Origin: an uncultured virus (IMG/VR IMGVR_UViG_3300030380_002827)
Lineage: Duplodnaviria; Heunggongvirae; Uroviricota; Caudoviricetes
IMG/VR virus record: IMGVR_UViG_3300030380_002827
Reading direction: 5' to 3' (one strand)
Length of the DNA stretch: 63,014 nucleotides
Both the position numbers and the translations under genes were made by a program. Shown here piece by piece: positions 1 through 63,014 of the stretch. The notes beneath the pieces were generated by a model. It made no database searches, was not told the origin of the DNA, and saw nothing but the letters and a program-made list of their open reading frames with translations. Positions within the stretch are counted from its first letter, which is position 1, and each line of letters opens with the position of its first letter.

Positions 1-860
1 TCATCATTGAAACGATCTACTCTCTCATCCATTGCAATTCTGATAGGAGCATACTCTCTACGACCATCTCCCACATCAATAATATCAAAGTCCTTGTGGC
101 CTGGATAACTAATGTTCTCTGGGTATGTTGAACCAATCACAACAGTTGCAGTCTTATCAAATGCTCTTGCAATGTGTTGACCCATACTGTCACATCCTAA
201 GAAGTGATCAGCAATCTCAATCACACCAGCCCAAACTCTCATATCTGAAATTTGAGGTCTAGCAATAGGATATTTGTCTTCATTTTCCTCGGTTGGGAAA
301 TGAATCTCACTCATCACAATCACTCCATAGTCTTTCTTAAGAGCGTTGATGATATCTACAACTCCTGTAAGAGCCATACTTCTGGAAGTTGGATCTGCAA
401 TAAACTCTCCCATCTGTTCAACAGATCTACCAAAAGGTTGAACAACAATTACTTTGTCTTTTTTAGTAACAGATTTGATTTCTTCAACGATATTATAGGC
501 AGCAATACTCTCTGTTTTATTGAGATGAATTGTAGGTTTAGGAAGTTCTCTGGGTTCTTCTAACCCATTGATTTCCATATCATATGCTTGTGCTAGATTG
601 CACTTCTGATTGTAATAGTGCCATACTCTGTATGGTTCTGGACTCTCGCAATCCCTTTGTTTAACGTGTTCTTGGAATACTCCTTTATGCCAGTGGTCGT
701 AAACCCTACTATCTAATGTAGGATGCCCTTTGAAGAAATCAGTACCACCTTCACAAATGATGACAAAATCATCATGAGTTTCTGCATATTTTTCAAATGC
801 TGGTATTGAACTTATTACTCTCCCTGCCCCACCATTGACGAAGAATGCTTTTGATCTCAT
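1..860 (-). CDS. Glycosyltransferase, GT-B/GT9 (heptosyltransferase)-like; runs off the window edge
   Basis: Not in the ORF track because it has no stop in the window. Hand translation: MRSKAFFVNGGAGRVISSIPAFEKY...VVQPFGRS...IADHFLGCDSMGQHIARAFDKTATVVIGSTYPENISYP, which matches the GT9 D-S-G-x-x-H-x-A motif. An in-frame ATG also exists at 869. Confidence 0.65.
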   Translation of the reverse strand, partial: MRSKAFFVNGGAGRVISSIPAFEKYAETHDDFVIICEGGTDFFKGHPTLDSRVYDHWHKGVFQEHVKQRDCESPEPYRVWHYYNQKCNLAQAYDMEINGLEEPRELPKPTIHLNKTESIAAYNIVEEIKSVTKKDKVIVVQPFGRSVEQMGEFIADPTSRSMALTGVVDIINALKKDYGVIVMSEIHFPTEENEDKYPIARPQISDMRVWAGVIEIADHFLGCDSMGQHIARAFDKTATVVIGSTYPENISYPGHKDFDIIDVGDGRREYAPIRIAMDERVDRFND

Positions 861-887
861 AGTTCTCATAATTCCTATAGTATATAG

Positions 888-1547
888 TCACATAAAAAAT
901 ACCTGTGCCAGACGAGGATATTCCTTGAACATCTTTCGATTTATGTCTGCTCCGTGGGTACATTCAGCTTCATACATTACCATTCTATTATATTTCATTG
1001 GACATGTAAATGTTATATCATTTCTTATGTTGTAATCCCCATAAGCATGATCTTCCATATATTTGTAAAAATCTGTTCCTCCCTCAGATTCCTCATCCTT
1101 GTTCAGATAAACTAGAGCAGCCCAACTGGAATCTGCATCTTTATGGTGAGTAAAACAATAAACTGTTTTATTGAATCTTTCGTTTATATCTTCATTAGTT
1201 GTATGATTGACCCAGAACTTTTGACTGTCCCATCTATAATCAAACATTCCCTCACTAAATTGCAGATTTGTCCACTCTGGATGTTGGCAGAGTTCTTTGA
1301 AAACTGGTTTCAGATTCTCAACCATGTCTGGCCTATCTTCAACAACTCTCGTTCCTATAAGACCGCCACAATGTTCTTTGTCACTTTTTCTATCACACGA
1401 TAACGCATAATCCCTGACTTCATCAGGATTTTTGTAGAAATCATCTACTACAAATACCTTTCTCCACTTGTAACCAGAGTCATTATATCTGTCGTAGTCG
1501 TAGCATCTTTTTATTTCAGTAATTGTGACTGGATTTACTTCAAACAT
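888..1547 (-). CDS. Putative 2OG-Fe(II) oxygenase (DUF6445-like)
   Basis: VVDDFYKNPDEVR N-terminus, HxD (HKD), WAALVYLN, GGTDFY, YNRMVMY..H and a terminal RLAQVFF are typical of cyanophage 2OG-Fe(II) oxygenases. Confidence 0.7.
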   Translation of the reverse strand: MFEVNPVTITEIKRCYDYDRYNDSGYKWRKVFVVDDFYKNPDEVRDYALSCDRKSDKEHCGGLIGTRVVEDRPDMVENLKPVFKELCQHPEWTNLQFSEGMFDYRWDSQKFWVNHTTNEDINERFNKTVYCFTHHKDADSSWAALVYLNKDEESEGGTDFYKYMEDHAYGDYNIRNDITFTCPMKYNRMVMYEAECTHGADINRKMFKEYPRLAQVFFM

Positions 1548-1552
1548 GTAAT

Positions 1553-1580
1553 AAAAAAGATCCCCTTATTAGGAGGATCT
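1553..1580 (-). terminator. Intrinsic terminator after the tail chaperone gene
   Basis: Minus strand reads AGATCCTCCT-AATA-AGGGGATCT-TTTTT: a hairpin plus U tract. Confidence 0.7.
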
Positions 1581-1609
1581 TAGTGATGTAATTTATATAT
1601 AAAACTAAT

Positions 1610-2395
1610 TTAGATAGAATTAGGTGGTTCCCATGCTTGTCCAGTTTCTGAATCAGGGTCTCCTTGGTGAGGAGGATTTTGGAATCCAGGCTCAATGGGG
1701 AACATCAAGTCAGCGAAGTTAGGATGAACGCCAGCAGCAATCATTTTGTTAGGAAGATCTCTCAATGACTGACGGTATGCTTTCCACTGATCTTTAAGTG
1801 CATCGGGCATATCTTCTGCAATCTGGCCGTCACTATTAGAAAGAACACTGTCTCTATGCTTTCTGACATGTTCCCATGTCTTGTCCTCATCAGTACCGTT
1901 TAACTTCTCTCTAGGAGTGAATTGACCGATAGTAATGTCATCAGGTCCAGCACTGCCAGGATTTGCAACTCTGATAGTATCCCAGTTGTAGATGTCATCA
2001 GGGAAGAGTGTTGAAGAATATGTGAACTGAGGATACACACCTCCATCTACATCTGGAGAGCCAGGATGGTTGAGATCTGTACCAGCACCTCTGTCTTCTT
2101 CTTTCTCGTTTACAACGGGTCCTCTTAACTGACAGATGAGTGTGTGTAGATCAGATCTAGCACAATCAACTTCATACCACTGAACTACGTCAGCTGGTTT
2201 TGGACGACCATCTGCGATGTCATCTTCTGTGAGAGGTCCGTATACCTCTTTTCCTTCTGCATTGATTTGCAGAAAAATCTTGTCGGGACCATCATAAGTT
2301 TGGTCTCTCTGGTTTCCATCAGACATAGAGTGGTCTGAAAGGAAAGCGTTCGGAAGATTTAACTTCCACTGTCTTTCGATAATTTTTGTTGCCAT
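1610..2395 (-). CDS. Phage tail (fibre) assembly chaperone-like protein
   Basis: The C-terminal WEHVRKHRDSVLSNSD...D.P...WKAYRQSLRDLP motif is characteristic of tail assembly chaperone domains. The gene lies next to the fibre genes. Confidence 0.7.
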   Translation of the reverse strand: MATKIIERQWKLNLPNAFLSDHSMSDGNQRDQTYDGPDKIFLQINAEGKEVYGPLTEDDIADGRPKPADVVQWYEVDCARSDLHTLICQLRGPVVNEKEEDRGAGTDLNHPGSPDVDGGVYPQFTYSSTLFPDDIYNWDTIRVANPGSAGPDDITIGQFTPREKLNGTDEDKTWEHVRKHRDSVLSNSDGQIAEDMPDALKDQWKAYRQSLRDLPNKMIAAGVHPNFADLMFPIEPGFQNPPHQGDPDSETGQAWEPPNSI

Positions 2396-2427
2396 TTTGG
2401 ATTTCTTCGGGTTTACTCCTTCGGGAC

Positions 2428-2435
2428 TATTTATA
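2428..2435 (-). promoter_or_regulatory. T4-type late promoter TATAAATA
   Basis: Exact gp55-type consensus on the minus strand, about 30 nt upstream of the chaperone start. Confidence 0.7.
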
Positions 2436-2462
2436 AAAAAAGAGGGTCTATGACCCCCTTTT
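2435..2462 (-). terminator. Intrinsic terminator ending the fibre/Cys-rich operon
   Basis: Minus strand reads AAAAGGGGGTC-ATA-GACCCTCTTTTTTT. Confidence 0.75.
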
Positions 2463-2482
2463 GAAAAATTTTCTTGTTCGGT

Positions 2483-3271
2483 TTAGACGTAAGTGATCTT
2501 AACGAGTCCTCCTCCACCTTGTCCGCCTTGTCCACAACACCTACCACAGTAGTTACTGTTTGCACCTTGACCACCGTGTCCGTATGGAACTGTCCAGCAA
2601 CCACAACGCATCCAACACTGTCTTTGTCCGTATGAAACACCAAGAGTTCCGATGAATGGAGCACCTGTTGGTAATCCTTCATTATAGAAACAGTGACAGT
2701 TGAATCCGTCAGGTCTGTATGAGTTACCACCGTGGTTACCCATTCCGAAGTCTCCTCCGTGAGCGCCAGGTTGCATACAGCAAGTATGGAATTCTGAATA
2801 ACAGTTTGCAGACCAGTCACCAGTTGCACAACCTCTAGTACCACCTAAGGCACAGAAGTTAGAGAGGTTATATCCATTTACATAGGAGTTACATCCGCAA
2901 CACCCTGTACACTCTCTAGAACAACAACGGTAAACACCAGCAGCACATACAGTGTATGAACATCCAGCAGTTGTACTAATAGTTTTAGTATTGTAGTATC
3001 CACCACCAGCACCATGCCAGTTTTGACATCTGTTACATGAACACGCACCGTGTCCATTTCCCCCAGAACCCCAGATTTCCCAAGTGATTCTTGTTACTCC
3101 AGTTGGAACTTGCCAGTTGCAACAACAGCCAGGTGTGCAATAACATGGATGACCATACACCCATTTTACACACCAGTTAGAGAATGAACCAGCTTGAACT
3201 TTTGAACTACCGATCGTTGAATCAATAATTCTCTCGTTAGTAACTTTTTTATAACTTGAATAAGTAGCCAT
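2483..3271 (-). CDS. Cys-rich glycine-rich-domain protein, paralog 3 (tail-fibre associated)
   Basis: 262 aa with about 30 Cys by hand count. Scaffold WQVPTGVTRITWEIWGSGG...GGGYYNTKTI...GGGGLVKITY resembles phage glycine-rich tail domains. Confidence 0.75.
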   Translation of the reverse strand: MATYSSYKKVTNERIIDSTIGSSKVQAGSFSNWCVKWVYGHPCYCTPGCCCNWQVPTGVTRITWEIWGSGGNGHGACSCNRCQNWHGAGGGYYNTKTISTTAGCSYTVCAAGVYRCCSRECTGCCGCNSYVNGYNLSNFCALGGTRGCATGDWSANCYSEFHTCCMQPGAHGGDFGMGNHGGNSYRPDGFNCHCFYNEGLPTGAPFIGTLGVSYGQRQCWMRCGCWTVPYGHGGQGANSNYCGRCCGQGGQGGGGLVKITYV

Positions 3272-3280
3272 TTCTTCCCC

Positions 3281-4075
3281 TTAGAAGTATGTAATTTTGA
3301 CAAGTCCGCCACCGCCAGTACCACCCTGACCGCAACATCTACCACAATATGTAGACATAGCACTTTGTCCGCCGTGACCGTAAGGTACGATCCAACAACC
3401 ACAACGAATCCAACATTCTCTAATAGACTGAGTAACTTGTGTACCAATCAACGGTGCAGAAGTAGGTCTCTGACCGTAGTGATAACAGTGACACCAACCT
3501 CTGTAGGTATCGTGTCTAGATACAGACCAGATAGAACCGTGGTTACCAATTCCGAAGTCTCCTCCGTTTGTACTGGGACCTCTACAACATGTGTTAACTG
3601 ATTGACAAGAGGTTGTCCAACTTGGGTTAGCGTTACCTCTACATCCTCCGATAGCACAGAAGTTAGATAAGTTGTATCCATTTACATAGGATGAACAACC
3701 TATACAACCATAACACTCTCTAGAGAGACATGGATAAACACCAGCAGCACAGATACTATATCCACAATTACTATTGGTTGTAATCATTTTGGAGTTATAG
3801 TATCCTCCACCACCAGATTGGAAGTGTTGGCATCTGTTACATGAACAGGAACCAGTACCATTTCCTCCAGCACCCCAGGCCTGAACCCACATGTTGTTCA
3901 CACCTGTTGGTACTGACCAGTTGCAGCAACAACCTGGCGAGCAACGGCACATTGTACCGAATACCCATTTTACGCCGTAGGTACAGTTCGGAGATCCACT
4001 AAAACTAGTAGCACTGAGGATATTATCCTCTAATTGATCTCCATTAATTTTTTTGTATGATGAATAACTTGCCAT
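3281..4075 (-). CDS. Cys-rich glycine-rich-domain protein, paralog 2
   Basis: 264 aa, collinear with both neighbours (PGCCC, CSCNRCQ, SYVNGYNLSNFCA, CHC, CWxRCGCW, YCGRCCGQGG). Confidence 0.75.
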   Translation of the reverse strand: MASYSSYKKINGDQLEDNILSATSFSGSPNCTYGVKWVFGTMCRCSPGCCCNWSVPTGVNNMWVQAWGAGGNGTGSCSCNRCQHFQSGGGGYYNSKMITTNSNCGYSICAAGVYPCLSRECYGCIGCSSYVNGYNLSNFCAIGGCRGNANPSWTTSCQSVNTCCRGPSTNGGDFGIGNHGSIWSVSRHDTYRGWCHCYHYGQRPTSAPLIGTQVTQSIRECWIRCGCWIVPYGHGGQSAMSTYCGRCCGQGGTGGGGLVKITYF

Positions 4076-4088
4076 TTCTGTTTAATTC

Positions 4089-4874
4089 CTAGACGTAAGT
4101 GATTCTTACAACACCAGAGCCGCCTTGACCGCCCTGACCACAACAACGACCACAGTATGTAGTCATAGCACTTTGACCACCTGTTGCATAAGGAGCAGTC
4201 CAACAACCACAACGTGACCAACACTGTTCAGCCATAGTCTCAACACCTTCCGATGTTAAGAATGGAGCACCTGATGACATTGTGTTTGTAACCGCACCAG
4301 TACAGTGACAGTTCCAGTGACCTGACCAACCTTTTTGGTGAGGAGACATTGCGAAATCTCCACCCCATGTTCCAGGCGATACACAACAGAAGTGTCTAGA
4401 TGTACATCTAACTGTCCAGTCGGGGTTCGCACAACCTCTTGCACCACCAATAGCACAGAAGTTAGATAAGTTGTATCCATTTACATATGAGGTACAACCT
4501 TGACATCCGTTACATTCTCTTGAACAGCAACGATAAACTCCACCAGCACATACAGTATATTGACAACCAGCAGCGGTACTAATTGTCTTAGTATTATATG
4601 TACCTCCAGAAGGAGCTTGGAAGTGTTGACAACGGTTACATGAGCAGAACCCATTACCGTTACCTCCAGCACCCCAGAGTTCGATAGTTAACTTACCTAC
4701 ACCAGATGGGACTTGCCAATAACAGCAACAGCCTGGTGTGCAATAACATGGATGTCCGTAGAACATCTTGACACAATAATCAGGGGTCACACCCGACGCT
4801 AACTTCGAGATTCCGATGGATCCCGAAGTTATTTGGTCTGATCTTACTTTTCTATATGATCTATAGTTGGCCAT
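4089..4874 (-). CDS. Cys-rich glycine-rich-domain protein, paralog 1
   Basis: 261 aa with the same motif set, directly downstream of the tail fibre gene. Confidence 0.75.
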   Translation of the reverse strand: MANYRSYRKVRSDQITSGSIGISKLASGVTPDYCVKMFYGHPCYCTPGCCCYWQVPSGVGKLTIELWGAGGNGNGFCSCNRCQHFQAPSGGTYNTKTISTAAGCQYTVCAGGVYRCCSRECNGCQGCTSYVNGYNLSNFCAIGGARGCANPDWTVRCTSRHFCCVSPGTWGGDFAMSPHQKGWSGHWNCHCTGAVTNTMSSGAPFLTSEGVETMAEQCWSRCGCWTAPYATGGQSAMTTYCGRCCGQGGQGGSGVVRITYV

Positions 4875-4925
4875 TTACGATCCTTAAGAGGGGTTGAATA
4901 AAAACATAATATAAAGGATCTCAAA

Positions 4926-7900
4926 TTAGATGGAGAAGATTCTCCAACCGTATGTAGAACCAGAGTAAACGAGGGTAAATGCAGCACCTTCAGTTGAAAC
5001 TGTCAAGTCAGCATTGTCACCTTGAATTGGTCTACCGTTTCTTCCACATACAAGTGCGTTAGAATCAAATGTCTTCGCAACGTCCATGAAAGTAATTTCG
5101 TCACCCAAGTTAGGTGATGCAGGCAAGGTCAATGTAACCTGACCACCACCTGTGTTAACAAAGTATGTAACTCCAGAAGTTACAGATGTACTTGAGGAAA
5201 CTGTACTGTATGTCTTAACACCAGGCTGAATCCATGAAGTACCGTTGTAGTACTCAAGAGCACCCAAGGTAGTGTTGAATCTCAACGCACCAGTGTTGAA
5301 CTCGTCGTCGATACCGCCTGGTCTTTGAGCAGTTGTACCAACAGGAGGTGTCATTGCCTTGATACCCATTGAACCGCGAGTTAAGAATCCCTTAACCGCA
5401 AATTCTGTAGGACATGCAGTGTTAGAGTTACCAGCGAGTGTCTCGTCAGAGGAGAATTCGTTGATCGCCTCACCAACCTGACCACCAATCGCACCAAGTC
5501 TCAATTCTGTCAAACCAGAAAGGTTGAACGCGGAAGCATCCAATGTAGCACGACCAGTCAACTGGTCAACGGAGAAGAAGTCTCCAACTCGGAAGTTACC
5601 ACCTTGGTCGGTAGATACGAAGAACACCTTACCAGGTCCGAACACGTTAGTTTCTTGACCTTGGATAACGTTCGCCAAGTTGACGTTTGGATATCCAGTT
5701 TCAGTCTTGTTACCAGTACCAACTGCGAGGAAGTCATGTCCTGTTAGTCTTGCCTGTGAGAACAGTGTTCTGATTTGAATATCAGATCCTTGACCAGAAC
5801 CTAAGTTTCTAGTATCCCATGTTCCTCTTGATTTCTCAGGAGAGATTGTCAGAGTTGCACGATTATTGTAGACAACTTGTTGTCCAGCACCCGATCCTGC
5901 CTGCCACTCAAAGAAAGTGGATGCGACGGATACGCCCGTAATTGTGTTAATGATGTAGAATCTATCATCTGCACCATATAGTGATGTTTGGAATCCAATA
6001 GCATCACCGATTAGAAGTGTTCCAGATGTTTGGTCAACTTCTAGAATTGTACCTTTTTGTCCAGTTGTGGAAGATGCAGCCGCACCAACTGTGATCGAAC
6101 CGATACCAGAACTCTGTTCTGCACCAGCACCGAACCAGACGATTTCACCGTCTACGAATCCAGTTGTACCGATACCAGCGTTACCGTAACCAGACTGATA
6201 CTTGAAGTAAATCTTATCAGCAGAAATCTGATCGTTCAAGAACCATGCAGTTGCCTTAGATGTTTGTCCGAACATGGTAGCACCAACTGAAACTGTTCCA
6301 GCCTTAGTTGTACCTTGAACTTCCATCATGTCACCGAAGACTTGTGCAGTTCTTGGAACTTCATCAGTTGAGAAACCAGATGAGATAACACCGTAGTCTC
6401 CGTAAGAGTTGTTTCCACCAACACCCCTGATTCTTGATCCACCACCTGAGTAGTAACCCCACTTAGCGTAGTATGTGAAACAGGAAACGATTTCAGCGAT
6501 TGCACCCTTATCAAGAATGTAACCAGCACCATCAGATGCAACGTGCGTGAACGCATCGAACACCATTGATTTTGCACCAGTGTCGTGTACACCACCATCG
6601 ATGAATACACCAACACCACCACCACCGAATCTGCCACTTTCTGTTGCAGGGTCAGAGAAACAAGTACAGTCCTTAACGTAAGGTGACTTGTTATCGATAG
6701 GTGAATCTGGGTTCAAGGAGATGAACACACCAGCAGCAGTTGTACCGATACCAGTTCTTAAGTTTGCATTGTCTAACTGTAAAGGAGCGTTAGGATCATA
6801 GTAGAATCCTTCCATTCCTTTCATGGAGATTGCCTGAATAGTTGTTGCATCAGACATCTTGAACATGTGACTTCTGTTGTTAGGAGTCACAGAGTCATCA
6901 GATGTTCCATCTTTAGGTAGAACCTGAGAACCTCTAAGTGCGTTACCAACAATCGAAGTGAAAGGAGGAACTGTAACTGGTAACTGTTCATAGAACTGAG
7001 ACGCAGACAGTTTCAAGATAGCAGGTGTTAGGTCTGTTACCTTACCACCTTCAACGTATGTGTGGTTGATAGTTGAGATACCAACGTTGACCTTAAAGTT
7101 GTCAACATCAGGAACTTCAAGAACTTCGTAGTAAGACTTAGCAACTTTATCTGGGTAGATAGTAGTTGTTAGACCAACGAACGCAGTACCACCAGAAACA
7201 TAGAGGTAATCAGTAGTTGAAACACCTACGTTAAGAGTGATTGAGTTAGAGTCGGGTACAGCCTGTACAAGGAATTCATAAGTACCTTGAGTATGTACAG
7301 CAGGGAACTTACCAGTGATTGTCTGGTCATCAGACGCAGTACCAACGTTAATTGTAATTGTGTTGGTTGTAACAGCGGTAATGTTAAGAGCTGTATTGTA
7401 TGCAGGGTCAGGGTTTCCGTCTCCAGCAACAGCACGAGGATAAGAGTGATCAGTTGTATATCCGTCCATTGAGCAACGGAATGTCATACCATCTGTTTCT
7501 AATCTTACAGAAGTACCAACTGTTAATGCGTGAGCACCGATTGTGCAAACCATGTCACCAGTTGCTTGGTTATAGGAAACCGCAGATGGTTGATGGTTGA
7601 CGATTGGAGAAGGTCCAACGTTTACAGTAAATGTATCAGTTGTTGTACCTGTAATACTTAACTGTTGTCCTTGTGCAGGGTCTTTGCCAGGTCTAGGATA
7701 TGTCTTCTGAGAACCATTGTTGTTCATCGTACAGGTGAACGTAAATGCGTTATCAGCAATAGTAACCTTATCGGAAGTTGATAAACTATGACCAGTAAGG
7801 GTCATTATAAAGTTACCATTTGAAGGATCGTATGTAGCACTTGTAGGTGTTACAGCTGATCCACCAACAACTTGAACTCCGTTTGGAGCGCAACTGTTAA

Positions 7901-9365
7901 ATGTGTGAGAATAGTCACCACCAGACTGAATAGCATTTGCTAATGCACTCTGGAATGTATGGGCGAACTGTGCGGAACCTTGGTATTGGACACTTAAGTT
8001 TCTGATTCTAACTGTTGCACCAATTCCAACTTCGGGAGCAGCACCAAGACCAATAGCAGTAATAGTCGCAAGACCAACTGCCTTGTTATAGGTCATACCC
8101 AAGACAGTAAATACGTTACCTCCAGATAGACACTCAAACTCGATGTCTTGTAACTGAACGAACGTACCAGTGTTTAACAGACCGTGACCAGGCGCAGTAA
8201 CCGTTGCCACACCAGTGGAAGCGGTATACACCATATTGGTGATATCTGTCTTAGGACGAGCAGCCTCGCAAGCCTTCTTGATAGTCTTGAACGCCAAGTT
8301 AGGTGCAAGACCGTTATATGTGTCTAATCCGTCTTCGGAGTCAACGTAGTAAATTCTAGTTTGGTTACCTACAATCTCGTAGCCAGGTAATCCATTTGAC
8401 TGAACTGCAAGTGCGTAACCAGTAGAACCGATACCGATTCTTACGTTACCTGAGTTGTATGTAAGTAAGTCACCCTTGGTGTTAAGAGCAGCGGATGAAT
8501 CTCCTGATGCAAGTACTTCCCAGAATGTTCCGATTCCAGCAATAGGAATAACATTCTTATGAGAGTTACCAACAGAAACGTATGAATCTGAACCGTATCT
8601 TGCAACGTGGCCTGGATGGTAGTTAAAGGTCGTGGAGAAACCGCCTTTGAAATCAAATCCTTTGACAAGTAAATCCCATACTTGACCGCCCTGATATCCT
8701 TCGGGGAAGATTGATCCTAAACCAACCTGTAATGGAGAAACGTTAGTTGTAATACCCAGTTTATGACGGTAAATATTACCACCATACTGAACTAAGTCTC
8801 CTCTGTAGTAAGTACCTTCGAGGTAAGTTGAAGCCGCACCAGCAAGACCATCAGATAAGATACTCCATTTTGCAGCTGGGTCTGTAGAAATACCCAAATA
8901 CTGTGGAGGTTGGAAACCAGCGAGTGATGTGGTTAACGCAACATAAGATGAACCGTTGTAGTTTACAACGTCACCTGATTGGTATTCTGTACTTAAATCC
9001 CACTCACCTTCGTTTTGGAATCCTTTTACATATTCCGATACTTTCGTCTTATCGATGAAAGTTCCTTCTGATGTGTGAGCAGTGGTTACTCTGTAGACAA
9101 CGTTACCGTATTTTACTAGATCGTTAATACGATAGTAAACTCCAGCTTGCCACTGTCCTTTTTGTTCTAGACCTTCAATATGGATGTTCCATTTGGAAAG
9201 GTCGTTGGCGTAAAAGTCACTGACGCTTGCTGTTGACGTGTGGTTTTCGATTGCCACATAAGTGTTACCACCAAACTTGGCGATATCGTCAATCAAATAG
9301 GCTTTGGATGTTGTCCAGTCACCTGTCCAGTTGAATTTTACTCTTCCAAGTCTAAACTCAGCCAT
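4926..9365 (-). CDS. Tail fibre / tailspike-like protein
   Basis: 1479 aa. N-terminal W-x4-Y-x2-[GD]D-V-x-Y-G repeats are carbohydrate-binding-module-like. It also has a YYVDSEDGLD...AFKTIKKA motif, central YPR..DP repeats, a beta-helix-like region, and C-terminal PVGTTAQRP / VTLTLPASPNLGD fibre motifs. Confidence 0.8.
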   Translation of the reverse strand: MAEFRLGRVKFNWTGDWTTSKAYLIDDIAKFGGNTYVAIENHTSTASVSDFYANDLSKWNIHIEGLEQKGQWQAGVYYRINDLVKYGNVVYRVTTAHTSEGTFIDKTKVSEYVKGFQNEGEWDLSTEYQSGDVVNYNGSSYVALTTSLAGFQPPQYLGISTDPAAKWSILSDGLAGAASTYLEGTYYRGDLVQYGGNIYRHKLGITTNVSPLQVGLGSIFPEGYQGGQVWDLLVKGFDFKGGFSTTFNYHPGHVARYGSDSYVSVGNSHKNVIPIAGIGTFWEVLASGDSSAALNTKGDLLTYNSGNVRIGIGSTGYALAVQSNGLPGYEIVGNQTRIYYVDSEDGLDTYNGLAPNLAFKTIKKACEAARPKTDITNMVYTASTGVATVTAPGHGLLNTGTFVQLQDIEFECLSGGNVFTVLGMTYNKAVGLATITAIGLGAAPEVGIGATVRIRNLSVQYQGSAQFAHTFQSALANAIQSGGDYSHTFNSCAPNGVQVVGGSAVTPTSATYDPSNGNFIMTLTGHSLSTSDKVTIADNAFTFTCTMNNNGSQKTYPRPGKDPAQGQQLSITGTTTDTFTVNVGPSPIVNHQPSAVSYNQATGDMVCTIGAHALTVGTSVRLETDGMTFRCSMDGYTTDHSYPRAVAGDGNPDPAYNTALNITAVTTNTITINVGTASDDQTITGKFPAVHTQGTYEFLVQAVPDSNSITLNVGVSTTDYLYVSGGTAFVGLTTTIYPDKVAKSYYEVLEVPDVDNFKVNVGISTINHTYVEGGKVTDLTPAILKLSASQFYEQLPVTVPPFTSIVGNALRGSQVLPKDGTSDDSVTPNNRSHMFKMSDATTIQAISMKGMEGFYYDPNAPLQLDNANLRTGIGTTAAGVFISLNPDSPIDNKSPYVKDCTCFSDPATESGRFGGGGVGVFIDGGVHDTGAKSMVFDAFTHVASDGAGYILDKGAIAEIVSCFTYYAKWGYYSGGGSRIRGVGGNNSYGDYGVISSGFSTDEVPRTAQVFGDMMEVQGTTKAGTVSVGATMFGQTSKATAWFLNDQISADKIYFKYQSGYGNAGIGTTGFVDGEIVWFGAGAEQSSGIGSITVGAAASSTTGQKGTILEVDQTSGTLLIGDAIGFQTSLYGADDRFYIINTITGVSVASTFFEWQAGSGAGQQVVYNNRATLTISPEKSRGTWDTRNLGSGQGSDIQIRTLFSQARLTGHDFLAVGTGNKTETGYPNVNLANVIQGQETNVFGPGKVFFVSTDQGGNFRVGDFFSVDQLTGRATLDASAFNLSGLTELRLGAIGGQVGEAINEFSSDETLAGNSNTACPTEFAVKGFLTRGSMGIKAMTPPVGTTAQRPGGIDDEFNTGALRFNTTLGALEYYNGTSWIQPGVKTYSTVSSSTSVTSGVTYFVNTGGGQVTLTLPASPNLGDEITFMDVAKTFDSNALVCGRNGRPIQGDNADLTVSTEGAAFTLVYSGSTYGWRIFSI

Positions 9366-9401
9366 TTTTTCTCCGTGTAATTATCTGAGGGTTTGGGATT
9401 T

Positions 9402-9806
9402 TTACTTAGGTCCGATGCTGTTATAAGCATAGTCAGGACCATTAAATCTTATAACGAAAAAGCCATCATCGTCTATGTAATAGTATAAGTTTCTTCGATC
9501 AAAGCGAATCTGTTGGTATTTATCATTCGGATCATCTACGAATTTTTTTTCAGTAGCGATATCACTACGAATGATTGATGTTTTACCAACACCAACATCG
9601 TAAGTACCATAATCTAAACCATCACCGAATTCTGGTATAGCAGTTCCATCGTTACGATAGAATTCTCCTAATTCTGTTGAAGCCGCACTAACTTTGGAGA
9701 ACAGCAACATGCCTTCTGCATCTCTTCTGAGTGCATACACGAAAAAACCCGACGATTCGGAGGGGTCAAACTGTCCAGAAATAGAATTACTTAGCGTAAG
9801 TGCCAT
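9402..9806 (-). CDS. Hypothetical tail-fibre-associated protein
   Basis: 134-aa ORF with normal composition, in the fibre operon. Confidence 0.65.
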   Translation of the reverse strand: MALTLSNSISGQFDPSESSGFFVYALRRDAEGMLLFSKVSAASTELGEFYRNDGTAIPEFGDGLDYGTYDVGVGKTSIIRSDIATEKKFVDDPNDKYQQIRFDRRNLYYYIDDDGFFVIRFNGPDYAYNSIGPK

Positions 9807-9808
9807 TG

Positions 9809-10267
9809 TTAACTTGCCCTATTGTTGAATACTTTCCAAAGGGAACCATTCCAAATAAAAGTCACTGACGCACCCGAAACGTCCATGATAAAAGGTGAAG
9901 ATTCTCTAACTAAATGTCCGTTTTCAAAACTGTATTGTGATGTAACGTTAATAGGATGTATGCTAAAGAAATTAGCAAAATCTTCGATCCATACCCAGTC
10001 ACCAACCGCACGAGGGATTGGCATGGCGAGATCGAATCCAGAGGGACTATTCTGCGAATCAACAGTGTATTTTTGGTTTGTACTTAATGGATAATTTCCA
10101 GATACAAACGTCCATCTTGCCCTTGCAAGCTCAAATCCGCCTGGGGTAGACCCATCGTGTACAACAGCGGTATTCTTGTCAGTATCTACTGTTATCTCTG
10201 CCAGAGCTCCAGTAAAGTTAAAGTGTTCAGCTGTCGTTCCTTTTCTAAATTGAACCTGCTTGGTCAT
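9809..10267 (-). CDS. Small fibre-related protein with an Mtd N-terminal-like domain
   Basis: QVQFRKGTTAEH..FTGALAEITVDTDK..VVHDG.TPGG..LA is the Mtd/hyaluronidase N-terminal motif. The C-terminal half resembles the fibre C-terminal domain. Confidence 0.65.
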   Translation of the reverse strand: MTKQVQFRKGTTAEHFNFTGALAEITVDTDKNTAVVHDGSTPGGFELARARWTFVSGNYPLSTNQKYTVDSQNSPSGFDLAMPIPRAVGDWVWIEDFANFFSIHPINVTSQYSFENGHLVRESSPFIMDVSGASVTFIWNGSLWKVFNNRAS

Positions 10268-10300
10268 GAATCAGATGTCCAATAGTTATGCTTCTCCATT

Positions 10301-10308
10301 TATTTATA
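10301..10308 (-). promoter_or_regulatory. T4-type late promoter TATAAATA
   Basis: Exact consensus in the intergenic gap upstream of the fibre operon. Confidence 0.75.
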
Positions 10309-10312
10309 GGAT

Positions 10313-13300
10313 TTAGATTATGACAACGAAAGTTCTACCTTCTTCGATGACCGCATACTCTGTTTCAGCATTACCGAAGGTGTTAACTTGACCAATTCCA
10401 ACGTAAGTTGCACGAGCTTGAGATTCCTTAGCTCCTGCAAGGCCTTTGAATCTTCCTTGAGTCTTGTAGTTGGCGAAGGTAAAGGATTCGACAGCTGTTC
10501 CACTTGTCTGGTAAAGAACTGCAACACCAATACCAATCGAAGGTGTGAAATCGACAAATGGATGTACGAGAGGTGTATTGGAGAATGTAAATGTTCCAGA
10601 TGTGCCTGGATCTCTGTCGTCTCCGTAGTACCCAAATACTTGTACTGGTTTTGTAATACCAACACCAGAGATTGTAGTGATACCAGATGTGCCTGGATCT
10701 CTGTCGTCTCCATAGTATCCGTAAACTTGATTGAGTTCTGTAAGTGCAGATGCTCCCTTGAGATCGAAGAGGACTGTTCCTTCCAGATCGTCCGCTGTAA
10801 ATCTGACAACTGATGCACCAGAGAATGTAGCGATACCAACACCAATTTCTCTGAAGAATCCTTGTTCTCTTGCACTTCCAGAGAAGGTAGCGATGCCAAC
10901 ACCAGTGTAAGCTGGAGTGTAATCGATATCTGGATGTGTAAGTTCTCCAGATAGTGTGAGTGTACCAGATGGAACAAAGTCTTGGAATACTTGGAAGTAT
11001 CTTGTTTCTGCAGCACCTGTAATATCTGTAAGGATTGCCCTTGCAGCAGATGGTACAACAATAGATTCTGCAGCACCACCAGCTGCAAATAGCGAACCAG
11101 AACCTGTTGGAGAAAGTATGATACCAGTAACGACTTTTTGATCGTTGCTGAGTGTGAGAGTTCCAGATCCCTCGAACTGGCGTTGACGGAAGGCACCAGC
11201 ATCTCCAGATAGTGTAATTGTTGCAGTATCTTCTGGAGTCTGAGCGGAGAAGGATTCTTCTGCCGTTCCATTGAATATAGAAGTTCCAGCGACAAGTTCT
11301 GCAGCAGCAGTTGCCTCTGCAATACCACCAACTGCGAACAGAGAACCAGATCCAACTTCGACAGATGATGTTGCTTCGTCTTGACCAGCACCGTGATAAG
11401 TAAATGTACCACTGCCGACTTCTGGGACAGAGGTTTTCTCGATTGTGAGAATACCACCTTCCTGACGGATAGTGATTTGACCAGATGTGCCTGGATCTTT
11501 GTCGTCTCCATAGTAACCAAAGACAGAAACTGGTCTTGCATCTGCTCCAGTTGTCTGGAAGTCGAATAGGAGAGATCCAGCACCAAATTCGGTTGCAGGG
11601 ACAAATCTTTCTTTTGCACCAAACTCAACACCGTTAAGATCGCCAATTCCATCTTCACCAATTTCACCATTGGCCTCAGTACCAATACCGAGAATGTAGA
11701 TTGTACCGTCAGTAAGAATAGGAGCGTTAGTACGACCGATTGCCTTACCGTTGAGACTGATAATACCAGAGCCAGGATATCTTGGTAAGAACCTTGTAGT
11801 AACAATACCTGTCTCTCTGTCCTCTCCACCACCAGGCAAGAGGAACATACCTGTTTCGATACCAATGTTCCTTTCGATACCATAGTGAGGTGTGAAGTCG
11901 ATTTGTGGATGTGTAAGTTCTCCAACCAGACGTAAGGTTGCCTTATCGGATTGAGTAGCAAAGGTTGCACTGAGTTCTGTGTATCCGCCACCAACAATGT
12001 GTAGGTAAGTTCCTTCTGGTGGATCGAAACTGGATGCCTCGATAGCTGCTCCAGAGAATGTAGTAATACCAGAAGCGGGTGGATTGAGTATCCTTCTGTA
12101 AGTTGTAAACCCAACCGCTTGAGTTTGTTGAAGGGTAATATTTCCAGATCCAACAAAGTCTCTTGCTCTACTTGTATCACCATCACCAGAGATATCGAAT
12201 AGAACTGTTCCTTCTTGAGTATCAACGATGAATCTTTCATCTGCACCACTAACAAAGTCGAATAGAGATGTTGTGCTACTTGCAACTGCAACTCTCTCGA
12301 CTCCAGTACCAGATACGATAAGTGAACCAGAACCAATCCAACTTGGGATGAACTGAGTAAACTTGGCAGGGATTGTTGGGAATACAATCTTTCCGAATGG
12401 GAACTGAGATTCCCTTGGTGCTGGGTCTGTGATGAATCCAGAATCTTCGTACCCTTTGTTGATTTCCTGTTGATCGAATCCAGTATCGGAAGGATATAGT
12501 CTGGTGTAAGGACGACCACCAACAGAACTGATTCCGAGAATACCACGATCCTCAGAAACAACATTGGAATCAAATCCGAGATTATATTGTTGGTTCTTAT
12601 CGAACGTTGGAAGAACGCCAGGACCACCAACTGCCTCGTCATATGTAAGACCAGTTGATTGTGAATTGTCAAAGGTAATATCTCCAGCATCGAGAGATTC
12701 AACGGATGTAATTCCGATTCCAACATTTGTAAGTGAGAATCCACGACCAACATCTTCGACACTGATAAGTCCATAGTCTTCGTTTTCTGTACCGAATAGT
12801 ATGGAAGACCTGTTGTAAGAATCTGTGTTCTTCTCAAAGATGGTATTACCAGTAAGAGAAATGGTTCCACCAAACTCATCATCAGGAATGTTGATCTTAC
12901 GAGCATATGTCTGATAAGGTTCTCTTCCTTGACTGAACGTTCCAGTACCAACACCAGTGATATGTGGAGCGAAGTTGACACTTGCCTCTCCAGAGATGAA
13001 CTGGTAATCTCCAACCAAGTATGCCTTGGTGCTGGATTCTGCAGCACCACCAATAGTGAAGAGTGAACCAGATCCTTCTGGTATGAATGGTGTAATAGAC
13101 TCATTACCAGTACCGAGAATACTGAATTGTCCTTCTTCACCGAATACTGTGTGTTGTGGAGCCTGTGATAACCATAGTTCTCCAGATATGAATATACCAG
13201 CATTGTGTGTAGCAATACCAGATTTTCCAGAGGACTCGTAATCGATTGCAGCTGCAACGTCGAGATCTTCTGAAAGTAGGAAGGTTGCGGTCTCTGTAGT

Positions 13301-14968
13301 TCCATCTGTCTGTACAATGAGACTTGAATCTCCAGTAGAGAATGTAAGTTCTCTGTTTGGATAATGCTGACCACCGATCTGAACGTAGTTGAAGTCTGGA
13401 AGTAAGAATCCCCAGTTCTCTGCTTCCTTCGGTATTGTCTCGTCGTTTGTATTGATTGGTCCCCAATCTTCTGACTGCTGAGTTGGAGTAGCAGTGATAA
13501 GACCCCAATCGTATTCTTCTGTTTTTTGATCTCCAAGAGGTGATATCCAAGAAGGAGTGTAAACAGGTATACCCTGTTGCATCCCTCCAGAGAAATTGAA
13601 TAGATTTGTATTCTCGTAATCCTTGACAAGTACAACATCTGTTGCCGCACCAGAAGTATTGAAGAGAACTGTATTGGATTTATCTCCACTACCAGTAACG
13701 ATAGCGATACCAGATACAGAACCAGTAAGTCTAACAAGAGCCTTTTTAGTATCAGGAAGTAGGACTCTACTGTCAGCACCAGTTCCAGATATATCGAAGA
13801 GAACTGTATTATCGACAGTTGCAGGGACAAATGCCTCATCTGCACTACCAGATATGGCAACCTCACCCTCAAGACCGAAGAATGTACTTTGTGGTGCCTG
13901 ACTGAAGAAGTTCTCTCCAGAGAATGTTGCTGTACCAGATCCAGAGTATGCAAAGAAACGATCTGCATCTGCAACACCCTCTTTCTTGAATGTACCAGAA
14001 CCGTGATATCCTCTAATGATAGCATCTTCGCCACCAACAGTGGTTGCCTGATATTCGTCGAAGAATATTCCGCCTTGTAATTTCTGTGGTATTACACCGT
14101 AATCTTCAGCAGATGTAGGTGTAGAAAGTATATTTCCGTAACTCTCAAATTCTACCTGATCTTCGTCAGAGAATGATCTCTCCTTCGCAAGAGGATCTGT
14201 GATAATCTCGTCAAATGTGACATTGAGATTATCGAAGGATGCACCTTCTCTAACTGTAATTGTGCCGTTATCTTCTTTCTCGAATACGTCAGACTCAGAT
14301 CTGGCGTAGTTGTATATGACTTTCTCAACGTCAAATAGTCTGGTATCTCCACCCTTCGCCCTAAAGGCGTTCTTGATAATTGGTAAGTAGGCTTCGTTGT
14401 ATGGAGTCTGTTGAGTTCCAGTTATGGATACAGAGCCACTACCATTATACGGATAAACTTGGTCTAGGTCGGTTGCAGACAGCCCTGACTTGGCAATCGC
14501 ACCAGCACCGATATAATTTCCTCTAGATATAGATTCTTCTGCTGTCCCAGATGGGATGAAGATGACAGCTCCTGCCGCTCCGAGATCTGGTATGACGACT
14601 CTTTCGAGACCGTTACCAAATTCATGAATTGTACCAGTACCCACCCAAGGTGTTACTGCTGACTCTAATGCAGAGTCATTTATATCAAACAGTACAGTAT
14701 TTGCGTTCTCTGGAATCCACTGAGCTCTAGATCTACCAAACTCGTCTCTTCCATCTACTACTTCTATTGGGCCGAATGGGAGTACATCTGCTGTAGCAGT
14801 GATAAGTCCCCAGTCGTTTACAAAGAAAAAATTCTCGTCTCTTTCGGGTTCTACATGTTGATTTATGTCGCCATAGTCAATATTCTCCACTGACGCTACG
14901 GTAATGTCACCGCCTTGGAACGTAGTGAATTGATCTATCTTCGTATTGTCGTAGACAAATACTGTCAA
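10313..14968 (-). CDS. Large acidic Gly/Ser/Thr-rich repeat virion protein (TTG start)
   Basis: 1551 aa with repeated [ED]-[DY]-[WY]-G-x-I, GSGSLF..GGAAES and GYYGDDRDPGTSG units. It sits in the structural module and has a GGGGG RBS-like run upstream. Confidence 0.75.
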   Translation of the reverse strand: MTVFVYDNTKIDQFTTFQGGDITVASVENIDYGDINQHVEPERDENFFFVNDWGLITATADVLPFGPIEVVDGRDEFGRSRAQWIPENANTVLFDINDSALESAVTPWVGTGTIHEFGNGLERVVIPDLGAAGAVIFIPSGTAEESISRGNYIGAGAIAKSGLSATDLDQVYPYNGSGSVSITGTQQTPYNEAYLPIIKNAFRAKGGDTRLFDVEKVIYNYARSESDVFEKEDNGTITVREGASFDNLNVTFDEIITDPLAKERSFSDEDQVEFESYGNILSTPTSAEDYGVIPQKLQGGIFFDEYQATTVGGEDAIIRGYHGSGTFKKEGVADADRFFAYSGSGTATFSGENFFSQAPQSTFFGLEGEVAISGSADEAFVPATVDNTVLFDISGTGADSRVLLPDTKKALVRLTGSVSGIAIVTGSGDKSNTVLFNTSGAATDVVLVKDYENTNLFNFSGGMQQGIPVYTPSWISPLGDQKTEEYDWGLITATPTQQSEDWGPINTNDETIPKEAENWGFLLPDFNYVQIGGQHYPNRELTFSTGDSSLIVQTDGTTETATFLLSEDLDVAAAIDYESSGKSGIATHNAGIFISGELWLSQAPQHTVFGEEGQFSILGTGNESITPFIPEGSGSLFTIGGAAESSTKAYLVGDYQFISGEASVNFAPHITGVGTGTFSQGREPYQTYARKINIPDDEFGGTISLTGNTIFEKNTDSYNRSSILFGTENEDYGLISVEDVGRGFSLTNVGIGITSVESLDAGDITFDNSQSTGLTYDEAVGGPGVLPTFDKNQQYNLGFDSNVVSEDRGILGISSVGGRPYTRLYPSDTGFDQQEINKGYEDSGFITDPAPRESQFPFGKIVFPTIPAKFTQFIPSWIGSGSLIVSGTGVERVAVASSTTSLFDFVSGADERFIVDTQEGTVLFDISGDGDTSRARDFVGSGNITLQQTQAVGFTTYRRILNPPASGITTFSGAAIEASSFDPPEGTYLHIVGGGYTELSATFATQSDKATLRLVGELTHPQIDFTPHYGIERNIGIETGMFLLPGGGEDRETGIVTTRFLPRYPGSGIISLNGKAIGRTNAPILTDGTIYILGIGTEANGEIGEDGIGDLNGVEFGAKERFVPATEFGAGSLLFDFQTTGADARPVSVFGYYGDDKDPGTSGQITIRQEGGILTIEKTSVPEVGSGTFTYHGAGQDEATSSVEVGSGSLFAVGGIAEATAAAELVAGTSIFNGTAEESFSAQTPEDTATITLSGDAGAFRQRQFEGSGTLTLSNDQKVVTGIILSPTGSGSLFAAGGAAESIVVPSAARAILTDITGAAETRYFQVFQDFVPSGTLTLSGELTHPDIDYTPAYTGVGIATFSGSAREQGFFREIGVGIATFSGASVVRFTADDLEGTVLFDLKGASALTELNQVYGYYGDDRDPGTSGITTISGVGITKPVQVFGYYGDDRDPGTSGTFTFSNTPLVHPFVDFTPSIGIGVAVLYQTSGTAVESFTFANYKTQGRFKGLAGAKESQARATYVGIGQVNTFGNAETEYAVIEEGRTFVVII
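10596..11509. repeat. Three near-identical 29-bp intragenic repeats (GDD[RK]DPGTSG)
   Basis: ccagatgtgcctggatctctgtcgtctcc occurs at 10596-10624 and 10683-10711, with a one-mismatch copy at 11481-11509. Confidence 0.85.
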
Positions 14969-14984
14969 AGGTTTCCCCCGAAAT

Positions 14985-15017
14985 AAAAAGACCCTGCCTT
15001 AATTATAAAGCAGAGTC
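14985..15017 (-). terminator. Terminator-like hairpin in the 5' leader of the 1551-aa gene
   Basis: Minus strand reads GACTCTGCTTT-ATAATT-AAGGCAGGGTC-TTTTT. Confidence 0.65.
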
Positions 15018-15027
15018 CACATATTGA

Positions 15028-15034
15028 TATTTAG
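15028..15034 (-). promoter_or_regulatory. Late promoter variant CTAAATA
   Basis: Intergenic match to the TAAATA late core. Confidence 0.5.
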
Positions 15035-15042
15035 TGTTTCTA

Positions 15043-16051
15043 TTAGTCGAGTGCGACGTTTAGAGTAATCTTGATTTGGTCTCCGTTGTTCTGGATGTTG
15101 TAAGGACCGTTTGTGAATCTCTCAGCGTACATAATTGAACTGTAGAGAGTCGCAGTGTTTAATCCTAAGTTACCGTTTGATGTGGCACTTAATGAAGGAG
15201 TTGTTACGAACTCATCTGCATTAGGAACATCGAATACGGTGTAAACATTAGACTCAAGAGTTGTGTTACCAGTACCAGCGTTAACATAGAGGATATCACC
15301 TGATCTAAGTCCGTGGTTAGCAAACGTAATCTTACCGAAACTGAATGTAACTGATGGGTCAGTTGCAACCTGTATGTTATCAACCAGAGGTTTGTCTAGG
15401 TAGATCGTTCTGTAAGCCCTGTCAATACCGATAATCTTAGTACCAGTTGCGATACCAGCGTTACCAGCAACGAACTGTCCTAATGTTAAGTCGTCAATAC
15501 TAACTTGTGGGTCGATTGTGAGGTAAGAGTTACCGACAACACCGATAGTTGGGTCTGTGTTATTACCCTTAGTAACAGTGGTTCCAATACCAACACCAGC
15601 ACCATGAACAACACCCTGTACTGCAACAGGCATGTTATTTGCTCTAGTAACGTAGTAACCGTAGATGTTACCAGCAGGTCCAGTGAAAGTAAATGTTTGT
15701 TCTGGATATGTAGCAGTTGNNNNNNNNNNCAACGTTCTTGATCACCCATCTAGATCCGTTCAACAGGATACCATACTGCTGGTTATAATCCTGATCTCCT
15801 CTGTTGTTTACACAAACAGGATAACCAGTATTTGCAGTAGTACCGTAACCGTTAACGTTTCCGTCAATGTAGGGTTCAAAGTACGCAGTTGCAGACGGAA
15901 CATCGCCCTCAGCAGGGGTCGTGTTACTTGTAAAAAGTTTTAATACAAGATTTCGCGGTGATGTATCTTCTAAATCTGCGACAAAGTTATTCTGAGCAAT
16001 CAGATAACGCAGCGACTCAATTTCACCAATATTAGGAACGAGTAATGCCAT
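15043..16051 (-). CDS. Virion structural protein, one gene split by an assembly gap (about 335 aa)
   Basis: ORFs 15668-16051 (MALLVPNIGEIESLRYLI...WVIKNV) and 15043-15732 (TATYPEQTFTF...KITLNVALD) join across the N run if the true gap is a multiple of 3, for example 9 nt. Confidence 0.75.
15720..15729. other. Assembly gap (10 N)
   Basis: Run of N in the sequence. Confidence 0.99.
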
Positions 16052-16093
16052 TGAAAACTACCTCTAGGGTCTTAGAACGTTAAGAACTATACT

Positions 16094-16101
16094 TATTTAT
16101 A
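16094..16101 (-). promoter_or_regulatory. T4-type late promoter TATAAATA
   Basis: Exact consensus overlapping the stop of the 224-aa gene. Confidence 0.7.
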
Positions 16102-16771
16102 ATTTTAATTTTAGAGAGATTAGTAACCTTCTAATATTATTCACGCTTACTACAGTGAAACGGAGAATATCCCCTGCTCCAATAGTAGTCGTCCAATTAT
16201 TTAGGACATCATCAAAGTATTTATCCGAATTGGTTAATTGAACTCTCGCACCACCAGTAATACTAGTAAAATTCGGATAATTTGCGAAAGTGCATTTTTC
16301 TATTTCTAGAACAATATCACCAGTCTGATCGGATAAGACTCTGATATTTTCGATGATTCCAGTAACATCTATTGTGACTTTACCTTTATCACCAGGCTGC
16401 ATTGGAAGACTGCCGCTGTCAATAACATAGTTTACAGTTCGTGTTAAATCAGCAGCTGCAGCAAGAGCAATGATTACTATGTCATCATTTGCTGCTGGAG
16501 GAGTTGTAAATACAACTTGATCTCCAGAAATATTATAATCATTCGATGGATCTAGGAAAAGACCATTTTTAGTAACAATAAGTTGTTGATTATTGTTAGG
16601 AGTATATGGTGCCCCTTGATCATTTAGGTTAAATGTAGTTTCAGTACCATCTTGCACTGGTGTTTTTCCAATAATGATATTACCATATTGGATCGACTTT
16701 GAGGGAATCTCATAGTCTACACCGACATTATAACTGCCAGGTTCGTTGAGAGTGACTAAGTAATCTGCCAT
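16097..16771 (-). CDS. Virion structural protein
   Basis: 224 aa with a DG..TTF.L...NG.FL.P..DY.ISG..V.FTTPP repeat shared with baseplate proteins. Confidence 0.7.
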   Translation of the reverse strand: MADYLVTLNEPGSYNVGVDYEIPSKSIQYGNIIIGKTPVQDGTETTFNLNDQGAPYTPNNNQQLIVTKNGLFLDPSNDYNISGDQVVFTTPPAANDDIVIIALAAAADLTRTVNYVIDSGSLPMQPGDKGKVTIDVTGIIENIRVLSDQTGDIVLEIEKCTFANYPNFTSITGGARVQLTNSDKYFDDVLNNWTTTIGAGDILRFTVVSVNNIRRLLISLKLKL

Positions 16772-17106
16772 TATCGTGTTACGCCTGGAATTACAAGAAG
16801 ATTTCCTTGTATTGGTCTAGTCTTATACGCATTGGGCGATTCTAGAACTAGATCATACACATATCTTCCTCCTTCTATTACAGCAGTGACAGTGGATGCC
16901 ATTGCAACTTTGATCTGTCCATTCACTCTATTGGGAAAAGATACCACAAAAGGAGTGGACTTAGATGCCTCAGGGTGCTTCCTTAGTTGAGCAGATCCAG
17001 TATAACCTGTTAGATTTAGAGCAGAAGCATTTTCATTCCTTACAGTGAAGGTTGCTTCAAAATCTACACCTTGATCTAAAACTAAGTTGATGTTCCTTGC
17101 TGTCAT
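16771..17106 (-). CDS. Conserved small structural protein (Ig-like / BppU-like)
   Basis: 111 aa; NL.LDQG.DF..TF...LNLTGYT..AQLRK...GRYVYD...G...V.PGVT is a common myovirus motif. Confidence 0.7.
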   Translation of the reverse strand: MTARNINLVLDQGVDFEATFTVRNENASALNLTGYTGSAQLRKHPEASKSTPFVVSFPNRVNGQIKVAMASTVTAVIEGGRYVYDLVLESPNAYKTRPIQGNLLVIPGVTR

Positions 17107-17126
17107 CTGTCAAAGGGAGGTTTTAG

Positions 17127-17336
17127 TTATTTATCTAATTTGCTTAAAATTAGTTTCATCATATCCTTAAGTTCATCAACATCATCTTTTAGTTTATCCA
17201 TTTCTGCTGCTTCTTGTAACTTTTTCTCTTTCAATTTGAGGTAGTTATTGTATGCAGCATCATTACAATTAAGAATTGCACCACTCTCTTCATCTCTATA
17301 AAGAGAGTTGCTGTCTTTAACTTTCACTTTTTTCAT
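17127..17336 (-). CDS. Conserved small coiled-coil protein downstream of VrlC
   Basis: 69 aa, LYRDEESGAILN...ELKDMMKLIL; coupled to the upstream stop. Confidence 0.7.
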   Translation of the reverse strand: MKKVKVKDSNSLYRDEESGAILNCNDAAYNNYLKLKEKKLQEAAEMDKLKDDVDELKDMMKLILSKLDK

Positions 17337-20300
17337 TAGATAGATGCAATAGTTCTTAGATCACGAATCTTAGGAACATAAGCGAAGTTAGTTCCTGACA
17401 TTACAATCTTGATTTGGAATCCATTGAACTGTGGAAGATTCTTCACGTTGAATTCATACTCTTTATAGTCATCTTCTGTCTGAGATGCGAGGATTCTTCT
17501 ATCAGGTTTACCGTTATTTTTTGACTGATCTATCACATTTCCGTTGGAATCTAAGTTTTCAAAGCCTGGGAATAGTTCAAATAACTGATACTGAGGTGGA
17601 GCATCTATTCTGAATATTCTGTATAGAACTCTGATGTCATTTGTTGAATGTCTGTACGCATCAAACATAACCTTCAATCCATCAGCAGACTTCTCAAGAT
17701 TCACAACCTTAGATAAGTAAACTGCGGCACTAGGATCATTATCGATTGAATTAACTCTTCTGTCAGTTGCATAATCACTAATCTTAGAGTTGAGTCTATC
17801 CATAATTGTGATCATGTTGACTCTATCCAAGTCAATCATAGGACTCACTTTAGGATCATCTGTAGTTAGATTTGTTTGTAGTGTAAATGACTTTCTGCCT
17901 GGGAAATCAGTAAGTTTTGCAAGTTCGTTTACTTTAGAAGCAACGATTCTTGGAGTAGATAAGACGTTATTACTCTGTAGTGATACTGACTCATAACCTT
18001 GATCCACAAATGATTTCAAGTTACCATCAGGACTATTTCCTGAGAATGTTCTGACCTTAGCACTGATGTCAGTTCCCTCTGGTAAGAGAGTTGCAACATT
18101 AGGTCTGACAATATTGAACGCAATGTTCTGAGTTGCCATAGGTCCATAAGAGTTACTGACCTGTACATACTGTTGATCATAACTACCACCAGACTTATTC
18201 TCTCTGAAGAATAGTTCTGGGAATCCATTCGCATTTCCAGTTGCTCTGTCTACACCTCTACTTGAAACACCAACCTTGATCCAGTAATGATCAACGTCAA
18301 TAGGATAGGTAGTATTGTTAGTAGGAATGAAACTATGAGATGTGTTGATTCTTCTGAGAGAAACACCATTCAACTCATACTTATAAATCTTGTCATTGAC
18401 ATTGTAGTCACCAGCCTTAGTATCATCAACAGATCTAGTGATGTTATTAAGAGTCGAGGTTGTAGTTGTTACACCAGTGTATTTGATAATCTCGTTTCCG
18501 ATTTTAACATAGCCTGGGTTAGAACTGTTAACTTCAACATTCTCAAATGATGTGAAGATTCCAATAGCAGTAACAGTCATATCTTCTGTACTTGAAGAAT
18601 CAACTGTAGATGTCAATTTCTCTGGTTTTACATCTGCTTCAACACCACTCAAGACTACACTATCTTCTTGAGAGTACATACCATGATTAGAATGTCTAAC
18701 ACGGAAGTGCAATCCATCAGTTACATTTTGTAGGTACTGAATAGAACCACCATTTACAACACTGGTTCCGCCACCACCAACATATACGATAGCAGATGAG
18801 GAGTCAACTTTAGGTACACCTTGAATGTTGTCAAGAACTAAAGTATTGAACGCACTAATAACACCAACGTTATTTGGAATTGTTAGTCTCAAGTCTTTTC
18901 CGAATCCGCCAGTATTTGTAGCAGACACAGTAAGAACATCACCAGCTGAGTATCCTGTTCCACCGATTGCCACTGTTGCAGCAACGGCAACTCTATTATC
19001 AACAGTTAAGTTGACAGTTGCACCAGTTCCCTTACCAAATTGCGAAATAAGAGGTACACCAGAGTAAACAACAGATGTTGCAGAGAAACCACTACCACCA
19101 TTAGTGATTGTTAGATCACTACCAACACCGATTGCACCAAGAACTTTGTTTAGATTTGCACTAAAGTTTGGATTTGCCTGTTGATAGATTGTAGTTCCTT
19201 CTGTCAATCCAGCCTGTTCTGATGCAGTCAAACTCTTACCTAAACCAACCACTGCATTGTATGAAAGCATGTCAATGGGGTTATTAGCAAGTGAAACAAT
19301 CTGTCTGTTTCCTACTTCAAGATCTGGATTATAGAAGTTGACTCTACCAGCAGTTGCAGTGAAGTTTGCTCTGTATAGATTAAACTTAAGATCCTCCAAC
19401 TGACTTGGATCCCATGTAGCACCGTTCTGTGATTTGAATAGTGAACCCAGTAATGGTTGTTGAGAAACGATAATTTTTTCAGAGTCAGCAGCATTGACCG
19501 TAGTTATATCCTCCTCACCCATTCTAGAGATGAATACAAAGTATTCATTAGATGCAGAAAGAAGAACAAGTGCAAACTCTCCTCCACCCTCACAATAGAC
19601 AGGTGCAGGGAAGGTAAATGTTGTCGCTTTAGATCCATCATCAGAGATAACAACTTCATCAGGGTCAAGAATACACTCACCAAATGGTAAGATCTCTTGA
19701 GTAGGTAAACCAGTTTGAAGTGTTCTTACTTGTAAGGTAACAGGTAGTTGGTTTGTATCCTTTGCTTGGAAGTAAACATCACACTTAGTAAGGAATACAC
19801 CATTAACATCAGGAACTTCAAACGATTGTGCAAGAGGGTCAACCCATCTAGTCTGAGATGTAGATCTGTTAGCAAAAGTATTGTCAACGACAAGTCTACT
19901 ACTTGAATCAGTAAGAGTTCTATCAGCAGATTGAGGTATTCTCTGAACATCTGCATTTCTCATTCTGAGAGTAGATGCCTCTACAGTTTGAAGTGTACCA
20001 GATGATGTGAAGTTTGCTTCACCAGAACTATCTGTGAATCCAGAGATAGTAGAGTTAGTAGGACTTGAAGATAATGTAAATGTCTTTGTACCAGTGTTAA
20101 ATGAAGGTGCAGAGGGGACTGTAGGATCAGGTAAGAACAGTGATCCAAGTAATGCTCCTGCCTTATCAGTAATCAATCTGATTGCAGTAACAGTTGCAAT
20201 AGCACCACTAGATTGTCCAATCAACTTCATACCAGTAGTGATGTATCCGTAGAAACCAGACGCAGCTTGAAGTTCTAAGGATGCAGTATCAACATTTAAT

Positions 20301-23300
20301 AATGTTGTGGTAGAAGAGTATGTGGATGAAATACTAGAAGCAGGGTCATATGGATTCTGTTTATAAACCTGATTAGGATTATTGTAAGGACCATATTTGT
20401 GATTCTGATTTGCAAGTCTAAACCTAATTGCATCATTATTAGTATTAGGACGACTTCCCTCAACAACTTCACCAGCACCAAATGTACCACTTACCATTGT
20501 AATTTCGATAAGTTTAGGTATAACATACTTCGACATATCAATACTATCGAAGAATGGATATAATCTTGTGTTTGGCTTAAGTCTTCTACAGATAAACTCA
20601 ATGTTTCTGGATCGCATTGTAGCAATCACTTCTGTGTTTACAACCTTGTCACCAAGACTTGTAGTATCAAATCTTTCACCAACACGGAACTGAATACCCT
20701 GTCTTGTTTGATTTGTAGTAGTTGTAGTTGTCTGCTCTCTAAAGTTTGTAGTTCTATCTCTAAAGTTAGTTGTTGTAGTGATAGGAATACCACGATGTCT
20801 TTGGAAATGACCTCTTCTAGTAGATCTTCCTGTTACAGTTGTTCTAGTCTCACTGAATAGAGAAGGACTTGTGAATGTGCTTGATCCAGTCCAAGTAGTT
20901 TCCCATGAACCCCAATCAACAGGTGAAAGACCAGTGTTACTATCTGCACCAGTAATTCCCATTGTGGAATTGAAACTACCTTCAATATCATAGGTAGCAG
21001 CAGTTCTTCTAGTTTCAATCCATGTATCAGTGCCTGGATTTAATTCAACCTGACCAATCCAGTTTACAACAGCGAATGGGTTTACGTTCTCAATACGAGT
21101 TGCAAATTCATTTTCTAAGTAAATGGTATCGTTGTAATTCAAACATACAACGTCACCAATTCTCTTGACATTTGAATCACCAAGATCCTCAACAAACCTG
21201 TAGTCAGCAGTAGGATTAGAAGATGTTGCAGCACCAACAATCGCCTCTGATCCAAGTAGTAGGTCAATAGATGTTGTATAGTGTTGAGGTCTTAATCTTC
21301 CCTCTTTCGCATCAACAGATGCTTTATATGATGAGTTAGTTACATCACCACCAGTTACAGATTTGAAGTTATCAACAAAGAATCCTGACTTAAATCTATC
21401 AAGATTTGTTTGTGGATCACGGAGAGACATATTTGTAGTCTCAACTTCAAGGAGTGAAAGTGAAGTATAGTATTCAATATTCTTGATTCTGTTCTCGATA
21501 CTTGCGATATCCTTCATTCGGAATCGCTTGTGTCTAGCAATAGTGATTTGTGCTTCCGCTGGATCGTAAAGATATGGAGGAAGTTGAATAGTTGCAACTT
21601 CTAAAGCATTGTCAATGGTATTTGGAAGTTTTGGTAACTCAGATGGAACACCTTGAGATAGAGTGAAGATACCCTCTTTACTTAAGAATAACTTGTCAAT
21701 TCTTCCAAGATAATATTCGTAAGATAAGTTGAATGATTTATCTTTGGCAAGAACATGAGAAGAAGATGATGAGCCTGGTGTAAATTGTCTTGCTTCAAAT
21801 TCCCAAGGAGCTTTACCAGCAACAGTAGATGTAACTCTAGGTCTTAGGTCAATGATGTCAGAAATAGGAATCGTTCCTACAAAAGGTAATGTGCCTTTGT
21901 AATACTTTTTCTCATAAGAGTTTATAGTCACAAAATCGCCTGGATCTGCTTCATCAATAACAAAGTTATTGTAGACGATAGTGATTCTTCTAGTAGGTGC
22001 TTCTGTACCAGATTTTCTTACAAGTGCAGAGAAGTCAACATAATCCAATCTTTGGCCTGGATCAAACTCATAGTTATTCTTGATGTCTCTGTCGCCTGGA
22101 ATAAAGGTCTGAACTGTACCAGCAACTTTGGTTTCTTCAAAAATGATCTCTTCACCAATCTCAAAAGCATTTTCATTTTGAGATACAAAACTTACTTCAT
22201 TGGATCCATTGGTAGCAACAAATACAGCAGATGCACCAGATGTTTTACCAACAATATTCTCACCAACTACCGCATTAAGAATGTTGGAGTTTAGATTAGT
22301 AAGTTGTAAGATTGGGAACTGAGGATCAGCAGTTGATGAAGATTCTAATACAGCAAGAACTTCTGCAACATCACAAACTCCAAGAGAAAGTCTATCATCT
22401 TGAACTCTATTACCAAATGTTGTGTCATAAGTAAGTCCATCATTTAACTTCATTAATCCAGTGCCTGACTGGGTTTTCGAGGACTTGTTTAAAGTATATG
22501 TTGTTGCTCTTTTGAATATTTTTGATTTTGGTTTGACATTTACCTTCTTCCAAGTAACTGTCAATACAGCAGCACCAGAAGCAGTGTCTAAACCAGATAA
22601 GGTTACAGTTCTACCACTGACTGTAAGTTTTTGATCCGTTAATGATTCAACTGTACCAGATGTCTTAAATGTAAGGTTGTAATCCTCTTCATCAAATGGT
22701 TCAAGAGTCAAATCAGCATCAGTTTCTAAAGTTCCACTAAAAGCATTACTTGAAACTGTAACGTTGTAGGATTTCTTGAATATGATATCTGCACCGTTCA
22801 ATTCAACAGATGCAACATTAGGTTTAGTTAATTCACTAAACAAGAATGCTTGTGAATTGTTTTGAACTTCTAAAGTAACCTTGAACAGATCGTTTGCAGA
22901 TACGGCAGAGGTAGGTAATGCACCAGAACATACATTTTCAACATCTACAGTAGCTTCAAGACTGATAGCAACAGCAGATGTATTAGTAACTCTGTTAAAT
23001 GTAGGAACGGAGTTGCCTGAAATACTATACTGAATGATATCTCCAGTCTTAATACCAGAGTTTACGAAACTTGCACTAGGAGATGTGATTGTAGATGCAG
23101 AACCAGAGTTTGCACTAACAGTAAACTGTGTTGCAATAGGAGCAATCAGATGACCTAATCCTAGAACAGGGTCAGCTGTGAAAGGGTAGTTTGTAGGATC
23201 ATTACTAACAAGTTGTTTAATATCCTCTACACCGTAGTCTTCTACCTCAGTAATACTTCTATTTGAAGTAAAACCATTGAAGAATAATTCTTCACCAACT

Positions 23301-24853
23301 TGGAATTGTCCGTTAACTTGATATAAAGTTAATTGTGTTGAATTATTTGCAGAAGTATATGCGTATCCTGTAGCGTTACTATTTTGACCAGTAACATAGG
23401 TTGGACACTGTACAGTTGTCCCAGTGTTTAATTGTAGATATGTGAACGTCTGAATGTCATACAGAGATGTCTCAAACACTGTAGAAGAGTCGGCATAACC
23501 AACGTTCTTCAACTTCATATCATAGACTCTAGCAACACCAATCTGTTCACCGTTTGATGTACCAACAGTAGAGGTTCTTTCGTTGAATAGTTTTACATAA
23601 GAACTTGTGCTGATACCAAGTAGAGGAGAACCATAAACGTTGTTTACTTCAATTTGTCTACCAACACTAAACGGTAAAGACTCATTAACAATCTTTGCAG
23701 TGTCTCTTGGTTTTGGAACATCAACAGTAGTTGTGTTGAGTGTTTCAATCTCATATCCTTTAACGTATGCCTTGCCAGGTCCGATGGATAAACACATCAA
23801 ATCCTCACTAGGAACATTGCCCTGCTGAGTTAATTGATTAGGATAAAATGCACCGTCATTTCCTGTTCTGTCATTAAGACATTCCTTAGCTACGAGAGGG
23901 AATGGTTTTACATAGTAGTGACCAGATTCATCGTATGTTCTTCTTGCAAGTTCATCACGAATTAAGTTATAGTTATCAGCGCCAGGTTTTACGAATTTTT
24001 GTAGAACACCATCTACAACTCTCATCAATTCTACAAAGTTCTCATCATTCAAATCTGTGAGAGACTTCTTGATTAAGGTTGTTGATAGTTTGAATCTATC
24101 TGCACCAGGCGCCGCAAAGTTTGAGAAACCTCTTGCATTATCGTACAAGTCGTTATCTGATGCAGACGCAGTTACAAGTTCTTCCTTGATTAGAAGACCA
24201 ATTCTGTATGATGGTTTGTTGTTATACTGATCCAAAATTACTGTGGAGTCAGCAACAGTAACAAAGAAACCTCTGATGAAATAGACACCTTGGGCAATCT
24301 TTGCTGCAGCACCTGTAGCAACTGCATTTGAGATAAGTGTTGTTGCGAAACTAGCACCCTGTCTAATACTAGACAGAGAATAGTTCATGTCCTCTTCTAG
24401 TAATAAATTTTCTCCATCTGCAAATGTCTTTCTTGAGAAATCAGTATCACTGGAACTGTTGTACTTGATGTAAAGAGTATATGCTCCTTTTACTGATGTT
24501 CTGTTTGTAATATATGTTTCTACTTTAGCGGTAACACCACTAGTTTCACCCTTAATTTTTTTACCTATCAAGTTGTCTAGGTAGACGGAAACAGGAATAC
24601 CTAAGTGACTGTCATCAATCTGAACACAAGTGTATTCGTTATCGTATGCAATCTGGCCTGGGATAACAACAGAACCTTCCTTGAAGAAGTGCTTACCAAA
24701 TTTTTCAACCTGATTCTGTAGAATAGATTGAAGTGTTGTGAGTTCCCTAGACTGTACAGGTAAACCTGGCTTGAATAGTACCCTCTGATAATTTTTTAAC
24801 TCATTAAAGTCATCAAAGTATGGAGATGAGTTTAAGTTGGTATTTTGTGGCAT
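17336..24853 (-). CDS. vrlC: VrlC-like (DUF4815) large virion structural protein
   Basis: 2505 aa with MPQNTNLNSSPYFDDF...RVLFKPG.PVQSRELTTLQSILQNQ, LARRTYDESGHY, RFKSGFFVDNF, DPLAQSF and GSLFKSQN..TW, as seen in T4-like cyanophage VrlC. Confidence 0.8.
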   Translation of the reverse strand: MPQNTNLNSSPYFDDFNELKNYQRVLFKPGLPVQSRELTTLQSILQNQVEKFGKHFFKEGSVVIPGQIAYDNEYTCVQIDDSHLGIPVSVYLDNLIGKKIKGETSGVTAKVETYITNRTSVKGAYTLYIKYNSSSDTDFSRKTFADGENLLLEEDMNYSLSSIRQGASFATTLISNAVATGAAAKIAQGVYFIRGFFVTVADSTVILDQYNNKPSYRIGLLIKEELVTASASDNDLYDNARGFSNFAAPGADRFKLSTTLIKKSLTDLNDENFVELMRVVDGVLQKFVKPGADNYNLIRDELARRTYDESGHYYVKPFPLVAKECLNDRTGNDGAFYPNQLTQQGNVPSEDLMCLSIGPGKAYVKGYEIETLNTTTVDVPKPRDTAKIVNESLPFSVGRQIEVNNVYGSPLLGISTSSYVKLFNERTSTVGTSNGEQIGVARVYDMKLKNVGYADSSTVFETSLYDIQTFTYLQLNTGTTVQCPTYVTGQNSNATGYAYTSANNSTQLTLYQVNGQFQVGEELFFNGFTSNRSITEVEDYGVEDIKQLVSNDPTNYPFTADPVLGLGHLIAPIATQFTVSANSGSASTITSPSASFVNSGIKTGDIIQYSISGNSVPTFNRVTNTSAVAISLEATVDVENVCSGALPTSAVSANDLFKVTLEVQNNSQAFLFSELTKPNVASVELNGADIIFKKSYNVTVSSNAFSGTLETDADLTLEPFDEEDYNLTFKTSGTVESLTDQKLTVSGRTVTLSGLDTASGAAVLTVTWKKVNVKPKSKIFKRATTYTLNKSSKTQSGTGLMKLNDGLTYDTTFGNRVQDDRLSLGVCDVAEVLAVLESSSTADPQFPILQLTNLNSNILNAVVGENIVGKTSGASAVFVATNGSNEVSFVSQNENAFEIGEEIIFEETKVAGTVQTFIPGDRDIKNNYEFDPGQRLDYVDFSALVRKSGTEAPTRRITIVYNNFVIDEADPGDFVTINSYEKKYYKGTLPFVGTIPISDIIDLRPRVTSTVAGKAPWEFEARQFTPGSSSSSHVLAKDKSFNLSYEYYLGRIDKLFLSKEGIFTLSQGVPSELPKLPNTIDNALEVATIQLPPYLYDPAEAQITIARHKRFRMKDIASIENRIKNIEYYTSLSLLEVETTNMSLRDPQTNLDRFKSGFFVDNFKSVTGGDVTNSSYKASVDAKEGRLRPQHYTTSIDLLLGSEAIVGAATSSNPTADYRFVEDLGDSNVKRIGDVVCLNYNDTIYLENEFATRIENVNPFAVVNWIGQVELNPGTDTWIETRRTAATYDIEGSFNSTMGITGADSNTGLSPVDWGSWETTWTGSSTFTSPSLFSETRTTVTGRSTRRGHFQRHRGIPITTTTNFRDRTTNFREQTTTTTTNQTRQGIQFRVGERFDTTSLGDKVVNTEVIATMRSRNIEFICRRLKPNTRLYPFFDSIDMSKYVIPKLIEITMVSGTFGAGEVVEGSRPNTNNDAIRFRLANQNHKYGPYNNPNQVYKQNPYDPASSISSTYSSTTTLLNVDTASLELQAASGFYGYITTGMKLIGQSSGAIATVTAIRLITDKAGALLGSLFLPDPTVPSAPSFNTGTKTFTLSSSPTNSTISGFTDSSGEANFTSSGTLQTVEASTLRMRNADVQRIPQSADRTLTDSSSRLVVDNTFANRSTSQTRWVDPLAQSFEVPDVNGVFLTKCDVYFQAKDTNQLPVTLQVRTLQTGLPTQEILPFGECILDPDEVVISDDGSKATTFTFPAPVYCEGGGEFALVLLSASNEYFVFISRMGEEDITTVNAADSEKIIVSQQPLLGSLFKSQNGATWDPSQLEDLKFNLYRANFTATAGRVNFYNPDLEVGNRQIVSLANNPIDMLSYNAVVGLGKSLTASEQAGLTEGTTIYQQANPNFSANLNKVLGAIGVGSDLTITNGGSGFSATSVVYSGVPLISQFGKGTGATVNLTVDNRVAVAATVAIGGTGYSAGDVLTVSATNTGGFGKDLRLTIPNNVGVISAFNTLVLDNIQGVPKVDSSSAIVYVGGGGTSVVNGGSIQYLQNVTDGLHFRVRHSNHGMYSQEDSVVLSGVEADVKPEKLTSTVDSSSTEDMTVTAIGIFTSFENVEVNSSNPGYVKIGNEIIKYTGVTTTTSTLNNITRSVDDTKAGDYNVNDKIYKYELNGVSLRRINTSHSFIPTNNTTYPIDVDHYWIKVGVSSRGVDRATGNANGFPELFFRENKSGGSYDQQYVQVSNSYGPMATQNIAFNIVRPNVATLLPEGTDISAKVRTFSGNSPDGNLKSFVDQGYESVSLQSNNVLSTPRIVASKVNELAKLTDFPGRKSFTLQTNLTTDDPKVSPMIDLDRVNMITIMDRLNSKISDYATDRRVNSIDNDPSAAVYLSKVVNLEKSADGLKVMFDAYRHSTNDIRVLYRIFRIDAPPQYQLFELFPGFENLDSNGNVIDQSKNNGKPDRRILASQTEDDYKEYEFNVKNLPQFNGFQIKIVMSGTNFAYVPKIRDLRTIASI

Positions 24854-24859
24854 TTGTCT

Positions 24860-26455
24860 TTAGAACTCCAGTACTATCTTGATGTCTTCCTTCTGACTTG
24901 CAGATCTAGGAATCGCAGTTCGATTATCAATATAGATTATTTCACCCGATTTGGTATTGAATTCCGCTGATGAAATACCAGAAGTAAAACTCATACCTAA
25001 TTGGTAGGTCTTATTATTTATTGAGGTACTGACACCGTTATAACTGGTATCAATAGATAACAACGAACCGTTCACTGATGATCCGTTAATCGTTACACCA
25101 TACCCTGCATCAGGAACAGAAGTAAATGGGACAATCTTATATCCAGTTTCACTAGAAGCAAGACCCATAGGTTGATAATACTTCAACACTCCAGTAACTT
25201 TATCCCAAGATGCAACATATCCAATCGCAGTAGAACCAACACCAACCGTCTGTGTAATCTCAGAGTCAACAGCATAGGTTGTTGCAGTGGTAATACCACC
25301 AAGTTTCAAAGCTTTCAATCCACTCACCATTGCAGTGTCCAGTAATTCGGTACTACTGCCAAATACGGTGGGATTTTTGATTAGTCCAACCCTTGCAAAA
25401 TCATTACCCTCAATGATATCAGGGTTAGTTTCTAGAGTTTCAAATCTAGAATAGAGTAGTGCTCTGTATGCACCAAGTTCCCTATAGATGTCATGTCCAT
25501 GACCACCTTTAGGAGGGATGATAACACTAAAGTTTGCTACCGATGTCGTTCCGATACCTGTATTGGTAAGGTTAGCAAGTACTCCGCCAGACTCACTGCC
25601 TGGAGCGCCTGGGAAAAACTGGATGGATCCATGAGTGTATCCTTCTCCTCCGTCAGTAACAAATACTTCAGATACTTTTCCGAAAGAGTCAATCGTAATA
25701 GTAGCCTTTCCTCCTGACCCATCTCCCAGAATGGGAACATTCGCAAATGAGGTTGAGATTGGTTGGTAGTTAGAACCTCTATCATCAACCACAACCACTT
25801 CAATCTTTCCATCTATAGCGTTCGCCTTAGTTGCAACAGTCTCGCCTTGATTTCCCCAGTTCTCGGGCACTGGTATGTATTCAATAGAGTCAAATTTAAC
25901 AATTTCACTAGGTTTAATTGTGTAAAGATATTTCCAAACATAACCATCGCCACTAGTGCCAGCTGCTCTTGGCTCAAGGTCAACAAATGTGGGTTGGTCA
26001 TATGATGGCCTACCCTTTGGGTTCTCTGGGTCTGATCCATTTTGTAGACAAATGTAAACTTTCAGGTCTTCATTAACAACATAATAATTCGCGTCGTACA
26101 GACTACCTTGACTAGTAATAGGTGTTAGATTATAGATGTTATAATCGTGTCTATACATTTCATATGTAGTACCCGCCACCCATGACACTTTTCTGACAAG
26201 TCTGCGAACATCTTTATCAGTCACCTTTTTCATCGCAATGATAGATTCTTTGATAGAATATTCTTCTTCAAATCCATCCAACGGTGCTGGTGTATTAGTA
26301 GCCCATGTGGCAGTACCGCCTGCCTTTGGTTCTATGGAATTTGGAAGTCCCATAAAAGCATAATACTTATTTACTGTAGATCCGACACCAACGAAACTTT
26401 GTACAAAAGTCTCAGCGTTCAGAATCCTAAACTGTTCGGATATGATAGCAGGCAT
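24860..26455 (-). CDS. gp8: Baseplate wedge subunit gp8
   Basis: W.AGT.Y.MYRHDY, YYVVN..L.VY.CL.N and DGYVWKYLYTI motifs plus a C-terminal Q.EDIKIVLEF; expected position in the module. Confidence 0.85.
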   Translation of the reverse strand: MPAIISEQFRILNAETFVQSFVGVGSTVNKYYAFMGLPNSIEPKAGGTATWATNTPAPLDGFEEEYSIKESIIAMKKVTDKDVRRLVRKVSWVAGTTYEMYRHDYNIYNLTPITSQGSLYDANYYVVNEDLKVYICLQNGSDPENPKGRPSYDQPTFVDLEPRAAGTSGDGYVWKYLYTIKPSEIVKFDSIEYIPVPENWGNQGETVATKANAIDGKIEVVVVDDRGSNYQPISTSFANVPILGDGSGGKATITIDSFGKVSEVFVTDGGEGYTHGSIQFFPGAPGSESGGVLANLTNTGIGTTSVANFSVIIPPKGGHGHDIYRELGAYRALLYSRFETLETNPDIIEGNDFARVGLIKNPTVFGSSTELLDTAMVSGLKALKLGGITTATTYAVDSEITQTVGVGSTAIGYVASWDKVTGVLKYYQPMGLASSETGYKIVPFTSVPDAGYGVTINGSSVNGSLLSIDTSYNGVSTSINNKTYQLGMSFTSGISSAEFNTKSGEIIYIDNRTAIPRSASQKEDIKIVLEF

Positions 26456-26479
26456 TTTAAAAAAACTAGTCTTTAGGTT

Positions 26480-26486
26480 TATTTAG
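26480..26486 (-). promoter_or_regulatory. Late promoter variant CTAAATA
   Basis: Intergenic, about 25 nt upstream of the gp8 start. Confidence 0.55.
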
Positions 26487-26489
26487 TGG

Positions 26490-29400
26490 TTAAGTTAGTG
26501 GTTTCTTTCTGGAGACCACCGCAGCAGTGGATAATCCGACATTTCCGTTCATAGGATTGACGAGGAAACTTGTAGGATTACCAGCACCACGATTCTGATA
26601 TCCAAGTAATTTACCCCAACTATATTTACCCCAGAAGGTATCAGTAGTTGCAGTTGTACCAACTCCAACTTGAATTGTATTATTACCGTAAGGAGTAGGT
26701 CCTGGCATGAAAGCACAGGTGACTGTAACTAATCCAGAAACTGCATCTCCTGTTGTTACTTGTTCAACTTTAAATACACCACCGAGGTAATCACCAGCAG
26801 TGACCATACCAACAACTTCATTTGCACCACTAGATGTGGTTATACCAGTCAGTGCATGACCAACAACTAATGAACTATCGTAGATAGTGAAGAAGTCTCC
26901 TTTAGTCAATCCAGAGAAGTTTACGCCGAGTTGATTAAGAGAAGAATACCCATAACCCAAATTAGTATTATCATTGAACTGAGACTTAAGAGTAAAGGCC
27001 AATCTTGGTAATACATTTGCAGATCCTGGCAACCATGTATTTATTCCTACAATGTCACCAAAATCACCTTCCGCATCAACAGAGAATATATCTTCTCTCT
27101 TAGTTTTATCAGATTCTACAATCACAGGTGGACTACTTCCAACCCTGTAACCAAATCCACCATCAGTGATGTTGATAGATGTAATTACACCAGCAGTTAC
27201 AGATGCAGTTGCTGATGCCCTATTGATAACTGGATCCGCATAGAAGTTTGTAGTTCCAGAACCAATAGCGATAACTCTCGTACTTGCAAAATCACCATAA
27301 GGTGTTTGAACAAGGTCACGAATTTCATTACTATGAGCAACAGGTCTCGCGTTCCAGTTTGCAAGGTCAAAGGAGTAGTAAAGATCACCAACTGTGGAGA
27401 TACCAACGTAGAAATTATTAATGAATTTAATCTTAGCAAAGTCAAATGTTGCAGGGCTAATTGTTCCAGCAGGCAACTGTTGACTCCAAGGTTGCCAGAA
27501 GTTTTTATCGGTTGAAATACCAATAGTACCACTGTCACCCACAACGATAAATCTATTACCATCATAGATGATGTCATTTAAGTCAAAGACGGTATTACTT
27601 GTCTTATCTCCCCAACCTGTTCCATCATTAGATGCAATAATAACTCCACCATTACCAACGGCAATGTACTCTGACTGACCGTAACAAACAGCATTTAGAG
27701 TTTGTAATGTTCCTGAGAATTGACTGAAAGCATCTGCGGTTGTAAGACCAACGGCAGTAAAGATAGATCCAGCAGCACCAACAGCAACCCATGTATTTCT
27801 AGTTCCTTCCCAGATAACATCTTGGAAATGTCCTGTGTAGGTACTGTCTAGTGTTTGAACTTGACCAATAGCAGGTATTTGTCTCTGTTCTAGTAGGTTG
27901 ATAGGAGTCCATGAACCGATACTGTTACCAATCGCAACTGCTCTTGCCATGGATGCAAACTCACCCACAGCCATAACGTTCACACCACCAGTTGCAGTGT
28001 TACCAACTCCCACACCGTTGAATGTGATAGTTCCACCAAATCCAATTCTACCTCTCTCCCAGAATGTTCCACTCTTAGTGTTCATGTAGAAACTACTTGC
28101 ACCAACAGCAACATATGGATCCTGTTTGGTTATTGCTCTAAACTCAATAGATGATGTGATACCAGTAATCGCATCAAACTCCCAAGCAGAGATAGGATCT
28201 TTACGTTCAATTAATGCACTAGAAATTGCAACGGTTGGATTTGATAATGTATATCCTGTTCCCCCATCAACTATGCTTAGAGAGGATATACTTGATGAAG
28301 TAGAAACAATAGATGTAACAACGCCAGGAGAGATCTCATTATCTTCAAAGATCTGAACATTTCTCTCAGATTGTACTAACAAGTCAACCGCATTGAATAC
28401 AGGGAAAGCATTATTGACGTAAATTCTGTCATCTAACTCCCCAACGTTCTTGATAATTCTAGTTGTAGGAAGAACCTTACTCTTCAAGCCTGGTCTTGCT
28501 TTGGAGATTAGAACACCAGAGAGAATTTGATCTTGTCTCTGTTTCTCCCAAGAAAGTGGTCTTTCTGCAGCGGTGTTAGTATCAATACCGATACTGTCGT
28601 AAGAGAATGTTTCAAGAACGTCAGAAGCAACGATTCTCTTACCTGTTCTCTCAAACTGATCAATGTCAGCAGGGTTAAGTTTGTTCTCTTTGATTTGAAC
28701 AACGTCACCAGCCTTGACAGATGCAACTGGGTCAACAGTTTCAACGTCTCTCTTAGATCCTCTGAAGTAGAATACAGAACACTTAGAGTTTGGTTTTGGT
28801 GCTTCAGAGAAGATGACTCTACTACCCTTAAATGTGTAAGAAGACTGTGGAGTCTGTAGAATGTCGTTGATATAGATGAAGATATTATTTGTGATATCCA
28901 TATCACTACCAGGCAGAGTCTTGAGACTTAAGATCTCAGTAACACCACTGGTTGTAACAGACAGTGTGAACTTTGTACGAGAACCATTGAAGAATGTAGA
29001 AATATCATCAAACAGAATGAACTGGCCTGGATAGAATCCAGAGAATGTATCATTCTCAAGTTCTTGAACTGTTAATTGGAATTCAGTTAGAACACCAACT
29101 CTAGGGTTGGTTGCAATACCAGAAACAGTTAGAACCTCATCAACTTTGTATGCTGTTCCTTCTTCAATAAGATCAAATTCACCAATGTTTCCATCCACAT
29201 TGATACGGAAGTTAACAACTGCATTTGTTCCAATTCCACTTGATCCAGAAATGTATTCTAGGTCTCTGTTGAAGTATCCGTCTGGTTCTGTGATGTCTAG
29301 GAATACTGGTTTATCAATTCTACCACCTCTCTTGAAGAGTGCGATTTCAGTTGTAAGACCAGCATTAACTCTAAACTTACCAGCATCAATTTTTTCAATA

Positions 29401-32400
29401 ACGTCAAATCCAGAGAATCCAATCTCATTAGAAGCAGCAACTCTCTTACCCTGTTGCGAAATACCACCTCTTGCATAGATGTGATCTACTGTAGAGATAC
29501 CAACATTTACAACGTAAGTATGATCGTCAATAATCTTATCAACAAATGTACCGCCTGATGCGAAGTCCTCACCACTTGGAGAATTATTTCTAAGTCTAGG
29601 TGCAAGAATAACACCTTGAATTGTACCACCACCATTGTAGAAACTAGGTGTTGTTGAAGGTCCTACTTGAATCTCAATATTATTATTGTCAATAACTCTA
29701 TTAACAAGAGAACCATTGTAGTAAGGATCTCCACCTTTAGGATATACATGTGCTGTTGCATATCCGTCCTTAGAACATGTAAAGTATATTGACTCATTCT
29801 TTAACTTGACATTTCTAGGAACACCAGCTGCGGTTGTGATGCCATGAACAGTAGGTAAGAACATAGTCATAATACCTACCACATCATTGTAGTCTGCATG
29901 GTTAATGTTGTACTCTACTCTAGTAGAAACACCAACGTTTACAGTGACGTTGTTAGCAGTTACGGCACTAGGATACAGTGATGTATCGTGTGCAGGGTCA
30001 GTAGTTCTAGGATACGCATGTTCAGTAGAGTTCTGATCCATTGTACATGTGTACACGAATCCATTCGTTGCTAAACCTACAGCAGTCGTAGTAGATAAAC
30101 CATGAGATGTATCAGTCGTCATAGTTACCAATCCACTGTTAGGATCGTAAGTAGCATTGGTTATATTGAATTTGACTCTTGATGTGATACCAACATTCAT
30201 TGTGAATGTATTGGCAGTTGTAGAAACAATACCAACCTCTACATCGTGAATAGGATCAGTGGTTCTAGGATATGTGTGATCAGTTGCATAATTATCCTGA
30301 GCGCATCTCCATGTGTAGGAGTCAGTTGCAAGACCAACTGTATCTCTTGCAATCAACAGTGAATCTATATCTGCATTTTCAAATGTATGAATGTAATTAC
30401 CGCCACTAATAACTGAACTTGTAGCAGCAGAAACAAAGATGTGTTCTGTTTGGTTGGATGACTTACCTACATCCAGTGTAATTGTAGTATCTGTTGTAGA
30501 AGTAATCTTAACAGAAGTATTGTAAGCAGGGTCTGGACCAGATATGCCGCTTGCCCTTGGGTAGAAGTGATTTGTCGCATGATTATCTAAGGCACAAGTG
30601 AATTTGAATCCCCTTGTTTTGAGTTTTACACCAGTTCCTTTTTTAAGTGTATGTGATCCAATATCTATAGTCATCAATCCTGTAAATGGATCATAAGAAC
30701 CACTTGTAGGATCATGATAAACAAGAGGTGATGTTCCTACATTGACACTAAAGTTAGTTTCATCAATGCCAGTTACAGATAACCACTGTTGATCTGATGG
30801 ATCTTTTGCTCTTGGATAACTCTTGATAGATTTTCTATTGTCCATCAAACATCTGAATCTAACAGAGTCTCTCTTAAAGTTGACTCTGTTACCAGTAATC
30901 ATTCCGTGAGCCTGGTTAGTGGTGACTGTCATAATACCACTACCAGCATCATAGGTTGCAAACTGGATGGTCTTATCGTCGTATGAACCGTTAAAACCAT
31001 GAGCATCAGAAGTCACCGTCATAATACCTGTGGTAGGTGTATATGCAGCAGTAGTAATACCGTAGTTTACGATTGTAGATACACCAACATTGATAGTCAG
31101 TGTAGTTGCTGAAGTAGAACCAATACCTACAGAGACGTTACCACCAATAGGATCATAAGAACGAGGATATGCGTGTTCTGAAGCATGATCGTCTCTGGCA
31201 CATGTGAATACAATAGAACCTGTATTGATGCCAACAGTATTTCTTGCCTTCTTAAGACCACCAGCAGTTGCTGATTCAAATATGTGAGCTCCACCTCCAA
31301 GGAACGCCGTTTGAGTTGCAACACCAACATAAACAGAGAATGTATTTACACCAACGTTATAAATTGGTAACCATACGTTCAAGAATGGATCAGAGTATCT
31401 TGGATATGCCTTAGTTGCAGTGTATCCATCTAGAGCACATTTGAATGAAATTGATTCTAAGTCAAACTTGACATATTCACCAGCAACAAAACCGTGATTT
31501 GTGATGGTTGGTTCTAGTACACCAGTACTAGTACTATACGTTGCCGTCGAAATTGTATGAGATGACTGATTGATGTAAGAGTGTCCAGCACCCACTGTCA
31601 TTGTCAACTCACCTGTTGCAGGGTTGTAAACTGATGTGGAGATGCCACGTTCTCTGATTGTAGATACACCAACTCTTATCTCAAAGGTATTAGTTGTGGC
31701 AGAAACAATACCAACATTGATGTTATGAATTGGGTCTGTAGGACGAGGATATGCGTGAACAGTTGCATAGTTATCCTTAGCACACTTGAATGATAATCCA
31801 CCAGTCACAACACCAACTTTTTGAGTAGGTCTTTGAATTGCACCAGTAGTAGAATTTTGATACCAGTATGGAGTGTAGTCACCACCACCAGTGATCATTG
31901 CATCTGTACCAACACCAGACAAATTGTATGGATATGCACCACCAGCAATAACTGCATCTACAGCAACACCCTGATTAGGAACAAAAGCGTATATCTGTGA
32001 TGAAGTAGTGGGTCCTACATTCACAGTGAAGAGTGTTCCAGCAGCACCAACTAAGGTTACAGTTTTTTCATAGTAAGGGTCTTGTGGTCTTGGGTAGAAA
32101 TGATTTGTTTGGAAAGCATCCTGTTCGCATTTGAATACGATAGATCCAGGCTTAAATTTGATTGCCTCCCCGACTTGGAAGTTATGAAGTCTGTCAAGAG
32201 AGACAGTCATAATACCAGTCTGCGGTGTATATGCAGCGAATCTAATGTTGTACTTGACTTCTGTAGTAATACCTACCTGAGTTGTAACTGTAGTTCCAGC
32301 AACACTAACAATAGGAACAGCAGTGTTGTAAGTAGGATCCTTAGATCTTGGGTAGTATTTTACAAGACTGTTTCCATCAGCATCACAAGTAAATCCTAAT

Positions 32401-35400
32401 GATTCTGGTTTGAATTTAAAGGTTTGTCCAGCTATTAGATCATGAGTTCCGATACTCATGGTCATGATACCTGTAGAGGGTGTGTAGTCCGCCCCAGACA
32501 CAGTGTAATCAACTCTAGTAGTAATACCAGCAAAGACCTCAAATGTGTTTGTAGAGACGTTACTGATAGGAACCCAAGTATTGCTTAAAGTATCAGTGGT
32601 TCGTGGATAATATTTGGTTGTAGTAAATCCATCAAGTGAACACTTCCAACCTATAGAATTATCTGCAATTAAAACTTGATCACCATTTGAGAATCCATGA
32701 TTAGGAACAGTGATAGTTAAGATACCGACAATCGGGTTGTAATTGGCAGTTGTAAGTGAATGTTGACTAGGTCCTGTTAATCCATGACCATCAACAGTTA
32801 CAATTAGTGAACCAGTAGTAGGAACGTAATCAGCATTAGTAGGAGTAAACGCTCCACCACCTTCAACAAGGATTGCATTGCTGACAGCACTATCAAAGGT
32901 GTGTGCATAGTCTCCACCAGTCTTGATAGTCTTTTCATCAGAACTTACATATGTGTGTGCATAATCACCGCCTGCAAAGGTAGATGTTGCAGTTGCACCG
33001 ATGAAGGAATGTGCAAAAGGTCCTCCAGTAAGTAATGCACCATCTATTGCACGAATAAAGGTATGATCATAGTCACCACCGTAAACTAAAGCACCATTGA
33101 TTGCTTCTGAGAATAAGTGAGTGTATTGATCTTTAGGAGGTGCAGCACCAACATCTATTGCAAGTGCAGTGCCAGCATAACCTGTAATAGGTAGAGATGT
33201 ATCGTATGCAGTGGATCTACTTCTTGGGTAGTAATGTTGTCTAGTACCACCGTCTAACGCACATGTAAATGCAAGACCAGATAATATAACATCTTTACCT
33301 AATTTGTATCCATGAGGTGCGGCAGTAGTAACAGTCATAACTCCTGTTACGTTACTGTACTGAGCCATTGATACATTCAATGCAGGGTCATAATCGCAAG
33401 TAAATGCGATACCAGAAAGTATTACACAATCGTCTTCTGTAAGGTTGTGTCTATCTCTTGTAAAGATGGTTGCAATACCAGATGTTTCATCATATTCTGC
33501 ACCACCAACACGAACAGATGGAGCACTTGCAAATGTAACCGCAATACCAGTTACGTTCACAAAATCATCAGTCTCCAATCCATGACCTTCGTAAGGTATG
33601 AATGAACCAATACCAGCACCAACATTTGCAGTATGAATACCAGTGGTTGTCATTGCAGCACCGATATTTACTTGGAAATTAAGTGTACTTGTTACACCTA
33701 CAACACCAAAGTATCTGTTTGCGTTTGAAGGGAATATGATATCACCAATTCCAGTGCTAAATGCGATACCAGTTATTTTAACAACGTTGGAAGTTGTCAA
33801 TCCATGAGCAGATGCTGCGGTAATCGTAGCGATACCAGAAACAAAGTCATAATCGACTGCATTTATATTCTTCTCGTCTCCACTCTTGTTACCAAATGCA
33901 GTAACAGTTGTAATACCATTTACAGGAGTTCCTTCAAGGAATCCAACAGTCTTGGCACCAAAGAATCCTGTTCCACCATTATCAATAGTGAAGTTTGTAA
34001 CGATTCCAGCTTCAGCTCTGTTTACAACACCACCACCGACATATTGATGTGGGAATGTAGAGACACCAACGAACGCTCTGAACGTGTTTGTAGTGTGTCC
34101 ACTAAGAACATCAAAACCAATGACGTTTCTACCTTCCATGATTGCGGTATCAACGCCTGCTCGCACTAATCCTCCGCTAACATAGGCTAGTGGTATCGTA
34201 CTGACACCGCAATCTACTAATACATTGAGACTGTCAATTACTTCTACAATAGGATATGCGTCTTCTCTGAATAAACTTGTAGATATGCCATCTGTAACTT
34301 GAACTTCTTTTACAAGTAAATTTCTACTTCTATTAGTTGCAGTTCCAATATAGTGGCCACCTGATACTCCAATAGTTGCGATACCAGTTACATAATCATA
34401 CCCAAATGTGTTTATATTTCTCAGTGCAGAGACAGGAGTAAATGTAAATCCAGCACCTGTAATTCTAACTAAATCATTCTCAACAAATCCATGAGATGTA
34501 CCACCAGTAACAAATGTACAGACACCTGTGAACTGGTTATAATCCGCTGTAGAGATGGCAACTGCCGATCCAGCAGATGTACCCAAATGTGCAGTAATAC
34601 TTGCACCAAAACCTTGTGAAGACCTTACAGTGACTTTAGGTGGGTTTCTATATCCTTGTCCCTTTCCTTCTAGTTGAATAAACTGAAGACTACCTGTTGA
34701 TCCAACACCAACTCTAGCAGCAGCTTTCAGGGGTAAGTAATATCCTGAACCAGTCTGTAATCCAACTTTATTAATTCTTCCAGCTCTAGGAACTCCACTC
34801 AGGAAGTTAATCTTATTATCTGCATTATTAACAATCTCAAAGTCAAGACCAGGCGTTTGAACAACGTTGTTTATCAAAATAAACGGATTGTTGTTAATGT
34901 CAACACCTGTGTTTACACTGTTGTACAGAGAAGTTACTACACCAAGGTTTTCTGACAAGTCAAACTGTGTACCTGCAACACCTGTAAATTCTAGTGCAAT
35001 ATCATCAAGAATTACGTTCTTATCTGCTGGATCAAATGGGTCTAATTTTCTAGAGAATAATCTACCAGCAAAAGAAGAACTTGTTTGCAATCCAATAGGT
35101 CCTGCTTGACCATATGGTGCATCAGTAAAGAAGATATTATCATCAATGATGTTATAGTCACCAGTGAAAACAGAATATGCAGTACCAACAGTATGACTAG
35201 TGGAGAGAGTACCAAAAGCACCCCTCTCTACAACAACCTGAGATTGTGTAGACGTACTGAACACTGGGTAATACCCTACTCCAGTATTGAAGATGATAAC
35301 TTCCGATATCGTTCCGACACCACTAATTATAGGAAAAAACACACCCTCTGTTAAAGGTGTGGTTGTTCCTTCAATGGTAATCTTTGGGGGATCTGTTGCA

Positions 35401-35507
35401 GCGTATCCTGTACCACCGTCTAAAACTTCAACTTGGACTACTCCATACAATGAGTTAAAAGACGGTCTTAGTAGAGCTCCTGATCCTGGCGTGACTCTTG
35501 TTGACAT
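26490..35507 (-). CDS. Giant repeat-rich virion/baseplate protein
   Basis: 3005 aa with many A.Y...TG..T.T..H...F.C..D....YPR..DP repeats, G.GY...P.V repeats and a C-terminal BNR/beta-propeller-like region (VAVG..G.I..S.DG..W). Confidence 0.75.
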   Translation of the reverse strand: MSTRVTPGSGALLRPSFNSLYGVVQVEVLDGGTGYAATDPPKITIEGTTTPLTEGVFFPIISGVGTISEVIIFNTGVGYYPVFSTSTQSQVVVERGAFGTLSTSHTVGTAYSVFTGDYNIIDDNIFFTDAPYGQAGPIGLQTSSSFAGRLFSRKLDPFDPADKNVILDDIALEFTGVAGTQFDLSENLGVVTSLYNSVNTGVDINNNPFILINNVVQTPGLDFEIVNNADNKINFLSGVPRAGRINKVGLQTGSGYYLPLKAAARVGVGSTGSLQFIQLEGKGQGYRNPPKVTVRSSQGFGASITAHLGTSAGSAVAISTADYNQFTGVCTFVTGGTSHGFVENDLVRITGAGFTFTPVSALRNINTFGYDYVTGIATIGVSGGHYIGTATNRSRNLLVKEVQVTDGISTSLFREDAYPIVEVIDSLNVLVDCGVSTIPLAYVSGGLVRAGVDTAIMEGRNVIGFDVLSGHTTNTFRAFVGVSTFPHQYVGGGVVNRAEAGIVTNFTIDNGGTGFFGAKTVGFLEGTPVNGITTVTAFGNKSGDEKNINAVDYDFVSGIATITAASAHGLTTSNVVKITGIAFSTGIGDIIFPSNANRYFGVVGVTSTLNFQVNIGAAMTTTGIHTANVGAGIGSFIPYEGHGLETDDFVNVTGIAVTFASAPSVRVGGAEYDETSGIATIFTRDRHNLTEDDCVILSGIAFTCDYDPALNVSMAQYSNVTGVMTVTTAAPHGYKLGKDVILSGLAFTCALDGGTRQHYYPRSRSTAYDTSLPITGYAGTALAIDVGAAPPKDQYTHLFSEAINGALVYGGDYDHTFIRAIDGALLTGGPFAHSFIGATATSTFAGGDYAHTYVSSDEKTIKTGGDYAHTFDSAVSNAILVEGGGAFTPTNADYVPTTGSLIVTVDGHGLTGPSQHSLTTANYNPIVGILTITVPNHGFSNGDQVLIADNSIGWKCSLDGFTTTKYYPRTTDTLSNTWVPISNVSTNTFEVFAGITTRVDYTVSGADYTPSTGIMTMSIGTHDLIAGQTFKFKPESLGFTCDADGNSLVKYYPRSKDPTYNTAVPIVSVAGTTVTTQVGITTEVKYNIRFAAYTPQTGIMTVSLDRLHNFQVGEAIKFKPGSIVFKCEQDAFQTNHFYPRPQDPYYEKTVTLVGAAGTLFTVNVGPTTSSQIYAFVPNQGVAVDAVIAGGAYPYNLSGVGTDAMITGGGDYTPYWYQNSTTGAIQRPTQKVGVVTGGLSFKCAKDNYATVHAYPRPTDPIHNINVGIVSATTNTFEIRVGVSTIRERGISTSVYNPATGELTMTVGAGHSYINQSSHTISTATYSTSTGVLEPTITNHGFVAGEYVKFDLESISFKCALDGYTATKAYPRYSDPFLNVWLPIYNVGVNTFSVYVGVATQTAFLGGGAHIFESATAGGLKKARNTVGINTGSIVFTCARDDHASEHAYPRSYDPIGGNVSVGIGSTSATTLTINVGVSTIVNYGITTAAYTPTTGIMTVTSDAHGFNGSYDDKTIQFATYDAGSGIMTVTTNQAHGMITGNRVNFKRDSVRFRCLMDNRKSIKSYPRAKDPSDQQWLSVTGIDETNFSVNVGTSPLVYHDPTSGSYDPFTGLMTIDIGSHTLKKGTGVKLKTRGFKFTCALDNHATNHFYPRASGISGPDPAYNTSVKITSTTDTTITLDVGKSSNQTEHIFVSAATSSVISGGNYIHTFENADIDSLLIARDTVGLATDSYTWRCAQDNYATDHTYPRTTDPIHDVEVGIVSTTANTFTMNVGITSRVKFNITNATYDPNSGLVTMTTDTSHGLSTTTAVGLATNGFVYTCTMDQNSTEHAYPRTTDPAHDTSLYPSAVTANNVTVNVGVSTRVEYNINHADYNDVVGIMTMFLPTVHGITTAAGVPRNVKLKNESIYFTCSKDGYATAHVYPKGGDPYYNGSLVNRVIDNNNIEIQVGPSTTPSFYNGGGTIQGVILAPRLRNNSPSGEDFASGGTFVDKIIDDHTYVVNVGISTVDHIYARGGISQQGKRVAASNEIGFSGFDVIEKIDAGKFRVNAGLTTEIALFKRGGRIDKPVFLDITEPDGYFNRDLEYISGSSGIGTNAVVNFRINVDGNIGEFDLIEEGTAYKVDEVLTVSGIATNPRVGVLTEFQLTVQELENDTFSGFYPGQFILFDDISTFFNGSRTKFTLSVTTSGVTEILSLKTLPGSDMDITNNIFIYINDILQTPQSSYTFKGSRVIFSEAPKPNSKCSVFYFRGSKRDVETVDPVASVKAGDVVQIKENKLNPADIDQFERTGKRIVASDVLETFSYDSIGIDTNTAAERPLSWEKQRQDQILSGVLISKARPGLKSKVLPTTRIIKNVGELDDRIYVNNAFPVFNAVDLLVQSERNVQIFEDNEISPGVVTSIVSTSSSISSLSIVDGGTGYTLSNPTVAISSALIERKDPISAWEFDAITGITSSIEFRAITKQDPYVAVGASSFYMNTKSGTFWERGRIGFGGTITFNGVGVGNTATGGVNVMAVGEFASMARAVAIGNSIGSWTPINLLEQRQIPAIGQVQTLDSTYTGHFQDVIWEGTRNTWVAVGAAGSIFTAVGLTTADAFSQFSGTLQTLNAVCYGQSEYIAVGNGGVIIASNDGTGWGDKTSNTVFDLNDIIYDGNRFIVVGDSGTIGISTDKNFWQPWSQQLPAGTISPATFDFAKIKFINNFYVGISTVGDLYYSFDLANWNARPVAHSNEIRDLVQTPYGDFASTRVIAIGSGTTNFYADPVINRASATASVTAGVITSINITDGGFGYRVGSSPPVIVESDKTKREDIFSVDAEGDFGDIVGINTWLPGSANVLPRLAFTLKSQFNDNTNLGYGYSSLNQLGVNFSGLTKGDFFTIYDSSLVVGHALTGITTSSGANEVVGMVTAGDYLGGVFKVEQVTTGDAVSGLVTVTCAFMPGPTPYGNNTIQVGVGTTATTDTFWGKYSWGKLLGYQNRGAGNPTSFLVNPMNGNVGLSTAAVVSRKKPLT

Positions 35508-35520
35508 TTAATCGTCTTCC

Positions 35521-36543
35521 TCAAATAATGTTAATAGAACTGCTGCAATAGACTCTGGTAACACCAGTGCTATCACGCACTATACTAAAGGTTAGAATAT
35601 CATCATTGGCCGTTGCAGGCGGTGGGTTTCCACCAACCCATTTGACACCATTTGCAATAGATGCTCCATTCACTGTACAGGAATCTCCGTATGTGTATCC
35701 GACTCCAGCATTATTGATTAGAGTAACTGTTGTTGCCTTACTGTTGTCGGGATTGACATTAGTAAATGCCCAAGAAGAAACAGATGTGGTTATACCTCCA
35801 AGAACAACTGTTCCTTGTGCTAAGTCGAATGTGAACGTACCGCCTGCACTTACATTCAACTGATCACTAAAGTTTCCTACAACTTTTTCTGTAATATCAG
35901 AGTTGAAGTTAACCTGATCCATCAGGGTACTTGCACCACTGACTTGAATATCACCTCTAACATCCAATCTACATCTAGGAGCGGTAGAACCAATACCAGT
36001 ATATGCTTCGTTAGTAACTACAAAAGACTTGTTATCTGATACTGCATCATCGGATACTCGCAATCCATGTCCATTACCTTTTGCAACTGCCCAGATAGTT
36101 GGTCTTTCTGCTGAGAATGATGCAACTTCTAATTGTGATGTAGGTAAAGATGTTCCAATGCCGACCATTCCGTCTGCTTTGATACGGAACATTGTTGCCG
36201 CAAATCCAACTTCAATAGGACCATCTGTGATTGCACCAGGCTGTTGAATTGTAATCTTACCAACATCTGCATAACTTGATGTCACAACACCAGTTGTATT
36301 GATATCAATATTACCTGTAACACTCGCTGCAAGACCAGCAAGAACAGACGTTGATGCAATACCAGCGTTTGTGGAATACCCAGCAGTGCTGGCAAAGGAA
36401 ACAAAACTTACAAGGTTTGTACCATCTCCGAAAATATCATATATCTCGTTGAAGTTATCATTTATCTTAATAGTCCCTGCCAATAGGGTATCGCCCGTCC
36501 CATCATTAGGAGCCGAACCAGTACTAATCCCTTGTTTAGACAT
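35521..36543 (-). CDS. Baseplate wedge/tail fibre connector, gp9/gp10 N-terminal-like
   Basis: KQGISTGSAPNDGTGDTL..G..KINDNF.EIY N-terminus followed by VGIGT..P...L.V fibre repeats. Confidence 0.7.
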   Translation of the reverse strand: MSKQGISTGSAPNDGTGDTLLAGTIKINDNFNEIYDIFGDGTNLVSFVSFASTAGYSTNAGIASTSVLAGLAASVTGNIDINTTGVVTSSYADVGKITIQQPGAITDGPIEVGFAATMFRIKADGMVGIGTSLPTSQLEVASFSAERPTIWAVAKGNGHGLRVSDDAVSDNKSFVVTNEAYTGIGSTAPRCRLDVRGDIQVSGASTLMDQVNFNSDITEKVVGNFSDQLNVSAGGTFTFDLAQGTVVLGGITTSVSSWAFTNVNPDNSKATTVTLINNAGVGYTYGDSCTVNGASIANGVKWVGGNPPPATANDDILTFSIVRDSTGVTRVYCSSSINII

Positions 36544-36564
36544 TACTTAAAAACGTTTTTTCTT

Positions 36565-36572
36565 TATTTATA
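36565..36572 (-). promoter_or_regulatory. T4-type late promoter TATAAATA
   Basis: Exact consensus between gp7 and the gp9-like gene. Confidence 0.75.
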
Positions 36573-36573
36573 G

Positions 36574-39500
36574 TTAATATGGAGGGTTATCATCGTGAGT
36601 AGCAAATGTGCTGTCACTTCTAGTCACGGTTGAGTTAACTCTCTTAGTATCATAATAGAAATCGGTAGCGACTGTACTGTTTGCCAATGCAGATCTTGCC
36701 TGTACAAATGTTGTGTCTCCGATTTGATTAATTTTAATCAATTCATCATCCATTCTGATGATGTCACCTTTGGAAAGAGAACCAATACCAGCACCGATTG
36801 CAATGCCCTGATCACTTGGTCCAACTGGGTCAGAGACCTCTACTCCTAACTTCTTGTTCTTGATAGGAGTTTGAATAATATTATCAATCATAATCAAGGC
36901 CTGTTTGTTTGGATCAGCAACCTTGAGTAAGTGAGTTCCAGTTCCTAGACCTGTAAATTGGAATGGTAATGATGTAGATAAACCAGAGATTCTGAACTTA
37001 ACATCATCAACCTTCTGAATAAACAATTCATCAGGCATCACATCAGTTCCAAGTTCAACTGGACTTAAGAAGATGTTATCTGTAGGTGTAGCACCACCAA
37101 TATATGTACCAGCAATGGAGATAACGTTAGTGGAGGCATAACCAGTACCACCAGAAACAATACCTATGTCGGTAACATCCAAGTTACCATCTCTAGTGAT
37201 ATTGAATATTGCACCAGAACCAGATCCATTGTTTGTCGATGGAACGTTAAGATACGATGTCTGAACACCTGTTCTTGTACCAGTAACTTTTGTAACTGGG
37301 AATGAAAGAATGTTAGCAGGATTTGTACCACCTAAATCGGTTCCAGCAATACTTACTACATCTCCAACAAAGTATCCAGATCCACCATTAGTTAGAGTAA
37401 CTGCGGTAGATATACATTGACCAGTGGTTTGATCAAAATCAAACTTAACTTGGAATGTAGCACCACTACCTCTAGTTGATATGCCAGGTAATCCACCATT
37501 GGGATTTCCAAATCCATATATCCTAAAGAGTGAGCCTGGAGGATTTTCTGTCACTGCGGTTCCTGTAACAGGACCTGGAATCTGAACATTATATCCATTT
37601 TCAAACATTGCACTACCACCAACACCAGATGCCTTAGCAGCCATGATGATATCTTTAGTTCCTGTGGTATGAGATGTGGTTGCAATACCAATCTTAGAAC
37701 CACCTTGAGTGTCGAGAAGCACAGTCTGGCCAGTCTGGAAGTTATGATTCTGGATACTAATGATGTTCAATGCAAGATCAACATTGGCAGTTGCTGCAGC
37801 ATTATATGACTTCTTAAATACAGGTTCACCACCCACAGAGAGTGAGAACTGTTTACTACCAACTAATGTTCCTGTTCTGTCATGAGAACCATTGAAACCA
37901 GAGGAGATATCATCTAAGTTCAAGACTTTGTTAGTCTTGTTCATGATGAAACTCTTAATTGGTCTACCTTCTGGGAAGAAGATTCTCTGCACTGAACCAT
38001 TTGGTAATTGATCATCCTCAGTTACCATGGCAAAGTTGGATCTCTTACCCATGTAAATCTCATTATCAATGTTTAAGATGAGATCAACTTTAGTATCGAC
38101 AGCCTTGACCTTCATGGTAGGAGGGTAAGGATATATGAGTTTGTGTGGTGTGCTTGTATGTGCAGCACCAACCATTCTCACCTGTGTTCCATCAGCTCTC
38201 GTATGTACATGATATGGTCCGCTGTATGGTTTACCATCTACATAACCAATCAGATTAGATGGTAACTTTGATGTATCGAGGTTATCTTTAGGATCACTCT
38301 CAACAATTAAATCTGAGAACTCTAAGAATCCAGATGGGTGAACAATAGATCTTACAGACTCTTTCCATGTGTTATATGGAAGTCTGCTCTTGATTGAGTA
38401 TGAGAACTTCTGGAAGTAGAAGTTATCCGATAATCTCTGACTGAAATCGTTGAGGATACCAACGTTCATGTCATTCTTAGTGACCTTATCTCTAGTAACA
38501 CCAAGAGTTGTTCTAACACTAAATCTGTTTACATCTCTTACATTACCTACTAAACCAGATACCTCACCAACCAATGTGTCGCCAGATCTAAGAGTTCCAA
38601 TAGTGTCTCTCAATCTAAGTTGACTAATATTACCTTTCCAACCACCTTCTGCAACAAATCCTTCAAATCTAGTAGATGTGACTTTTTCACCAGATAGGAA
38701 CTTAGCATCATCAATGATTGTCATGTTGAACTTCGCCATATCATTGAAGTTCACAATAGATCCTAAAGTGAAATCGTCATCGTAAGAACCAAGGGTGACA
38801 GTAGAAATGCCAGGAGCATTTCCCATATCAAATGTAACAGTAGAATTTGTAGTGTTTACACCTGTAACTGTATAGAATGAGAAGTCATAGTCAGAAGAGT
38901 TGAAATTGCCCTCTCCATTTGCAAGTGAAGATGGTTTGATTCTACAGTTCTCAACAAATACCTTATCACCAACATCAAATGGCAACTTAACATCTGTAGA
39001 TGCAAAGCCTGTTGTTACGGGAAGGTTGAACTGTGGGTCTAAAAGAAGTTCAACTGTAACACTTGTACCACTATGAGTTATGGCATCAATGTCATAACCA
39101 TTTGAGTTATTGGTTGTAATAACACTGAGTGGTTCACTGAACTCAAAAGCGTTTTCAATGATATCAACCTTATCAACAGATCCACCTTTTACAGTTGCAG
39201 CAATTTTTACTTTATCATTACCACGAACTGCAAGTGTAGGAGGTTGATTGTATCTTGTACCACCATCAACCACTTGAATCTCATCCATCCTTGCAATACC
39301 GCTGATATCAACGATTGCAGGGACACTTAGGAAGGGAAGTAGAGTAGGATCAGTAGGATAGTCAAATCCATCTTTGATTCTTTCAATAATGTCAATTTGA
39401 CCAATCTCAGGAGATGAAACTTTAACAATACCATCTCTACCCTGTGTACTAGCAAAACCAATGACTTTAGGAAGAACAGTGTATCCTTTGCCTGGGAAAT

Positions 39501-42500
39501 TGATCTTTGTAGATGCAATAGGTCCTCTAGCGTTCTTAGAAGCAGTGCTATATGTGATTGTACTTACACCGACTCTAGATATGAGTCTTTGAGGTGCAGT
39601 TGGTTTTTCTTTCAAGTTGAAGGTAAATGTCTTATCATCTTTTCTGATAATTTCATGATCAGTCTTAAGAACGACATTTTTGAATGTTATGTTGTTTCTA
39701 CCTGTAACATCCATATCAGAAGATCCATATAACTTTCTAGCGTCGGAAGGGACAACAGGAGTCAAGTTATAGAAGGTCTTTTTAGGCCAATCAGTGTTTG
39801 TTTTTACTTTGACTGTAGATCCAACGTTTCCAGAGATACCATCTCTTAAGATATTGAATCCAGTGGCATTTGTTCCATTAACATCAAGTCTTTGAGTGAA
39901 ATTGAGATCCTCGAAGAAATCAAGTTTCATATCCAATAAACTTTGGTCTGAAACATCAAAAGTGATGATGTTACCAGTTATGAACTCCAATGAAGGATTA
40001 ATCTTAGCAATGAAACTTGGATTGGTTGAAGATGGTGTTGTTATAGTTGTAATCGCTACAGGATTGGATTCAAAGACATCAGACTTGTATTTGCAGAGTT
40101 TGATGTTATCAATGTCCTCTCTAAGTACAAAGTAAGTCTCATTATGAACTAATCCACCAATAGTATTACCATTGTCGTAATAAACAACTTTATCGCCACT
40201 TTGGAAATCATCATCCCCAATATTGAAACTTCTCAAGTCATCAGTAAAGTCAGATCTAGAGAATCCAACTTTTGCAGTTGTAATCTTAGAAATGACTGGA
40301 TCATACCTAAGTTCAACAGTCTCAGCGGCTTGTGGAAGTGCATCTAGTGTAATAATGTCGCCAGTGAGTAATTCGTGTACAGAACTCACTCCAACTTCAC
40401 CAAAGAACCTTTCTACCTTGGTTGTAACTTTAGGGAAGTTAGTCCTGAAGGAATGTGCAAATCCTGAATTTGAGGCAACGTTATAGAACCAAACTGCATC
40501 ACCTGTTGTAGGAATACCAGTTGTAGATAATCCAATGTAGTCTTGTTCAAAGTTAATTGCATAAACACTACTATCGTTTTCTAAAACCTGAGTTCCGATA
40601 CCAGATGTAGCACCAGCAGAGACTTTTGCCCACACAATAGATGTTCCACCAATACCCATGTTGTAGGTCAACTCTTGACCTGTGAAGAACGTATGTCCCT
40701 TAATAAAGATTCTCTGTTGAGGTACAAACCTGTTTTCAATGGTTTGTGCTGCAGATGTGTTTAGTCCAGTAAGAGGAATGTCGTAATGTGTACCTGTAGA
40801 ACCAACACCGACTGTTTCTTGTGGATTAAAGAAGGTAGTATTGTTCTCGAAGGTAAATCTAGTGACAGTTGAGTTTCCAACAGGGAAAGAGAACTTAGTT
40901 GGTTTTAAAACAATGTTATTAGTACCAACTGCATGAGTCATTGCAGCACCAACATAGTTTTCTCTGTTGATGAACAATCTAGAGAACCTTGTGTCAATAT
41001 TAGTGACTGTCATGATCTCTGTACCAATACCAATCGTATCGCCAGGTTCAAACCCTCTTACATCAGTAACGAAGATCGCAGTGCTAACACCAGTGTTAGT
41101 TACGTTGTCTAAGAACTGAGAAAGACCAGATGTTCTTGTAATAACGCTAACTTTGCGAATACCATTGAACTCAGTAAAGTCAGCAGTGCTAATACCACTT
41201 AGAATTACACTTTCACCACTTGCAATACCATGAGGCACGGTTGTTACCCCAGTAATCGTTTCTTTGGTCTTAACTAACTCAGTTTCACGGAAAGTAGTAA
41301 CTCCAATCTGTACAGAATCAACAGCCTTACCTAAAACTGATCCAATGACAATATTTGCTCCAGTTCCATCAGTTCCACTATTATCAAGTTCTAATACGTC
41401 GTCAACTTTGTATCCATCACCTCTAGAGAAGATAGTTACGGAAGAAATACCAGCACTCTTTGTTTTAGTGACTTCAAACTCTTGTTTTAAGGCATCCTTA
41501 ACATCATCAATCAATTCATAGTCGGAATTACCATATGAGAGATAATATGGTGCTACGTTTCTTGTAAGTTCTCTTTCAGTGATATCAATATCCTGATTGA
41601 AGAAAGTTGTGAAGTTTTCTTCGATTGGACTGTCTTTAAATGATCCACCAAGTAGATATGGGAATTTTGGTTTGGCAACTCCACTAGAATCAACATCTAC
41701 GCTGTAGAAGTAAGCATATGTACCATCTGGGTACTGTGGTGTTACACAATAACGCCCACCATGCACGTCAAGGTCTCCAGAGTTGTCAAAGAGGTAATCA
41801 TTGGTGAAATACCCAAAGGCAAAGCCAGGAGGTCTCAGACCCGATCTTAGAGTGGTGTCAAGAATATATCCAGACTGCAATCGTCTAACGGCTCCTCCAG
41901 TTGGGGTTTGATATCCGTAAGGACCATAAATTGGATTACCATCGTAAGCAAAACCGAGTATAGGTGAGTGAAAAGCATTGGGAGTCTCCAGATTACCAGA
42001 ATCAATATTGTCTCCGAGTTGGAATCTAAGTTTTTGTGGTGGATAGATGCCTATTGTCTGTAATTGGAAGGCAGGGTTTGTACTTGGTTTAGTAAGTAGT
42101 GAATCTTCATCACTAATGATGGCATCGTTCTTCTGAACTTGGTTAATCTTCCATTCGCGAACATTTGCAATGAACTTTGCAGATTTACCTCTGTTTTGAA
42201 GATCCAGAGTTGTTGTTGCTGAATCATAACCAATACCGCCGTCAAGAACTCGTACACCAGTAATCTTATCACCAGTGATGACTGGTCTGATGTCTGCAAA
42301 GTCACCAGTAGGACTAAAGATGTTAATATCGGAGTCTTCACGGTATCCTTTACCAGAAGCAAGAATCTGAACGTCAACGATTGAACCATCAATGATAATT
42401 GGTTTGAGTAGAGCGTTGAATACAACAGTAGAGATACCAACATCAGGCCTTCTGTGGAAATCCATGATGTTAGTGCAACCATAACCAATACCACCCTCTT

Positions 42501-45500
42501 CTAGGTAAACACTTTCGACTTCACCAAGAACCAGAGGTGAAAACTCAGGTTGAATAACAGTTGTACTACCAATAGCAGATAAACTTTCAACATTAACAAC
42601 AATCGGAGGATATCTGAAGGTATGTCTACCAGAACCGAATCCACGAATGACAGTTGGCTTGTTTTTGTTGTAATTGGTAAGATTTCTTTGTGTAACAACT
42701 CCAACATCACATAATCTGAATCTATTATTGTCAATTACTTTAACTGCATACTGTGTAGTTGTAGAAAGACCACTTGCAATGGTTCCCTCTGTAGAATACT
42801 CAATAATCTCACCATTATTGAAGTTATGATTAAATGCAAGAACGTAATCGTCTGATGTGCTGATACCTGACTGCACATCACCGTTAGTTGGTCTGCCTTG
42901 AATGATAACTTTCTTGTTTGAGTAACCAGACCCAGAATTTTTGACGTAGATCCTAGTAATTGTGTTTTTCGCTTGCACAGTTGTTAGACTGTGGAAACCA
43001 AAACTGATATTTCCGATATTTACAGTATTGATGCCTGCTTTTGCATCTTCGGGTGTCTTATGTAACTTGATTGTCTTCTCATTGATGACACCAGCGTAAT
43101 ATGTTGATCCATCAACAATATTAACGATAGGAGTGTTACCTCTAGAGTCATATACAATACCTTCTCCAGATTCAAAGTTATGTCTTATTTGGAAAGTGAT
43201 ACTTTCATCAAATGTATCAACAGATGTACCGTCAGCCTTAAAGTTAGCTACGATACGACCTCTGACTAAGTTAGACTCAAGGACGGCACCAGTTCCGTTA
43301 CCACCAGTAACAGTAATCTTGGGTTTTTCCTGATATCCGATGCCAGGAGTAACCAGTTTAACTTCTCTGAAAGATCCAGACACATTAGCATGAGCAACAG
43401 CACCAGTTCCCTGTTGATCGTTGATGACGAGTGGAGGTCCTGTGATAACATCATAATCTTTACCAGAATTAGTAACTTTAATCTCTGTGATGTCACCGTG
43501 GAAGATCTGTTCATCAAAAACAGTAGGAGGAAACAGTTCAACACCGTTTGCTAACAATCCTACAGGTCTGTTGTTGATTTGTCTTTGATTCTTATCGTCG
43601 AATAAAGTCTGTTGCTTGTAATTAGGATACTTTCTAAGAATCTTTTGATTTTTAAGAGTTTTGTTCTCCCATCCTGACTTGTAGATGAACTGTCCAGAAG
43701 TATCAGTCTTGACAGCGATATATTTCTTAGCAAATACATCAGAACCACTATATGACAAGTAGAAGTCAGTTTGGTTGATAGCAGTTACAAAGTAGATACC
43801 AGTGCTGATACCACTATTGGTTGTATTGTCCCAATAGATCTTATCACCAGTCACATAGTTGTGATTTAGGAGTTGATTAGTGTTCGCTCCTACGGTGAAT
43901 GAGGGGTCGTAAGATTGTAGGGTATAAGTAAACCCACCACCGAGTAAAGGTGTCCCAAAACCGTCTACAACCTCCACTGGGGAACTTTTTGTAAAGACCT
44001 TGTTGTCAGTTGCAAAGATTGGATAGTTAGGTAGACCAGAAGAAGTGATATAGAAGAATTCGTCATTCTTGTCTAAGTAACTATTCTGAATACCAACAGG
44101 GAAGTCGTCTACGCCTGGGAAATAGTCTGAGTTGTGAGATGCTTTAGTAACTGTTTTTGTAATTACAGTTGGATTAGATGGAATTGTTGTGGCAGTCTGA
44201 ACAACAATAGTATTTGCATAAATCTTGGAAGTATTGGTTGCATCATACTCAATATCTTTAACTGTAATACGAGCAGAGTCTCCATTTTGATTTTTGATGA
44301 CTAAAACTTCATCAATGTAGAAAACAACAGAATCGAAGATGTTAATTCTGAAAGTGTTGACGTTTACCTGACTAACTTTAGAAATATTATGACTGGAAGG
44401 GATATTATAGATCCAGTTATTGAATTGAGGTTGTTGTCCTAAGTCTTTACCGAATGAAAGCAATTTAAGACTGTCACCAATTTGCATATTGGTGGATTGA
44501 CTTGCATCTGCATCATCAATGACGTTCACAAGTCTAAATTGCATTATAGATGTTTGACCAAAACCAGCATAAGCATATGCAAGTTTATTTTCAAGAATAT
44601 CTGCACCAAATATCAAGTCTGTAGAGATCCCAGAAACGCCTAGGAACTGATTAATAGTTTTATCGTTATAACTGACGTTTAGGAAGTTAGCACCCTTTGT
44701 AGGTCTTACAAGAAGGGTTCCAGACTGTCCAAACCCAACTGTAGAGTCAACTACAATCGTACTTGACGCAGCACCGATGACCTCAAGTGTTTTTGTCTTA
44801 CCAGGCACTTGGAAATTGCCATCAAATGATGTAGCATCCAATGATAACTCAAAAAAGTCAACTTGATTGATTGGTCTGTACTCTACATTGTAGATTGAAG
44901 CACTTACAGTACCAATTCCAGCAACATCTTGGAATAAGAAGTTACCAATAGATTCTAATGGTTGTCCACCAAAGAGGTTTTCAACTAAAACGTGTTTGGT
45001 TTTGAAATATACGTTTGCAGACGGAGTTATAGTTCTGTCAATCGGTTTGAGGAGTTCAATATCCTCACCGTATAGAAGTTTAAAGAGAATCTGGTATGAA
45101 GCGTCAGTTCCCTTCGACATGTAGAAGTCTTTTGCCCTAGTAAGAATATTAGTGACAGATGTTCCACTAATAAAACTTCTATTTTCAAATCCAGGCAAGA
45201 ATTCAGTCTTGAATTTTGAAAAGAATGTCTGTAAGAATAGATTACTTAAATTTAAGACTGCCGATCCAGCTGGATGTGAAGTTGCAACTGTTTCACTGAA
45301 CTGTAGAAACTCGGCATCGTCATCTTTTGATATTTGATCGATACCACTGAATCCTCTAGCACAATCAACAAAGGATGTGGCAGTTTTGGACTTGTAAGTT
45401 ATAATTTCGTTCTCAATCTTCAACAAACCATATGTGTCTGGCCAACCAACTGTTGAAGCAACTTGAATTACGCTATCACCAGCAAAACAAGAGTCAGCAA

Positions 45501-45714
45501 GAGCTGTAGCTGGTATTAAAGTCTCATTATTGAAGGCACTAATCTGTCTGTACTCAGCAAGGTTGTTTGCCAAGTCAACGATACCTGATTGATGTTCCTG
45601 AGATTGATAATACTGATCTAGGAAGGCCTGGAACATTGCAGACTCTTCGTTAATGAACTCAGGAATCTGAGACTCAACTAAATGAGATATCTTTACTCTT
45701 TTAATATCTGTCAT
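36574..45714 (-). CDS. gp7: Baseplate wedge initiator gp7-like protein with an internal YHYH-like domain
   Basis: 3046 aa; QIPEFI..E...F..FL.QYY, AKDFY.SKGT..SY..LFKLLYG, HSPILGFAYDGNPIYGPYG and DNFYFQKFSY.IKS......W...V...VHP.GF motifs; follows gp6. Confidence 0.8.
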   Translation of the reverse strand: MTDIKRVKISHLVESQIPEFINEESAMFQAFLDQYYQSQEHQSGIVDLANNLAEYRQISAFNNETLIPATALADSCFAGDSVIQVASTVGWPDTYGLLKIENEIITYKSKTATSFVDCARGFSGIDQISKDDDAEFLQFSETVATSHPAGSAVLNLSNLFLQTFFSKFKTEFLPGFENRSFISGTSVTNILTRAKDFYMSKGTDASYQILFKLLYGEDIELLKPIDRTITPSANVYFKTKHVLVENLFGGQPLESIGNFLFQDVAGIGTVSASIYNVEYRPINQVDFFELSLDATSFDGNFQVPGKTKTLEVIGAASSTIVVDSTVGFGQSGTLLVRPTKGANFLNVSYNDKTINQFLGVSGISTDLIFGADILENKLAYAYAGFGQTSIMQFRLVNVIDDADASQSTNMQIGDSLKLLSFGKDLGQQPQFNNWIYNIPSSHNISKVSQVNVNTFRINIFDSVVFYIDEVLVIKNQNGDSARITVKDIEYDATNTSKIYANTIVVQTATTIPSNPTVITKTVTKASHNSDYFPGVDDFPVGIQNSYLDKNDEFFYITSSGLPNYPIFATDNKVFTKSSPVEVVDGFGTPLLGGGFTYTLQSYDPSFTVGANTNQLLNHNYVTGDKIYWDNTTNSGISTGIYFVTAINQTDFYLSYSGSDVFAKKYIAVKTDTSGQFIYKSGWENKTLKNQKILRKYPNYKQQTLFDDKNQRQINNRPVGLLANGVELFPPTVFDEQIFHGDITEIKVTNSGKDYDVITGPPLVINDQQGTGAVAHANVSGSFREVKLVTPGIGYQEKPKITVTGGNGTGAVLESNLVRGRIVANFKADGTSVDTFDESITFQIRHNFESGEGIVYDSRGNTPIVNIVDGSTYYAGVINEKTIKLHKTPEDAKAGINTVNIGNISFGFHSLTTVQAKNTITRIYVKNSGSGYSNKKVIIQGRPTNGDVQSGISTSDDYVLAFNHNFNNGEIIEYSTEGTIASGLSTTTQYAVKVIDNNRFRLCDVGVVTQRNLTNYNKNKPTVIRGFGSGRHTFRYPPIVVNVESLSAIGSTTVIQPEFSPLVLGEVESVYLEEGGIGYGCTNIMDFHRRPDVGISTVVFNALLKPIIIDGSIVDVQILASGKGYREDSDINIFSPTGDFADIRPVITGDKITGVRVLDGGIGYDSATTTLDLQNRGKSAKFIANVREWKINQVQKNDAIISDEDSLLTKPSTNPAFQLQTIGIYPPQKLRFQLGDNIDSGNLETPNAFHSPILGFAYDGNPIYGPYGYQTPTGGAVRRLQSGYILDTTLRSGLRPPGFAFGYFTNDYLFDNSGDLDVHGGRYCVTPQYPDGTYAYFYSVDVDSSGVAKPKFPYLLGGSFKDSPIEENFTTFFNQDIDITERELTRNVAPYYLSYGNSDYELIDDVKDALKQEFEVTKTKSAGISSVTIFSRGDGYKVDDVLELDNSGTDGTGANIVIGSVLGKAVDSVQIGVTTFRETELVKTKETITGVTTVPHGIASGESVILSGISTADFTEFNGIRKVSVITRTSGLSQFLDNVTNTGVSTAIFVTDVRGFEPGDTIGIGTEIMTVTNIDTRFSRLFINRENYVGAAMTHAVGTNNIVLKPTKFSFPVGNSTVTRFTFENNTTFFNPQETVGVGSTGTHYDIPLTGLNTSAAQTIENRFVPQQRIFIKGHTFFTGQELTYNMGIGGTSIVWAKVSAGATSGIGTQVLENDSSVYAINFEQDYIGLSTTGIPTTGDAVWFYNVASNSGFAHSFRTNFPKVTTKVERFFGEVGVSSVHELLTGDIITLDALPQAAETVELRYDPVISKITTAKVGFSRSDFTDDLRSFNIGDDDFQSGDKVVYYDNGNTIGGLVHNETYFVLREDIDNIKLCKYKSDVFESNPVAITTITTPSSTNPSFIAKINPSLEFITGNIITFDVSDQSLLDMKLDFFEDLNFTQRLDVNGTNATGFNILRDGISGNVGSTVKVKTNTDWPKKTFYNLTPVVPSDARKLYGSSDMDVTGRNNITFKNVVLKTDHEIIRKDDKTFTFNLKEKPTAPQRLISRVGVSTITYSTASKNARGPIASTKINFPGKGYTVLPKVIGFASTQGRDGIVKVSSPEIGQIDIIERIKDGFDYPTDPTLLPFLSVPAIVDISGIARMDEIQVVDGGTRYNQPPTLAVRGNDKVKIAATVKGGSVDKVDIIENAFEFSEPLSVITTNNSNGYDIDAITHSGTSVTVELLLDPQFNLPVTTGFASTDVKLPFDVGDKVFVENCRIKPSSLANGEGNFNSSDYDFSFYTVTGVNTTNSTVTFDMGNAPGISTVTLGSYDDDFTLGSIVNFNDMAKFNMTIIDDAKFLSGEKVTSTRFEGFVAEGGWKGNISQLRLRDTIGTLRSGDTLVGEVSGLVGNVRDVNRFSVRTTLGVTRDKVTKNDMNVGILNDFSQRLSDNFYFQKFSYSIKSRLPYNTWKESVRSIVHPSGFLEFSDLIVESDPKDNLDTSKLPSNLIGYVDGKPYSGPYHVHTRADGTQVRMVGAAHTSTPHKLIYPYPPTMKVKAVDTKVDLILNIDNEIYMGKRSNFAMVTEDDQLPNGSVQRIFFPEGRPIKSFIMNKTNKVLNLDDISSGFNGSHDRTGTLVGSKQFSLSVGGEPVFKKSYNAAATANVDLALNIISIQNHNFQTGQTVLLDTQGGSKIGIATTSHTTGTKDIIMAAKASGVGGSAMFENGYNVQIPGPVTGTAVTENPPGSLFRIYGFGNPNGGLPGISTRGSGATFQVKFDFDQTTGQCISTAVTLTNGGSGYFVGDVVSIAGTDLGGTNPANILSFPVTKVTGTRTGVQTSYLNVPSTNNGSGSGAIFNITRDGNLDVTDIGIVSGGTGYASTNVISIAGTYIGGATPTDNIFLSPVELGTDVMPDELFIQKVDDVKFRISGLSTSLPFQFTGLGTGTHLLKVADPNKQALIMIDNIIQTPIKNKKLGVEVSDPVGPSDQGIAIGAGIGSLSKGDIIRMDDELIKINQIGDTTFVQARSALANSTVATDFYYDTKRVNSTVTRSDSTFATHDDNPPY

Positions 45715-47589
45715 TTATCTTGTGTAGATTGATTCGCTAGCGTAACTAGATGTTGTGACGTATGCAGTAGCAGATGTATTCTCACCAGAGGATACAACGT
45801 CAGGAAGTGCATTAACAGAACTATTGGTAACGTCTAATTGTAGATAAAGATCTTTAAGAGCGATAACATCATTAGATTGAGGAATTGCCTCAACTTGTAT
45901 CTGACCATTCGCTAAAGAAGTACCTGTTATATTTACCACATCAAGATTAATCTCTCCGTGGACGTAATCGATTGTACCAGCATCATTTTTAACGACTAAA
46001 GGTAGGTTGTTTTCAAGTTTAAAGAAAATGATCTTACCTACATCAGTTCCAGCAGTAGGAATGTCGCCCATGTAAACGGTTCCAGAGATATTACTTACGT
46101 TAAATCCTGTAGAACGTATTCCATAACCATTACGTTGTTTGAAGAACGCATTTCCGTAACAAAGTTCATAAGTTGCAAAGGTATTGATCTCAGGAGTGAT
46201 GTCCCTTCTCATTTTTACCTTTGTAATGTTAGAAGTAACACCTCTTGCAGAGTCATCAATCAAACTGACGATTTTAGAGTACTTAAATCTTCCCCCGAAA
46301 GCATTAATGTCAGATGATTGTGAATATGATGACAAAGCCTTGGTTACAGATGTCACCAGTTCAGCGGAATCTGAAATTGCGTTACTGTTAAAGTAAACAG
46401 AAGTATCAACTTCAACATAAAGATATTTGAGGTCGATAATTTCTGGTTTGATACCAGCAATCGAATATTGTTTGAGTTGTCTGGAAATATCGTCCTTTGT
46501 AATTTGTGAAAGGAAAGAACCGTTCTTCGGTTTGATGGAAATAAACACTTTTCCATACTCAGGTGGTTCGAGTTCCTCTCCACCGTAGGAGGTCACAGAT
46601 TCAACGTTAGGATACACGAATGGAATTATACCTGTGTAGTCATTTGCCGTTACTGCACGGTATTGTGAGGAGTATATACGAGGTGCTAGGTATTTGATAG
46701 AACTAATGTCTTCAATATTGTCTCCATCAGCTGCTGCCTGTGAAGTTCTGACAACTGAGATGCCTGATGTGACTGATTGACCCTGATCATCCTCCAAAAC
46801 TCCGACAAATGAGAATTTTCTAGCCTCATTTCCAAGTCTTCCATTTGACACAATGTAATTTACGGTAACTGTAGCTCCAGCAGGAGGTTTTTTACCTAAA
46901 ATACCGTCTCCAAAGAGAATTTCATATTGTTCATCTTCAATTTCTTGAATTAAGAAGAGTTTTGACGTAGCATCAACTCTTAAAATGTTATCATACAGTG
47001 TATAAATCTCTTTTGTCGTAGATTCGACGATAACACGAATAGAAGTTGAGTCAATTTGTGCGTTTGGAAGAATAAAACGTTGATTTGGTTGAGAATAATC
47101 AATCTTAAAAGTTTTTTGAAGGTAAATTCCTTCGTAAATGTTTAAATTGTTGAATCTAGCGACATTAGTTTCGTCTGTTGTTGCAACAAAGTCGTCTGGA
47201 ATTGAAAAAATGTAAGATCCGCCCTGTTGAGCACCTAAAGCAACCTGTCCAGCCTTCAAAGAAACGATTCTAGTTTCATTATCACCCATGTTTACTGAGA
47301 AATTAATGACTGCCCTAGCAGATCTAGTCGATCTGGGTACATATCCAATGTTTCTAGCAAGTGAAACAACGTTTTCTCTTAAAGTTGCACTGTCAAGGAA
47401 GCACTCATTGACTGCCATGTTGGTATTATAGGCAGTAATGTAACTATTGTACGCTAAAAGATCAATTAGAATCGAAAAGTTAGATCCTTCAAAGTCAAAA
47501 TCTGAAAAATCACTGTTCGCTCGAAGATAATCTTTGATTTGAGCTCGAAGATCAGCGAAGTCTAGGTTTGTAAATTGATTGAAAGACAT
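45715..47589 (-). CDS. gp6: Baseplate wedge subunit gp6
   Basis: LDF..LR..IKDYL.....F.DFDFEGS, DSATLRENVVSLA..IGY.P.S, FGDG..GK, Q.RAVTA.DY and YGKVFISIKP motifs. Confidence 0.92.
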   Translation of the reverse strand: MSFNQFTNLDFADLRAQIKDYLRANSDFSDFDFEGSNFSILIDLLAYNSYITAYNTNMAVNECFLDSATLRENVVSLARNIGYVPRSTRSARAVINFSVNMGDNETRIVSLKAGQVALGAQQGGSYIFSIPDDFVATTDETNVARFNNLNIYEGIYLQKTFKIDYSQPNQRFILPNAQIDSTSIRVIVESTTKEIYTLYDNILRVDATSKLFLIQEIEDEQYEILFGDGILGKKPPAGATVTVNYIVSNGRLGNEARKFSFVGVLEDDQGQSVTSGISVVRTSQAAADGDNIEDISSIKYLAPRIYSSQYRAVTANDYTGIIPFVYPNVESVTSYGGEELEPPEYGKVFISIKPKNGSFLSQITKDDISRQLKQYSIAGIKPEIIDLKYLYVEVDTSVYFNSNAISDSAELVTSVTKALSSYSQSSDINAFGGRFKYSKIVSLIDDSARGVTSNITKVKMRRDITPEINTFATYELCYGNAFFKQRNGYGIRSTGFNVSNISGTVYMGDIPTAGTDVGKIIFFKLENNLPLVVKNDAGTIDYVHGEINLDVVNITGTSLANGQIQVEAIPQSNDVIALKDLYLQLDVTNSSVNALPDVVSSGENTSATAYVTTSSYASESIYTR

Positions 47590-48005
47590 TATATTCTAGT
47601 TGATTGGAGGATAAAGTCTACATTTTGTCTTGGAAGGGTTAATCCAACGATGTCATATGCTATAGTTACATTCAAATCATTAGTATCGTAAGGAAAAGAT
47701 ATTTTAATACTCACTTCTGCGATTCTAGGTTCAAAGTTTTCCAGTAAAAGGTATATGTCATCCTCTAAACTGTAGGCCATTGCCTCATCAGGTATCTCAA
47801 ATAGAGAATTTGTGATGTCACTTCCTAGACGTGGAGCGAAAAACCTCTCTCCAAGCTGTGTTCTTACCAGATTTTCAACAGATCGCTTGATTGCATCCTC
47901 ATTTCCCAAGGCTCCAATGTCATCTGTGACAGGATGCTTTGCGAAACTAAGACTAATATCCCGAAAATACCTTTTCTGGACTAACGATCTATCGATTTTT
48001 GACAT
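47589..48005 (-). CDS. gp25: Baseplate wedge subunit gp25
   Basis: DISLSF..HPVT.DI.....EDAIKRSV.NLV.T..GERFF.P.LGS......FE and FEPR motifs. Confidence 0.92.
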   Translation of the reverse strand: MSKIDRSLVQKRYFRDISLSFAKHPVTDDIGALGNEDAIKRSVENLVRTQLGERFFAPRLGSDITNSLFEIPDEAMAYSLEDDIYLLLENFEPRIAEVSIKISFPYDTNDLNVTIAYDIVGLTLPRQNVDFILQSTRI

Positions 48006-48145
48006 TATTCACTCAGATTTTGTTTTCTTTTCTTATCATTAGCGTCATCGCCAACAACTTCACGCAACATATCGTCCGATTCCTCTGGTTTTTCGATGAA
48101 ACCATCATCGGGAACTGTAAATTGAGTGTTTTTTAACTTCATCAT
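48005..48145 (-). CDS. Small hypothetical protein (46 aa)
   Basis: Hand translation MMKLKNTQFTVPDDGFIEKPEESDDMLREVVGDDANDKKRKQNLSE; TAATG coupling to gp25; below the ORF-track cutoff. Confidence 0.6.
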   Translation of the reverse strand: MMKLKNTQFTVPDDGFIEKPEESDDMLREVVGDDANDKKRKQNLSE

Positions 48146-48167
48146 GGACAAAATTATTATCATTATG

Positions 48168-48174
48168 TATTTAG
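48168..48174 (-). promoter_or_regulatory. Late promoter variant CTAAATA at the head of the baseplate operon
   Basis: Directly downstream of the terminator and about 22 nt upstream of the 46-aa gene. Confidence 0.6.
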
Positions 48175-48178
48175 ACAC

Positions 48179-48203
48179 AAAAAAAGACCCTTTTTGAGGG
48201 TCT
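48179..48203 (-). terminator. Intrinsic terminator separating accessory genes from the baseplate operon
   Basis: Minus strand reads AGACCCT-CAAAA-AGGGTCT-TTTTTT. Confidence 0.8.
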
Positions 48204-48225
48204 GTAAAAGAATTTTGAGTGAATC

Positions 48226-48378
48226 TTAGCCAGCAGCTAGTGGAGACTGATTAGAATTGGTGTTTGCGGCAGCCTTTTTGCGAGCTTGAGCACTCACATC
48301 GTACTGACCTTTGACACTGCCACTCTTTAAACCAGCGCTTTCTACATTCAATGGTGACTTTGTAGGATCTGAATCCAT
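48226..48378 (-). CDS. Small hypothetical protein (50 aa)
   Basis: Hand translation MDSDPTKSPLNVESAGLKSGSVKGQYDVSAQARKKAAANTNSNQSPLAAG; AAGGT RBS and GATAAATA (48401-48408) upstream; terminator downstream. Confidence 0.6.
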   Translation of the reverse strand: MDSDPTKSPLNVESAGLKSGSVKGQYDVSAQARKKAAANTNSNQSPLAAG

Positions 48379-48399
48379 AACTACTTACCTTTTTTTCTT

Positions 48400-48564
48400 T
48401 TATTTATCAATTTGAGCCCGTAATCGGTCTGGAGAGATACCCTCTTCAAGGTAAAACTCCAGTCTTTGTTGTGCTTGATCCTTAGTAAGACCTACATCTT
48501 GCTTCGGATCGTTTACACACCACCCAGAAGTACCCAATTCGACTACTTTGTACTTGGTTTCCAT
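48400..48564 (-). CDS. Small hypothetical protein (54 aa)
   Basis: Hand translation METKYKVVELGTSGWCVNDPKQDVGLTKDQAQQRLEFYLEEGISPDRLRAQIDK; TAATG coupling to the upstream gene. Confidence 0.65.
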   Translation of the reverse strand: METKYKVVELGTSGWCVNDPKQDVGLTKDQAQQRLEFYLEEGISPDRLRAQIDK

Positions 48565-49322
48565 TAGATAATCCTTGTTTTCTCGTGTCCAACGCGAATT
48601 TTAGGATCAATCCAGATCTCCATACCCGCTTCTTTTGCATCTAAGCAGAATGAAACGTCCTCTCCACACATATCTTGGACTTCACCTGAGTCAAAGACTT
48701 GCATTTTAGGTGCAAACCAAGGATACTTCATCTCCTTATGTTCAAATACACCGTTCTTGATGAGCAACCAACCGAATCCAGTGTAGTCAACTGTGAAAGG
48801 CTTGCGTCTACGAGAGATAGATTCAATGGTTTCGTGATTCATAACCCCACCATTCTTGGCAAAGTCCTCTTCTTCCAACCAATGTGCCACTGAAGTGGTC
48901 TTTCCATCCTCTGTGCAATACCAACCGCCAGCAATATCTTTCTGCATCCAAACCAAACGGTAGAACTTCTCTGTATCAAAGACGATATCAGAGTCAATCC
49001 AGAGTTGCCAGTCGTACTTGAGTTTACCATCCCAAGGAACTTGGTCAGGTCCACGCAATACGTTCGCACCTAGGCACTTGCAACGTGCAAAGTTAACCAT
49101 AGATGAGTAGTCTTGACTGATCTGAATTGAAGATCCATTCTGAACGAGGTCAAAACAAAGTTGAACAAAGTTCTTGAGGAAGATATATGACACGCCTCTG
49201 CCAGGCAGACAGAAGACGATCGCTTTTCCTTTTGCTAATGCCTTCGCTTCCTCAAGATTAAAATCATCCTCAACCTTCTTAGTCTTGGGAGCGTTTGCTT
49301 TTACTGTAAATCCTTTAGCCAT
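48564..49322 (-). CDS. GT-A/GT2-like glycosyltransferase, conserved in T4-like cyanophages
   Basis: DxD motif in WIDSDIVF, plus VDYTGFG.LLIK.GVFE, GEDVSFC and VGHEK. Confidence 0.75.
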   Translation of the reverse strand: MAKGFTVKANAPKTKKVEDDFNLEEAKALAKGKAIVFCLPGRGVSYIFLKNFVQLCFDLVQNGSSIQISQDYSSMVNFARCKCLGANVLRGPDQVPWDGKLKYDWQLWIDSDIVFDTEKFYRLVWMQKDIAGGWYCTEDGKTTSVAHWLEEEDFAKNGGVMNHETIESISRRRKPFTVDYTGFGWLLIKNGVFEHKEMKYPWFAPKMQVFDSGEVQDMCGEDVSFCLDAKEAGMEIWIDPKIRVGHEKTRII

Positions 49323-49344
49323 AACTTGTTGTCAGTACATAGTA

Positions 49345-49373
49345 AGTATACCACGGTCAAATCAATTTGTCCA
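49345..49373 (-). promoter_or_regulatory. Sigma70-like promoter
   Basis: TGGACA-N17-TATACT with an extended TG, upstream of the GT2-like gene. Confidence 0.6.
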
Positions 49374-49394
49374 TAGTGTTATATTATATAGTTG

Positions 49395-49562
49395 TCAATC
49401 GGTGACTTCGTTTTTGACAACTCGAATCTCCTCATGACGAAGAGCATCATCAGGATAGTGTTTGAAATATTCGGTTAAGTAATCCAGTTTATGTTTAATG
49501 TCACTCTCAGAAATGTTCTTCATAATCTGGGCTTCGCCAATATACACATTATAAGTATTCAT
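49395..49562 (-). CDS. Hypothetical protein (55 aa)
   Basis: ORF-track gene with the start moved to MNTYNVYIG. Confidence 0.55.
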   Translation of the reverse strand: MNTYNVYIGEAQIMKNISESDIKHKLDYLTEYFKHYPDDALRHEEIRVVKNEVTD

Positions 49563-49716
49563 CTTCCCATTCTGCAAGCATATCCTCTAAGTCTTTGCGA
49601 ATGTCTGGATGATACAATAAATGTGTGTCGTTCTCTAATCGGAACTGAACGGATTCGTAGATGTACTCTAATGCTTTAGTATCCAATTCAACATTCATGT
49701 CTATGGTTTGTTTCAT
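49549..49716 (-). CDS. Hypothetical protein (55 aa)
   Basis: Hand translation MKQTIDMNVELDTKALEYIYESVQFRLENDTHLLYHPDIRKDLEDMLAEWEDEYL; AGGT RBS upstream. Confidence 0.6.
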   Translation of the reverse strand: MKQTIDMNVELDTKALEYIYESVQFRLENDTHLLYHPDIRKDLEDMLAEWEDEYL

Positions 49717-49747
49717 TTAACCTATCTATACATTATAATTTTTCACT

Positions 49748-50323
49748 TCAACATAACGAGATATCTCCAGCTACAGAAACCCGATAATCAGTTGTTGAAT
49801 AATGAGGGTATACAATATGATTTATACTGCTTGGGAAAACAAGTATCGTTCCCTCCATTTCTGGTGTCAGTATGAAATTCTTCTTTTGTATTCTTCCAGT
49901 TATATCCGTGTACACTAATACAAAGTCGCCTGCTTCTGGTCGAAACCCTGGCTGTTGACTTCTTTCTTTGTTACCATCAAAAGGTATCTGCAACCAGATT
50001 ACAAACGTAAACACACTTTGATGATCGTGTATGCTTTGATAGTCTCCATCTAAAGATACTCTAGCCCAGAAACGATTCATACAAAAGTCATGACTATGAG
50101 TAGTATTCGTTAGATATGGCACCCCATAGGTATTCATATACTCTTGACAGTATGAAGACAATACAGTATTTGCAAAGTAGTTATCCTCATCATCTAACTG
50201 CTTTTGAAAACCAGTCTTATCATTGTCATCAAGATCTCCGATAAGACTCCAGAGGTAGTCACGTTCGGATTTTTTTAGGACACCTTGAACGTATCCCTGA
50301 TTCGGCAGACTCTTACACTCCAT
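49748..50323 (-). CDS. Putative 2OG-Fe(II) oxygenase
   Basis: FW......GDYQSIHDH..VFTFVIWL.IP, EG.ILVFPS...H.VYP and R.SVAG motifs. Confidence 0.75.
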   Translation of the reverse strand: MECKSLPNQGYVQGVLKKSERDYLWSLIGDLDDNDKTGFQKQLDDEDNYFANTVLSSYCQEYMNTYGVPYLTNTTHSHDFCMNRFWARVSLDGDYQSIHDHQSVFTFVIWLQIPFDGNKERSQQPGFRPEAGDFVLVYTDITGRIQKKNFILTPEMEGTILVFPSSINHIVYPHYSTTDYRVSVAGDISLC

Positions 50324-50828
50324 GTAACTTATCCCGATACTTTCTACGACCAGTGACTACCTTCTCCATTTGTTGTTCACTATAACGTGTCGTATAATAT
50401 CCCTTACTTGCTAAGAGTTTGGCAGAGTCGTCTAACGCGGTAATTTTTTGAACCATAACGATTGTAAATAACTGATCAACCTTCGTAAGTAACCATAAGT
50501 CCTTCCCCTTACAGTTTAAGAAAGTATTCAGAGCATCAACACCGCCACCCATAATATCTGGAGTAATGATATTCTGATTACTATGTGCAGCAACAATCAC
50601 TACATCATGACTGCCATCAAACTTGTCACATTCCTCTGACACAACTTCCCAGAAGTCATATGCAGAGAAATAGTCATATACCTTTCTAAACTTGAGACGA
50701 TTCTCATCTCTCGCTTTCTTTGCAAAGGGACAACGAGGTCCCTTATAGTCAGGACTAATCGGATCAGACTCCTGTAGATGAGCAATCCAATCATTCGTAA
50801 AGTCCTCCAGATGATCAAGTGGGTGCAT
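50313..50828 (-). CDS. Hypothetical protein with a CPFA motif (DUF1415-like)
   Basis: 171 aa containing PRCPFAKKA. Confidence 0.6.
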   Translation of the reverse strand: MHPLDHLEDFTNDWIAHLQESDPISPDYKGPRCPFAKKARDENRLKFRKVYDYFSAYDFWEVVSEECDKFDGSHDVVIVAAHSNQNIITPDIMGGGVDALNTFLNCKGKDLWLLTKVDQLFTIVMVQKITALDDSAKLLASKGYYTTRYSEQQMEKVVTGRRKYRDKLHGV

Positions 50829-51025
50829 TAATACGAAGACTCCTCTGTACTCATATCTCCAGTAATGACAGCATACGACAAACTATCTGTATGATACGAC
50901 TTATAGATTCTGCCCCAGATGACATCAAACTCTTCCTGATCTAGATTCTTAAACAAACACTTATTATCATAATAGATGTGATAAGTCTTTAACCCTTCAC
51001 TCTCATTGGTACTTGGATTGTCCAT
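50828..51025 (-). CDS. Hypothetical protein
   Basis: 65 aa, KTYHIYYDNKCLFKNLDQEEF; start uncertain. Confidence 0.55.
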   Translation of the reverse strand: MDNPSTNESEGLKTYHIYYDNKCLFKNLDQEEFDVIWGRIYKSYHTDSLSYAVITGDMSTEESSY

Positions 51026-51312
51026 GATCCTCCTTGTAACTCTACCATTTTAAAACACTTCTTATTGCGCTCGATCTCTAGTAACCAAGCTTCATTCGCA
51101 GTGTCTCCATATTTTACTCTAGGCTTACCCTTATAGTCAAGTATTGCTCCATCTACCATATAGTAGAGAGTATCCCATGTAAGAGTATCCGCTAGTTCAC
51201 GAGCAATAATGACTTTCTCATCATCAGTTAACTCTTCTTTCACTACGTCTGCTCGTGTCTCAACCAATTCATTCAGATTAATTCTGATGTAGGATTCATT
51301 GTAAATTGCCAT
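50989..51312 (-). CDS. Hypothetical protein, paralog of the upstream gene
   Basis: 107 aa sharing IRINLNEL[VI]E with 51315-51623. Confidence 0.7.
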   Translation of the reverse strand: MAIYNESYIRINLNELVETRADVVKEELTDDEKVIIARELADTLTWDTLYYMVDGAILDYKGKPRVKYGDTANEAWLLEIERNKKCFKMVELQGGSWTIQVPMRVKG

Positions 51313-51314
51313 AA

Positions 51315-51623
51315 TTAAAACATGTCAATGCCAGATTCGTCAGGGAGGTCATTCAACCTTTCTTCTACCCAATGCTCTTTGTTATCAATCTTAGCAGCCT
51401 CAATATATCTCATGATATGAGTATCTACTTGTTGAAAGATAGGGTGAAGGTTTAGATCCATACGGATATCATGTGCAATCTCTGCTACTTGCTTCTCCGT
51501 TAAACAGTGATCTGGATGAAGTAAGTCACAACAGGGAATTCTCTTTTCAATGAGTTCGTTTAGATTAATACGAATCTCGTAGTCTTGGTATACGGGCATG
51601 TCTTCGTCGTTTGGTTGTGCCAT
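51315..51623 (-). CDS. Hypothetical protein (CCDLLHPDHC motif)
   Basis: 102 aa with its own sigma70-like promoter upstream. Confidence 0.7.
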   Translation of the reverse strand: MAQPNDEDMPVYQDYEIRINLNELIEKRIPCCDLLHPDHCLTEKQVAEIAHDIRMDLNLHPIFQQVDTHIMRYIEAAKIDNKEHWVEERLNDLPDESGIDMF

Positions 51624-51638
51624 TTGTATTTACTTTTA

Positions 51639-51667
51639 ATTATACCATGTATTACTACTTATGTCAT
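51639..51667 (-). promoter_or_regulatory. Sigma70-like promoter
   Basis: ATGACA-N17-TATAAT with an extended TG. Confidence 0.6.
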
Positions 51668-51845
51668 CCCCCTATAACATTCAACCTCTGGGGCATTTTT
51701 TATATCCTCAAAATTTTTTGAATACGAATAATATATAGCTCTCGATTTTGGTTCGTTGTAGGTTAGGGACTTATCGGTTTTTATAACCCGCTATAAAACA
51801 TAATAAAACCCTGGCAAAAGGTGGGGAGAGTGTCCCCCCCCCTCT

Positions 51846-52016
51846 CTAATTCATCTCATACCACATTAAGTTAGTCTTAAGTGCATCTACTAGATCGGAC
51901 TTGTCTACGTTATACTCTAATGAGTTAATGAGATCATACAACCGTGTGTTTAGGTTGTCTCTCTGATCCTCTGTTAAACCTGTGTAAGGTGTTCCGATTA
52001 GGTTACGAGTAGACAT
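51846..52016 (-). CDS. Early hypothetical protein (56 aa)
   Basis: Start moved to MSTRNLIG, downstream of the cassette promoter and (AAAC)n leader. Confidence 0.6.
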   Translation of the reverse strand: MSTRNLIGTPYTGLTEDQRDNLNTRLYDLINSLEYNVDKSDLVDALKTNLMWYEMN

Positions 52017-52046
52017 AAGGCAAAAGTGTTTGTTTGTTATGTACTT

Positions 52047-52105
52047 ATTATAATCACAAAGACCCCACATATGTGAGGCCATGTGACAGTTGTTAAACTG
52101 TCCTA
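52047..52105 (-). promoter_or_regulatory. Early cassette 1
   Basis: tgtgacagt-tgttaa-actgtccta; TATAAT 29 bp away. Confidence 0.75.
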
Positions 52106-52308
52106 TTAACGTGAACATTATAACCGTTATATGATATAATCGCCTCAAGTACTGGAAACTTAAAGAGTTCCTCTACTCTGTGGACCACGTTTAGCACGTC
52201 GAGTGCCTCATATTCGCCTAGGCATAACTCCGTGGCATATTCTTGGTCCTGTGTGTCAAAGTGTGGGAACTGTGTAAAGTCTAGTTTAATGTCTAATACT
52301 GTGAACAT
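52093..52308 (-). CDS. Early hypothetical protein
   Basis: 71-aa ORF with AGGA RBS; its stop lies in the palindrome spacer. Confidence 0.6.
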   Translation of the reverse strand: MFTVLDIKLDFTQFPHFDTQDQEYATELCLGEYEALDVLNVVHRVEELFKFPVLEAIISYNGYNVHVNRTV

Positions 52309-52334
52309 AATTGGTCCTTGTTTGTTATGTTCTT

Positions 52335-52394
52335 ATTGTACATTAAAAAAGGGGTAATGTATGCCCCTTATGTGACAGTTACCAAAGTGGCACT
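52335..52394 (-). promoter_or_regulatory. Early cassette 2 (contains a terminator hairpin)
   Basis: tgtgacagt-taccaa-agtggcact; TACAAT 30 bp away. Confidence 0.75.
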
Positions 52395-52602
52395 AGATTG
52401 CTTTACTTACCTTGCTGCCTGTGTTTATACTAGCAGCGTGTACTGCCATGCCATTGTGCATGAAACTGCCTTTAGGAGCAGCGTTATTCCATGAGCGCCT
52501 TGCCATTGTGGCACCAGCATTGCTTCTCTTTAGGACCGTATATGTGACTACTCTGCCAGATGATGTCTTTAAGCGTGTTTGTTGTTTGATGTTGTTTGCC
52601 AT
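52393..52602 (-). CDS. Early basic hypothetical protein (69 aa)
   Basis: Start moved to MANNIKQQ after the AAAC-rich leader; Lys/Arg-rich with no acidic residues. Confidence 0.6.
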   Translation of the reverse strand: MANNIKQQTRLKTSSGRVVTYTVLKRSNAGATMARRSWNNAAPKGSFMHNGMAVHAASINTGSKVSKAI

Positions 52603-52624
52603 GTGTGTTTGTTTGATTAGGTCC

Positions 52625-52684
52625 ATTATAAAAGAAAAAAGGGAGCAATAGTGCCCCCTATGTGCCAGTTAAGCAACCGCCAAC
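52625..52684 (-). promoter_or_regulatory. Early cassette 3 (degenerate distal arm, contains a terminator hairpin)
   Basis: tgtgccagt-taagca-accgccaac; TATAAT 30 bp away. Confidence 0.65.
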
Positions 52685-53010
52685 TCGAACCCATCAGCGA
52701 AGTCATGAGTAATGCCAGAAGCAGTTACGAACCATTCCCAATTCTTTTGAAATACGCCATTCTGTGTGCCGTCTGTGAATTCATTAATAAGAGCGTTCAA
52801 TCTGCTCTTAGTTGTATTAGATTGCCAACCGCCATCGAAGAGTACCAGTGTATCATTGGTTACAGTCGCAATGTGGTTGCCATGAAGTTTTACGATTGCT
52901 TCCATCTGGTTTGTAGCGGTGTTGAAAGCGTTCTCTACAGTAGTATTAGATGAGCGAAAGTCAGAGCGGTTGCGGATTGCAGCGTTCATGTCTGATTCGA
53001 TTTTTCTCAT
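52669..53010 (-). CDS. Early hypothetical protein (MRKIE family)
   Basis: 113 aa, MRKIE..MN.AI...LHGNHIA...DGGWQSNTTKSRLNAL...FQKN..W; a family I recognise from cyanophages, function unknown. Confidence 0.75.
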   Translation of the reverse strand: MRKIESDMNAAIRNRSDFRSSNTTVENAFNTATNQMEAIVKLHGNHIATVTNDTLVLFDGGWQSNTTKSRLNALINEFTDGTQNGVFQKNWEWFVTASGITHDFADGFELAVA

Positions 53011-53038
53011 GTGTGTTACCTGTGTTTGTTATGTTCTT

Positions 53039-53097
53039 ATTATAGTACCGTGAAAGCACAAAACAACAGGCCATGTGCCAGTTCTTAAAGTGGCACA
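53039..53097 (-). promoter_or_regulatory. Early cassette 4
   Basis: tgtgccagt-tcttaa-agtggcaca; TATAAT 29 bp away. Confidence 0.8.
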
Positions 53098-53115
53098 CTG
53101 ATGCTTACAAAGTGG

Positions 53116-53143
53116 TTGACAATCGCCTCTCATGCCCTATAAT
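53116..53143 (+). promoter_or_regulatory. Plus-strand consensus sigma70 promoter
   Basis: TTGACA-N16-TATAAT with no ORF downstream. Confidence 0.7.
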
Positions 53144-53266
53144 AGGGTTATAAGAGATTCGGGGTAGGATCTATAAACTATTCGACACTCACCCTGCTCC
53201 GCAATAATTGTATCAGAATGTTACGGAATCCCTATGGCACATTTGACGGGCACAGTCAAGTCCTAG

Positions 53267-53326
53267 TGTGCCAGTGCATAAAGTGGCACAGTACTCGTTG
53301 ACTTTCTGAGCATTCTGTGTTATAAT
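53267..53326 (+). promoter_or_regulatory. Cassette 5, inverted (plus-strand promoter)
   Basis: tgtgccagt-gcataa-agtggcaca, then 7 nt, then TTGACT-N17-TATAAT with an extended TG. Confidence 0.75.
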
Positions 53327-53443
53327 GCCCGCCAAGATGTCTATAAAATCTCTACTTAATTGCTTCATTTAACATAAAGAGATAATAAACACTTATATGT
53401 TTATTTTACCTTTTTTAAATGTTAATGAAAAAATCAAAGTGCC

Positions 53444-53638
53444 TTACAATTCATTACTTAATTCATGTACTTTTGTCTTAATTTGTGTTAGTAACTTATA
53501 GATATTTCCCTCTGTATTGTTGTTACTTAGTGAGTCATACTTACTAAGTGATTCTAATACTAATAACTTGATAAGTGCCATTTCATTCTTATCAAATAGT
53601 GGGGCATTTAGCATTGTTTCAATGTTATCAAGGGTCAT
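53444..53638 (-). CDS. Early hypothetical protein
   Basis: ATG start MTLDNIETML; 64 aa. Confidence 0.5.
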   Translation of the reverse strand: MTLDNIETMLNAPLFDKNEMALIKLLVLESLSKYDSLSNNNTEGNIYKLLTQIKTKVHELSNEL

Positions 53639-53771
53639 AGGATTCAATGTCAATTTCTATAGCATAGTCTGGATAGATTTGTTCCTCTATATCATCTAAA
53701 CCTTCAGATAATCTCTTAACGAATGCTTCACTTGTTTCCGTAACTTTCTCCTTATGTGTAACTTTCTCCAT
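53628..53771 (-). CDS. Small acidic hypothetical protein (47 aa)
   Basis: Hand translation MEKVTHKEKVTETSEAFVKRLSEGLDDIEEQIYPDYAIEIDIESYDP; GGAGG RBS and TGATG coupling. Confidence 0.55.
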   Translation of the reverse strand: MEKVTHKEKVTETSEAFVKRLSEGLDDIEEQIYPDYAIEIDIESYDP

Positions 53772-53977
53772 CAGACTGCCTCCTTATTGCTACACTTAGT
53801 AATGGCAATTTGTCCCAGATTTTCTACATATAACGACTTAACTCTCTCTCCGTCACTATCATTTAATTCAAGTAACTTATTCCAGTTCCAGTTACTCGGT
53901 GGATTACAGTTTGCTTCACTAACTGTAAAGTCTAAAGTAACACGATAGCGGGTTACTGATTGTGATTGAGAAGTCAT
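53771..53977 (-). CDS. Early hypothetical protein (68 aa)
   Basis: Start moved to MTSQSQSVTRYRVTLDF, downstream of its own promoter. Confidence 0.65.
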   Translation of the reverse strand: MTSQSQSVTRYRVTLDFTVSEANCNPPSNWNWNKLLELNDSDGERVKSLYVENLGQIAITKCSNKEAV

Positions 53978-54003
53978 AAGATTGAGGCGGTGGATTACAT
54001 TTA

Positions 54004-54032
54004 ATTCTACCAGATATTGCACTAAATGTCAA
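54004..54032 (-). promoter_or_regulatory. Sigma70-like promoter without a palindrome
   Basis: TTGACA-N17-TAGAAT with an extended TG. Confidence 0.7.
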
Positions 54033-54297
54033 CTAAGCACGCATATTTCCTCTACTATGATGTTATTTAGTGGGGAAACATGGCAGTGTTATGTAATCTT
54101 AACGTGACCACGATTGCGGTTCTTATGTGTTACTTATAGAAAAAAATTTCGGGCGTTCGCCTCGAAGTGACTTTCATATATGTAATACTAATAAAGACGA
54201 ATAGCACGATAAAATTGTTAGTTAGTGGTCTTACTAAGTGATTAACAAACAACTCACTTATGCCACTAAGTAACAATTAAAGACGATTAATTACTCA

Positions 54298-54561
54298 TTA
54301 AAATTGTCTGGTGGGAACATACTCTGGGATTACATAATCATAATTAGAGGGTTTAATCTTATCACTATGCTTAGTCTTTACACGCTTTAAAGCACGTTCA
54401 ATACTGGTGTTTATGGCATTGTATTCATTACATTCTTCCGTCCAATAGTTTTCTATAATCTCTTTTTCATATTCTACTGATACTAACTCTTGAATCAGTT
54501 GTAACTGATAGAATGATAATTTAACTGTTGTTTGAATGTCACTTAATGCCTCTGTGTTCAT
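54298..54561 (-). CDS. Early hypothetical protein
   Basis: 87 aa; AGGAGG RBS and TAATG coupling. Confidence 0.65.
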   Translation of the reverse strand: MNTEALSDIQTTVKLSFYQLQLIQELVSVEYEKEIIENYWTEECNEYNAINTSIERALKRVKTKHSDKIKPSNYDYVIPEYVPTRQF

Positions 54562-54695
54562 TAGTGTTTCCTCCTTTTGTTGTTTTTGATTAATTGATTA
54601 AACTTTTTACTTTCTTTGGGTGACATACCGCAAAAATAGTTCAATAGGTTGCCTTCATACTGGTCAGCAAGTTCGATTAACTCTTTTGAGATCAT
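54561..54695 (-). CDS. Small hypothetical protein (44 aa)
   Basis: Hand translation MISKELIELADQYEGNLLNYFCGMSPKESKKFNQLIKNNKRRKH; coupled at both ends. Confidence 0.55.
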   Translation of the reverse strand: MISKELIELADQYEGNLLNYFCGMSPKESKKFNQLIKNNKRRKH

Positions 54696-54856
54696 TGAAT
54701 CATATCCTCAAAACGCTTCATAGCAAGTTTAATTGCTTCTTCATCAATTTGATCTACTGAAACAGTTTTGTTTTTCATTTTGTAAAACTGTTCGATTTCT
54801 TCTAGTGATTCCTCATATAAGGACTCTAGGATTGCTTCATTCTGTAAACAAGACAT
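54692..54856 (-). CDS. Small hypothetical protein (54 aa)
   Basis: Hand translation MSCLQNEAILESLYEESLEEIEQF...AMKRFEDMIQ; ATGA coupling. Confidence 0.6.
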   Translation of the reverse strand: MSCLQNEAILESLYEESLEEIEQFYKMKNKTVSVDQIDEEAIKLAMKRFEDMIQ

Positions 54857-54861
54857 AGTTT

Positions 54862-54987
54862 TTAATCGTAAATTGGAGCGAATAGTTGATAGTAAAGGTC
54901 ATTCATAAGACCGAATTCAAATGAAGTGGTAGCGTGCTCCTCATCAACACCTTCCCAACACTTCATAATTTCTGTGTAAGTATCCAT
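54862..54987 (-). CDS. Small hypothetical protein (41 aa)
   Basis: Hand translation MDTYTEIMKCWEGVDEEHATTSFEFGLMNDLYYQLFAPIYD; TAATG coupling. Confidence 0.55.
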   Translation of the reverse strand: MDTYTEIMKCWEGVDEEHATTSFEFGLMNDLYYQLFAPIYD

Positions 54988-55205
54988 TATAAGCACTCAC
55001 TAGGTGGTAAACCGATTGAAGCGATAGCATTATCAAGTGCGACTCTATCAAGGTCAGGATCATCAAAATCAACACCAGCAGCGTGATCTACGCCCCACTC
55101 TGCTACTTCAAAGCAAAAATCGGTAAAGTCTTTGCATACCCATGCAACATTTTCAAAGTTCTCTACTTCTTTGATTCTGTTGATTAATCGTTCTGTTTTG
55201 GTCAT
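54987..55205 (-). CDS. Early hypothetical protein (72 aa)
   Basis: Start moved to MTKTERLI after the (AAAC)n leader. Confidence 0.65.
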   Translation of the reverse strand: MTKTERLINRIKEVENFENVAWVCKDFTDFCFEVAEWGVDHAAGVDFDDPDLDRVALDNAIASIGLPPSECL

Positions 55206-55232
55206 AGTTGTTTGTTTGTTTGTTATACACTT

Positions 55233-55291
55233 ATTATAGGGCAGTGAGATCAAAAATCTACACTGCTTGTGCCACTTTGATTAGTGGCACA
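55233..55291 (-). promoter_or_regulatory. Early cassette 6
   Basis: Perfect arms tgtgccact-ttgatt-agtggcaca; TATAAT 29 bp away. Confidence 0.85.
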
Positions 55292-55599
55292 CTATCGGTT
55301 GACTCTACGCCCATTCCGAGGTAGTTTGAAAATATCATTTTGTTTATAAACTTCTTCCAAGTGTCTGCTACATTAGACTTAATGTAAAATGTTAAAAACT
55401 CTTCAATTTCAAAATTAGTCTCATTACTGGTAACATCAACTAGAAAATCGTTTTTATAAACAACTTCCGCAAATTTGCGCCCATAAGCATAGAGTCCAGT
55501 AATTCTAGAGTCTATTGCTTCAATTCTTAATCCAGTATTCAATTTCAAATACTTACGTTGATTAAGAGCATCAACTACTTGTTTTTGTTCAGTATTCAT
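55258..55599 (-). CDS. Early hypothetical protein
   Basis: 113 aa; its C-terminus is encoded by the palindrome. Confidence 0.6.
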   Translation of the reverse strand: MNTEQKQVVDALNQRKYLKLNTGLRIEAIDSRITGLYAYGRKFAEVVYKNDFLVDVTSNETNFEIEEFLTFYIKSNVADTWKKFINKMIFSNYLGMGVESTDSVPLIKVAQAV

Positions 55600-55602
55600 G
55601 AT

Positions 55603-55737
55603 TTAGTAATTGTGAATTGTGCGGTAAGGTTTATAGCAGTATTTTGTTTGCTTTTTCTCTTCTAACTCTTCACACTTAGCGATTAAGTCTCTAAGTTTTT
55701 TAACGTCCTTATTGAATTGTTCAGTAGTATAACTCAT
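55603..55737 (-). CDS. Small hypothetical protein (44 aa)
   Basis: Hand translation MSYTTEQFNKDVKKLRDLIAKCEELEEKKQTKYCYKPYRTIHNY; GGAGG RBS. Confidence 0.55.
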   Translation of the reverse strand: MSYTTEQFNKDVKKLRDLIAKCEELEEKKQTKYCYKPYRTIHNY

Positions 55738-55967
55738 TAAACTGCCTCCAAGTCAGATAGGAAGCATTCAACTGTTTGAAATTCATAGTCAGTTATCCAA
55801 GTTTTGATAACAGCATAGTCATTACTTCTATCAAGAATAACCACTTCGCCCTCTAGTTCATCATGTATTTTTGATTGAACTGTAGTTCCAAGTTTGATCT
55901 CTGTAATATCTTGACCAATTCTCAAAACGTCCTTTTTACATAGTTCTTTGTACTCTTGAATCGTCAT
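55737..55967 (-). CDS. Early hypothetical protein (possible SH3-like beta barrel)
   Basis: 76 aa, IKLGTTVQSK....EGEVVIL; follows an (AAAC)n leader. Confidence 0.65.
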   Translation of the reverse strand: MTIQEYKELCKKDVLRIGQDITEIKLGTTVQSKIHDELEGEVVILDRSNDYAVIKTWITDYEFQTVECFLSDLEAV

Positions 55968-55994
55968 AGTTGTTTGTTTGTTTGTTATACTATC

Positions 55995-56053
55995 ATTATA
56001 GGGCAGTGAATACCAATTTCAACCACCACTGTGCCACTTTAACAACTGGCACA
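55995..56053 (-). promoter_or_regulatory. Early cassette 7
   Basis: tgtgccact-ttaaca-actggcaca; TTGAAA and TATAAT, the latter 29 bp away. Confidence 0.85.
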
Positions 56054-56284
56054 CTTCCACTTGATTTTCTTCTCATCATTGAGTATATCAAAGCATATCT
56101 CGCATAAGCAATCTGCTTCGGGCATGGTATCTCGCCAATCATAATCCTCCTCTATAGGATTATCCCAATAGTAATATAAGTCAGGTTGATAATCTATCGA
56201 AAATTTCTCTTTTTCGATTTCATGCTCTTCCATATCCTCTATATGGGAATAATCAAAGTTGCCACATACATCACAATATGACAT
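56039..56284 (-). CDS. Early protein with two CxxC pairs (possible zinc finger)
   Basis: CDVC ... CLCEIC; its stop lies in the palindrome spacer. Confidence 0.65.
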   Translation of the reverse strand: MSYCDVCGNFDYSHIEDMEEHEIEKEKFSIDYQPDLYYYWDNPIEEDYDWRDTMPEADCLCEICFDILNDEKKIKWKCASC

Positions 56285-56481
56285 TACTCTGCCTCCTCTA
56301 GTATCTCGCCTGTATCTTGTACAGTAAACTCAATACCCATATCAGGATACCAACAAGTGCTCTCTAATTGACAATTAGTTAGAACATCATTTTTAAGATA
56401 GTAAAATGTAATACTATCATTCATATCATAATTTGATAGTGTTTCGATTAGTTCTGATACTTTCATTATCTTACGCTCCAT
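56284..56481 (-). CDS. Early hypothetical protein
   Basis: The likely true start is MKVSELIETLSNYD (56466). Confidence 0.6.
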   Translation of the reverse strand: MERKIMKVSELIETLSNYDMNDSITFYYLKNDVLTNCQLESTCWYPDMGIEFTVQDTGEILEEAE

Positions 56482-56726
56482 ACTGTCTCAAATGTCTTAG
56501 AATTCTCAACACTTGCTGAACCATAATCTTGCGCCCACTCTAAACAACTTTTCTTCGCTGTTTTTAAATCATTAGTATAGTGCTCATGATAACCAAGTGG
56601 GTGGTCACTTACTACGATAGTATAAGCAAACTTGTGCCTAGGGTGCTGTGGTTCATTCTTAAGTTGCTCTTGAGCGATTATCTTAAGTTGTTTAAGTTGC
56701 TCTTGTAGAATTTCAATAGTTGTCAT
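56466..56726 (-). CDS. Early hypothetical protein
   Basis: 86 aa following an (AAAC)n leader. Confidence 0.65.
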   Translation of the reverse strand: MTTIEILQEQLKQLKIIAQEQLKNEPQHPRHKFAYTIVVSDHPLGYHEHYTNDLKTAKKSCLEWAQDYGSASVENSKTFETVWSVR

Positions 56727-56748
56727 AATGTTTGTTTGTTATATTACT

Positions 56749-56807
56749 ATTATAGTGGATAAATCTAGAATCCAGTTCTAGATTGTGCCACTTCTTCGAT
56801 TGTCCTA
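56749..56807 (-). promoter_or_regulatory. Early cassette 8
   Basis: tgtgccact-tcttcg-attgtccta; TATAAT 29 bp away. Confidence 0.7.
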
Positions 56808-57037
56808 CTAGACATAAACTGAGCAGGTCTTTTAGTATTAACAGTAACAGCATAGTTATTTTCTAGTAAAATGTCGATCTCCTCCGCCATGTCATACACG
56901 TTGATTGCGGTTTTCTCTGCTGTTTTACCTTTAAATGTGACTACCTTAAGTCTAGCGTTCTTACTAACATTATTGCGCCAGTCCTTTACTTCAAAGTAAT
57001 CAACAACTGTATTGAGTGATTCAGATTGAAATTGCAT
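56765..57037 (-). CDS. Early hypothetical protein
   Basis: 90 aa; reads through the palindrome. Confidence 0.65.
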   Translation of the reverse strand: MQFQSESLNTVVDYFEVKDWRNNVSKNARLKVVTFKGKTAEKTAINVYDMAEEIDILLENNYAVTVNTKRPAQFMSSRTIEEVAQSRTGF

Positions 57038-57064
57038 AATTGTTTGTTTGTTTGTTATACTATC

Positions 57065-57123
57065 ATTATAGTAGCATGAAATACAATAACAACATATAGT
57101 GTGCCACTAATCAAACTGGCACA
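57065..57123 (-). promoter_or_regulatory. Early cassette 9
   Basis: tgtgccact-aatcaa-actggcaca; TATAAT 29 bp away. Confidence 0.85.
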
Positions 57124-57139
57124 CTATTGGTTGACTCTC

Positions 57140-57382
57140 CTACCATTCTGGTGTAGGTTGCTTTGCCTTGTTCTTTTCTATTTTCTCTTGCTCTTTGAAT
57201 GTGAGAGCATCTACTCTATCTTTAATTGATTTAATCTCTTTAACTTCATGATATTCGCTAGTGCGGTAGTAATCTACCATACTACCGTAATAGTCATCAA
57301 GAGCGCAATTAATGATACTTAGTTCAGTTAAACTAACATCTAATTTAATACTATTCATGAATCCAGTTTCCCTCGCCATCAT
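57140..57382 (-). CDS. Early hypothetical protein
   Basis: ORF track, 80 aa; start uncertain. Confidence 0.55.
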   Translation of the reverse strand: MMARETGFMNSIKLDVSLTELSIINCALDDYYGSMVDYYRTSEYHEVKEIKSIKDRVDALTFKEQEKIEKNKAKQPTPEW

Positions 57383-57623
57383 AATCTCCTTCAGTAATTG
57401 ATTCTAGTCCGTAAGGGTCAGGGTCATTAACAACTGATTGTAAACCTTTATACTCACGCCCTTGTAAACGATAAACTTCTTTTTGTTGTCTCAAGTCTCT
57501 ATCAATTCTATATGATAGTTCACAATTAAGTGCCATGTATTGACGTTTATCATCACTATGCTCTGCATAATGGAATTGTAAACACTCTAACAAGTACTCA
57601 AGTTCTCTAATTGCAAATTTCAT
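57351..57623 (-). CDS. Early hypothetical protein
   Basis: 90 aa with GAGG RBS. Confidence 0.6.
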   Translation of the reverse strand: MKFAIRELEYLLECLQFHYAEHSDDKRQYMALNCELSYRIDRDLRQQKEVYRLQGREYKGLQSVVNDPDPYGLESITEGDYDGEGNWIHE

Positions 57624-57796
57624 GATAATGCCTCCTCTAATAGATCACTCATGCAAGTAAGGTCAACAACATCACTAATACCTAGTGAAGTGTCATTATC
57701 AATAGCGAAGTCTAAAGCACTCTTTAGATCAGATACTCTACCACTATCAAAAGTAAGAGTGATTGAGTTAGTATTTGGATTTCTGTAGTAAATCAT
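57620..57796 (-). CDS. Small hypothetical protein (58 aa)
   Basis: Hand translation MIYYRNPNTNSITLTFDSGRVSDLKSALDFAIDND...LLEEALS, directly after an (AAAC)n leader. Confidence 0.6.
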   Translation of the reverse strand: MIYYRNPNTNSITLTFDSGRVSDLKSALDFAIDNDTSLGISDVVDLTCMSDLLEEALS

Positions 57797-57819
57797 GTTT
57801 GTTTGTTTGTTATAATACT

Positions 57820-57878
57820 ATTATAGAGCAGTCATACACGATAACAACCACCATTGTGACAGTAATCAAACTGTCACA
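57820..57878 (-). promoter_or_regulatory. Early cassette 10
   Basis: Perfect arms tgtgacagt-aatcaa-actgtcaca; TATAAT 29 bp away. Confidence 0.85.
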
Positions 57879-58039
57879 TCATAGGTTGATTTGTTCTTTA
57901 GAATATGCCAATACTCATCATAAGTAAGAGTTTCTTCTTGCTCTGTATCCATATTGAGTACAATATCAAAAGGGTAAAAAGCATAATACTTAACGTGGTC
58001 ATCTACATACTCTTTGATTTGTTGATACTTAGTCATCAT
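57866..58039 (-). CDS. Early hypothetical protein
   Basis: ATG start MMTKYQQIKEY; its stop lies in the palindrome spacer. Confidence 0.6.
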   Translation of the reverse strand: MMTKYQQIKEYVDDHVKYYAFYPFDIVLNMDTEQEETLTYDEYWHILKNKSTYDVTV

Positions 58040-58190
58040 TAGTGCCCTCAATAAAAACGCCTCTATTGGTTAATATGTCCTCTATTTTGAATAAAATAGG
58101 TGCAATTTTTGTACTATCCATTTCTTCATAATCACTTATATAATCATCAAGTGACTTATGAATAGTTTTTAATTCATCATTACTGAACAT
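58029..58190 (-). CDS. Small hypothetical protein (53 aa)
   Basis: Hand translation MFSNDELKTIHKSLDDYISDYEEMDSTKIAPILFKIEDILTNRGVFIEGTNDD. Confidence 0.55.
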   Translation of the reverse strand: MFSNDELKTIHKSLDDYISDYEEMDSTKIAPILFKIEDILTNRGVFIEGTNDD

Positions 58191-58434
58191 TCTCTATAAC
58201 CTCCGCTATAGTATCTGTAAAGTATTCATCAAAATACTCTTCAATTTCTACCATAGCATCATTAAATGTTTGGTCATCTATCCATCTTTGCATATCGTCA
58301 GTAACGTAGATTATCAAGTCCTTCATTGACATATTATCAACAATTCGCTCAACATAGTATTCCTTAAGAGCAGCAAACTGTTTGTCAGTCATGTTTTGTG
58401 CCTTGAGTAAGGTATCTTTGTTTGTTTTGTTCAT
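58180..58434 (-). CDS. Early hypothetical protein
   Basis: 84 aa, LKEYYVERIVDNMSMKDL; GGAGG RBS. Confidence 0.65.
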   Translation of the reverse strand: MNKTNKDTLLKAQNMTDKQFAALKEYYVERIVDNMSMKDLIIYVTDDMQRWIDDQTFNDAMVEIEEYFDEYFTDTIAEVIENVQ

Positions 58435-58628
58435 TAGTTGCCTCCGATAAGTTGATATGGTTCTGGAAATTCGTCCACTTTAAGTTGAGCGAATGAGTGA
58501 ATCATAGTCCACACTTTTTGTCCAGATAGTTGTTTTTCATCACAAATGTGACTAGCGGTATCCTCTAATACTTCCAATACTTCAAAAGCATCAAGTTTCA
58601 ACTGTTCTAATTCTTCAAATGTCATCAC
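58434..58628 (-). CDS. Early hypothetical protein
   Basis: 64 aa, coupled to its neighbours. Confidence 0.6.
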   Translation of the reverse strand: MMTFEELEQLKLDAFEVLEVLEDTASHICDEKQLSGQKVWTMIHSFAQLKVDEFPEPYQLIGGN

Positions 58629-58858
58629 TTAGTCCTCGCAAATAGTTTTGAAATTCTATCGTCTATCTCATTACAACGCTCATAAACTGATCTACCCTCG
58701 ATCAATTCATCTTCTTGTAAAGAGTCATCATCATAGCAACGATAGTCCTCTAGTGAGTTAGCGATTGTATCCCACTCTCCATCAGTAAAAAATGAGCGGA
58801 TTGTTTGTAGTTGGTCGAAACTGTAGTCTCTGACCAAAGAACCTTGACGATTCATCAT
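58625..58858 (-). CDS. Early hypothetical protein
   Basis: 77 aa; GAGG RBS after the cassette promoter. Confidence 0.65.
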   Translation of the reverse strand: MMNRQGSLVRDYSFDQLQTIRSFFTDGEWDTIANSLEDYRCYDDDSLQEDELIEGRSVYERCNEIDDRISKLFARTK

Positions 58859-58888
58859 AGTTAAAACCTCTGTGTTTGTTATATTACT

Positions 58889-58947
58889 ATTATAGGGCAG
58901 TGACTCAAAGAATCAACTGCCCTTGTGCCAGTTTGTTTACTGGTCTA
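58889..58947 (-). promoter_or_regulatory. Early cassette 11
   Basis: tgtgccagt-ttgttt-actggtcta; TATAAT 29 bp away. Confidence 0.75.
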
Positions 58948-59239
58948 GTACCCAAAGACTTCCACCATCAAAGTCTTTAGAGTATCCATAATTTCTTACG
59001 AGCATATCTCTGACTCTCTCTCTATCAAGTGAGTCGCCATCGCCCCAAGTGAATATGTCACTATCTAAATCAGATATTAGTTGTAGATAGTCCTCTGTAG
59101 CAAGTGTAATGTCATCTTTAGTGACATTCATTTGATATAGTGCATCATCAGCACCGTAGAATGAAAAAACGTAATCAGTAAACTCATCAATTTGATTGAT
59201 GTCATACTTGTTTTTTCCGATAGCAACGATAGAAGTCAT
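58937..59239 (-). CDS. Early hypothetical protein
   Basis: 100 aa, F.DYVFSFYG...LY...GDSLDRERVRD. Confidence 0.7.
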   Translation of the reverse strand: MTSIVAIGKNKYDINQIDEFTDYVFSFYGADDALYQMNVTKDDITLATEDYLQLISDLDSDIFTWGDGDSLDRERVRDMLVRNYGYSKDFDGGSLWVLDQ

Positions 59240-59264
59240 AAACCTGTTTGTTTGTTATACTATC

Positions 59265-59323
59265 ATTATAGGGCAGTGATATTGAATATCAACCGCCCTT
59301 GTGCCACTTATTCAACTGTCACT
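59265..59323 (-). promoter_or_regulatory. Early cassette 12
   Basis: tgtgccact-tattca-actgtcact; TATAAT 29 bp away. Confidence 0.8.
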
Positions 59324-59503
59324 AGGTACTAGCATTTGTGGGATTCCATCATCAATATCCGCTAAACGTCCTAGTTTATGACGAATTTTCCTAAAATTGA
59401 CATTAAAATCGTCATTCAATTTGTCAGTAACCCTACAAGGCGTACCTAAGATAAGTTGTAGCAGAGCGTCACACTCTGCAGCAGTCAAGTTTGGGTCAGT
59501 CAT
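59312..59503 (-). CDS. Early hypothetical protein
   Basis: 63 aa; its stop lies in the palindrome spacer. Confidence 0.6.
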   Translation of the reverse strand: MTDPNLTAAECDALLQLILGTPCRVTDKLNDDFNVNFRKIRHKLGRLADIDDGIPQMLVPSDS

Positions 59504-59676
59504 TAGTCTTTAGGATACAAGTTTGTAATAATGTCAGCAAGTTGATTCAACTGATCTTCATTCATTAGTTCGATCATAGCATCAACTATATCATAGGGAG
59601 CGGAATTGTCCGCCTCCTCTAAGATTTCTGCTATCTCTGAAAATAGAGTAGTCTTTAAGTCATTTGGATATATCAT
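59503..59676 (-). CDS. Small acidic hypothetical protein (57 aa)
   Basis: Hand translation MIYPNDLKTTLFSEIAEILEEADNSAPYDIVDAMIELMNEDQLNQLADIITNLYPKD; coupled at both ends. Confidence 0.6.
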   Translation of the reverse strand: MIYPNDLKTTLFSEIAEILEEADNSAPYDIVDAMIELMNEDQLNQLADIITNLYPKD

Positions 59677-60152
59677 GCTGACATTAACTCCTGTGGATAG
59701 TCAGCAGGGATTTCTTCCTTGATAGGTGTGAAAGTATCGTTGAAATCCTTAGTTTTCTCATTCCAAAAACTAATACCATAGCATACCAAAGTTCCGTCTA
59801 GTTCTTTGATGTAAGCATACTCTCCACAACACTTGTTAGTGTCCTCAAAGAAGTGTGAAGTAGTTTTGTGATGTTTAGGAGCATTGTCATCAATAGACTC
59901 TCCTCTATCTGTGTAGTAACAAGGTTTGAACTCTCTGCCCTCTAGTTCCTCTGGTTCAGTAAGTTCCCAACCTGATTGAGTATGGCAACAACTCATGTCT
60001 CCACCATCAATAAGTTCAGCGATTGCTTCCCTAGTAGGAAAATGTTTGTTGAGAGTAACTCCCAACCACTGTGGATAACCGTCCCAATGATGATATGCGG
60101 ATAGGATTGAACCATCAGCAAGTCTAAGTCCGATTCTTGAATTTGTTGACAT
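59673..60152 (-). CDS. Conserved phage protein with an HWDGYP motif
   Basis: MST.SRIG......I.S.Y.HWDGYP..LG..L...LI.GGD.S ... EYAY; a widespread phage family of unknown function. Confidence 0.75.
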   Translation of the reverse strand: MSTNSRIGLRLADGSILSAYHHWDGYPQWLGVTLNKHFPTREAIAELIDGGDMSCCHTQSGWELTEPEELEGREFKPCYYTDRGESIDDNAPKHHKTTSHFFEDTNKCCGEYAYIKELDGTLVCYGISFWNEKTKDFNDTFTPIKEEIPADYPQELMSA

Positions 60153-60180
60153 GATTTGTTGTTTGTTTTGTTATGTACTT

Positions 60181-60239
60181 ATTATAGTATGGTAGGAATG
60201 GAAATCTACCACCTGTGTGCCACTAATCCAAGTGTCACA
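60181..60239 (-). promoter_or_regulatory. Early cassette 13
   Basis: tgtgccact-aatcca-agtgtcaca; TATAAT 29 bp away. Confidence 0.8.
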
Positions 60240-60492
60240 AGTTTGCTGGGTCGGAAGGCATTACCTGTGGTAAGATCATCAGTTGTAACCTATCAACAAC
60301 AGCGGGAACAAGTTTGCTACCATCAAAGGAGCAACTTCCGTCATCATTCTTGTTACCTAACTTCTCACAAATTGCATCACTAACTAACTCATATAGAGCG
60401 TTATGTGCCTTTGGATTGTTGTTAATATGTTCGATAACTTCCAATACCAAAGCATCAGCAAGTTTGTTTAATGTGTCCTTAGATAGTGTCAT
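60235..60492 (-). CDS. Early hypothetical protein
   Basis: 85 aa, LSKDTLNKLADAL..EVIEHI; GAGGA RBS. Confidence 0.65.
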   Translation of the reverse strand: MTLSKDTLNKLADALVLEVIEHINNNPKAHNALYELVSDAICEKLGNKNDDGSCSFDGSKLVPAVVDRLQLMILPQVMPSDPANL

Positions 60493-60635
60493 TTAATCCT
60501 CTTATCTTGATTTAAAGGGGAATTGAAATAGTCACGATTAACAACATAAAGTGTTACCATGGCGGTAAGAATACCAAAGAATCCGATAATCAAAATAGGA
60601 CTCTTAGGGAAGTCGTAGAAAGGAATTTCAGTCAT
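60489..60635 (-). CDS. Small single-pass membrane protein (48 aa)
   Basis: Hand translation MTEIPFYDFPKSPILIIGFFGILTAMVTLYVVNRDYFNSPLNQDKRIK; coupled at both ends. Confidence 0.6.
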   Translation of the reverse strand: MTEIPFYDFPKSPILIIGFFGILTAMVTLYVVNRDYFNSPLNQDKRIK

Positions 60636-60808
60636 TAGTTGTCGTATAGTGGGTAGTAAACTTCTGTGTCAACTGCGTGCTTCATAGTCTCATACATTGA
60701 AAACTCTGGGTCAGATAAGTCTTTGCAAGTTGATAAAATACTGATAACCTCTTCCATAAGGTTGACTATCATTTTTTCTTTTGGTGTGGTTTTTAGTTTT
60801 GATGCCAT
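60635..60808 (-). CDS. Early hypothetical protein (57 aa)
   Basis: Start moved to MASKLKTTPKE after the (AAAC)n leader. Confidence 0.6.
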   Translation of the reverse strand: MASKLKTTPKEKMIVNLMEEVISILSTCKDLSDPEFSMYETMKHAVDTEVYYPLYDN

Positions 60809-60826
60809 AATGTTTGTTTGTATAGT

Positions 60827-60889
60827 ATTATAATACAGGCAGTAGTATTTAAGTGCAACCACCTGTGTGCCAGTTTACAAATAGGTTAT
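60827..60889 (-). promoter_or_regulatory. Early cassette 14 (distal arm degenerate)
   Basis: tgtgccagt-ttacaa-ataggttat; TATTAT at 30 bp and TATAAT at 33 bp. Confidence 0.65.
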
Positions 60890-61228
60890 CTCTCCCTTTT
60901 CAACTGCCTCCTCTAGTTCATAATAGTTTGCTCTCTCTGCATCTATCTCTTCTTGATGATATTCAAATACCATATTCTGATAGATGTCGAACAAGTCCTG
61001 TAATACTACGCCTTCGAGGTCACTCCATGAACCAACATAGTCTAACTGTGTCTCATCATATCCACCCTTCTCAAAACTAGGAGCGGATACAAAATTCATT
61101 CCAATGTCAATAAAGAAATGTCTGCCATACTTCTCACTCACATGAGTTTTTGTTGGTATGAAATGGCAACCATGTTTGCCCTCTGGATCTCTCAAATCGT
61201 TGAAATCTCTATAAATGTATGTTCGCAT
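60875..61228 (-). CDS. Early hypothetical protein
   Basis: 117 aa; GGAGG RBS; its stop lies in the palindrome spacer. Confidence 0.65.
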   Translation of the reverse strand: MRTYIYRDFNDLRDPEGKHGCHFIPTKTHVSEKYGRHFFIDIGMNFVSAPSFEKGGYDETQLDYVGSWSDLEGVVLQDLFDIYQNMVFEYHQEEIDAERANYYELEEAVEKGEITYL

Positions 61229-61395
61229 TACAATTCCTCCACGTTTTCAATATTCCACTCTGACACATATTCATCTTCTACTTCAAATGAATTGATGTCA
61301 GCATGAGCAAGTTCTCTTGCCTGTTCCTCTGTGTCTGCTTCAACTAAGATAGTGAAGTAATTGACTTCAGAGCATTCTATTCTAAACTGATTCAT
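61228..61395 (-). CDS. Small acidic hypothetical protein (55 aa)
   Basis: Hand translation MNQFRIECSEVNYFTILVEADTEEQARELAHADINSFEVEDEYVSEWNIENVEEL; contains the VEA..EE.A motif common in small phage proteins. Confidence 0.65.
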   Translation of the reverse strand: MNQFRIECSEVNYFTILVEADTEEQARELAHADINSFEVEDEYVSEWNIENVEEL

Positions 61396-61577
61396 TATAT
61401 ACCTCCATCAACTGCTATCATTTTACGATAGATGTCATGAGAGATATAATCTCTTATATCATTTGAGAGATCAGGGTCATACTTTGTTTCTACTCTCTCT
61501 TTGAGTGAGAAGTAAGTCGGTTCAAATATCTCAAAGAGTCTATTGAACTCGGTGTCTGTTAGGATTAATGTTTTCAT
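61395..61577 (-). CDS. Early hypothetical protein
   Basis: 60 aa, coupled to its neighbours. Confidence 0.6.
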   Translation of the reverse strand: MKTLILTDTEFNRLFEIFEPTYFSLKERVETKYDPDLSNDIRDYISHDIYRKMIAVDGGI

Positions 61578-61777
61578 TGTTCAAGTTTTAGACGTAAGAG
61601 TGAATCAACAACCGATTCCATAGTTGCTTTAGAAAAACCAACTGCATAGGGATAATCTTTTGTGTAATCATCACTATTCTGTTCTGAAGCACCATAACAT
61701 ACTTCGATTGATTCATTGAGTGACTTAATGATTTGGTCAACAATGTAGGTTGGAATTTCAAGTCTTGAATACGGCAT
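61574..61777 (-). CDS. Early hypothetical protein
   Basis: 67 aa, YPYAVGFSKATM; GGAG RBS after the structured leader. Confidence 0.65.
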   Translation of the reverse strand: MPYSRLEIPTYIVDQIIKSLNESIEVCYGASEQNSDDYTKDYPYAVGFSKATMESVVDSLLRLKLEQ

Positions 61778-61796
61778 TGATCTCCATGTATTTGAG

Positions 61797-61879
61797 AGGG
61801 GGCAACTCAGATTGGCAGTTTGAGATTAAATCCTTCGAGTCAAAAGAACCGCTTCTTTTAACGGATCGCCTTGCCCCCT
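61797..61879 (-). ncRNA. Candidate structured 5' leader RNA (multi-stem junction)
   Basis: AGGGGGCAA/UUGCCCCCU closing stem around a GUUAAAAGAA-GCGG-UUCUUUUGAC hairpin; begins at the predicted transcription start. Confidence 0.55.
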
Positions 61880-61887
61880 ATGTTTCT

Positions 61888-61946
61888 ATTATAGTATGAT
61901 GAAATAGTATTTCATGCACCTATGTGCCACTTATTCAACTGGCACA
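61888..61946 (-). promoter_or_regulatory. Early cassette 15
   Basis: tgtgccact-tattca-actggcaca; TATAAT 29 bp away. Confidence 0.8.
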
Positions 61947-62878
61947 CCCCATGTCTTTTTCATATTGAAGTTTGCATAACTGAAGCGTTGACGTTTGATA
62001 AGTTTGTATGTACCATACTTGTTAGTCATCACATAACCCTCATGCTCATAGGGTTGACCATCAATAAGGCACTCAACATCTTTTGATGTAACGATACCTT
62101 GCATCAATAGTTCTTTAACTTCAATAATCATATTGTATAAGTGGAACAAGTTTTTTGAGTATCCTGTATCACTTGCAAGTTGATCGGGGTTAAGTTTCTT
62201 GCCTTCCCTCACATAACTGTTGACAATTACCTTTAGTGCTTTTCCTTCCTTGAGCGTGGGGAACTCGGTAAAACGTACCAACGTGCGGGCGAGAGTGAGC
62301 AAGAATTCAATCTTGACACTTAAGCGGTTATTCATAGTAGCATGAGTATCAACTTGATAGTGTCCTAAGTTGCGACAGTCAAGATTCCTATAATTATTGG
62401 GTCGATAATGGAATACTGCATCTAATTCTTGAATAGTTGCACCAATATACTGTGTATGAGTCGCTACAACTACTGACTGTTTGATGACCTTATCAAATTT
62501 GTATGTGATAGTATTAGGTTTGTAGGTATCATTACCACCATAACCAATAAAGTCACATTGATACACTCCATGATCTGTGGGTAGAGTCTCAAGGCAAGTG
62601 TGTAGAATACTTGCTACATTTGGGATATGACCATGATTAGTTTCAATATCTGTATGAGTATAGTTTATCTTGATCTTCTTCTTGTTGAATACTGATTTAG
62701 TGCCAACAAAGAATCTACCATTCTCAGGGTTGACTCCATACACGATAGCAGGGGCACCATCATACTTGACTGATATTTGATTTCTCTTGCTCTTCAAAAA
62801 CTTGATTACATCAATAGCACCACTCTTACCAAGAGTCAGGATACTATCTTCTGGGTGCTCTAGGTGTTTGTTCTTCAT
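61931..62878 (-). CDS. DUF6267-like protein with a KxDG nucleotidyltransferase/ligase-like motif (315 aa)
   Basis: KNKHLEHPED, SVKYDGAPAIV.G, FFVGTKSVFNK, YQCDF and HEGYV...GTYKL.KR..FS.ANF. Start placed at MKNKH because the upstream ATG lies within the promoter. Confidence 0.7.
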   Translation of the reverse strand: MKNKHLEHPEDSILTLGKSGAIDVIKFLKSKRNQISVKYDGAPAIVYGVNPENGRFFVGTKSVFNKKKIKINYTHTDIETNHGHIPNVASILHTCLETLPTDHGVYQCDFIGYGGNDTYKPNTITYKFDKVIKQSVVVATHTQYIGATIQELDAVFHYRPNNYRNLDCRNLGHYQVDTHATMNNRLSVKIEFLLTLARTLVRFTEFPTLKEGKALKVIVNSYVREGKKLNPDQLASDTGYSKNLFHLYNMIIEVKELLMQGIVTSKDVECLIDGQPYEHEGYVMTNKYGTYKLIKRQRFSYANFNMKKTWGVPVE

Positions 62879-62884
62879 ACTACC

Positions 62885-62943
62885 ATTATACACCATGGCA
62901 ACAGGAAATCAACCACCTGTGTGCCAGTTTATAAAGTGGGTGA
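62885..62943 (-). promoter_or_regulatory. Early cassette 16
   Basis: tgtgccagt-ttataa-agtgggtga; TTGATT and TATAAT, the latter 29 bp away. Confidence 0.75.
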
Positions 62944-63014
62944 GAGAGAAACGTGGGACTACTGTAATGGGTTTCACCCAAGAGTCCAAATTTACACTAT
63001 GGGAATCGCTTACA

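What the first reader, a model, noticed from the sequence alone, without database searches (positions are those of the whole stretch)
10318..14151. About 1,277 stop-free codons in the +1 frame inside the 1551-aa virion gene
Seen: the ORF track gives a 1239-aa same-strand ORF (10318-14037) nested in 10313-14968. That frame is open from the stop at 14152 and closes two codons before the main stop. Same-strand shadow ORFs in the other large genes here are at most about 150 aa. The shadow protein has about 40 Tyr by hand count, meaning NTA codons followed by a pyrimidine are common. NTA followed by a purine, which would give TAA/TAG, never occurs, even though most main-frame codons start with A or G. 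Inference: this could be a real overprinted gene, a frameshift-accessed alternative C-terminus, or unusually strict codon-pair bias. The Leu/Val/Ser/Gln-rich composition is what a passive +1 shadow looks like, so expression is unproven.
Basis: partly seen in the sequence, partly recalled or inferred. Interest (0 to 1): 0.8.

Follow-up and report, generated by a model that had tools for sequence, protein, structure and literature searches.

The report
Fibre gene purged of off-frame stops
A giant tail-fibre-region gene of a marine cyanobacterial virus has lost nearly every stop codon from its two unused forward reading frames through natural selection, yet those frames encode no conserved protein, which is very unusual and still unexplained.

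Summary
The +1 frame of the 1551-codon minus-strand gene (10313-14968) has 16 stops in its first 877 nt and then none for 1257 codons (14091-10321). Two null models expect 28-38 stops, and their longest run is 465 codons or less. The +2 frame is also stop-free in two blocks of 180 and 398 codons. The pattern holds in the distinct orthologues down to 40% identity (0-4 stops each) and only weakly in S-SCSM2R at 25% identity (14 stops). In two whole phage genomes it occurs essentially only in this gene.

It is not a conventional overprinted gene:
- Synonymous divergence is not suppressed.
- There is no conserved start or slippery site.
- Several orthologues carry 1-4 interrupting stops, yet the rest of the frame stays clean.
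- The off-frame peptides match nothing.

In-frame ATG/GTG/TTG codons are also about ten-fold depleted, while CTG is not.

My best reading is selection on translational punctuation: mis-framed ribosomes run on to the gene end and none start in frame inside the gene. This probably avoids truncated fibre chains. The mechanism is unproven.

This scan found the same phenomenon earlier on other cyanophage DNA. My literature searches found no description of it.

The parts
10313..14968 (-). Frame-0 gene, 1551 codons. It starts at TTG 14968 and ends at TAA 10315-10313. It lies in the tail/tail-fibre module and is the orthologue of S-SSM7 SSSM7_110.
   Evidence: ORF. 85.6% nt identity over 100% of its length to S-SSM7. 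TTG start aligned with the MTVYVYD start of Sf-FS3. Neighbours hit PHROG tail and tail-fibre families. The gene itself has no Pfam hit and only a weak match to PHROG 11522, of unknown function.
14974..14979 (-). GGGGGA, a Shine-Dalgarno-like hexamer 5 nt upstream of the TTG start.
   Evidence: Read from the sequence printed; the coordinates are inferred from that string. The aligned first codon is TTG in 12 of the 20 orthologues examined.
14092..14968 (-). N-terminal 292 codons with ordinary off-frame stop content. This part is exempt from the purge.
   Evidence: 16 +1 stops (null 10.7) and 23 +2 stops (null 38.5). 15 of 26 NTA codons are followed by a purine. Every orthologue carries off-frame stops here.
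10321..14091 (-). +1-frame stop-free run of 1257 codons. The ORF listed from its first TTG is 10318-14037 (1239 aa).
   Evidence: Nulls. The same run is present in S-SSM7 and in IMG/VR relatives.
13140..13679 (-). +2-frame stop-free block A, 180 codons.
   Evidence: 0 +2 stops observed against 17.5 expected (minimum 9 in 500). Coordinates. The block is stop-free at the same alignment columns in most orthologues.
10431..11624 (-). +2-frame stop-free block B, 398 codons. All three sense frames are open here.
   Evidence: 0 +2 stops observed against 32.9 expected (minimum 22 in 500). TGA 0, TAA 0 and TAG 0, while TGG 40, TGC 24 and TGT 15 occur in the same frame. The block is longer, up to 711 codons, in other orthologues.
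10318..10320 (-). TAA that closes the +1 frame, 5 nt before the main stop.
   Evidence: The ATA|ATC context is conserved in the window clade, L013 and L041.

Best explanation
The 1239/1257-codon +1 ORF is not a second gene. It is the footprint of purifying selection acting on translational punctuation inside one tail-fibre-cluster gene.

Shown here:
- Stop triplets are removed specifically from the +1 frame over the distal four fifths of the gene, and from the +2 frame in two conserved blocks.
- The off-frame amino-acid sequences are left free to drift.
- In the same gene, in-frame initiation-type codons (ATG, GTG, TTG) are about ten-fold depleted, while CTG is at normal frequency.

Inferred:
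- Ribosomes that get out of frame, by slippage or by internal off-frame starts, cannot terminate inside the gene body. They run on to its 3' end.
- Almost no ribosome can start in frame internally, so the only frame-0 product is the full-length chain.
- The likely benefit is avoiding truncated chains. These would be N-terminal stubs that still carry the first ~290 residues, or headless C-terminal fragments. Either could spoil assembly of a multimeric fibre.
- A run-on chain instead carries a long, unnatural junk tail (Leu/Val/Ser-rich in +1, Trp/Cys/Arg-rich in +2).

That the first ~290 residues are the virion-attachment part, and that the protein is multimeric, are assumptions.
For: Stop-specificity:
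- In the +1 frame after codon 293 there are 0 TAA, 0 TAG and 0 TGA but 42 TAY. CAA/CAG, AAA/AAG and GAA/GAG are abundant in the same frame.
- Against within-region permutation the most depleted triplets are TAG (0 vs 15.0) and TAA (0 vs 11.2), though TTT ranks between them; TAT and TAC are enriched.
- In the +2 blocks, TGA is 0 vs 21.6, TAA 0 vs 8.2 and TAG 0 vs 6.1.
- Antisense frames are at expectation: 53 vs 48.6 and 105 vs 106.8.

Conservation:
- The +1 frame is stop-free or nearly so after alignment column 500. There are 0-4 stops in every one of the 31 aligned sequences (two of them identical to the window gene) except S-SCSM2R, which has 14.

Ongoing selection:
- NTA codons not shared between related orthologues are followed by a pyrimidine 215 times and by a purine 9 times over 8 pairs. 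For the window vs S-SSM7 the counts are 26 vs 0. About 64% of NTN codons precede a purine.

No coding constraint:
- dS is equal in purged and unpurged parts, and synonymous diversity is flat along the gene.
- The +1 translation has no Pfam or PHROG hit.

Gene-specific:
- Nested same-strand ORFs of at least 150 codons lie almost only in this gene in S-SSM7 (233 kb; 7 of 8 listed pairs), S-SCSM2R (244 kb; 6 of 7 listed pairs) and the window.

In-frame start purge:
- The S-SSM7 orthologue has ATG+GTG+TTG at 0.39% of codons. This is the lowest of 68 ORFs of at least 300 codons; the next lowest is 1.6% and the median 3.85%.
- GTG is 2 of 108 Val codons against 11.2% in the other genes. TTG is 2 of 83 Leu codons against 17.9%. 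CTG is 7 of 83 against 7.7%.
- In the window gene the count is 6 against a null of 22.3 +/- 4.1. The depletion is family-wide.

Fit to stub avoidance:
- The N-terminal ~292 codons are exempt from the purge in all orthologues. This fits harm arising only once that domain is complete.
Against: - No direct evidence that ribosomes read the off-frames. The only sequencing runs available were assembled contigs.
- Stub avoidance does not explain why +2 stops are purged in block A (0 vs 17.5) when ordinary +2 stops follow immediately in the next segment (31 observed, 54.8 expected). A ribosome that slipped by -1 would still be released as a stub.
- It requires either that +1 slips matter much more than -1 slips, or that the place of termination matters. 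Neither is shown.
- Block B has no +2 start codon at all, so only slippage could feed that frame there.
- The neighbouring 1479-aa tail-fibre gene and the three giant virion genes show no such purge. Something particular to this protein must be assumed.
- The fold and oligomeric state are unknown. AlphaFold2 gave mean pLDDT 25.7 for the C-terminal 451 residues.
- Some orthologues keep 1-4 +1 stops at conserved columns, for example CTA|ACA at column 1064 in 7 sequences.
Confidence: 0.4

Rival explanations
1. Ambigram-like ribosome shielding. Translation of the off-frames is itself the function. Ribosomes that load at the many +1 start codons run the whole length of this long late mRNA and protect it from endonucleases such as host RNase E. 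In-frame starts are purged so that this extra traffic makes no truncated fibre protein.
For: - Off-frame starts are not depleted. The +1 frame has 28 ATG, 48 GTG and 71 TTG in 1257 codons, similar to other genes.
- The stronger purge is in the frame with about 150 starts (+1). The weaker, patchy purge is in the frame with 7 starts (+2).
- +2 starts cluster in block A (gene nt 1418-1793), which is +2 stop-free.
- The in-frame start purge follows naturally if internal initiation is frequent.
- A weak TTG start is the aligned first codon in 12 of 20 orthologues.
[quoted passage not shown] Its translation is required and may protect the RNA with ribosomes (PMC8316113, abstract read).
- Host RNase E is induced during cyanophage infection (PMC9692554 and PMC3113571; search listing only).
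Against: - The first ~290 codons keep normal off-frame stops, although they would need shielding too.
- Block B has no +2 start codon, yet 0 +2 stops against 32.9 expected.
- No other long gene of the phage uses this device.
- There are no expression data.
Confidence: 0.17
2. A real overprinted gene (or a few). The +1 frame is translated into a protein of up to 1239-1257 residues whose function tolerates almost any sequence, depending on length or Leu/Val/Ser-rich composition only.
For: - The ORF is far longer than chance allows and is kept open in orthologues down to 40% identity.
- In the window it has in-frame TTG, GTG and ATG codons 19-23 codons after the last upstream stop.
Against: - dS is not suppressed, although every third-position change alters the +1 residue.
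- There is no conserved start; the first +1 ATG falls at columns 290-588 in different orthologues.
- 1-4 interrupting stops occur in 15 of the 31 aligned sequences, without decay of the rest of the frame.
- The +2 frame shows the same purge, with a Trp/Cys/Arg-rich translation.
- There are no Pfam or PHROG hits.
Confidence: 0.07
3. Reservoir for evolvability. Open off-frames let frameshift mutations, or out-of-register recombination in this hypervariable host-range gene, produce viable new sequence.
For: - The gene is mosaic and hypervariable, with conserved islands and non-alignable patches.
- It fragments in metagenome assemblies.
- It carries many short in-gene DNA repeats.
Against: - There is no trace of frame switching. 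Of 10,331 ungapped blastn HSPs among the 31 aligned sequences, 10,322 are in phase, and the 9 out-of-phase ones lie in the 5' leader.
- 78 of 80 internal repeats are in phase.
- Off-frame translations of 38 full-length or near-full-length genes (at least 1300 codons) give 0 blastp hits to frame-0 proteins.
- Indels between close relatives are multiples of 3.
- No frameshift indels were seen in the purged region in 4 runs of contigs.
- Second-order selection would hardly hold zero stops over 1257 codons.
Confidence: 0.05
4. Programmed frameshift giving an alternative C-terminus.
For: - Off-frame runs end at or just after the main stop: +1 at -5 to +52 nt and +2 at +8 to +68 nt.
- Phage tail genes are known to use frameshifting (recalled, not checked here).
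Against: - There is no slippery heptamer or homopolymer at the boundary.
- No synonymous-site conservation peak is present anywhere in the gene.
- An alternative tail of 1257 unconserved residues has no precedent.
- No suppressor or unusual tRNA is found in S-SSM7.
Confidence: 0.04
5. Passive by-product of composition, codon usage, repeats or a mutational process such as a retroelement.
For: - The protein is repetitive and rich in Gly/Ser/Thr.
- Third-position G is low, 4.5-8.9%.
Against: - Both nulls keep the amino-acid sequence, and one also keeps the region's own codon usage; both still expect 28-38 stops.
- The N-terminal part of the same gene behaves normally.
- NTA|Y occurs at about the frequency expected while NTA|R is absent.
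- No reverse transcriptase is present in S-SSM7 or in a 99%-complete relative.
- T-run avoidance across codon boundaries is shared by all giant genes, so it is not the cause.
Confidence: 0.02

Closest known systems
Ambigrammatic narnaviruses (stop-free reverse ORF across the RdRp segment; Retallack et al. 2021, PMC8316113; Dudas et al. 2021, PMC8155312; abstracts read)
   Same: A multi-kilobase ORF is kept free of stops by selection while its encoded sequence appears not to be a functional protein. Translatability rather than product is proposed as the selected trait.
   Different: There the ORF lies on the complementary strand of an RNA virus of eukaryotes. Here it is the two same-strand off-frames of one gene of a dsDNA phage. 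Only part of the gene is affected, and it comes with a purge of in-frame start codons. Translation has not been shown here.
Same-strand overprinted (overlapping) genes of viruses and phages (review PMC8227390; long bacterial examples of 957 and 1536 nt, PMC8850804; both seen in search listing only)
   Same: A long ORF nested in another frame of a known gene and conserved among relatives.
   Different: It is 3771 nt long, far beyond those examples. It shows no suppression of synonymous change, no conserved start, tolerated interruptions, and the third frame is also purged.
Ambush hypothesis for out-of-frame stops (PMC5909447, PMC3700767, PMC2996987; search listing only)
   Same: It concerns selection on off-frame stop content in relation to frameshifted ribosomes.
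   Different: The sign is opposite. That hypothesis expects off-frame stops to be favoured, whereas here they are removed.
Programmed frameshifting in phage tail genes (general review PMC5009743, search listing only; specific phage examples recalled, not checked)
   Same: A second frame of a phage structural gene remains readable beyond a point in the gene.
   Different: There is no slippery site, the open stretch is 1257 codons, and the encoded sequence is unconstrained.

Membership tests
Overprinted same-strand protein-coding gene | ORF longer than chance allows given the host gene's protein and codon usage | tested here: met
   1257 codons, against a maximum of 465 (permutation null) or 294 (context null) in 1000 simulations each.
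Overprinted same-strand protein-coding gene | Purifying selection on the second protein, seen as reduced synonymous change in the host frame | tested here: not met
   dS is 0.382 outside the run against 0.384 and 0.375 inside it. Flanking genes range 0.13-0.47. The synonymous diversity profile is flat.
Overprinted same-strand protein-coding gene | Conserved initiation site and an uninterrupted ORF in relatives | tested here: not met
   The first +1 ATG varies between alignment columns 290 and 588. 15 of the 31 aligned sequences have 1-4 internal +1 stops and one has 14.
Overprinted same-strand protein-coding gene | Product detected (proteomics or ribosome profiling) | not testable with these tools
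   Only assembled contigs of public runs were available.
Programmed ribosomal frameshift product | Conserved slippery sequence where the second frame opens | tested here: not met
   The only X_XXY_YYZ heptamer is at gene nt 137. The only homopolymers of the searched lengths are at nt 137 and 1441. The run opens at nt 877.
Ambigram-type non-coding stop-free ORF | Stop-free frame maintained by selection without amino-acid constraint | tested here: met
Ambigram-type non-coding stop-free ORF | ORF on the complementary strand spanning nearly the whole RNA genome segment | tested here: not met
   The purge is on the same strand, in a DNA phage, and over part of one gene. The antisense frames carry the expected number of stops.
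Ambigram-type non-coding stop-free ORF | Translation of the extra frame required for fitness | not testable with these tools
   This needs phage genetics and ribosome profiling.
Diversity-generating retroelement target | Reverse transcriptase in the genome (template repeat not searched for) | tested here: not met
   PF00078 matched 0 of 2 genomes (S-SSM7 and a 99%-complete relative), while the control genomes gave hits.
Phage tail fibre / virion fibre protein (frame 0) | Sequence or fold match to a characterised fibre family | tested here: inconclusive
   No Pfam hit. One weak PHROG match of unknown function, E 4e-14. The best PDB sequence hit has E 0.027. The AlphaFold2 model has pLDDT 25.7. 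The Atlas returned only unnamed viral clusters at 0.81. The placement rests on the neighbours, which hit PHROG tail protein, tail fibre protein and virion structural protein families.

The most novel reading that the evidence does not exclude
Off-frame translation is itself the function. This DNA phage keeps the two unused sense frames of one long late gene readable so that ribosomes in any frame traverse it to the end. That would be a same-strand, prokaryotic counterpart of narnavirus ambigrams, used to shield the mRNA or to dispose of mis-framed ribosomes safely. It is paired with removal of in-frame internal start codons. An even bolder variant, with lower odds of about 0.07, is that the +1 frame is the longest same-strand overlapping gene known, at 1239-1257 residues.
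Probability: 0.2. Interest if true: 0.9.

Novelty: categorically new. Interest (0 to 1): 0.8.

Why it matters
Textbook expectation is that off-frame stops are neutral or even useful. Here selection has done the opposite for a long time, in one gene family only, and without making a second protein.

If the cause is avoidance of truncated chains, it exposes a cost of translational frameshift and internal-initiation errors that is large enough to shape 3.8 kb of sequence. If the cause is protective run-through translation, it extends the narnavirus 'ambigram' idea to bacteria and DNA phages.

Either way, two practical points follow:
- The signature (off-frame stop purge plus in-frame start purge) is a simple, scannable statistic that could reveal other such genes.
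- It warns annotators that a 1239-aa nested ORF can be real as a feature without being a gene.

Tried and rejected
- **Frame switching between orthologues.** Rejected. My first blastp gave spurious hits because on partial loci the longest ORF was an off-frame; I dropped the partial loci.
- **Compensated frameshifts in nucleotide alignments.** The few gaps that are not multiples of 3 lie in low-identity patches and look like alignment artefacts.
- **Off-frame homology elsewhere in the window.** None found.
- **Slippery sites.** None at the boundary.
- **Depletion of SD-like motifs.** Not seen; GGAG occurs 26 times against a null of 18.8.
- **T-run avoidance as a special feature.** It is general to all giant genes.
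- **DGR.** No reverse transcriptase found.
- **Suppressor or odd tRNAs.** None; S-SSM7 has Gly-TCC, Ile-TAT, Thr-TGT, Arg-TCT and Leu-TAA.
- **Public runs.** All 24 are kept as contigs. The four I laid showed no indels in the purged region, and contigs from an RNA library covered 25 of 30 bins. That does not prove transcription.
- **Whole genome of the window.** Not held.
- **Structure of the C-terminal 451 residues.** Mean pLDDT 25.7, unusable, so no fold search was run.
- **Complex prediction with three copies of the N-terminal 293 residues.** Verdict 'no answer', so no inference is drawn.
- **ESM Atlas.** Only unnamed viral clusters at 0.81.
- **Literature.** Searches found no paper describing this purge in phages. 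Supplements were not consulted.
- **Not done.** I did not run the large protein-database searches with the +1 translation. Gene callers on partial contigs would produce same-locus shadow hits that decide nothing.

Full report
**What is there.** The window resembles T4-like cyanomyoviruses. The gene at 10313-14968 (minus strand) is 85.6% identical in DNA over its whole length to SSSM7_110 of Synechococcus phage S-SSM7. Its neighbours hit PHROG families named tail protein, tail fibre protein and virion structural protein. The gene itself has no Pfam family and only a weak match to PHROG 11522, of unknown function. It starts at a TTG preceded by GGGGGA, aligned with the ATG-started MTVYVYD of phage Sf-FS3. 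The aligned first codon is TTG in 12 of 20 orthologues examined.

**The observation.**
- One search lists the nested 1239-aa ORF.
- One search shows 16 +1 stops in the first 877 nt and then none for 1257 codons (14091-10321).
- In this stretch 42 NTA codons are all followed by a pyrimidine, and 7 NTG codons are never followed by A. Two thirds of codons begin with a purine. In the first 293 codons of the same gene, 15 of 26 NTA codons precede a purine.
- A|R junctions after C, A or G at codon position 2 are common, so the avoidance is of stop triplets as such.
- Synonymous permutation expects 27.9 stops (minimum 18 of 1000). A context-aware null built from the other genes expects 38.1 (minimum 23). 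The longest simulated runs are 465 and 294 codons.
- The +2 frame has 0 stops in a 180-codon block (17.5 expected) and 0 in a 398-codon block (32.9 expected). It is normal in one intervening segment and half-depleted in the other.
- Antisense frames are at expectation.
- The other large genes of the window reach at most 149 (+1) and 56 (+2) codons.

**Relatives.**
- S-SSM7 has the identical 1257- and 398-codon runs.
- A scan of IMG/VR gave 49 loci.
- 38 genes of at least 1300 codons reduce to 31 distinct aligned sequences, two of them identical to the window gene. After alignment column 500, these carry 0-4 +1 stops each. The exception is the most distant one, S-SCSM2R at 25% identity, with 14.
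- The +2 stop-free blocks sit at the same columns across the family and are longer, up to 711 codons, in other clades.
- The few +1 stops recur at the same columns, for example CTA|ACA at column 1064 in 7 sequences.
- NTA codons that differ between related orthologues precede a pyrimidine 215 times and a purine 9 times over 8 pairs. The purge is therefore ongoing.
- In whole-genome scans of S-SSM7 and S-SCSM2R, nested same-strand ORFs of at least 150 codons lie almost only in this gene: 7 of 8 and 6 of 7 listed pairs.

**Not a second gene.**
- Every third-position change alters the +1 residue. Even so, dS between the window and S-SSM7 is 0.382 in the N-terminal part and 0.384 and 0.375 in the purged parts. 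Flanking genes range from 0.13 to 0.47.
- Codon diversity at conserved residues is flat along the gene.
- No +1 start is conserved.
- The off-frame translations have shadow-like composition and match nothing.

**Not frame switching, frameshifting or a retroelement.**
- 10,322 of 10,331 ungapped HSPs among orthologues are in phase; the other 9 lie in the 5' leader.
- 78 of 80 internal repeats are in phase.
- Off-frame against frame-0 blastp gives 0 hits among the 38 genes of at least 1300 codons.
- Indels between close relatives are multiples of 3.
- There is no slippery site at the boundary, no reverse transcriptase and no suppressor tRNA.

**A second anomaly.**
- In-frame initiation-type codons are nearly absent. 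The window gene has 2 ATG, 2 GTG and 3 TTG in 1551 codons, counting the TTG start itself, and no Cys.
- Given the protein sequence, 22.3 +/- 4.1 ATG+GTG+TTG codons are expected over codons 2-1550 and 6 are seen. CTG is as expected, 5 against 5.7.
- In S-SSM7 this gene has the lowest density of such codons among 68 ORFs of at least 300 codons: 0.39%, with the next at 1.6% and the median at 3.85%.
- The trait is family-wide.
- Off-frame starts and SD-like motifs are not depleted.
- After nt 877 the sense strand holds only three start-containing off-frame ORFs, of 1239, 137 and 21 codons.

**Reading.** Selection acts on translational punctuation. Inside the gene body, ribosomes cannot stop out of frame and hardly can start in frame.

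I favour avoidance of truncated chains, at 0.4. This fits the exemption of the first ~290 codons and the lack of amino-acid constraint. Its weak points are these:
- The block-wise +2 pattern is not explained.
- Block B has no +2 starts.
- Neighbouring fibre genes show no comparable purge.

The main rival is protective run-through translation, as proposed for ambigrammatic narnaviruses (PMC8316113 and PMC8155312, abstracts read). It fits the abundance of +1 starts but not the N-terminal exemption.

**Earlier work and literature.** Earlier reports of this scan describe the same purge in related genes of other cyanophage genomes. I tested the claims independently here. My literature searches found no published description.

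Noticed in passing
L054:984-1286 (S-SSM7 genome 20984-21286); also G002:C1:194199-194501 and W03 (Sf-FS3) 20809-21098: These cyanophages carry a cyanobacterial-type (permuted) tmRNA gene. Rfam cyano_tmRNA scores are 109.4, 109 and 143.3 bits against a gathering score of 70. It is absent from S-SCSM2R, the relative whose fibre gene has the weakest off-frame purge. ARAGORN predicts an unusually long tag that ends in VTA. With only 3-4 genomes, any link to the purge is anecdotal. The 2010 genome paper (PMC3037559, term search) mentions tmRNA only in its reference list.
   Followed up: partly
window 14966-14979; L001 3001-3072: The gene most likely starts at a TTG with an upstream GGGGGA. The S-SSM7 GenBank annotation instead starts 22 codons later at a GTG. 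The aligned first codon is TTG in 12 of 20 orthologues and ATG in 4.
   Followed up: partly
window 10313-14968: The frame-0 protein has no cysteine and only 2 methionines in 1551 residues. There is no Trp in the last ~440 residues. The other giant virion genes have 0.26-0.74% Cys and 0.85-1.28% Met.
   Followed up: partly
window 15719-15729: A run of 10 N lies inside the upstream gene (the orthologue of SSSM7_109), so that ORF is split in the window's ORF list.
   Followed up: no
window 4926-45714: In all five giant minus-strand genes tested (1479-3046 aa, the target included), TTT spanning a codon boundary and homopolymers of 4 or more are two- to three-fold rarer than synonymous permutation predicts (z -3 to -9). 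This looks like a general avoidance of slippery runs.
   Followed up: partly
alignment columns 669, 678/682, 1064, 1163 of the family (e.g. L017, L019, L033, L035, L041, L043, L045): The rare +1 stops that do exist recur at the same positions and often with the same codons in distantly related orthologues. At column 678 the +1 TGA overlaps an in-frame ATG (ATGA).
   Followed up: partly
window 10313-14968 in runs X12-X15: Metagenome assemblies break this gene into many short contigs with numerous substitutions, which suggests high microdiversity at this locus. One compensated +1/-1 indel pair at 14855/14862 lies in the N-terminal part, in low-depth contigs.
   Followed up: no

What the first reader, a model, noticed from the sequence alone, without database searches (positions are those of the whole stretch)
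52082..61946. Upstream genes stop inside the palindrome, mostly in its central spacer
Seen: stop codons at 52093, 52669, 56039, 57866, 58937, 59312, 60875 and 61931 lie 8-13 nt into the 24-bp element, at or next to the 6-bp spacer. Stops at 52393 and 60235 fall in the distal arm. Genes ending at 55258 and 56765 read through it and share a VAQ C-terminal peptide. So 12 of the 15 minus-oriented elements encode the C-terminus of an unrelated gene. Known: integron cassette genes often stop within the attC inverse core site. Inference: genes arrive by crossover at this element and take their stop from it. The alternative is strong genome compaction plus an AT-rich spacer that readily supplies stops.
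Basis: partly seen in the sequence, partly recalled or inferred. Interest (0 to 1): 0.8.

Follow-up and report, generated by a model that had tools for sequence, protein, structure and literature searches.

The report
Gene ends overlap cyanophage promoter palindrome
In this T4-like virus of marine cyanobacteria, small early genes run into a conserved 24-base protein-site-like palindrome that sits a fixed distance in front of the next gene's promoter, mostly because the genome is tightly packed and only the palindrome's centre is free to hold a stop codon, not because an integron-like system inserts the genes.

Summary
All 12 stop coordinates are as stated. I count 16 elements, 14 with an upstream minus-strand ORF: 8 stop in the centre, 2 in the distal arm, 3 read through, 1 stops 18 nt before.

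The window is an S-SSM7-like T4-type cyanomyovirus. The element is the upstream part of a repeated early-promoter unit: TGTGCCAsT-N6-AsTGGCACA, exactly 29 nt, TATAAT, an AACAAACA leader, then ATG. The 29-nt spacing holds in 12 of 15 minus-oriented units. It works like the published PeSL cassettes of T4-type phages.

The arms are conserved as words, not as a hairpin. They are the half-site of the host Yfr2 promoter motif CGRE1 in a different arrangement.

The integron-like reading is only partly supported:
- One cassette indel against S-SSM7 has its junction inside the palindrome.
- In 3 of 5 informative gene families the tail or stop is element-coded; in 2 the native C-terminus and stop are kept.
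- Breakpoints are not enriched at the units.
- Two near-complete relatives encode no tyrosine or serine recombinase.

Compaction and overprinting is the best explanation.

The parts
52082..52105 (-). Palindrome element with a degenerate distal arm. The stop of ORF 52093..52308 lies in its centre. A GC hairpin (52061-52080) lies between the element and TATAAT.
52371..52394 (-). Palindrome element. The TAG of ORF 52393..52626 lies at the distal edge. A GC hairpin (52351-52367) and a T-run (52345-52350) follow, then TACAAT.
52661..52684 (-). Half element (proximal arm only). The native TAA of the Kyano_Gp96 gene 52669..53010 directly abuts the arm. A terminator-like hairpin lies at 52640-52659.
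53074..53097 (.). Perfect palindrome. It serves a minus-strand promoter (29 nt to TATAAT, gene 52669..53010) and also faces a 12/12 plus-strand promoter at 53116-53143 (40 nt to TATAAT).
53267..53290 (+). Perfect palindrome, followed on the plus strand by an 11/12 promoter at 53298-53326 (30 nt to TATAAT). No minus-strand gene ends in it.
55268..55291 (-). Palindrome read through by ORF 55258..55599 (...VPLIKVAQAV*). 29 nt to TATAAT.
56030..56053 (-). Palindrome. The distal arm and spacer encode CASC* of ORF 56039..56284. 29 nt to TATAAT, with an 11/12 promoter.
56784..56807 (-). Element with a degenerate distal arm, read through by ORF 56765..57037 (...EEVAQSRTGF*). 29 nt to TATAAT.
57100..57123 (-). 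Perfect palindrome. The upstream ORF 57140..57382 stops 18 nt before it. 29 nt to TATAAT.
57855..57878 (-). Perfect palindrome (TGTGACA variant). The TGA of ORF 57866..58051 lies in the centre. 29 nt to TATAAT.
58924..58947 (-). Element whose 'distal arm' is native coding sequence (LDQ) of ORF 58937..59239. Its stop lies at the start of the centre. 29 nt to TATAAT.
59300..59323 (-). Element. The TGA of ORF 59312..59503 lies in the centre. In S-SSM7 the ortholog stops in another frame, in the arm. 29 nt to TATAAT, with an 11/12 promoter.
60216..60239 (-). Element. The native TGA of ORF 60235..60492 forms part of the distal arm TGTGACA. 29 nt to TATAAT.
60866..60889 (-). Half element (proximal arm only). 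The TAA of ORF 60875..61228 directly abuts the arm. TATAAT lies 33 nt on.
61923..61946 (-). Palindrome. The distal arm and spacer encode VPVE* of the DUF6267 gene 61931..62896. 29 nt to TATAAT, then a structured leader of about 100 nt (61778-61882).
62920..62943 (-). Element with a degenerate distal arm, read through by an ORF cut by the window end (stop at 62909 in the TTGA of the -35). 29 nt to TATAAT.
55965..56053 (-). Example of the whole unit. On the minus strand it runs: palindrome, 29 nt holding GGTTGA (-35), TATAAT, a GATAGTATAACAAACAAACAAACAACT leader without a Shine-Dalgarno sequence, then ATG of ORF 55737..55967.
   Evidence: (family D1, 11 copies of 78 nt)

Best explanation
The 24-mer is the upstream, protein-site-like part of a repeated early-promoter unit in the hyperplastic small-gene region of an S-SSM7-like T4-type cyanomyovirus. 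On the coding (minus) strand each unit reads:
- TGTG[C/A]CA[C/G]T-N6-A[C/G]TG[G/T]CACA,
- 29 nt that hold a TTGA-type -35,
- TATAAT,
- an A/C-rich AACAAACA leader,
- ATG.

The site must sit at a fixed distance from the promoter and the genes are packed without spacers. The end of the upstream gene therefore lies under the site. The arms are fixed words that hold no stop codon, apart from the TGA of the TGTGACA variant. The first place where a stop can lie is the unconstrained AT-rich centre, and that is where most genes stop.

Where the native C-terminus could not encode the distal arm, one of three things is seen. The arm is degenerate, the native stop is built into the arm, or a few terminal residues have been replaced by arm-coded ones.

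The repeated units also serve now and then as patches of homology for cassette gain and loss, as described for PeSLs. This is not what places the stops.

Shown: the anatomy, the spacing, the distribution, the C-terminus comparisons and the indel junctions. Inferred: promoter activity, early timing, and that a protein rather than a hairpin reads the site. The most likely reader is a host PlmA/PMM1637-type GntR regulator or a phage protein with the same specificity, because the arms are the CGRE1 half-site.
For: Identity: nearest records are Synechococcus phages S-SSM7 and S-SSM6a, at 84% nt identity over 47% of 55000-62900. The 321-aa protein is 89% identical.

Unit and spacing:
- Repeat family D1 has 11 copies of 78 nt.
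- 12 of 15 minus-oriented units have a perfect TATAAT exactly 29 nt after the palindrome.
- The best promoter-like hits of the region fall on the units, although the total count does not exceed shuffles (53 against 46.1).
- In other viral contigs the same spacing of 28-30 nt holds in 94 of 115 oriented elements.
- The two elements that face the gene-free stretch are followed on the plus strand by 12/12 and 11/12 promoters at 40 and 30 nt. The site therefore works in either orientation and about one helical turn further out.

Not a hairpin:
- Among 201 distinct elements, positions 8 and 17 are complementary in only 53 (GG 95, CC 53, GC 37, CG 16).
- Positions 5 and 20 vary independently (Fisher p 0.73). 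One search repeats the position-8/17 count on oriented and dereplicated subsets.
- 5 of the 16 window elements fold no better than -6 kcal/mol and none is followed by a U-run.
- The proximal arm is intact in 16 of 16 while the distal arm is degenerate in 6.
- Three units carry a separate GC hairpin between palindrome and -10, two of them followed by a T-run.

Confinement: all 11 full sites of S-SSM7 lie at 41.8-51.8 kb of 233 kb, and all 8 of a 230-kb relative lie within 8 kb.

Overprinting:
- Native C-terminus and stop are kept under the element in 2 of 5 informative families.
- In one family the 'arm' is native codons.
- Some relatives have the stop followed by the proximal arm alone (L195; the window at 52669 and 60875).
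- In more distant relatives of the DUF6267 gene the palindrome lies 3-5 nt, or about 80 nt, after an unchanged native stop.

CGRE1 link:
- The Prochlorococcus MED4 yfr2 promoter oligos in Table S1 of PMC6191309 hold AACTGGCACA directly followed by TGTGACAATT, inside the 29 nt that the authors scrambled in their mutant.
- A marine Synechococcus genome has two sites sTGGCAC-N-GTGCCAs directly upstream of yfr2-like genes.
Against: - No transcription start or protein binding was measured. Promoter and operator roles are inferred from sequence.
- The phage element has the CGRE1 half-sites in swapped (everted) order with a 4-6 nt centre. The host site has them inverted with 0-1 nt between. The host arrangement is absent from both phage genomes searched, so the same dimer may not fit.
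- The used frame does stop in the centre more often than other frames (8/13 against 5/26). Stops are somewhat commoner in the coding than in the reverse orientation (mean 1.03 against 0.74 closed frames, Wilcoxon p 0.005). Some selection or history beyond pure chance therefore acts on the centre.
- One indel junction does lie inside the palindrome.
- 7 of the 16 window elements can form a stable hairpin of -10 kcal/mol or better, so an added RNA-level role is not excluded.
Confidence: 0.6

Rival explanations
1. PeSL-type shuffling places the stops. Cassettes move by homologous recombination between the repeated units. The crossover usually falls in or after the palindrome, so incoming genes inherit the element and its stop.
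For: - The window 52092-52369 cassette is absent from S-SSM7, and the junction lies between the distal and proximal arm.
- A 352-bp two-gene insertion in a relative with 87-97% nucleotide identity is bounded by direct repeats of the AACAAACAC-ACTATG leader.
- A 302-bp segment between -10 and ATG (61578-61879) is present or absent among relatives 96-98% identical.
- In 3 of 5 gene families the tail or stop is element-coded.
- PeSL-mediated indels and mini-circles are documented for RB49/phi1 (PMC2839356, passages) and proposed for T4/PST and KVP40/nt-1 (PMC4122927, parts 1-2 of the text).
Against: - Only 12 of the 35 indel ends at gene junctions lie in units, equal to the units' share of junctions (14 of 42). 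Only 4 ends touch a palindrome.
- 23 ends lie at plain gene borders without any element.
- 2 of 5 families keep the native stop.
- HSP ends are approximate at 72-88% identity.
Confidence: 0.2
2. Integron-like site-specific recombination. The palindrome is an attC-like site cut by a dedicated recombinase, and genes are inserted at a defined point in it.
For: - The palindrome marks many gene ends.
- One indel has its junction inside it.
- A 39-nt hairpin insertion in the distal arm of three relatives is flanked by a duplicated GGTGTGCCAG (loci L009, L010, L015).
Against: - No PF00589 or PF00239 match in S-SSM7 (complete genome) or in the 99%-complete relative G002. The controls rang in 14 of 14 and 12 of 14 genomes.
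- Only 3 of 43 ORFs of the region have any Pfam family, and none is a recombinase.
- The junction position varies from before the arm to the proximal arm.
- Each cassette has its own promoter.
- There is no pairing covariation such as a folded attC strand would need.
Confidence: 0.04
3. RNA-level element. The palindrome is transcribed at the 3' end of the upstream mRNA and acts as a terminator, a stabilising hairpin or a processing site. The stop codon sits in the loop so that ribosomes unfold it.
For: - 7 of 16 elements fold at -10 kcal/mol or better, against shuffle means of -2.5 to -4.4 for those seven.
- PeSL stem-loops of RB49 are effective terminators (PMC2839356 abstract).
- The element lies at the end of transcription units.
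Against: - Complementary bases at positions 8/17 are depleted, not enriched (53 of 201), and there is no covariation at 5/20.
- No U-run follows any element, and 5 of 16 fold no better than -6 kcal/mol.
- The arms are conserved as sequence across viral contigs of very different base composition.
- The spacing is fixed to the -10 box, not to the stop.
- Three units have a separate GC hairpin after the palindrome, two of them followed by a T-run.
Confidence: 0.1

Closest known systems
PeSLs (promoter-early stem-loops) of T4-type phages RB49/phi1, T4/PST and KVP40/nt-1 (Arbiol et al. 2010, PMC2839356; Comeau et al. 2014, PMC4122927)
   Same: - Small repeated intergenic modules in the hyperplastic regions of a T4-type genome.
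- Each has a symmetric element just upstream of a sigma-70-type early promoter, followed by a short leader and the ATG of a small ORFan.
- Indels between close relatives sometimes have junctions inside the modules, including between -10 and ATG, as in the sequenced mini-circles.
   Different: - Here the symmetric element is a conserved word pair with degenerate, non-covarying positions and no U-run. The published stem-loops are described as terminators, and their sequence differs between phage groups.
- A separate GC hairpin is present in only 3 units, with a T-run in 2 of them.
- The leader has no Shine-Dalgarno sequence.
- The upstream gene overlaps the element.
- Breakpoints are not enriched at the modules.
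- For the cyanophage S-PM2, a paper states that PeSL density is low (PMC4503421, passage).
CGRE1, the operator of the GntR-family regulator PMM1637 in yfr2 promoters of Prochlorococcus and marine Synechococcus (PMC6191309)
   Same: - The half-site word is the same, including the C/G ambiguity: host AAsTGGCAC(A) / (T)GTG[C/A]CAsTT. This is seen in the MED4 yfr2 and yfr4 promoter oligos of Table S1 and at two yfr2-like genes of a Synechococcus genome.
- Both lie upstream of a host-type promoter.
- In both host sites found, as in most phage sites, one consensus half is paired with one C/G-variant half.
   Different: - Host: halves inverted with 0-1 nt between them (21-22 nt in all).
- Phage: the same halves in swapped order with a 4-6 nt centre (24 nt).
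- The host arrangement has 0 matches in S-SSM7 and G002. In the one Synechococcus genome looked at (G008), the capped genome scan listed a single phage-type site, L580.
- Binding of PMM1637 to the phage site is untested.
Integron attC sites and gene cassettes
   Same: Imperfect palindromes at the 3' ends of unrelated small genes. Gene ends overlap the site.
   Different: - No integrase.
- Every gene block has its own promoter.
- No fixed crossover point.
- No structure-preserving covariation.
- Gene flux is equally frequent at borders without the element.

Membership tests
Integron (attC / IntI cassette system) | Tyrosine recombinase IntI encoded with the array | tested here: not met
   PF00589 has no match in the complete S-SSM7 genome or in the 99%-complete relative G002. 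The control rang in 14 of 14 genomes. The window's own genome is not held.
Integron (attC / IntI cassette system) | Promoterless cassettes read from one common promoter | tested here: not met
   15 minus-oriented units each carry their own -10 box, 12 of them a perfect TATAAT 29 nt after the palindrome.
Integron (attC / IntI cassette system) | Recombination at one defined position of a folded, structure-conserved site | tested here: not met
   The gene-element junction varies between families and lineages. Complementarity at positions 8/17 is depleted.
PeSL cassettes of T4-type phages | Sigma-70-like early promoter inside a repeated intergenic module of a T4-type phage | tested here: met
   T4-like cyanomyovirus. 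-35/-10 matches of 10-12 of 12 fall on the units. Spacing is fixed. Activity and timing were not measured.
PeSL cassettes of T4-type phages | Stem-loop just upstream of the promoter that terminates transcription | tested here: inconclusive
   A symmetric element is there, but it shows no covariation and no U-run. Only 3 units have a separate GC hairpin, 2 of them followed by a T-run. Termination is not testable here.
PeSL cassettes of T4-type phages | Clustered in hyperplastic regions rich in small ORFans | tested here: met
   All full sites of S-SSM7 (11) and G002 (8) lie in one 8-10 kb region. 40 of 43 ORFs have no Pfam family.
PeSL cassettes of T4-type phages | Indels between close relatives with junctions in the modules | tested here: met
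   Junctions in modules are shown. Only 12 of 46 breakpoint ends lie in modules, in proportion to their share of junctions.
PeSL cassettes of T4-type phages | Mini-circle formation between neighbouring modules | not testable with these tools
   Needs inverse PCR on infected cells.
CGRE1 / PMM1637 (PlmA-type GntR) operator | Half-site word AAsTGGCAC | tested here: met
   Table S1 oligos of PMC6191309. Two Synechococcus sites at yfr2-like genes. Phage arms.
CGRE1 / PMM1637 (PlmA-type GntR) operator | 21-22 nt inverted repeat with the halves abutting | tested here: not met
   The phage halves are in swapped order with a 4-6 nt centre. The host arrangement has 0 matches in S-SSM7 and G002.
CGRE1 / PMM1637 (PlmA-type GntR) operator | Bound by the regulator | not testable with these tools
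   Needs EMSA or pull-down.
Intrinsic terminator | GC-rich hairpin followed by a U-run | tested here: not met
   No U-run follows any of the 16 palindromes. The scan calls terminators only at the separate hairpins 52640-52659 and 52061-52080 and at two unrelated places.

The most novel reading that the evidence does not exclude
The palindrome is a virus-specific rearrangement of the host CGRE1 half-sites. It lets the host PlmA/PMM1637-type GntR regulator, or a phage protein that copies its specificity, switch dozens of cyanomyovirus early promoters together from a fixed position centred about 53 nt upstream of the start. This would tie early viral gene expression to the host's nitrogen and light stress signalling in phages that lack MotA and AsiA. 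The need to keep this site in register with the promoter would be strong enough to be written over the ends of unrelated protein genes.
Probability: 0.3. Interest if true: 0.7.

Novelty: new variant of a known kind. Interest (0 to 1): 0.4.

Why it matters
The stop-in-palindrome pattern itself is an ordinary result of tight packing around a constrained site. It is still a useful marker. It shows that the 24-mer is under stronger sequence constraint than the last codons of the genes it overlaps.

The element behind it is widespread. It keeps a fixed register with a host-type promoter and shares its half-site with a known host regulator's operator.

How T4-like cyanophages, which lack the T4 middle-mode factors (stated in PMC5780444, passage), time their early genes is open. 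This site gives a concrete and cheap thing to test. It also extends the PeSL idea to cyanomyoviruses, with the caveat that gene flux here is no more frequent at the modules than at other gene borders.

Tried and rejected
- Rfam: no family matched at E up to 1 in 51500-63014 or in eight related loci.
- tRNA scan of the window: none found.
- 'Three-frame stop' design of the element: rejected. Only 2 of 113 oriented elements close all three frames.
- Own genome: not held. The nearest held record, G001, does not cover this region.
- Metatranscriptomes: four RNA-library runs of two studies hold parts of 55000-62900 as contigs. Contigs bridge palindromes; for example, one X1 piece spans 59411-61419. 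Contigs cannot show starts, ends or strand, and DNA carry-over is possible, so I draw nothing from them.
It could not be used to count host sites.
- A strict variable-gap CGRE1 pattern found nothing in 5 cyanobacterial genomes. The 22-nt form found nothing in 2. Only the 21-nt form with mismatches found the two yfr2-like sites.
- Literature: searches found no paper that describes this palindrome in cyanophages. Sullivan et al. 2010 (PMC3037559) has no occurrence of 'palindrom' and predicted early promoters with BPROM. Doron et al. 2016 (Syn9 transcriptome) is not held. It and other subscription papers may describe the motif, so 'not in print' is not established.
- Figures and Supplementary Fig. 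S1 of PMC6191309 (the CGRE1 logos and alignment) could not be seen. I worked from the oligo table only.
- Gene families 56765..57037 and 60875..61228: every homolog found also carries the element (7 and 5 distinct), so they say nothing about native C-termini.

Full report
WHAT THE WINDOW IS

The region 55000-62900 matches Synechococcus phages S-SSM7 and S-SSM6a at 84% nucleotide identity over 47% of its length. Hundreds of other T4-like cyanophages match more weakly. The 321-aa protein of 61931..62896 is 89% identical to its S-SSM7 homolog and belongs to DUF6267.

The genes from about 50 to 63 kb all lie on the minus strand. They are small, and 40 of 43 have no Pfam family. This is the kind of hyperplastic small-gene region described for T4-type phages (PMC4122927, text parts 1-2).

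THE OBSERVATION

A pattern search finds the palindrome far above chance: 17 matches against 3.25 expected, and 0 of 100 shuffles reach 17. With two half copies I count 16 elements between 52082 and 62943.

Of 14 elements with an upstream minus-strand ORF:
- 8 hold the stop in the centre,
- 2 hold it in the distal arm,
- 3 are read through (55258, 56765 and a window-cut ORF ending at 62909),
- 1 ORF (57140) stops 18 nt earlier.

'VAQ' is encoded by the proximal arm in both full read-through ORFs, but it is followed by 2 and 5 more residues.

The gene's own frame stops in the centre in 8 of 13 cases, against 5 of 26 for the other frames. A centre stop exists in 17 of 48 element-frame combinations in the coding orientation and in 11 of 48 in the reverse orientation. 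That gives P = 0.006 to 0.05 for 8 of 13. The pattern is therefore real and modestly above a random-frame expectation.

WHAT THE ELEMENT IS

Read on the minus strand, each copy is the first part of a longer repeat (family D1, 11 copies of 78 nt). The order is:
- palindrome,
- 29 nt that usually hold GGTTGA,
- TATAAT,
- a leader rich in AACAAACA without a Shine-Dalgarno sequence,
- ATG.

Twelve of 15 minus-oriented units have a perfect TATAAT exactly 29 nt after the palindrome. The consensus scan puts its best -35/-10 matches on these units, although the total number of promoter-like hits in the region is not above shuffles (53 against 46.1).

Two palindromes (53074, 53267) border a gene-free stretch. 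On the plus strand they are followed by the two best promoter matches of the region (12/12 and 11/12), at 40 and 30 nt. The site therefore works in either orientation, as a two-fold symmetric site should, and about one helical turn further out.

Three units (52082, 52371, 52661) have a separate GC hairpin between palindrome and -10, and two of these (52371, 52661) are followed by a T-run. In those units the terminator-like part and the palindrome are different things.

HAIRPIN OR PROTEIN SITE

After removing duplicates, 201 elements remain, and most are followed by TTG...TATAAT at 28-30 nt (94 of 115 oriented ones).
- Positions 8 and 17, which would pair in a hairpin, are complementary in only 53 of 201 (GG 95, CC 53, GC 37, CG 16).
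- Positions 5 and 20 vary independently (Fisher p 0.73). One search repeats the position-8/17 count on oriented and dereplicated subsets.
- In the window, 7 of 16 elements fold at -10 kcal/mol or better, 5 fold no better than -6, and none has a U-run.
- The promoter-proximal arm is intact in all 16 copies, while the distal arm, which lies in coding sequence, is degenerate in 6.

Conservation of words rather than of pairing, together with a fixed distance to the -10 box, points to a protein-binding site coupled to the promoter.

WHO MIGHT BIND IT

A note from an earlier report of this scan (e1-6425625) proposed that the palindrome matches the control site of the cyanobacterial sRNA Yfr2. I tested this.
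- PMC6191309 describes CGRE1 as a 21-22 nt palindromic motif upstream of yfr2 promoters, bound by the GntR-family regulator PMM1637 (passages).
- Its oligo table gives the MED4 yfr2 promoter. There AACTGGCACA is directly followed by TGTGACAATT, inside the 29 nt that the authors scrambled in the mutant. The yfr4 promoter holds AACTGTCATA followed by TGTGACAATT.
- In a marine Synechococcus genome two sites of the form sTGGCAC-N-GTGCCAs lie directly upstream of yfr2-like genes.

The half-site word is therefore the same as the phage arm, including the C/G ambiguity. The arrangement is not. The host halves abut with the CAC/GTG ends inward. The phage halves are swapped, with the AAs/sTT ends inward and a 4-6 nt centre. 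The host arrangement is absent from S-SSM7 and from the 230-kb relative.

I therefore treat binding by the host regulator as a lead with odds of about 0.3, not as a finding. I could not see the paper's figures or Supplementary Fig. S1.

DO GENES TAKE THEIR STOP FROM THE ELEMENT?

I compared C-termini with homologs from viral contigs for seven genes that end at an element.
- DUF6267 protein: element-free homologs end ...KKxW[N/D]K*. The window has ...KKTWGVPVE*, with VPVE and the stop encoded by arm and spacer. In more distant lineages the palindrome lies 3-5 nt, or about 80 nt, after an unchanged native stop.
- 81-aa protein: native ends are KW plus 1-4 residues. The window has KWKCASC*. Other lineages carry the element two bases out of register (KWVCQ*) or read through it.
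- 100-aa protein: element-free homologs share ...LWVLDQ and go on with EAE* or EAK*. The window's 'distal arm' is simply the native LDQ codons, and the stop replaces the last three codons.
- 85-aa protein: element-free homologs have the same ...PSDPA[D/N]L and the same TGA, which in the window forms part of TGTGACA.
- Kyano_Gp96 protein: the native ...ELAVA* is kept and the stop directly abuts the proximal arm. Relatives have the full palindrome starting at the stop.
- Two further families had no element-free homologs among those found.

So 3 of 5 informative families have an element-derived tail or stop and 2 keep the native end. The junction lies at a different place each time.

CASSETTE FLUX

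I compared the window with S-SSM7, a 230-kb relative (G002) and a relative with 87-97% nucleotide identity (G003). There are 23 gaps with 46 ends:
- 12 ends lie in promoter units (4 at a palindrome, 8 in the promoter or leader),
- 23 lie at plain gene borders,
- 11 lie inside genes or diverged sequence.

Units occupy 14 of 42 gene junctions (33%), and 12 of the 35 ends at junctions (34%) fall in them. There is no enrichment.

Clean examples do exist:
- The 278-bp cassette 52092-52369 is absent from S-SSM7, whose unit is a chimera with the switch between the two arms.
- A 352-bp two-gene insertion in G003 is bounded by repeats of the leader.
- A 302-bp segment between -10 and ATG (61578-61879) is present or absent among relatives 96-98% identical.

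These match what was sequenced in RB49 mini-circles, where crossovers lay between -10 and ATG (PMC2839356, passages).

No tyrosine or serine recombinase is encoded in S-SSM7 or G002.

VERDICT

The stop codons lie in the palindrome because three things coincide. A sequence-constrained, promoter-coupled site must keep its register. The genes are packed without spacers. The centre is the only part of the site free to carry a stop.

Recombination between the repeated units happens and sometimes hands a gene a new tail. It is no more frequent there than at other gene borders, and nothing resembles an integron. The unit works like a PeSL but differs in that its symmetric part behaves as a protein site built from the host CGRE1 half-site.

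I found no description of it in the papers I could search. The main cyanophage transcriptome paper is not held. Earlier reports of this scan have already noted the same kind of unit in other cyanophage windows.

Noticed in passing
window 53098-53440 (+ strand): This is a gene-free stretch with two near-perfect plus-strand promoters (53116-53143, 53298-53326), each behind a palindrome. The first would start a transcript beginning AAGAGATTCGGGGTAGGATC. The same start follows the same promoter layout in two other viral contigs (L236, L357). There is no Rfam match, no tRNA and the fold is no better than shuffles (z -0.08). It may be a small RNA or peptide gene.
   Followed up: partly
window 61778-61882 (- strand): A structured leader of about 100 nt (GGGGGCAAGG ... 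TTGCCCCC) lies between the -10 box and the ATG of ORF 61574..61777. MFE is -30.9 kcal/mol with z -2.18. Together with that ORF it is present or absent among relatives 96-98% identical. A similar start (GGGGCAAGGCGATCCG) follows a palindrome unit in another contig (L246). No Rfam match.
   Followed up: partly
loci L009, L010, L015 (relatives of window 61923-61946): In three relatives the distal arm is interrupted by a 39-nt insert. The insert is itself a hairpin (GATGAAGTGATT...AATCACTTCATC) and is flanked by a duplicated GGTGTGCCAG. It lengthens the DUF6267 protein to ...GVPDEVITNS*. It looks like a small insertion with a target duplication.
   Followed up: no
window 55291-55325 and 57123-57155 (+ strand): Several palindromes have a mirror copy of the -35 region on their distal side (TCAACC ... 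palindrome ... GGTTGA). On the plus strand these read TTGACT-17-TAGTTT/TAGGTT, that is, weak antisense promoter-like sites inside the upstream gene (repeat families D3 and D8; sequences).
   Followed up: no
window 62876-62896: The DUF6267 gene probably starts at the ATG 6 nt after the TATAAT box (MKNKHLEH), which would make a leaderless mRNA. The S-SSM7 unit at L001 11850 has the same layout.
   Followed up: no
Genome-contig loci L558-L678: The 24-mer pattern also occurs in many Acidobacteriota genomes (Terracidiphilus, Pyrinomonadaceae, Bryobacterales and others), mostly as TGTGACAsTTTCGAAAsTGTCACA-like sites in GC-rich DNA. This is probably an unrelated operator family. One Synechococcus genome holds a phage-like unit (L580).
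   Followed up: no
window 2474-4743 and 29585-34494: Long diverged direct repeats (families D2, D4, D5, D7, D9-D11) lie inside the large minus-strand genes of the structural part of the window. They are probably repeated domains of fibre or surface proteins.
   Followed up: no
window 53400-54300: A markedly AT-rich stretch with small ORFs and a hairpin-plus-A/T-run at about 54140-54170. It aligns to S-SSM7 at only 78%.
   Followed up: no
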